From sequence record SRR2962707_2232: 20,000 bases of DNA. One strand, given 5' to 3'. Made by a program: the position numbers and the translations under genes. The notes under the pieces were generated by a model. The model saw only the letters and a program-made list of their open reading frames with translations, was not told the origin of the DNA and did no database searches. Shown in pieces: positions 1-20,000 of the stretch. The first letter of the stretch is position 1. Every line of letters begins with the position of its first letter.

Positions 1-673
1 TGTGGGTGAGCCGACATCAATGCAAGTTGCAACGGGGCATAAGGGCAAGGCTGTGATGCGCGCTATCTGCCATGGAACAAGTGGCCATTCCGCGCTCGCG
101 CCGCTCTTTACCAATGCTTTGCACCTTGCGACCGATTTCGTTGCGGCTTTGCGTCAGATACAGGCAGACTTAGCGGGCGGCCATTTGCAGGATGAAGCTT
201 ATAGAATTCCCTATAGCACCATCCATGTTGGCCAAATGAGCGGCGGCGAAGCACTTAATATTGTGCCAGATCATGCAGAGGTTTTGTTTGAATTTCGCCA
301 CTTGGCCGAAGATCGTCGTGAAGATTTGCAACGTATAATCGAAGATGCTGCAGCATCGGTTGTCAGCCGCTATACGCACGATGACCCGAGCGCGGCCATA
401 ACTTTAAAACTTGAAAATGCTTATCCTGGGCTGAATGTTGATCCAAATAGCGATTTTGTGAGTTTTGCGAAAAACATCGCCCAAAGTAATCATACGACAA
501 AGGTTGCGTTTGGTACCGAGGCTGGTTTTTTTGATGCTTTGGGCATTCCCACAGTTGTTTGCGGACCTGGCTCCATGGAAGGGCAGGGACACAAAGCAGA
601 CGAATTTATTGAGGAGAGCGAATTGCTCGCCTGCGATAAAATGCTGGACCGGTTGCTCGCGAGCATGTGCTAG
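1..673 (+). CDS. argE: Acetylornithine deacetylase-like M20 metallo-amidohydrolase (5' truncated by window edge)
   Basis: Frame is open from the window start to TAG at 671-673. M20/ArgE motifs: GEPT, GHKG, GHSA..P...NA, ALNIVPD, FGTEAG, CGPGS....GHKADEFI. May be a catabolic paralog rather than the arginine-biosynthesis copy. Confidence 0.85.
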   Translation, partial: VGEPTSMQVATGHKGKAVMRAICHGTSGHSALAPLFTNALHLATDFVAALRQIQADLAGGHLQDEAYRIPYSTIHVGQMSGGEALNIVPDHAEVLFEFRHLAEDRREDLQRIIEDAAASVVSRYTHDDPSAAITLKLENAYPGLNVDPNSDFVSFAKNIAQSNHTTKVAFGTEAGFFDALGIPTVVCGPGSMEGQGHKADEFIEESELLACDKMLDRLLASMC

Positions 674-681
674 TAATTATT

Positions 682-1620
682 TTAAGGCGCATCATGACGT
701 GCGCGGACAGATGACAAAATGGACGAAACGTCGCTAGCAAGCAAATCTGCAACCTTTGTTGCAATGCGAGGTAGGGCACGGCGTGAGCTGATAGCCAGCG
801 TAATATTTTGCGGCATGATATTTTGGCCGACGACGGCGATGCCAACGAGCCTGCCATCCATTAATTCTTGCGCGGCATCGAGTTCCGAAGTCAGCGCAAC
901 ATGACTGCCAGAGACAACCAGTTGCTTTAGAAGTTGCAGCGAGTTGGTAACCACTGGTGCGCGGTTTTCCGAAAACATCCAAGCATGGCGTGCTTCCAGC
1001 ATACGCCTGATCGCAAGCGCCGGACTTTGCACGGCGGTCGCATAGTCGCGCACGTCTGACAATCGAACTTCCTTGAGCGCAGCCAATGGATGATCTGGTG
1101 CCGCAATGCAGAACAATGGAAGCTCTTCGGTCCAAATTATATAAATATCTTTTTGTGGGCGAAGATTAAACGAAAGCGCTAAATCTGCCTCTCCTGCATC
1201 GAGCGCTAATAACGCATCGTCCGGCGTCGCGATTTCAACATCAATACGCACTTTTGGATAGATTTCAGCAACATCGTGAAGAAATCGCGGCAAGACGCTG
1301 TTTACAAGGCTGTCCATAGTAACCAAGCGAATGTGCCCAAAACTCACACCCTGCATCTGCTTTACATCAGACCATATTCTATCTTCGTCCGCTTTCCACC
1401 GCCGTGCGAGAACGACGAACATTTCACCAACAGGTGAAATGCTCATGCCTGTTGTTGTTCTGTCGAAAAGCTGCACGCCGAGGCGATCTTCCAGCAATTT
1501 GATCTGACGATCAATGGCCGAAGCAGCTATGCCAATTGCGCGTGATGCCGCTTGAATTGAGCCATGCTCGGCGACAGCTTCCACATATTGTAGTGCCCTT
1601 GGGACGAGATGTAGCGCCAT
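682..1620 (-). CDS. LysR-family transcriptional regulator (LysR-1)
   Basis: 312 aa. N-terminal LTTR HTH (VAEHGSIQAASRAIGIAASAIDRQIKLLEDRLGVQLFDR) plus a substrate-binding domain. Divergent from the uraD-TRAP operon. Confidence 0.95.
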   Translation of the reverse strand: MALHLVPRALQYVEAVAEHGSIQAASRAIGIAASAIDRQIKLLEDRLGVQLFDRTTTGMSISPVGEMFVVLARRWKADEDRIWSDVKQMQGVSFGHIRLVTMDSLVNSVLPRFLHDVAEIYPKVRIDVEIATPDDALLALDAGEADLALSFNLRPQKDIYIIWTEELPLFCIAAPDHPLAALKEVRLSDVRDYATAVQSPALAIRRMLEARHAWMFSENRAPVVTNSLQLLKQLVVSGSHVALTSELDAAQELMDGRLVGIAVVGQNIMPQNITLAISSRRALPRIATKVADLLASDVSSILSSVRARHDAP

Positions 1621-1623
1621 GAG

Positions 1624-1650
1624 TATCCATTCTAATAATTAGTACGGATA
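1624..1650. promoter_or_regulatory. 27-bp dyad in the divergent promoter region; candidate LysR-1 operator
   Basis: TATCCATTCTAAT-A-ATTAGTACGGATA: 11 of 13 arm positions are complementary. It begins 4 bp upstream of the LysR-1 start codon. Confidence 0.55.
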
Positions 1651-1726
1651 GTTGTCGATAATGTCATGGATTGCAATGCAAAAAGAGTGAAGGATCAAAT
1701 CAAGAGAAAAGCAAACAGAGCAAAAA

Positions 1727-2284
1727 TTGTCCTACACAGTTGAAAATTTAAACGCTGCAACACGCAAACAGGCAATTGAGATGATGGAACCTCTTGTCGA
1801 AGGTGCGTTGTGGGTTTCAGCCGCAGCGGTTGATCACCGCCCATTTTTGGAAGCATCTGCGATTGCTGATGCGCTCGTTGAAACAATCTTGGCGGCTGAT
1901 GAAGGTGCGCAAGTTAAAATGTTTAGCGCTCACCCTGAACTTGCTGGGCGTGAAGCCATTGAAGGCCGAATGACGCAAGCTTCTACCAGCGAACAATCGC
2001 GGCTGGGTTTACTTTCATTGACGTCTGCTGACGCCAATCGGTTTCGTGATCTTAACAAGGCCTATCAACATCGATTTGGGCACCCATTCATCATTGCGCT
2101 TCATGGCGTTCCAGATCTCGGCACACTGTTTGAAATATTTGAACGCCGCTTGGCCTCAACCCAAGAGGAAGAGCACGCATCGACACTGACAGAAATCGCC
2201 TCCGTTATTCGTTCACGTGTGGATCGGACATTTGGATCCCACAAGAATAGTCAACTTGATATTTCCCCCCAAAACCAGGAGTAA
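1727..2284 (+). CDS. uraD: OHCU decarboxylase-family protein (2-oxo-4-hydroxy-4-carboxy-5-ureidoimidazoline decarboxylase-like)
   Basis: 185 aa with a TTG start (start uncertain). Family motifs: RPF, HPELAG (catalytic His, codon 1931-1933), S..EQ..LGL, LN..Y...FGHPFII. Confidence 0.85.
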   Translation: MSYTVENLNAATRKQAIEMMEPLVEGALWVSAAAVDHRPFLEASAIADALVETILAADEGAQVKMFSAHPELAGREAIEGRMTQASTSEQSRLGLLSLTSADANRFRDLNKAYQHRFGHPFIIALHGVPDLGTLFEIFERRLASTQEEEHASTLTEIASVIRSRVDRTFGSHKNSQLDISPQNQE

Positions 2285-2290
2285 ACTAAT

Positions 2291-3286
2291 ATGAAATCAC
2301 TCATCAAACTTTTGACCTCTACCGCCGTCACATTGACTCTGCTTAGCGCTGCCAACGCAGCAGAAACGATCCGTGTGGCGGGCAATTTCGCCACTGAACA
2401 TTCATCTTCACTTGCAATGAAAAAATTTGAGGAAGAATTAGAACGCCTTTCAAATGGTGAAATCGACGTAAACATATTCCCTGCACAGCAACTTGGTGGC
2501 GCGGCTGAAAATGTGCAGGCTGTTAAAATTGGTGCAATTGAACTGATGTGGGTCGGCACCGCCTATTTGACACGCACCGTGCCCGGCTTGGAAATTGTGG
2601 GCCTTCCATTCCAGTTTGAAAGCCGCGAACAGGCATTTTCCATCGTCGATGGCCCTGTTGGTGTTGCGCTTGATTCAAAGCTTGCTGATGAGGGCATCAC
2701 ATCTATGGGCTATATGGAACTCGGGTTTCGCCAATTGACCAACAATGTGCGCCCCATCGAAAAAGTTGAAGACATCGAAGGTTTGAAAATTCGATTGCAA
2801 CCAAACGAAACACACCTTGCGACTTTCCGCGCATTGGGTGCGAACCCAGTGGCAATGGATGTGAAGGAATTATACTCGGCGCTTGAGCAGGGTGTGATCG
2901 ATGGACAAGAAAATCCGTTCGCGATTATTAATGTTGCAGGTTACGCTGAGGTGCAGAAGTATCTTTCTAACACTGGCCATTTCTTCGATTTCATCTCTGT
3001 TGTTGGAAACAAAAAATGGTTTGATGGATTAGATGCCGATACACAAGCAATGGTCAAAGAAGCCATGACAACCGCCATTGCCTACCAGCGGGAATTGGCA
3101 AAGGAACAAGATGCTGCAGGCTTAGACACACTGATTGGAAAGGGCATGAGCTATACTGAAGTATCGCCAGAGCTAGCGACCGCGCTACGCGAAAAAACAG
3201 CTGGAGTTGCTGCTGACACAAAATCTAGGATCGACCCAGAACTTGTTAAACTGCTGGATGGCGAACTCGCCAAGCTTAGCAACTAA
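2291..3286 (+). CDS. dctP: TRAP transporter substrate-binding protein (DctP family), system 1
   Basis: CAGGAG RBS and Sec-type signal peptide (…SAANA|AE). Motifs FPAQQLG, GFRQLT, GLKIR (conserved carboxylate-binding Arg), ELYSALEQGVIDGQENP. Confidence 0.95.
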   Translation: MKSLIKLLTSTAVTLTLLSAANAAETIRVAGNFATEHSSSLAMKKFEEELERLSNGEIDVNIFPAQQLGGAAENVQAVKIGAIELMWVGTAYLTRTVPGLEIVGLPFQFESREQAFSIVDGPVGVALDSKLADEGITSMGYMELGFRQLTNNVRPIEKVEDIEGLKIRLQPNETHLATFRALGANPVAMDVKELYSALEQGVIDGQENPFAIINVAGYAEVQKYLSNTGHFFDFISVVGNKKWFDGLDADTQAMVKEAMTTAIAYQRELAKEQDAAGLDTLIGKGMSYTEVSPELATALREKTAGVAADTKSRIDPELVKLLDGELAKLSN

Positions 3287-3289
3287 CCG

Positions 3290-3775
3290 ATGTGGCTCGA
3301 CCGCTCATTGACTTCACTTCTTGCGCGTGCCGATTTCGGCGCGCGCATGATGGTCATCACATTTGCCGCGGCAATGGTTGTCGTGGTCTCATCCCAAGTC
3401 TTCATGCGCTATGTGCTCAATGGATCATTTGATTGGGCTGATGAAGTGAGCCGCCTAGCATTTGTTTGGACGATCTTCCTTGCAATACCGCTTGGCATTC
3501 GCGACGGGACCCATGTTGGTATTGACCTATTCGTCCAGCGGGTGCCCGAAAACCTGCGTTCGCCAATAGCGCGATTGATGAATCTGCTGGCTGCGGCAAT
3601 GATATTGGTTGTCTTCTGGACCTGTTTAACGGTCGCTATAGCAACATGGTCCGAGCGTTTGGGTTCGATTAACATAACTTCAAGCGTTTTCTTCTTTCCG
3701 CTGATAATCGGCTCATTACATTCGGCACTTCACCTAATTCAACTTGGCCTATTTCCGTCAGGACAAAGCAAATGA
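3290..3775 (+). CDS. dctQ: TRAP transporter small permease, system 1
   Basis: 161 aa with about 4 TM segments. DctQ motifs QVFMRY, W..EVSR...VW..FL, HVGID. Confidence 0.92.
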   Translation: MWLDRSLTSLLARADFGARMMVITFAAAMVVVVSSQVFMRYVLNGSFDWADEVSRLAFVWTIFLAIPLGIRDGTHVGIDLFVQRVPENLRSPIARLMNLLAAAMILVVFWTCLTVAIATWSERLGSINITSSVFFFPLIIGSLHSALHLIQLGLFPSGQSK

Positions 3776-5052
3776 GCCTCCTTGTTATTCTAATTTTTTT
3801 GGTGCTTGCGTTTTTGGGTATGCCTTTGGCCTTTTCATTGGGCGTGTCCGCAGTTGCGGGACTTTTGTTCGCCGGTTTTGATCTGAATGTGATGGCCCCG
3901 CGCTTATTAAATGCGGTTAATTCGTTCCCACTTATGTCAATTCCGCTTTTCATGATTGCGGGTGAGTTGATGTTGAAAGGCGGAATAATGGACCGCATAA
4001 TCGACTTCGCAAACGCTTTTATTGGCCGGGTTAGAGGTGGGTTGGCACAAGTCACGATTATTGCTGGCGCAGGGCTTGCTTCAGTATCGGGCGCAGCGGT
4101 GGCTGATGCTTCTGCCTTGTCCTCCACGCTGGTTCCATCTCTTCGCAAGCAATATGGCCTTGGGTTTTCTACCGGCATTGTGGCCGCGGCCGCTAATCTT
4201 GGACCGATTATTCCGCCGTCGGGCGCGATGATTGTCTACGCATTTATGGCGGGATCCACTGTTTCAGTTGGTGGGCTGTTTATGTCCGGCGTTATTCCAG
4301 GCCTGATCCTGTTTTTAACCTTTATGGCGCTTTGCTGGTTCATCGCTTGGAAGCGTGATTACCCGCTCGCCGGTGAGCCGATTTCAATCTCAAATATTTT
4401 GCGCGAAACTAAACGAAGCCTCGTTGTTTTCATGATGCCGGTGATCGTTATTGGGGGCATTGTAGCTGGTGTTTTTACACCAACTGAAGGGGCTGCAGTG
4501 GGCGTATGCTACGCGCTTTTTCTTGGTTTCTTCGTTACAAAGAAGCTTAAAGTTAAGGACCTACCGCATGTTCTTCTAGACGCGGCAAAGACATCTGCTC
4601 TGGTCGGCGCAATGATCGCGTTTGCCTCTACAATCACATTCCTTTTTACAATCGACCTTTTGCCCATGAAGTTGGCAGGTCTCATGCAAGGTTTGACCAC
4701 AAGCCCATTTCTATTTTTGTGCTTAGTTGCTGTCATGCTTTTGGTGGTTGGAATGTTCTTGGAATCCAACGCTGCCTACATCATGCTTGTCCCGCTTTTC
4801 CATCCAATCGCGGTCCAATTTGGCATTGATCCGCTTCATTTCGGTTTCCTATTTGTCCTTAACCTTGTCATAGGCATGCTTACGCCGCCTGTTGGTGTGG
4901 TGCTATTTGTTGTCTACGGCATAACGGGCGTGAAAATGGGTGAACTGGTGCGAGAAAGCTGGCCATTTATCGCAGCGATGTATGCATTGCTGATTTTATG
5001 TATGGTCTTTCCTAGCATTGTCACGTGGCTTCCAAGCCAGATGGGTTACTGA
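3772..5052 (+). CDS. dctM: TRAP transporter large permease, system 1
   Basis: 426 aa, very hydrophobic. Motifs IPLF, RGGLA, SGAAVAD, IIPPS, FTPTEGA, DPLHFG, TPPVG. ATGA overlap with dctQ. Confidence 0.95.
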   Translation: MSLLVILIFLVLAFLGMPLAFSLGVSAVAGLLFAGFDLNVMAPRLLNAVNSFPLMSIPLFMIAGELMLKGGIMDRIIDFANAFIGRVRGGLAQVTIIAGAGLASVSGAAVADASALSSTLVPSLRKQYGLGFSTGIVAAAANLGPIIPPSGAMIVYAFMAGSTVSVGGLFMSGVIPGLILFLTFMALCWFIAWKRDYPLAGEPISISNILRETKRSLVVFMMPVIVIGGIVAGVFTPTEGAAVGVCYALFLGFFVTKKLKVKDLPHVLLDAAKTSALVGAMIAFASTITFLFTIDLLPMKLAGLMQGLTTSPFLFLCLVAVMLLVVGMFLESNAAYIMLVPLFHPIAVQFGIDPLHFGFLFVLNLVIGMLTPPVGVVLFVVYGITGVKMGELVRESWPFIAAMYALLILCMVFPSIVTWLPSQMGY

Positions 5053-5795
5053 TGCGCCTTTTACTCCTCAACCCGAACACCACAGAAGCGCTAACGCATC
5101 GGCTTCAAAATTCGGCAGTGCGCGTGCTTCCCAAGGACGTCGAGGTTATTCCTGTCACAAGCGTCAAAGGGTTCCCCTATATCTCTTCGCGCGCAGAAGC
5201 CCAGATTGCAAGCGCGGAAGTCTTATCCATTTTTGCTGAGCGGCTAGAAGATTTTGATGCTGCTGTGATTGCAGCCTTTGGCGATCCGGGCCTAAGCGCT
5301 GCGCGCGAGCTGTTTAATAAACCGATAACTGGCATGTCGGAAGCGTCAATGGTGACGGCGCTTTCGCTTGGCGAGAAGTTTGCCTTTGTAACTTTTTCGC
5401 CCAGTCTTTCAGCGTGGTATGAAGATCAGGTGCGCAGATCTAGTCTGGAAGCTCGTTTTGCGGGAACCTTTACCCCTGAAACAAAATTTGCGTCAATTAC
5501 CGCTGTCGCGGAGGATTTGCGATTACCTTTGATTGAAACATGCAAACGTGCATCCAATGCTGCGGATGTTATAATTCTTGCTGGTGCGCCAATTGCTGGC
5601 TTGGCAGACGAGATTGCGGACGAAGTTCCGGCAATTCTCATCGATCCTATTCAGGCAGCCGCTATACAAGCCTATGCACTTCAACGGCTTCGGCCATCAG
5701 GCGCAAGCGTTGGGAGTTTTGCTCGGCCACTTAAGAAAGATAGTATGGGTCTGCCAAAGCCACTGTCCAATTGGATTGCTCATCGGCAGGACTGA
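5052..5795 (+). CDS. Asp/Glu/hydantoin racemase-family protein (allantoin racemase-like fold) lacking both canonical catalytic Cys
   Basis: Start reassigned to the ATG at 5052 (TGATG overlap with the dctM stop). It begins MRLLLLNPNTT, the typical family N-terminus, and has IAAFGDPGL.AARE, GMSEA and ILAGAPIAG. Confidence 0.85.
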   Translation: MRLLLLNPNTTEALTHRLQNSAVRVLPKDVEVIPVTSVKGFPYISSRAEAQIASAEVLSIFAERLEDFDAAVIAAFGDPGLSAARELFNKPITGMSEASMVTALSLGEKFAFVTFSPSLSAWYEDQVRRSSLEARFAGTFTPETKFASITAVAEDLRLPLIETCKRASNAADVIILAGAPIAGLADEIADEVPAILIDPIQAAAIQAYALQRLRPSGASVGSFARPLKKDSMGLPKPLSNWIAHRQD

Positions 5796-5928
5796 AAGGG
5801 CGCGGTGTTATTTGCGGTATGAAACGATGGGCTTAATCGCACACGATTAGCGCATAGGCGCTATTGTCGTTACGCCAAAAGCCATTGTATCGTGATGCTC
5901 AGCTTTATTTAAATTTTGCAGAGAGCTT

Positions 5929-6834
5929 ATGAACCAAAAGCAACTGACGGCCTTTTATATGGTTATGCGGCATGGCTCGATAACCGAGGCTTCTCGCGCA
6001 TTATCGGTGTCCCAGCCTGCTGTTAGCCGCCTGATTTCGGATCTAGAGGCCAGTATCGGTTTTGAGCTTTTGTTGCGAACCGGCGGTCGATCTGTGCCCA
6101 CGCCTGAGGCGCATGAACTGTATCAGGAGGTGGAGCGGATGTTCTACAGCCTCGATAGGCTCAAAGTTGCCGCCGATGAAATTCGCACGCTCAAACGCGC
6201 GGTCTTCCGCGTTGCTTCCATGCCCATGGTCAGTTTTGAAATTTTGCCTTTGGCGCTGCGCCACATGGTGGAGCAATATGGCGGTATCGACATTTCTCAC
6301 GATGTGCACACATCGCGCCGCATCGTTGATCTTTTAGCTTCCCGCCAGATTGACCTTGGCATCGCCCAGACCGATCCTGGGCGCCAAGATGTCGAGGTGC
6401 TGGCGTCGTTTCGTACCCACTGCGTCTGCGTTATGGCGCCTGACCATCCCTTCGCGGGTAAGGAGATCATCAAGCTAAAGGATTTAGCGGATGAAGCGAT
6501 TATCGCGCTCAATTTTCGTACGCTGACACATAATTACATGATGCGTTGCTTCGCAGAGGCAGGCATTAACCCACGTATCGTCGCCGAAACGCAACCGAGT
6601 TACTCTGCGTGTAGTTTGGCGGCACTGGGTGTTGGCATCGCGATTGTCGATCCCATTACGCCCGACGTATTCGCATCGAGATTAAGCGTGGTCCCATTTG
6701 AAGCGGTCATCCCGTTTGACTATCAAATCCTCAAGCCTGCGGGTGTTCCAATGTCTCTCGCAGTTGAGCGCTTTTTCGATGCTTTGCTTGAAATTATCAA
6801 ATCGCGCCCTCATTATGGGGAACTTAGGACATAA
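5929..6834 (+). CDS. LysR-family transcriptional regulator (LysR-2)
   Basis: 301 aa. HTH GSITEASRALSVSQPAVSRLISDLE followed by an LTTR substrate-binding domain. Directly upstream of, and co-oriented with, operon B. Confidence 0.95.
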   Translation: MNQKQLTAFYMVMRHGSITEASRALSVSQPAVSRLISDLEASIGFELLLRTGGRSVPTPEAHELYQEVERMFYSLDRLKVAADEIRTLKRAVFRVASMPMVSFEILPLALRHMVEQYGGIDISHDVHTSRRIVDLLASRQIDLGIAQTDPGRQDVEVLASFRTHCVCVMAPDHPFAGKEIIKLKDLADEAIIALNFRTLTHNYMMRCFAEAGINPRIVAETQPSYSACSLAALGVGIAIVDPITPDVFASRLSVVPFEAVIPFDYQILKPAGVPMSLAVERFFDALLEIIKSRPHYGELRT

Positions 6835-6846
6835 GTTTTTTTCATG
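6830..6846. promoter_or_regulatory. Candidate LTTR recognition box (T-N11-A) for the operon B promoter
   Basis: CATAAGTTTTTTTCATG contains T6832-N11-A6844 with a CAT…ATG dyad and a T-rich core. It is followed by an AT-rich stretch and lies about 105 bp upstream of the dctP2 start. Confidence 0.5.
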
Positions 6847-6950
6847 AGGTCAGCATTTAATTGTATTTGATTTAATGTTCCCCTCGGCGAATAGTCACAT
6901 CCAGAAGAGCTTAATTTGTCCATACCATCACACAACGATAGGGAAAATTC

Positions 6951-7946
6951 ATGAACATTTCACGCCGCACATTGCTCGCACTCGCAGCAAGCGTCACGCC
7001 TTTAGCCATCACAAGTTCTGCTTTCGCTGCAGACTATACATTGCGCATTCATACGCTCGTAAAATCGCCGCATCCATACAACGATATGGCCGCTGCCATC
7101 AAAGAAGAAGTTGAAGCTAAAACGGATGGTCGTGTGGAAGTGACAATTTTCGACAGTGGCCAGCTTGGACAAGATCCTGCGGTTATCGGTGAGATGGCTT
7201 TTGGTACGATCGACATGATGATTTCGAGTACATCGAACGCAGTTCAGCAAATTCCGGAATTTGGTATTTTCACAATGCCATATCTCTTTGCAGGTATGGA
7301 TGAAGAGCTTGCACTTGTTGGTCCAGGCACGCCGGTTCAAGCGCATTTTGAAAAAGTTTACGCAGATCGCGGCGTTGGCATGAAATTGTTGGCGCTTGGT
7401 GGTTCTGGTACGCGCAATATGTCGACGACTAAAGTCGTTGTAAAAGGTCCAGAAGATCTTGCTGGCATTAAAATGCGTACGCCGCCATCACCAATGGATT
7501 CAGAGACTTGGTCAGCGTTCGGCATGTTGCCGGTGACGGTTGCATGGGGCGAACTTTATGCTGCGATGCAAACCGGCGTAGCAGAAGCGATGGAAAGCTC
7601 TTTGCCAGGTTATAATGGCTCGAAACTTTATGAAGTTGCGCCAAACCTAACATTGACCGAACATACAATTCAGGCAAACCACATCTCTATGTCTGAAGTG
7701 TCTTGGAATAAACTGCCAGAAGATATCCAAGCGATTGTTCAGGAAGCTGCGAATTCAGCCAATATTCTGGGTGTGGAAAAAGCCAAAGCCTATGATGCAG
7801 CTTTGGTTGAAACTTTGGCGAACGAGCACGGCGTAACCGTTACTTACCCAGATAAAGCCGCCTTTATGAAGGTCGTTGCACCACTACAGGCGAAACTGGC
7901 CAATGATCTTGACCTCGTCGAAGAGTACGAGCTTCTCAAGCAATAA
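6951..7946 (+). CDS. dctP: TRAP transporter substrate-binding protein (DctP family), system 2, with twin-arginine-like signal
   Basis: AGGGA RBS. N-terminus MNISRRTLL…SAFA|AD. Motifs SGQLG, GIKMR (conserved Arg), WGELYAAMQTGV. Confidence 0.93.
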   Translation: MNISRRTLLALAASVTPLAITSSAFAADYTLRIHTLVKSPHPYNDMAAAIKEEVEAKTDGRVEVTIFDSGQLGQDPAVIGEMAFGTIDMMISSTSNAVQQIPEFGIFTMPYLFAGMDEELALVGPGTPVQAHFEKVYADRGVGMKLLALGGSGTRNMSTTKVVVKGPEDLAGIKMRTPPSPMDSETWSAFGMLPVTVAWGELYAAMQTGVAEAMESSLPGYNGSKLYEVAPNLTLTEHTIQANHISMSEVSWNKLPEDIQAIVQEAANSANILGVEKAKAYDAALVETLANEHGVTVTYPDKAAFMKVVAPLQAKLANDLDLVEEYELLKQ

Positions 7947-7968
7947 GCTAGAACTGGCGCTAAATCGA

Positions 7969-8007
7969 AAGTAGGGCCATGGGCCGTTGTGCCCGTGGCT
8001 CCCACTT
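7969..8007 (+). other. Intercistronic stem-loop after dctP2 (likely mRNA stabiliser or partial terminator)
   Basis: GCCATGGGC-(CGTTGT)-GCCCGTGGC at 7976-7999 forms a 9-bp stem with one G-U pair, extendable by AAGT/ACTT. There is no immediate U-tract. Confidence 0.6.
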
Positions 8008-8035
8008 GAAAGTATCCTCTTTTGAAAGGTCTCTC

Positions 8036-8554
8036 ATGCTGAATCGTTTTTGCGACAGAGTGAACGCGCTGGTTGAGGGTGCATCGTGGATTGCTTTCGC
8101 GCTTTTAATCGGGACAGTTGCCATGCAGATTCTAGCACGCAATTTGTTCAATGTTCCGATGATTTGGACGGGTGATGTGGCGTTGCTTCTTTTCACTTGG
8201 TTGATCTTCATTGGTGCGGCTTCAGGACTGCGCACAGGTGGGCATTACGTCGTCAATATTCTACCAACCCATCGCCCGCGTGTCGCTCTTTTCGTTGAAA
8301 TCTTATCCATTGTTGCTGGTATTGGCGTCGTATGGATGCTTGGCATTAATGGATTTGAGCTGGCACAGATGCGGGCCAGCGGTGAAATCCAATCTTTGGG
8401 TCTGTCGCGGTTTTGGATGTACTTAGCATTGCCTGTCTCGGGTTGGATTATGGCGCTATATCTCTTGGAGATGACCGTATCTTTGGTTCGAGATCCCTTT
8501 CAACATACGAACGATGCGCAAGCTGCCATCCAAGACCGAGGCAATGAAATATGA
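8036..8554 (+). CDS. dctQ: TRAP transporter small permease, system 2
   Basis: Start reassigned to ATG 8036 (GAAAGG RBS upstream; the ORF-track start at 7979 lies inside the hairpin). Motifs QILARN, WT.DVA...FTW.IFIGA and about 4 TMs. Confidence 0.9.
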   Translation: MLNRFCDRVNALVEGASWIAFALLIGTVAMQILARNLFNVPMIWTGDVALLLFTWLIFIGAASGLRTGGHYVVNILPTHRPRVALFVEILSIVAGIGVVWMLGINGFELAQMRASGEIQSLGLSRFWMYLALPVSGWIMALYLLEMTVSLVRDPFQHTNDAQAAIQDRGNEI

Positions 8555-9849
8555 ACCCGCTCGTCGTCCTTCTTCTCGTTTTCTTTGTGCTCATTGCGCT
8601 GCGGGTCAATATCGGATTTGCGCTCATTCTATCATCAGCAGCTGTGATGTTGCTGGAGGGGTTGCCGCTGATATCTGTAGTCAACCAAATGTATGCGGGT
8701 ATCGATAGCTTTACGCTTTTAGCTGTCCCATTCTTCATGTTGCTGGGACGCATCCTAAATGCAGGCTCAATCACCAACCGGCTCCTTGAAGTTGCGGACA
8801 CAACCGTTGGTCATGTGCGCGGCGGGCTTGGACATGTGAATGTTTTCGTTTCGATGATTTTTGCGTCACTCTCAGGCTCTGCTGCTGCTGATACCGCTTC
8901 TGTTGGCTCGATCCTCATTCCTGCAATGAAAAAAGCAGGCTATCCAGCGCCGTTTGCGGCTGCGCTGACAGCGGCCTCTTCAACACTGGGCGTTATCATT
9001 CCGCCTTCAATTATCCTCATCGTCTATGGCGCATTTGGTAATGTGTCCATTGGCGCGCTTTTCGTGGGCGGTATCGTTCCAGGTATTTTGATTGCGCTCT
9101 TCATGATGGCCTACACCTATGTGCTTGCGGTCTATTATGATTATCCGGCAAACCCGTTTCCGGGCGTTCGCGCCGCAGGCCGAGTGCTAAAGCGCGGTGC
9201 ATTGCCTCTTTTGATCCCTGTGATCGTGCTTGGCGGTATTGTCGGCGGTATATTTACGCCAACTGAAGGTGCGATTGCCGCGGTTCTTTGGGCACTGTTC
9301 CTGTCTTTGTTTGTCTACCGTGATATCAAAATGCGGCAGCTTCCTAAACTGTTGAAAGACGCGGTTGTCGATTTTGCAATCCCTATGTTTACGGTGGCAG
9401 GTGCTGGTATTTTCGGCTGGTTGATTGCCTATCTTGGTGCGTCTCAGATTGTCGTCGATTTTATCCTTGGCGTCACACAAACGCCGTTTCTCATTATGCT
9501 CATGTTGATAGGATTTCTGCTCCTTGTCGGCATGGTTTTAAATCCGATTTCCGCCACACTTATCTTTTTGCCAATCATTCAAGCGCTGGGAAATACTGCC
9601 GATATTAACCCGGTTCATATGGGTGTTTTGTCAACAATTGTTTTGTCGGTTGGCTTGGTTACGCCGCCTTATGGCATCTGTCTTCTGATTGCCTCGCAAA
9701 TTGCGGGTGCAAGCCTTGGCCGCTGCATGCTCGCTGTTGCACCGATCTGTCTTTTGACGGTTTTTGTCGCAATTCTTTCGCTTTGGTTCCCTGACATTGT
9801 GCTGGGTTTGCCAAAACTACTTGTTCCTGAATTTTTCTCTGGGAGTTAA
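8551..9849 (+). CDS. dctM: TRAP transporter large permease, system 2
   Basis: 432 aa. Motifs AVPFF, RGGLG, SGSAAAD, IIPPS, FTPTEGA, NPVHMG, TPPYG. ATGA overlap with dctQ. Confidence 0.95.
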   Translation: MNPLVVLLLVFFVLIALRVNIGFALILSSAAVMLLEGLPLISVVNQMYAGIDSFTLLAVPFFMLLGRILNAGSITNRLLEVADTTVGHVRGGLGHVNVFVSMIFASLSGSAAADTASVGSILIPAMKKAGYPAPFAAALTAASSTLGVIIPPSIILIVYGAFGNVSIGALFVGGIVPGILIALFMMAYTYVLAVYYDYPANPFPGVRAAGRVLKRGALPLLIPVIVLGGIVGGIFTPTEGAIAAVLWALFLSLFVYRDIKMRQLPKLLKDAVVDFAIPMFTVAGAGIFGWLIAYLGASQIVVDFILGVTQTPFLIMLMLIGFLLLVGMVLNPISATLIFLPIIQALGNTADINPVHMGVLSTIVLSVGLVTPPYGICLLIASQIAGASLGRCMLAVAPICLLTVFVAILSLWFPDIVLGLPKLLVPEFFSGS

Positions 9850-9853
9850 TTAC

Positions 9854-10789
9854 ATGTCTCATATTAAACCTAAGGGCTCATTTGTTGCTCTTGTCACACC
9901 AATGAACGCAGATGGCTCAATCGATTATGAGGGCTTTCGCACGCTGCTGAATTGGCATGCGGCCAATGGCACTGAAGCCGTTCTCATTATGGGTTCAACA
10001 GGCGAAGTCTCGATGCTTAGCGCTGAAGAGCGTAAGCAGATCATCACGCAGACTGCGAAAATGAAACCGGGCAATATGCTGATGTATTATGGCGTGACCG
10101 GTAACAATACCGAAACGACCATTGACTATGTGCGCTATGCAAAAGATGCGGGCGCTGATGGTGCTATCATGGCTGCGCCTGCCTATATCTGCGCAGACAA
10201 TGACGCGATTACAGACTACGCGATGGAAGTGCTCGATAGCTGTGATTTGGCGATGGGTTTTTATAATAACCCGCCACGCGTGAAGACGGACTTGCACTGG
10301 GACAATCTTCTCAAACTGGCCAAGCATGACAATATGGTTGTGCTTAAAGAAAGCACCACGCGCGTTGGCCAAGTTGCGCAGGTTTGTGCGGCAAAACCGG
10401 ATATGTCTATCATGTGCTGCTGCTCCCCTAATCTTGGGCTTGTTGTCCCAACGATGGCGCTTGGCGGACATGGCACGGCGAATATGACGGGCAACATTAT
10501 CCCTCAAGAAATGGCCGTTATTTCAAAACCATGGGAAACAGGTGAGGATGCTTTCGCGCACCGTGCCGCGTGGTTGGAGAATTTGCCGATGCTGCATTTT
10601 GCCTATGCCGCTGTTAATCCGGTTTCGATTAAGACATTGATGCGGGCCGTTGGACTGCCTGCTGGTCCGCTGCGCAAACCGCTGCAGCCTGCAAGCGCTG
10701 AAGTCATGAAAAAAGGTTTTGCGGCTTTTGATAAGCTAGGCCTTGCTGAAAAATACGGTCTTTCTGCACCGATGATGGCAGCAGAATAA
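9854..10789 (+). CDS. Dihydrodipicolinate synthase/N-acetylneuraminate lyase-family enzyme (probably a catabolic aldolase/deaminase, not housekeeping DapA)
   Basis: Start reassigned to ATG 9854 (GGGAG RBS). Motifs ALVTPM, GSTGE, YNNPPR and Schiff-base Lys in VLKES (K165). MCCCS replaces the usual SGDD. Confidence 0.88.
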   Translation: MSHIKPKGSFVALVTPMNADGSIDYEGFRTLLNWHAANGTEAVLIMGSTGEVSMLSAEERKQIITQTAKMKPGNMLMYYGVTGNNTETTIDYVRYAKDAGADGAIMAAPAYICADNDAITDYAMEVLDSCDLAMGFYNNPPRVKTDLHWDNLLKLAKHDNMVVLKESTTRVGQVAQVCAAKPDMSIMCCCSPNLGLVVPTMALGGHGTANMTGNIIPQEMAVISKPWETGEDAFAHRAAWLENLPMLHFAYAAVNPVSIKTLMRAVGLPAGPLRKPLQPASAEVMKKGFAAFDKLGLAEKYGLSAPMMAAE

Positions 10790-10792
10790 TTT

Positions 10793-13045
10793 ATGACCCA
10801 TAAGCCGCTCGATGATATTGAGGGCAATTCATTGCCCGTCAACCTTAGCCACTGGGGCGCATTTCGCGCCCGTGTTGAGGATGGGCGGCTTGTGGAAGCA
10901 ATCCCTATTGGCGGCGCTGATCCTGAAATGATTGGCGCTTGGCCGGAGCTTATTCATTCGCCCAGACGCATTGACCAACCCTATGTACGCCGTGGCTGGC
11001 TTGAAAATGGGCCAGCACTATCAGCCAGCCGTGGGCGTGATGAATTTGTCCCTGTTTCTTGGGATAAAGCGCTTGAGCTTGTCGCTAGTGAAATTGCGCG
11101 TATGCACGCCGAGCATGGCCCAACCTCTATTCTTGGCGGTTCCTATGGCTGGTCCAGTGCAGGACGCCTGCATCATGCACGCAGTCAAGTGCGCCGGTTT
11201 CTTGCTGCTGCGGGCGGCTTTACTGATCAAATTTCAAACTATTCTTGGGGAGCAGCGGCAGCAATTTTGCCTCACGTACTTGGGTCTACTGCGGCTGTTG
11301 CCTATGCTGCAACCAGTTGGACGAGTATCGCAGGGCACAGCGATACCGTTGTTGCTTTTGGTGGTCTCAACCCAAAAAATTGGCGTGTGACATCCGGCGG
11401 TGCCGTTGAGCATCCGATGCCAGATATGGTGGCCAAGGCAAAAAAACGCGGGTGTAAATTTGTTGTTTTGTCGCCTTTAGCTTCAGATGTTCCCGATGGG
11501 TTGGAAGCTGATCTTATTCAGCCACGACCAGGTTCTGACACGGCCATTATGCTCGCACTTGCTCACGAAGCACTCATTTCTGGACGCGCAGATCGTGCCT
11601 TTTTGGATAAATATACGGTCGGCGCTGACCGGTTGATCGCTTATCTTACAGGCGAGGCTGATGGCATACCAAAGACCCTTCAATGGGCCGCGCTGCAAGC
11701 TGATCTTAATGTTGCAGAATTAGAAAGACTTTGGACTAAAATCCGTGATGGGCGCGTGATGCTAACGGCATCATGGTCGTTGCAGCGGGCAGAAAATGGT
11801 GAGCATAGCTATTGGGCATTGATCGCACTTGCGGCAATGCTGGGTCAAATCGGCTTGCCCGGCGGCGGCTTCACATTCGGCTATGGCTCAATGGGGTCCG
11901 TAGGCGCGGATGCGCGGCGCGGCTATGTGCCGAACTTCCCATCACTTCGAAATGCAGGGACGGCGATCCCAGTGGCGGCTGTGGCCGATGCACTGCTATC
12001 GCCCGGTGAACCGCTTGCCTTTAACGGTAAGACAATGACCCTGCCTGATATTCGTATGATCTACTGGGCTGGCGGTAATCCGTTTCATCATGCGCAAGAC
12101 CTTGGTAAACTAGAAAAGGGTTGGGCCCGCGCTGAAACAGTTGTTGTTCATGAACCGTGGTGGACACCAACTGCTGAGCGTGCGGATATTGTATTGCCCG
12201 CCACGACCTCTGCCGAGCGCAATGATATTGGTGGCACGTCGCGTGACCCTTATGTTGTGTTCATGGAAAAGCTTGTTGAGCCGCAAGGGCAGGCCCGCAA
12301 TGACCGTGATATTTTCTCTGACTTGGCGAAGCGTCTTGGATGTCGCGAAGTCTTCGATGTCGGTCTTAGTGAAGAACAATGGTTACAGCAGTTGTGGGCC
12401 AGCACTGTTGAAAAGGGTCTGAGCGAGGGTATCTCGGTGCCAGACTTTAAGCAGTTTCGAGAGATGAAGCTCTGGCAGGTTCCCGCGCCTGAACGGCCCG
12501 AAGTGATGTTTGATACATTCCGTGCTGATCCGGAAAAGGCGCCGCTGCCGACGCCATCGGGCAAAGTAGAATTATTTTCTGAGGCGATTGCTGGATTTGG
12601 TTATGCCGACGAGTTGGGCCACCCGATGTTCCGTGCGCCTATTGAATGGTTGGGCAATGCCGAAGCAGGCGAATTCCATCTTGTGACGAACCAACCGGCT
12701 AAACAGCTGCATGGCCAGTTGTGGCAAACATCATCGGGCATGAGCGGTGCGCCCGCGCCGGTGCGTATCCATCCTGATGATGCGGCTGCATTTGGCATAG
12801 CCGACGGACAGATCGTGCGGGTTTATAATGAACGCGGTGCCTGCAAGGCGACGGCGCAAGTGGATTCCGGTGTGCGCCGCTCTGTGCTGGTGATGCCAAC
12901 AGGAGCTTGGTTTGAGCCTGAAAAGGACACTGGATTTGAACAAAACGGCAATCCCAATGTTCTGACGGCAGACCGCCGCAGCTCCCAGCTTGGTCAAGCC
13001 TGCGCTGCATTGTCTGCGCTCGTTCGGATAACGCCAAATCTTTAA
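10793..13045 (+). CDS. Cytoplasmic molybdopterin (bis-MGD) oxidoreductase, BisC/DMSO-TMAO reductase type
   Basis: 750 aa. Motifs SHWG, RI..PYVR.GWL, GSYGWSSAG, NYSWGAA (Ser ligand position), GQIGLPGGG, WAGGNPFHH, ADIVLPATT..ERND, LPTPSGKVEL and a C-terminal MGD-binding domain (IHP.DA…N.RG…NPNVLT). No Tat signal and no Fe-S Cys motif. Confidence 0.92.
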   Translation: MTHKPLDDIEGNSLPVNLSHWGAFRARVEDGRLVEAIPIGGADPEMIGAWPELIHSPRRIDQPYVRRGWLENGPALSASRGRDEFVPVSWDKALELVASEIARMHAEHGPTSILGGSYGWSSAGRLHHARSQVRRFLAAAGGFTDQISNYSWGAAAAILPHVLGSTAAVAYAATSWTSIAGHSDTVVAFGGLNPKNWRVTSGGAVEHPMPDMVAKAKKRGCKFVVLSPLASDVPDGLEADLIQPRPGSDTAIMLALAHEALISGRADRAFLDKYTVGADRLIAYLTGEADGIPKTLQWAALQADLNVAELERLWTKIRDGRVMLTASWSLQRAENGEHSYWALIALAAMLGQIGLPGGGFTFGYGSMGSVGADARRGYVPNFPSLRNAGTAIPVAAVADALLSPGEPLAFNGKTMTLPDIRMIYWAGGNPFHHAQDLGKLEKGWARAETVVVHEPWWTPTAERADIVLPATTSAERNDIGGTSRDPYVVFMEKLVEPQGQARNDRDIFSDLAKRLGCREVFDVGLSEEQWLQQLWASTVEKGLSEGISVPDFKQFREMKLWQVPAPERPEVMFDTFRADPEKAPLPTPSGKVELFSEAIAGFGYADELGHPMFRAPIEWLGNAEAGEFHLVTNQPAKQLHGQLWQTSSGMSGAPAPVRIHPDDAAAFGIADGQIVRVYNERGACKATAQVDSGVRRSVLVMPTGAWFEPEKDTGFEQNGNPNVLTADRRSSQLGQACAALSALVRITPNL

Positions 13046-13059
13046 ATAGGAGAGACCAG

Positions 13060-13839
13060 ATGGATCTGGGAATTCAGGGGCGTCATGCCTTGTTGACAGG
13101 AGCGAGCAAAGGCATGGGCCGCGCTTGCGCGATGGCTGTCGCTGCTGAAGGCGCGCAGGTTACCATTTGTGCGCGCGGCGAAGAACGCTTGATGCAAACG
13201 GCTGAAGAGATCCGCCGCGCAACGGATGCAACCGTTAACATCGTTGTTGCGGATGTAACGACAGATGCAGGCCGCGCCAAAATCCTAGATGCCTGCCCAA
13301 ACCCTGATATTTTGCTCAACAATGCAGGCGGTTCGTTGCCCGGTGATTTTCGCAATTGGGGCCGCGATGAATGGATCGCGGGTATAGACCTCATGATGTT
13401 GCCGCCGATCTTGATGATGCGCGATGTTGTCGACGGCATGATGGATCGCGGTTGGGGCCGGATTGTCAATATTGTCTCGCGCAGCGTGAAAATTCCGCAG
13501 CTTGAACTCGGTCTGTCGAATGGCGCACGCTCCGGCCTTGTTGGTTTTACCGCAGGGCTTGCGCGCCAGACCATTTCCAAGGGCGTGACGATCAATAATC
13601 TACTGCCCGGTATCACCGATAGCGATGGCCAGCGTGAACATATTGAAGGCATGTTGACGAAAGATGGGCCGAGTTACGATGAGGTTTTTGCTGCGCGGGC
13701 TGCAGCAAATCCTGCGGGGCGCTATGGACGTCCAGAAGAAATTGGTGCTTATTTCGCGTTTCTTTGTTCAAATCATGCGGGCTTTGTGACCGCGCAAAAC
13801 CTTTTGGTGGATGGCGGCAGCTATCCTGGAACTTATTGA
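13060..13839 (+). CDS. Short-chain dehydrogenase/reductase, atypical (BKR-like) subgroup
   Basis: AGGAG RBS. Motifs MDLGI.G..AL.TGASKGMG, NNAGG, GRIVNI, P.GRYG.PEE, VDGG. The active-site motif reads S-N-G-A-R instead of YxxxK. Confidence 0.92.
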   Translation: MDLGIQGRHALLTGASKGMGRACAMAVAAEGAQVTICARGEERLMQTAEEIRRATDATVNIVVADVTTDAGRAKILDACPNPDILLNNAGGSLPGDFRNWGRDEWIAGIDLMMLPPILMMRDVVDGMMDRGWGRIVNIVSRSVKIPQLELGLSNGARSGLVGFTAGLARQTISKGVTINNLLPGITDSDGQREHIEGMLTKDGPSYDEVFAARAAANPAGRYGRPEEIGAYFAFLCSNHAGFVTAQNLLVDGGSYPGTY

Positions 13840-13846
13840 GGACCAA

Positions 13847-15109
13847 ATGCATATTGTCGTCATAGGCGCAGGTGTTATCGGAATCACAACGGCATGGTAT
13901 TTGTCTCAAGATGGTCACGAGGTGACCGTGGTTGAGGCGCGTGAAGGCGTTGCGCTTGAGACATCTTTTGGCAATGCTGGCGGCGTCTGCCCGGGTTTTG
14001 CCGGTCCTTGGGCGGCACCTGGCATGCCGTTTAAAGCGTTCAAATGGATGTTTAGTCCTGCTGCACCGCTTAAAATACGACCACAGTTTTCGATGGCGCA
14101 ATGGACGTGGTTGATGCGGTTTGTTGGCAATTGCACACCGTCTCGCTATGCTGCTAACAAGACGCGTATGCAAAAAGTTGCGCATTATTCAAAGGCGCAA
14201 CTAAAAGCACTGCGTGCGCAAACCGGCATTGAATATGATCATGGCACGGGCGGCATTCTACAGATTTTTGAGACTGAGGATGAAGTTGAAGGCGGACGCA
14301 GAAATGCAGCGGTTTTGGCCTCGCTTGGTATCCCCCATCGGTTGTTATCTGGCTCTGAGGTCCGTGATGTTGAGGCAGGATTGGCGCGGTCCAATATTGC
14401 CCTGTCGGGCGCGCTGCAGCTGACGGATGATGAAACGGGTGATTGTCACCTTTTTTGCCAAGAGCTTGAGAAACTGTGCCGTGAAGCGGGCGTAACCTTT
14501 TGCTTTAATAACCGTGTCACCGGCCTTCAAACGAAAGGCAACCGCGTCACGCACCTGACGACGGCGCAAAGGCAAAGCAATGATCCATCAGGCGCAGTGA
14601 ACACCAGCCAAATTGAAGCCGATGCCATTGTCCTTGCGACCGGTCCACAAATGGATTTAATCCGCGCGCTTGGGCTAAAAGTGCCGGTCTACCCTGTTAA
14701 AGGCTATTCCTTCACCGCTGAGATCACCAATGATGCCGCTGCGCCGCGCTCTTCTGTGATGGATGAACATTCGAAAGTCATGATCACACGGCTTGGTAAT
14801 CGCATTCGCGCGGCCGGCGTTGCCGAGTTGGCAGGCTTTGATAATTCCATGCCAGAAGCTGTTCTAAGCTCTCTTCGTGCGCGGGTCCAAGCGCTGTTTC
14901 CAGGGGCTGCAGATTATGACAATGCTCAGTGGTGGCATGGATTTCGCCCCATGACGGCTGATGGCCCCAGCCAAGTAAAGCGCAGCCGCTATGACAATTT
15001 ATTTCTGAACATTGGCCATGGCTCCAGTGGTTGGACACAGGCATGCGGCACGGGCAAAATGACGGCCGATTTGATCGCAAATCGACCCTTTGATGCGGCT
15101 CTCTCGTGA
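13847..15109 (+). CDS. dadA: D-amino acid dehydrogenase-like FAD oxidoreductase (DadA paralog)
   Basis: Start reassigned to ATG 13847 (GAGG RBS). Motifs GAGVIG, ETSFGNAG, PWAAPG, DETGDC..F, YPVKGYS, ITRLG.RIR.AG.AE, G.RPMT.DGP, GHG..GWT.ACG. Confidence 0.88.
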   Translation: MHIVVIGAGVIGITTAWYLSQDGHEVTVVEAREGVALETSFGNAGGVCPGFAGPWAAPGMPFKAFKWMFSPAAPLKIRPQFSMAQWTWLMRFVGNCTPSRYAANKTRMQKVAHYSKAQLKALRAQTGIEYDHGTGGILQIFETEDEVEGGRRNAAVLASLGIPHRLLSGSEVRDVEAGLARSNIALSGALQLTDDETGDCHLFCQELEKLCREAGVTFCFNNRVTGLQTKGNRVTHLTTAQRQSNDPSGAVNTSQIEADAIVLATGPQMDLIRALGLKVPVYPVKGYSFTAEITNDAAAPRSSVMDEHSKVMITRLGNRIRAAGVAELAGFDNSMPEAVLSSLRARVQALFPGAADYDNAQWWHGFRPMTADGPSQVKRSRYDNLFLNIGHGSSGWTQACGTGKMTADLIANRPFDAALS

Positions 15110-15115
15110 AAGGCA

Positions 15116-15580
15116 TTAAATGGCTAGTGGGCGATTTTCGGCAATTGTCTCCATAGCGAAATAGGACGTGACCGCTTCCAGTTCGACCTTTTCGATCAGG
15201 CGTTGATAAACTGCGTCATAGCTTGCCATGTCTTTGGTTACGACCTTCAACATGTAGTCGTAGTCTCCGGCGATACGAAATACGTCTGAAACTTCCGGCG
15301 AGTTTAGCACGGCTTGGCGAAACTCTTTGAGCCACTCAGTCGAGTGTTTGCGTGTGCGCACCATTACGAAAACCACCAAGTCCAAGCCCAGTTTCTTGCG
15401 GTCAATTTTCGCAACGGAGCCGTTGACGACGCCTTGCTTGGTAAGGTTTTGCAACCGGCGCCAGCACGCGTTTTGGGACACGCCGACAAGTTCTGCCAAA
15501 TCTCTTTGCGAGATTGACGAATCGAGCTGTAGGGCACGAAGAATTTTTCGGTCTATTTGATCTAATTTTTGGCTATTCAT
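15116..15580 (-). CDS. Lrp/AsnC-family transcriptional regulator (DecR/YbaO-like)
   Basis: Likely start at 15580 (MNSQKLDQIDRKILRALQ). HTH LAELVG.S..ACWRR and RAM domain H...WL..F…FRIAGDYDYMLKVV..DM..YD.VY..LI. Confidence 0.92.
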   Translation of the reverse strand: MNSQKLDQIDRKILRALQLDSSISQRDLAELVGVSQNACWRRLQNLTKQGVVNGSVAKIDRKKLGLDLVVFVMVRTRKHSTEWLKEFRQAVLNSPEVSDVFRIAGDYDYMLKVVTKDMASYDAVYQRLIEKVELEAVTSYFAMETIAENRPLAI

Positions 15581-15676
15581 TCGATCATAATATGCAATTT
15601 TCATGTATTTGGCTACAAATTTGATAGAAATAATCGCATTTCATTATGTCATTCTATCGAAAATTGGAGAATGCAT

Positions 15677-17122
15677 ATGAGCCTAGACAAATTTCGCCGT
15701 TCAATCGAAAGAATTGATGCTGTTGAAGCCTTGCGCGATGGTGTCATTGGCGATGGTGTTTTGATCCCAGGTCTGTTTGGTGATGTGCCGCTTGTCTATG
15801 CTGATTATGTCGCGTCCGGCCGCTCTCTAGAACAGGTGGAAGATTATATCCGCCAAGATGTTTTGCCCTATTACGCGAACAGTCATACGGAGGCGTCATT
15901 TTGTGGCTCGTTCATGACGCGGTTACGTAGCGAGGCGAGGGCGCAGATCGCAACGCTTACGGGCGCTAACGACGAACATGCCGTTATCTTTGCAGGATCT
16001 GGCGCTACGGCAGGTCTCAATAAGCTTGTAAAATTACTCGGCGTTGATGTGGTTAAAAACGCAGTTGTTTTCATTGGCCCCTATGAGCACCACTCGAATA
16101 TCCTGCCATGGCGCGAAAGTAATGCAACGGTTGTCGAAGTGCCTGAAGCAGCGAACGGCGGTCCCGATCTGGATATTTTGCAAGCCAAATTAATTGAATA
16201 TGCGGGCGCTGATTTGAAAATCGGCAGCTTTTCTGCAGCCTCCAATGTGACGGGCATTGTTACCGATCCGGTTCCTGTGACACAGCTTTTGAAAGCGCAT
16301 GGCGCATTATCAATTTGGGACTATGCGGGCGGTGGTCCTTACCTCGATATTGATGTTTCCCCCGCTGCAGACGCCAAAATTGATGCGATCGTTGTGTCTC
16401 CCCACAAATTCGTTGGTGGCCCTGGTGCCAGCGGTGTTTTAATCATTCGCAAAGATGCTGTGACAACGCAGGTTCCGACATCGCCGGGCGGTGGAACAGT
16501 AACATTTGTCTCTTCATGGTTTCATGAATACAGCCAAAATATATCATCACGCGAAGAAGCTGGAACGCCCAATGTCATTGGTGATATTCGCGCGGCGCTG
16601 GCCTTTATTGTTAAAGATGTCGTCTCCCAGTCTTTTATTGTTGCCCGCGAACATGAGGTCAATAGGAAGGTTCTTGACGCGTGGAAAAGCCATCCGCAAC
16701 TGATGCTGTTAAACGGTGATCATGTAAACCGTCTTCCGATATTTTCATTTCTAATTAAACGCAAAGATGGCACGCGGTTTCACCACCAGCTCTTTACGCG
16801 CATGTTAAGCGATGTGTATGGCATTCAGGTGCGTGGCGGCTGCGCCTGCGCGGGCCCTTATGCGCATGCGCTTTTAAAAATTGATAAAGCAGCTTCTGCA
16901 GGTCTTCTTGCCGAATTGCAAAACGGCAATGAATTAAACAAACCTGGCTGGGTAAGGCTCAATTTCAGCTATCTGATGAGCGATGAGCAAGTTCAATTTA
17001 TCATCGATAGTGTCTTGGACCTTTTGGGCCGATTGGACGAAATCGAGGCCCATTACACGTCCGATCCTCGCACAGCGCGTTTTTCCATCAATCCCTCGTC
17101 GGATGCACGATTAATCGCCTGA
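15677..17122 (+). CDS. Class V PLP-dependent enzyme, cysteine desulfurase/lyase-like
   Basis: Start reassigned to ATG 15677 (GGAG RBS 7 nt upstream). Motifs YADYVASG, YANSH, EHHSNILPW, SNVTG, WDYA, SPHK (PLP Lys), EAGTP, RGGCACAGPY (compare SufS RxGHHCA), GWVRLNF. Confidence 0.88.
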   Translation: MSLDKFRRSIERIDAVEALRDGVIGDGVLIPGLFGDVPLVYADYVASGRSLEQVEDYIRQDVLPYYANSHTEASFCGSFMTRLRSEARAQIATLTGANDEHAVIFAGSGATAGLNKLVKLLGVDVVKNAVVFIGPYEHHSNILPWRESNATVVEVPEAANGGPDLDILQAKLIEYAGADLKIGSFSAASNVTGIVTDPVPVTQLLKAHGALSIWDYAGGGPYLDIDVSPAADAKIDAIVVSPHKFVGGPGASGVLIIRKDAVTTQVPTSPGGGTVTFVSSWFHEYSQNISSREEAGTPNVIGDIRAALAFIVKDVVSQSFIVAREHEVNRKVLDAWKSHPQLMLLNGDHVNRLPIFSFLIKRKDGTRFHHQLFTRMLSDVYGIQVRGGCACAGPYAHALLKIDKAASAGLLAELQNGNELNKPGWVRLNFSYLMSDEQVQFIIDSVLDLLGRLDEIEAHYTSDPRTARFSINPSSDARLIA

Positions 17123-17136
17123 ACCAGTTTACGAGT

Positions 17137-17808
17137 TTAATGGGCATGGTCATGCCCATGACTTTCTAGAGCGCCCAAATCCTGGCCCGACCGATTCTCT
17201 TGCCATGCCTGCATAAGAATGAGCTGTGCGGAGCGCAGGAACAAACCAGCCATTATGATTGCTACAATGAGATCAGGCCATGCGGTAGCCGTGAACCAAA
17301 CAGCGACACTTGCGACCATGACTGCCACATTGCCGATGGCGTCGTTACGAGAGCATAACCAGACCGAGCGCACATTCGCATCGCCATCTTTGTAGCGCAT
17401 TAAAAGAAACACACTCGCCAGATTGGCTGTAAGTGCCAGAACACCAATGCCGCCCATGATTTGAGCTTCTGGGACACCTAGTATGAAGAATTGGTAGATT
17501 GTAGAACCAAAGACCCAAAGTCCCATGAGGAGAAGGCTTAGACCTTTAAAAATCGCGGCAGTTGAACGCACTTTGAGGCTCATGCCAATAACTGCAAGGC
17601 TCAAGCCGTAAGTCAGAGAATCGCCGAGAAAGTCTAAGGCATCAGCCTGCAGCGCCTGTGAGCCAGCCAGTCTCCCCGCCAGCATCTCGACAATGAACAT
17701 CGCGGCATTGATGACTATGACCGTCCATAAAATGCGTTTGTAAGTTGGGTTAACGCCGTCAAATGTTGGATTACCCGAACATCCACAAGCTTCGTGTTTC
17801 TCACTCAT
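17137..17808 (-). CDS. Cation diffusion facilitator (CDF) metal efflux protein, short form without cytoplasmic C-terminal domain
   Basis: 223 aa with about 6 TMs. CDF signature S.ALQADALDFLGD and WLCSRND.IGN. N-terminal HEACGC and C-terminal HGHDHAH. Confidence 0.9.
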   Translation of the reverse strand: MSEKHEACGCSGNPTFDGVNPTYKRILWTVIVINAAMFIVEMLAGRLAGSQALQADALDFLGDSLTYGLSLAVIGMSLKVRSTAAIFKGLSLLLMGLWVFGSTIYQFFILGVPEAQIMGGIGVLALTANLASVFLLMRYKDGDANVRSVWLCSRNDAIGNVAVMVASVAVWFTATAWPDLIVAIIMAGLFLRSAQLILMQAWQENRSGQDLGALESHGHDHAH

Positions 17809-17837
17809 AACTGACCTTTCTAATTCTCTGTCAGGTC

Positions 17838-17868
17838 AATATAATCCCTCTAGTAACTATAGGTTCAA
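17838..17868 (-). promoter_or_regulatory. MerR-type promoter/operator for the CDF gene
   Basis: On the minus strand, -35 TTGAAC (17868-17863) and -10 TATATT (17843-17838) are separated by 19 bp. The dyad CCTCTAGT-A-ACTATAGG (17847-17863, 7/8 pairs) lies over the spacer. Confidence 0.85.
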
Positions 17869-17879
17869 GAGGTATTTTT

Positions 17880-18290
17880 ATGTTTTCGATAGGCCAGCTT
17901 TCCAAGCGCACTGGCGTGAAAATTCCCACTATTCGATATTACGAGCAGATGGGTTTAATTGATGCGCCAGAACGCTCTGAAGGCAATCAACGGCGCTACT
18001 CAGCAGATGGCTTAAACCGTCTTTCGTTTATTCGTCACTCGCGTGATCTTGGTTTTTCTATTGAAGATATCAAAGGGTTGCTCAGCCTGAGCCAGCATCC
18101 CGAAAAGCCATGCCATGATGCGCACGATATTGCTGTTCGCCACCTTAAAGACGTGCAGGATAGGATTGCCAAGCTTCGGCGGTTGGAGCGCGAGTTAAAA
18201 CGCATTTCCAAATGTGATGCAGATAGTGTGTCCGATTGTGCGGTTATTGAAACGCTTGCAGATCATAAATTATGCGAAACCGAACATTAG
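17880..18290 (+). CDS. MerR-family heavy-metal-responsive regulator (CadR/PbrR/ZntR-like)
   Basis: GAGG RBS. Motifs SIGQLS..TGV...TIRYYE..GL, GNQRRY, FIRHSRDLGF. Metal-site Cys in KPCHD and SKC……DCAVI. Confidence 0.93.
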   Translation: MFSIGQLSKRTGVKIPTIRYYEQMGLIDAPERSEGNQRRYSADGLNRLSFIRHSRDLGFSIEDIKGLLSLSQHPEKPCHDAHDIAVRHLKDVQDRIAKLRRLERELKRISKCDADSVSDCAVIETLADHKLCETEH

Positions 18291-18336
18291 CGGTAGCTAG
18301 ATTGTGGTCGATTCCCATTTAAGCTGGGGGGGATGG

Positions 18337-19485
18337 CTAAGCAACCTTTTTTACGACGTTACTTCTAACGCGGTTTCTACCATCCGTTTTTGCAACATAA
18401 AGTGCTTGATCGGTCCGTTCAAATAAGCTGCTGAAGCTTTCTCCGCCACCTTCGGAATAGGCAACACCAACGCTGACAGTCACTGCGATCATTCCTTTTT
18501 CCGTCCTAACCGTTTTTTCCTCGGTCCTCTTTCGGATGCGTTCTGCAAGTTGCAAAGCCATCTCTTGGTCGACGTTGTGAAGGATAACGCAAAACTCTTC
18601 GCCGCCTACCCGAGCGGCTACGTCTGAGACGCGTATTCCGTCAGAAATGGTTTCAGCAAAGTGACAAAGAACGAGGTCCCCCGCGGCGTGACCATAGTTG
18701 TCGTTGACCGACTTAAAATGATCCAGATCGAATAGTACAGCAGCGGTGCGAGGGCGAACTGGTAACGTGGAACGGTCCGACAACGCCCGCCGATTTAGAA
18801 GTTTCGTCAGCGGGTCCGTCTGTGCTTCGATCTGATGAAAGCGAGTAATTCTTGCCTGATTGGCGGAAAGCGATAGGGCACCAATGCCACTCACGCCAAC
18901 GAGGAGCACGATGGTGTTTATACTTTCGGCCCAATTTGTGGGAGGTTCCGTGAGTACCCATTGGCGCTCAAGCACGATCGCCAGACTACACAAAGCAAAC
19001 GAAACTGCGGTGATAACGTAAAGTGCTGCGGTCGCCGTCAAAGCAGTTGGTGCCTCTGAGCGGACTTTCCAATATTGCCATCCTGTCAGTACAAGTAAAA
19101 CCGCAATTGCGAGATTGGCCGTCATTGTACCTAGGCCAGAAAAGCCAAGTGCGAAGGGGCCAATGACTACGAGAACTCCCAGTCCTGTAACAGTCCATAC
19201 CGTGGTCCATTGAGGCTGACCTAGTGTGAATCGTATGGAACCAGAGTAGATGAATCCAAAGCCTACAATAAGCGCGATGAAAGATGAGGCCTGGATTATA
19301 GGATTATAGTTCTCTGCTATCATTTTGATTAAAACGATGCCCAAAACTGCACAAGCCAGACCAACAGACCAGTCGATCAGGAAGGTGTCGCGGCGCGATC
19401 CCATCCACGCAGTGGACAGAACCACACATAACGCCGCGCTTGAAATACTGAGCGCGAGCAATAGAGTAATCGGGTCGATCAACAT
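18337..19485 (-). CDS. Membrane-anchored diguanylate cyclase (GGDEF domain)
   Basis: 382 aa. About 7 N-terminal hydrophobic segments, then TDPLT.LLNRR, DLDHFKSVND.YGH..GD, RVSD (RxxD I-site), RVGGEEF, TVSVG, D.ALY.AK..GRN. Confidence 0.93.
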   Translation of the reverse strand: MLIDPITLLLALSISSAALCVVLSTAWMGSRRDTFLIDWSVGLACAVLGIVLIKMIAENYNPIIQASSFIALIVGFGFIYSGSIRFTLGQPQWTTVWTVTGLGVLVVIGPFALGFSGLGTMTANLAIAVLLVLTGWQYWKVRSEAPTALTATAALYVITAVSFALCSLAIVLERQWVLTEPPTNWAESINTIVLLVGVSGIGALSLSANQARITRFHQIEAQTDPLTKLLNRRALSDRSTLPVRPRTAAVLFDLDHFKSVNDNYGHAAGDLVLCHFAETISDGIRVSDVAARVGGEEFCVILHNVDQEMALQLAERIRKRTEEKTVRTEKGMIAVTVSVGVAYSEGGGESFSSLFERTDQALYVAKTDGRNRVRSNVVKKVA

Positions 19486-20000
19486 AAATTTTTTAAACCT
19501 TTGAGTTCATCGTGCATACCCCTCTTGGCTTTCTAAATTATTAAACCAGCTTGCTTAAATCTTCGTATCTAAGGTATTTGATTGACCCAGAATTAGGCAC
19601 TTTATCAGCGCTACGCGTGGGTTAACCGCGCCGCGTGTACCAAAAAACTACAATGAGAAAATAAAACCGCAGCAACCCAATCAGTATCACGGCGGTTATT
19701 TCAGCAAAAGAATCACTGGCTGGTGGGCTATGATTGATTGTTGGTCAGCTGAAGCGTCGGGCAAAATGTATCTTTTACCGTATGCGCGGCGGGGCACTCA
19801 GCAAGAGCTGAGTTACATTCATCGAAAGTATGCACGCTATGATAGCGCAAGTCTTTGCTTTTTTTAGCTTAAAATCATTCAACTTTTGTAATTGCTGGCG
19901 TGGATTTTAACTTGAGACCTTCAAATTCCATCAGCTTTAGGTGTGTAGGTTGATACGGGTTCTGGAATAAGCGGGATTGGCCGAATATCTATGGTTTATA

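Follow-up and report, generated by a model that had tools for sequence, protein, structure and literature searches.

Several described bacterial systems share parts with the locus reported here. In sialic acid operons, the TRAP importer SiaPQM accompanies the lyase NanA, and NanA-type enzymes are not known to have the DapA-type arginine. Hydroxyproline catabolism depends on a D-hydroxyproline dehydrogenase and a pyrroline-4-hydroxy-2-carboxylate deaminase of the DHDPS family. Free methionine-S-sulfoxide is reduced by the Escherichia coli molybdoenzyme BisC (PMC7402097, PMC8166771). According to PMC8166771, a tyrosine and a tryptophan are required to reduce S- and N-oxides, TorA lacks the tyrosine, and in docking Arg166 of Haemophilus influenzae MtsZ forms a salt bridge with the carboxylate of methionine sulfoxide.

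Here we describe a conserved, uncharacterized operon of a marine Roseobacter that brings together genes for a carboxylate importer, a lyase like that of the lysine pathway, a molybdenum enzyme predicted to reduce sulfoxides, an atypical dehydrogenase and a D-amino-acid dehydrogenase. Its role may well be to make an oxidized sulfur amino acid available to the cell as food. It lies in a window of 20,000 nucleotides (sequence record SRR2962707_2232), whose proteins were assigned to families with Pfam and NCBIfam profiles and their curated cut-offs. All eight genes, from LysR to the DadA-like gene, are on the plus strand. The spacing is 116 nt between lysR and dctP and 32 nt between dctP and dctQ; the junctions after dctQ measure -4 nt (DctM), +4 (DHDPS-like), +3 (BisC-like), +14 (SDR) and +7 (DadA-like). 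When the open reading frames and junctions were re-examined, the gene calls, shared orientation and these five gaps, all given in an earlier note on this DNA, proved correct.

The first three operon genes encode the solute-binding protein DctP2 (6951..7946; PF03480, 207.8 bits), the small permease DctQ2 (7979..8554; PF04290) and the large permease DctM2 (8551..9849; PF06808; TIGR00786 at 370 bits, above cut-off). Judged by these profiles, DctPQM is a TRAP importer. DctP2 carries the N-terminal signal SRRTLL; among solved structures it comes closest to TRAP proteins that bind uronates and sialate, with scores of just ~120 bits. In TRAP-type variants of the cluster, the lyase is accompanied by DctP2 orthologues with 44-82% identity.

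The regulator LysR2 (5929..6834; Pfam HTH_1 and LysR_substrate) is co-directional with the operon and is kept upstream of the transporter in Roseobacter loci. Its best NCBIfam match, NF008239/PRK11013, scores 194.8 bits versus 103 bits for the next family, and its identity with E. coli K-12 LysR is 32% across 287 amino acids (E 7e-48). The placement of the cluster behind a LysR gene was borne out, together with a conserved intergenic motif, by alignment of orthologous intergenic regions. Across the four usable orthologues, the region between lysR and dctP (6835..6950, plus strand) conserves the motif GCATGA ... TTGTATTTGA and is likely a promoter or operator. A sigma-70-like match occurs at 6788-6816; around the lysR-dctP region such matches are at chance level. 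Past the last gene of the operon, a Lrp/AsnC regulator (15116..15604, minus strand; Pfam) is convergent with dadA and divergent from a gene for a SufS/CsdA-like class-V PLP enzyme (15677..17122, plus strand; PF00266; frame open from 15569). The Lrp gene is retained after DadA in L005 and L001, and the divergent regulator of the Alcaligenaceae and G692 variants is likewise a Lrp gene.

Is this arrangement of eight genes accidental? It is not. The order LysR-DctPQM-DHDPS-like-BisC-like-SDR-DadA-like recurs in at least nine other Roseobacteraceae genomes, bearing out the expected synteny: a search with the BisC-like protein gave 80 loci, six of which have it (L001-L005 and L070), and a search with the lyase added three further genomes (L088, L089 and L091). 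In Alcaligenaceae, SAR324 and other Alphaproteobacteria the genes are found in rearranged order. The Alcaligenaceae order is metC-lyase-SDR1-tctC-dadA, divergent from lrp-bisC; G692 has tctC-SDR1-lyase-bisC-racemase; SAR324 and G250 have TRAP-lyase-SDR2-bisC; and L007 and L019 hold a further variant. A full-text literature search found no description of the cluster, in keeping with the earlier statement that no characterized pathway has this combination.

Contrary to the earlier reading, however, the seven genes do not always belong together as one pathway. Of the metagenome loci retrieved with the lyase, 23 are well flanked (not de-replicated); among these an SDR gene is present in 17, a BisC-like gene in 11 and a DadA-like gene in eight. 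The lyase thus occurs without BisC in 12 of the 23 and without DadA in 15; BisC is also missing from three of ten genomes found with the lyase (G338, G068 and G427). In L150, the LysR-TRAP-lyase-SDR operon recurs but lacks both. The constant core is the transporter, the DapA-like lyase and the SDR. Because of these frequencies we regard the molybdoenzyme and DadA as add-on modules, and because the lyase so often occurs without BisC, an S-oxide is not the core substrate. We tentatively favor, with less than even confidence, an inducible operon for uptake and catabolism of an anionic amino-acid-like compound, extended in the window version to S-oxidized and D-configured forms.

What would the molybdoenzyme contribute? 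The BisC-like protein (10793..13045, plus strand) has three molybdopterin oxidoreductase domains (PF00384, PF01568 and PF18364). It scores 811 bits against bisC_fam, below the cut-off of 1017.55, and 529 bits against Rhodobacter sphaeroides DMSO reductase (1eu1). Its Tyr118, Trp120 and Ser151 correspond to Y114, W116 and S147 of DorA, the serine being the molybdenum ligand, and no twin-arginine leader was seen in its sequence. By these features it is a leaderless, presumably cytoplasmic DorA/BisC-type S-/N-oxide reductase with an intact active site. In an ungapped alignment, Arg130 of the protein (P0001) falls at the Arg166 site of MtsZ. An arginine is found there in all 21 lyase-linked BisC copies versus 13 of 63 other relatives, and Arg130, Gln146 and Asn149 are invariant in the lyase-linked copies. 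In a tree of 84 relatives, the 19 lyase-linked copies all fall in one half of 39 rows, with none in the other 45; the lyase label changes five times, compared with a mean of 17.3 when labels are shuffled, and none of 500 shuffles gave so low a value.

The neighboring genes supply a second line of evidence. The SufS-like protein scores 131 bits against the SufS subfamily, far below cut-off, and its best matches among solved structures are cysteine desulfurases (~90 bits). Its gene adjoins the cluster in the window, L005, L001, L089, L146 and L164, in two different positions; in all, six BisC-containing loci have it as a neighbor. The enzyme is a candidate C-S lyase or desulfinase accessory to the cluster. 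Cystathionine beta-lyase genes stand within the operon in L011 (501 bits) and G427 (389 bits), both above the curated cut-off of 366. MetC homologues occur in all six Alcaligenaceae-type loci, and among the 23 well-flanked loci the seven with MetC all hold BisC. TauE adjoins the ABC-type variants L090 and L093. The racemase of one variant exceeds the cut-off of the amino-acid racemase family TIGR00035; its best match is the E. coli-type aspartate/glutamate racemase PRK10200, below that model's own cut-off. M20 and M81 peptidases are present in ABC-type variants. Together, the Lrp and LysR regulators, DadA or racemase, and these peptidases are evidence for an amino-acid-like substrate. Against our preferred reading, the C-S lyases occur in a subset of loci only, and signs of sulfur in the core substrate are indirect.

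Three results favor a carboxylate-bearing S-oxide: the molybdenum-ligand serine with its tyrosine and tryptophan, the MtsZ-like arginine, and the PLP C-S lyases that recur next to BisC-containing variants. Against this reading, DorA-type enzymes with the tyrosine also reduce N-oxides, and the protein stays below the bisC_fam cut-off. The earlier proposal of an imported S-oxidized amino acid is indirectly strengthened; its order of steps and the candidates that it names (methionine sulfoxide, alkylcysteine sulfoxides and chondrine) stay speculative.

The core enzyme, the DapA-like Schiff-base lyase of the DHDPS/NAL family (9854..10789, plus strand; PF00701), is not the housekeeping DapA. It scores 171.5 bits against dapA (TIGR00674), below the cut-off of 206, and relatives have a separate true dapA. 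Its Ser48, Thr49, Tyr111, Tyr137, Arg142 and Lys165 correspond to T44, T45, Y107, Y133, R138 and K161 of DapA; Thr49 is kept in 41 of 42 orthologues and the other five sites in all 42. Arg142 is the equivalent of the arginine that holds aspartate semialdehyde. Apart from Ser at Thr44 and Ala at Tyr106, the DapA catalytic set is retained. Among 13 family paralogues in two relatives, the full set occurs in the two true DapA proteins only, and an arginine at the R138 position in these and two others, although in one of the latter the alignment around the site is poor. The lyase appears closer to DapA than to the hydroxyproline-pathway deaminase, and the sequence therefore lends no support to the proposed analogy with that pathway.

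The DapA set may, however, simply mean HTPA synthase activity, which would count against our preferred reading. It also invites a rival explanation that dispenses with sulfur: the transporter, lyase and SDR would catabolize or salvage a C7 dicarboxylate of the diamino or imino kind (cell-wall-peptide diaminopimelate, piperidine-2,6-dicarboxylate or a relative with a 4-hydroxyl group), and the molybdoenzyme would act on an N-oxide or N-hydroxy form, or be a passenger. Besides the complete DapA set with its arginine for aspartate semialdehyde, this account can draw on the closeness of LysR2 to the E. coli lysA regulator family, the absence of BisC from roughly half of the loci, and several neighbors of the lyase: peptide-type ABC importers and M20/M81 peptidases flanking it and the SDR in L128 and L158, cell-wall amidase and MltA genes in L128, and in L093 a piperideine-6-carboxylate dehydrogenase and a saccharopine dehydrogenase-family gene (Pfam only, with no NCBIfam match). 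Nevertheless, it leaves the MetC-type and SufS-like lyases, TauE and the MtsZ-like arginine unexplained. It would also require the DapA and DapB reactions to go in reverse, which we estimate to be thermodynamically unfavorable, and we know of no natural N-oxide of such compounds. We consider it unlikely.

The two remaining enzymes differ in how far they depart from their prototypes. SDR1 (13060..13839, plus strand; adh_short) has TGxxxGxG and Ser140, with N154-G-A-R157-S158 in place of YxxxK. All 17 cluster-linked copies have this replacement. The catalytic tyrosine and lysine are thus absent, and SDR1 may not be a conventional oxidoreductase, a point against our preferred reading. It scores ~286 bits to 5vps, 5va8 and 5idx, uncharacterized proteins annotated just as short-chain dehydrogenase/reductase SDR; the alignments with 5vps and 5va8 show the same motif. 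Copies of at least 59% identity adjoin the lyase, and family members at 50-58% stand in unrelated contexts. The DadA-type FAD D-amino-acid dehydrogenase (13847..15109, plus strand) scores 497.6 bits against NF001933, above the cut-off of 383. Motif deviations had been claimed for the lyase, SDR and DadA alike; the claim holds for the SDR, is limited in the lyase to the two substitutions given above, and finds nothing in DadA.

The cluster DadA is the sole match above the NF001933 cut-off in G001-G003, and the cluster BisC is the sole family copy in G001 and G002. The two could serve general repair and D-alanine catabolism. Perhaps, then, there is no single pathway: the TRAP importer, lyase and SDR would handle one compound, with BisC, a general repair enzyme for free methionine or biotin sulfoxide, and a general DadA parked beside them. 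The L150 operon, which does without both, fits this idea, as does the action of E. coli BisC on free methionine-S-sulfoxide (PMC7402097, PMC8166771). What makes such a mosaic improbable is that at least four gene orders join BisC to the lyase, with three transporter types, in Alphaproteobacteria, Betaproteobacteria and SAR324; that the linked copies occupy their own part of the tree and have three invariant residues in common; and that in the window BisC sits between lyase and SDR, 3 nt from the one and 14 nt from the other.

If the operon does act on an S-oxidized amino acid, our best guess for its substrate is a thioether amino-acid sulfoxide. Candidates would be methionine sulfoxide or the sulfoxide of a cysteine or homocysteine S-conjugate, possibly one resembling lanthionine or cystathionine, a type isosteric with diaminopimelate. 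The compound would enter through DctPQM, and the molybdoenzyme would remove the sulfoxide oxygen while Arg130 holds the substrate carboxylate. DadA would oxidize a D alpha-carbon, giving the 2-oxo or imino acid, a role that an Asp/Glu-type racemase may take in one variant. The lyase would bind the 2-oxo acid as a Schiff base on Lys165, with Arg142 holding a distal, alanyl-type carboxylate, and cleavage or elimination at position 4 would give pyruvate or a 2-oxo-enoate; we know of no documented precedent for such chemistry, which counts against this reading. The atypical SDR, of NADP type, might oxidize or reduce either the product or a cyclic ketimine, and a PLP C-S lyase (SufS-like in the window, MetC-type elsewhere) would release the sulfur. 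The transporter, lyase and SDR would be the ancestral core, and BisC, DadA and the PLP lyase accessory modules.

A cyclic sulfoxide such as chondrine, the algal imino acid 1,4-thiazane-3-carboxylate S-oxide, would be deoxygenated, oxidized by DadA or the SDR to a cyclic ketimine and then ring-opened by transimination on the lyase. In its favor, most carriers are, to judge from record titles, marine Alphaproteobacteria (for example Pseudooceanicola, Tropicimonas, Roseibium and Breoghania), cyclic imino acids are oxidized by DadA-family enzymes, and hydroxyproline catabolism uses a DHDPS-family deaminase to open a cyclic imine. It is nonetheless a very improbable substrate: related clusters occur in Pigmentiphaga, other Alcaligenaceae and contigs labeled compost, Arg142 suggests a second carboxylate that chondrine lacks, the thiazane sulfur sits directly on C3 and would therefore offer no leaving group for the 4-substituent elimination known in the family, and a literature search judged by title and abstract found no bacterial chondrine catabolism.

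How does the operon compare with the systems considered at the outset? Like sialic acid operons, it sets a TRAP importer gene beside one for a DHDPS/NAL-family lyase, and DctP2 has SiaP among its closest relatives of solved structure; NanA models, however, score 69-90 bits on the lyase compared with 171 for dapA, and sugar kinase and epimerase genes are absent. As in hydroxyproline catabolism, a DAO-family flavoenzyme that makes 2-imino or 2-oxo acids is paired with a DHDPS-family Schiff-base enzyme. In contrast, Pfam finds neither the epimerase nor the ketoglutarate semialdehyde dehydrogenase in the operon, which has instead a DapA-like lyase with the distal-carboxylate arginine, a molybdoenzyme and an SDR. 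The BisC-like protein resembles E. coli BisC and MtsZ in fold, domains, molybdenum-ligand serine and catalytic tyrosine and tryptophan; with BisC it has in common the want of an export signal, and with MtsZ the arginine that binds the carboxylate of methionine sulfoxide. It differs in having Gln for MtsZ His182 and Asn for the Asp185 conserved in Dor/Tor enzymes, and its gene is no lone repair gene but belongs to an operon for catabolism that also encodes an importer. The lyase keeps the equivalents of DapA Lys161, Tyr133, Tyr107, Thr45 and Arg138, with Ser at 44, and its gene is followed by one for an oxidoreductase of nicotinamide-cofactor type, recalling the functional partners dapA and dapB. 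Unlike that pair, it falls below the dapA equivalog cut-off, its partner is an atypical SDR rather than DapB, and the two genes follow those of substrate importers and of LysR or Lrp regulators, an arrangement that fits catabolism or salvage.

Operon B stands behind a LysR-type regulator gene (5929-6834), and the three subunits of a TRAP transporter are encoded by the consecutive genes that follow: dctP (6951-7946, PF03480), dctQ (7979-8554, PF04290) and dctM (8551-9849, PF06808). Beyond them lie genes for a DapA-like lyase of the DHDPS family (9854-10789), a BisC-like molybdopterin oxidoreductase (10793-13045), a short-chain dehydrogenase/reductase, SDR1 (13060-13839), and a DadA-type flavoenzyme (13847-15109). 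The earlier note had placed such genes here, describing seven co-oriented genes behind a dedicated LysR, with junctions after dctQ of -4, +4, +3, +14 and +7 nt. All of this is borne out: every gene is on the plus strand, the spacings match, and Pfam and NCBIfam concur on the families. Downstream are an Lrp/AsnC gene on the minus strand (15116-15604) and, divergent from it, a SufS-like class-V PLP gene (about 15677-17122). Each part of operon B belongs to a known family; a full-text search of the literature outside subscription journals returned no description of the combination. We regard it as a putative operon for catabolism, induced by its substrate and unusual in the enzymes it combines.

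The window has a G+C content of about 50%. Consensus scans of it found 15 promoter-like sites (11.7±3.0 expected) and 22 terminator-like sites (15.7±4.5 expected), both at chance level. Rfam detected no riboswitch in the window or in five related loci, two tRNAs being the only matches. DctP2, the binding protein of the operon B transporter, starts with MNISRRTLLALAA...AFA (6951-7030), a twin-arginine-like signal, which suggests that this TRAP binding protein is exported by the Tat route. After the PLP gene come a metal-efflux pair, in which a cation-diffusion-facilitator gene is accompanied by a divergently oriented MerR-family gene for a metal sensor (17137-18290), and a GGDEF diguanylate cyclase gene (18337-19485). 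Upstream, operon A (682-5795) is a separate unit with a divergent LysR gene on the minus strand (682-1620), an OHCU decarboxylase-like gene above the TIGR03164 cut-off and a second DctPQM set, whose dctM shares 28 nt with a gene of the Asp/Glu/hydantoin racemase family. Judging by this content, operon A may serve to import a ureide or another product of purine breakdown, for example allantoin. We rejected a link between the two operons: operon A genes were not found in 80 loci seeded with BisC and six further loci seeded with the lyase, and the operon A racemase has no similarity to the racemase in the variant cluster of genome G692.

How widely is the cluster shared? The locus nearest to the window, in Pacificibacter marinus DSM 25228, has 73-93% protein identity over the cluster. 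A scan with the BisC-like protein, taking one genome per species, yielded the 80 loci; six of them, from Roseobacteraceae/Paracoccaceae (L001-L005 and L070), carry all eight genes in identical order, and 14 have a lyase orthologue at 59% identity or more. A lyase search in the family of the relative G001 added three loci with the full order (L088, L089, L091). Neighbourhood analysis, a check that the earlier note had named, confirms that the genes are syntenic in other genomes. The lyase itself was found at E<=1e-80 in 7 of 401 genomes of that family and at E<=1e-90 in 4 of 401 genomes sampled across the phylum. Because the full gene order recurs and few genomes in these samples match the lyase, we conclude that the cluster is real and conserved, yet uncommon.

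Other lineages hold variant arrangements. Alcaligenaceae and Pigmentiphaga have metC-lyase-SDR1-tctC-dadA, divergent from lrp-bisC. G692 has tctC-SDR1-lyase-bisC-racemase with lrp divergent; its racemase scores above the cut-off of TIGR00035, a model for amino-acid racemases, and its best match is the E. coli-type aspartate/glutamate racemase PRK10200, under that model's own cut-off. The order TRAP-lyase-classical SDR-bisC is found in SAR324 (L016) and G250 (L092), and two alphaproteobacterial MAGs (L007, L019) carry TRAP, bisC and the gene pair GNAT-lyase. In G717 (L128), bisC is divergent from the lyase gene and from those for an M20 amidohydrolase and an ABC importer of the peptide type. 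In three genomes the variant has no bisC: G427 (L129), with lyase-TRAP-metC, and G338 (L090) and G068 (L093), with the lyase, a peptide-type ABC importer and TauE; SDR1 is also present in G338.

Several of these loci have features of their own. The BisC-like gene of G250 (L092, 11496-13976) is broken into ORFs of 540 and 214 amino acids, with a DDE transposase fragment just downstream, and this cluster copy may be decaying. The lyase orthologue of G717 (L128, 9620-10534) contains an in-frame TGA; N-acetylmuramoyl-L-alanine amidase and MltA genes are among its neighbours. In SAR324 (L016, 12578-20127), the region 3' of the BisC-like gene encodes a 1075-residue Fer4/DmmA-like/Fer2 protein, a PNPOx-like protein, a xanthine-dehydrogenase-family molybdoenzyme and a GcvT-like protein, a context of the methylated-amine type. 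L007 and L019, too, have PNPOx-like genes close to the cluster.

Which genes form the constant part? A lyase-seeded metagenome scan gave 80 loci, 23 of them with at least 5 kb on each side; we counted modules within 7 kb of the lyase in these 23, near-duplicates kept in. SDR1 is near the lyase in 14/23 loci and a classical SDR, SDR2, in 3/23. The transporters are TctC (11/23), a TRAP set (4/23) and an SBP_bac_5 importer (4/23). BisC-like genes occur in 11, DadA in 8 and MetC in 7, with BisC alongside MetC in all seven. Exact look-up gave names for 4 of 10 neighbours. One metagenome locus, L150, is simply LysR-DctPQM-lyase-SDR1, with a lyase-SDR junction of 14 nt and neither BisC nor DadA found in its 20 kb. 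Among the ten genomes found with the lyase, seven have BisC within the 20 kb analysed. On the metagenome counts, L150 and this last figure, the constant core consists of the DapA-like lyase together with a transporter and an SDR; some lineages have added BisC, DadA and the PLP lyases to it as modules.

A rival reading takes the window's operon for a mosaic, with BisC and DadA as housekeeping genes of general function. The DadA-type protein scores 497.6 bits against the curated NF001933 model (cut-off 383), and in each of the three relatives used for whole-genome comparison (G001-G003) the cluster copy is the sole gene above that cut-off. The window's BisC gene is placed between two core genes, those for the lyase and the SDR. 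We consider a mosaic of this kind unlikely, and read the operon as a catabolic core (TRAP, DapA-like lyase, SDR1) to which three further modules have been added.

The BisC-like protein (P0001) has the Molybdopterin_N, Molybdopterin and Molydop_binding architecture, with all three domains (PF18364, PF00384, PF01568) above cut-off, and matches the DMSO reductase of R. sphaeroides at 529 bits. In a gapless alignment Tyr114, Trp116 and the molybdenum-ligand Ser147 of DorA correspond to Tyr118, Trp120 and Ser151, which are invariant in 21 of 21 lyase-linked copies. The window copy scores 811 bits and the cluster copies of relatives 782-806 bits against the BisC subfamily model TIGR00509, below its cut-off of 1017.55. 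Inspection of the N-terminus revealed no twin-arginine motif or leader, and the alignment to DorA starts at mature residue 11; the protein is predicted to be cytoplasmic, as is BisC, with no Tat signal peptide.

Excerpts of one study (PMC8166771) describe the Tyr and Trp as essential for reduction of S- and N-oxides, the Tyr being missing from TorA. They place Arg166 and His182 of MtsZ in a variable region that binds the substrate side chain, and in docking Arg166 forms a salt bridge to the carboxylate of methionine sulfoxide; its position is Thr in RcDorA and Ser in EcBisC. Over 78 ungapped residues shared with the MtsZ chain 7l5i, P0001 has Arg130 for Arg166, Gln146 for His182 and Asn149 for Asp185. 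Arg130 is present in 21/21 lyase-linked copies compared with 13/63 other relatives, and all 21 also share Gln146 and Asn149. In a FastTree phylogeny of 84 BisC relatives, all 19 lyase-linked copies fall within one half of 39 rows; the other half (45 rows, including the Cereibacter and Rhodobacter copies) has none. Eight relatives without lyase linkage have heterogeneous neighbourhoods (BioY, a NapC-type cytochrome, amidases and others). The Tyr/Trp/Ser set, the Arg130 pattern and the tree placement together suggest a reductase specialised for an oxide that is anionic, with an amino-acid sulfoxide as the simplest candidate and N-oxides also compatible.

The lyase is built on the DapA plan. In alignments to solved DapA structures its Ser48-Thr49 corresponds to T44-T45, Tyr111 to Y107, Tyr137 to Y133, Arg142 to R138 and Lys165 to K161; it thus has the catalytic set of Schiff-base Lys, Tyr/Ser(Thr44)/Tyr triad and Arg138 equivalent, and Ala in place of Tyr106. 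Of the six aligned sites, five do not vary among the 42 orthologues, and the sixth, Thr49, is kept in 41 of them. At 171.5 bits the protein is below the TIGR00674 equivalog cut-off of 206.15, and each of G001-G003 has a separate dapA gene above it (318-338 bits). G001 and G002 contain 13 DHDPS-family paralogues, of which just the two true DapA proteins combine all these residues; an Arg matching R138 is otherwise confined to one near-DapA paralogue and one poorly aligned row. Arg138 of DapA holds the carboxylate of aspartate semialdehyde. Because Arg142 occupies this position, the lyase would bind a 2-oxo acid that bears a distal carboxylate of the alanyl type. By the same argument from shape, this feature would be common to the DapA aldol adduct, the keto acids derived from diaminopimelate, and the keto acids of lanthionine and cystathionine with their sulfoxides.

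SDR1 (P0003) keeps the classical cofactor motif TGxxxGxG as T13-G-A-S-K-G-M-G20 and retains Ser140. Its YxxxK motif is replaced, with Asn154 for Tyr, Ser158 for Lys and Arg157 adjacent; N-G-A-R-S stands there in 17/17 cluster-linked copies and in the aligned structures 5vps and 5va8. These two and 5idx, matched at about 286 bits, are annotated solely as short-chain dehydrogenase/reductase SDR. The wider family is found at E<=1e-60 in 67 of 401 Pseudomonadota genomes, and of the copies sampled there just two, the closest ones (89% and 68% identity), have the lyase in their 1.5-kb flanks. The neighbours of 28 more distant relatives (50-58% identity) showed no shared pattern; EamA transporters, methyltransferases and CvpA were among them. 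SDR1 belongs to a widespread lineage.

Sulfur and amino-acid genes recur around the cluster. The PLP gene of Alcaligenaceae scores 501 bits and that of G427 389 bits, both over the cystathionine beta-lyase equivalog cut-off of 366. A SufS/CsdA-like gene adjoins the cluster in the window and in five loci (L001, L005, L089, L146, L164), at two different positions; for the window's enzyme the protein atlas offered no name more specific than generic class V. TauE lies beside two ABC-type variants, and a MetE-like gene is near the lyase and SDR in locus L198. ABC-type variants carry M20 and M81 peptidases, which suggests that some lineages import the compound as a peptide or N-acyl conjugate. In E. 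coli K-12 (L144, 2979000-2980000), ygeA, an Asp/Glu-family amino-acid racemase gene, follows lysR, and the G692 variant has a racemase of ygeA's family in place of DadA, possibly by coincidence.

What, then, is the substrate? The regulators of the cluster are LysR- or Lrp-type throughout, and the operon B regulator, LysR2, shares 32% identity with E. coli LysR, which senses diaminopimelate. A non-sulfur, diaminopimelate-like substrate, with an N-oxide or with the molybdoenzyme as a passenger, would share the distal carboxylate; set beside the sulfur genes and the Arg130 pattern, we find it unlikely. Chondrine-type cyclic sulfoxides, among the candidates of the earlier note, are very improbable substrates. 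The likeliest class is a thioether amino-acid sulfoxide, a tentative choice that falls short of being probable. The S-oxide reductase would then convert the oxidised form of the substrate, the D-amino-acid dehydrogenase would admit a D centre, and a nearby C-S lyase would form the third module; we only infer the chemistry of the lyase and SDR steps. A joint reading goes further: the lyase and the Tyr-less SDR would form a catabolic module for thioether diamino-diacids that mimic diaminopimelate (lanthionine- or cystathionine-type compounds), with BisC feeding in the sulfoxides. The sulfur or sulfinyl group would stand where the DapA aldol adduct has its C4-hydroxyl. We hold this reading to be quite unlikely.

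If true, the sulfoxide reading would give marine and soil Proteobacteria a dedicated route to eat oxidised sulfur amino acids, which arise wherever organic sulfur meets oxygen and light. It would give BisC-type molybdoenzymes a catabolic role beyond repair, and functions would be assigned to a DapA look-alike and to a widespread SDR lineage in which the catalytic Tyr and Lys are missing. If the joint reading were true, supplying sulfoxides to the lyase/SDR module would be the first dedicated nutritional, rather than repair, role of a BisC-type molybdoenzyme. The modules for the molybdoenzyme, DadA and the C-S lyase are present in some natural variants and missing from others, a ready comparison for dissecting each step. 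A known pairing of a flavoenzyme with a lyase-family protein differs in its companions: Pfam and NCBIfam identified no proline-racemase-family or aldehyde dehydrogenase gene in 5929-17122, whereas in the hydroxyproline catabolic pathway the flavoenzyme and deaminase stand beside hydroxyproline epimerase and ketoglutarate semialdehyde dehydrogenase.
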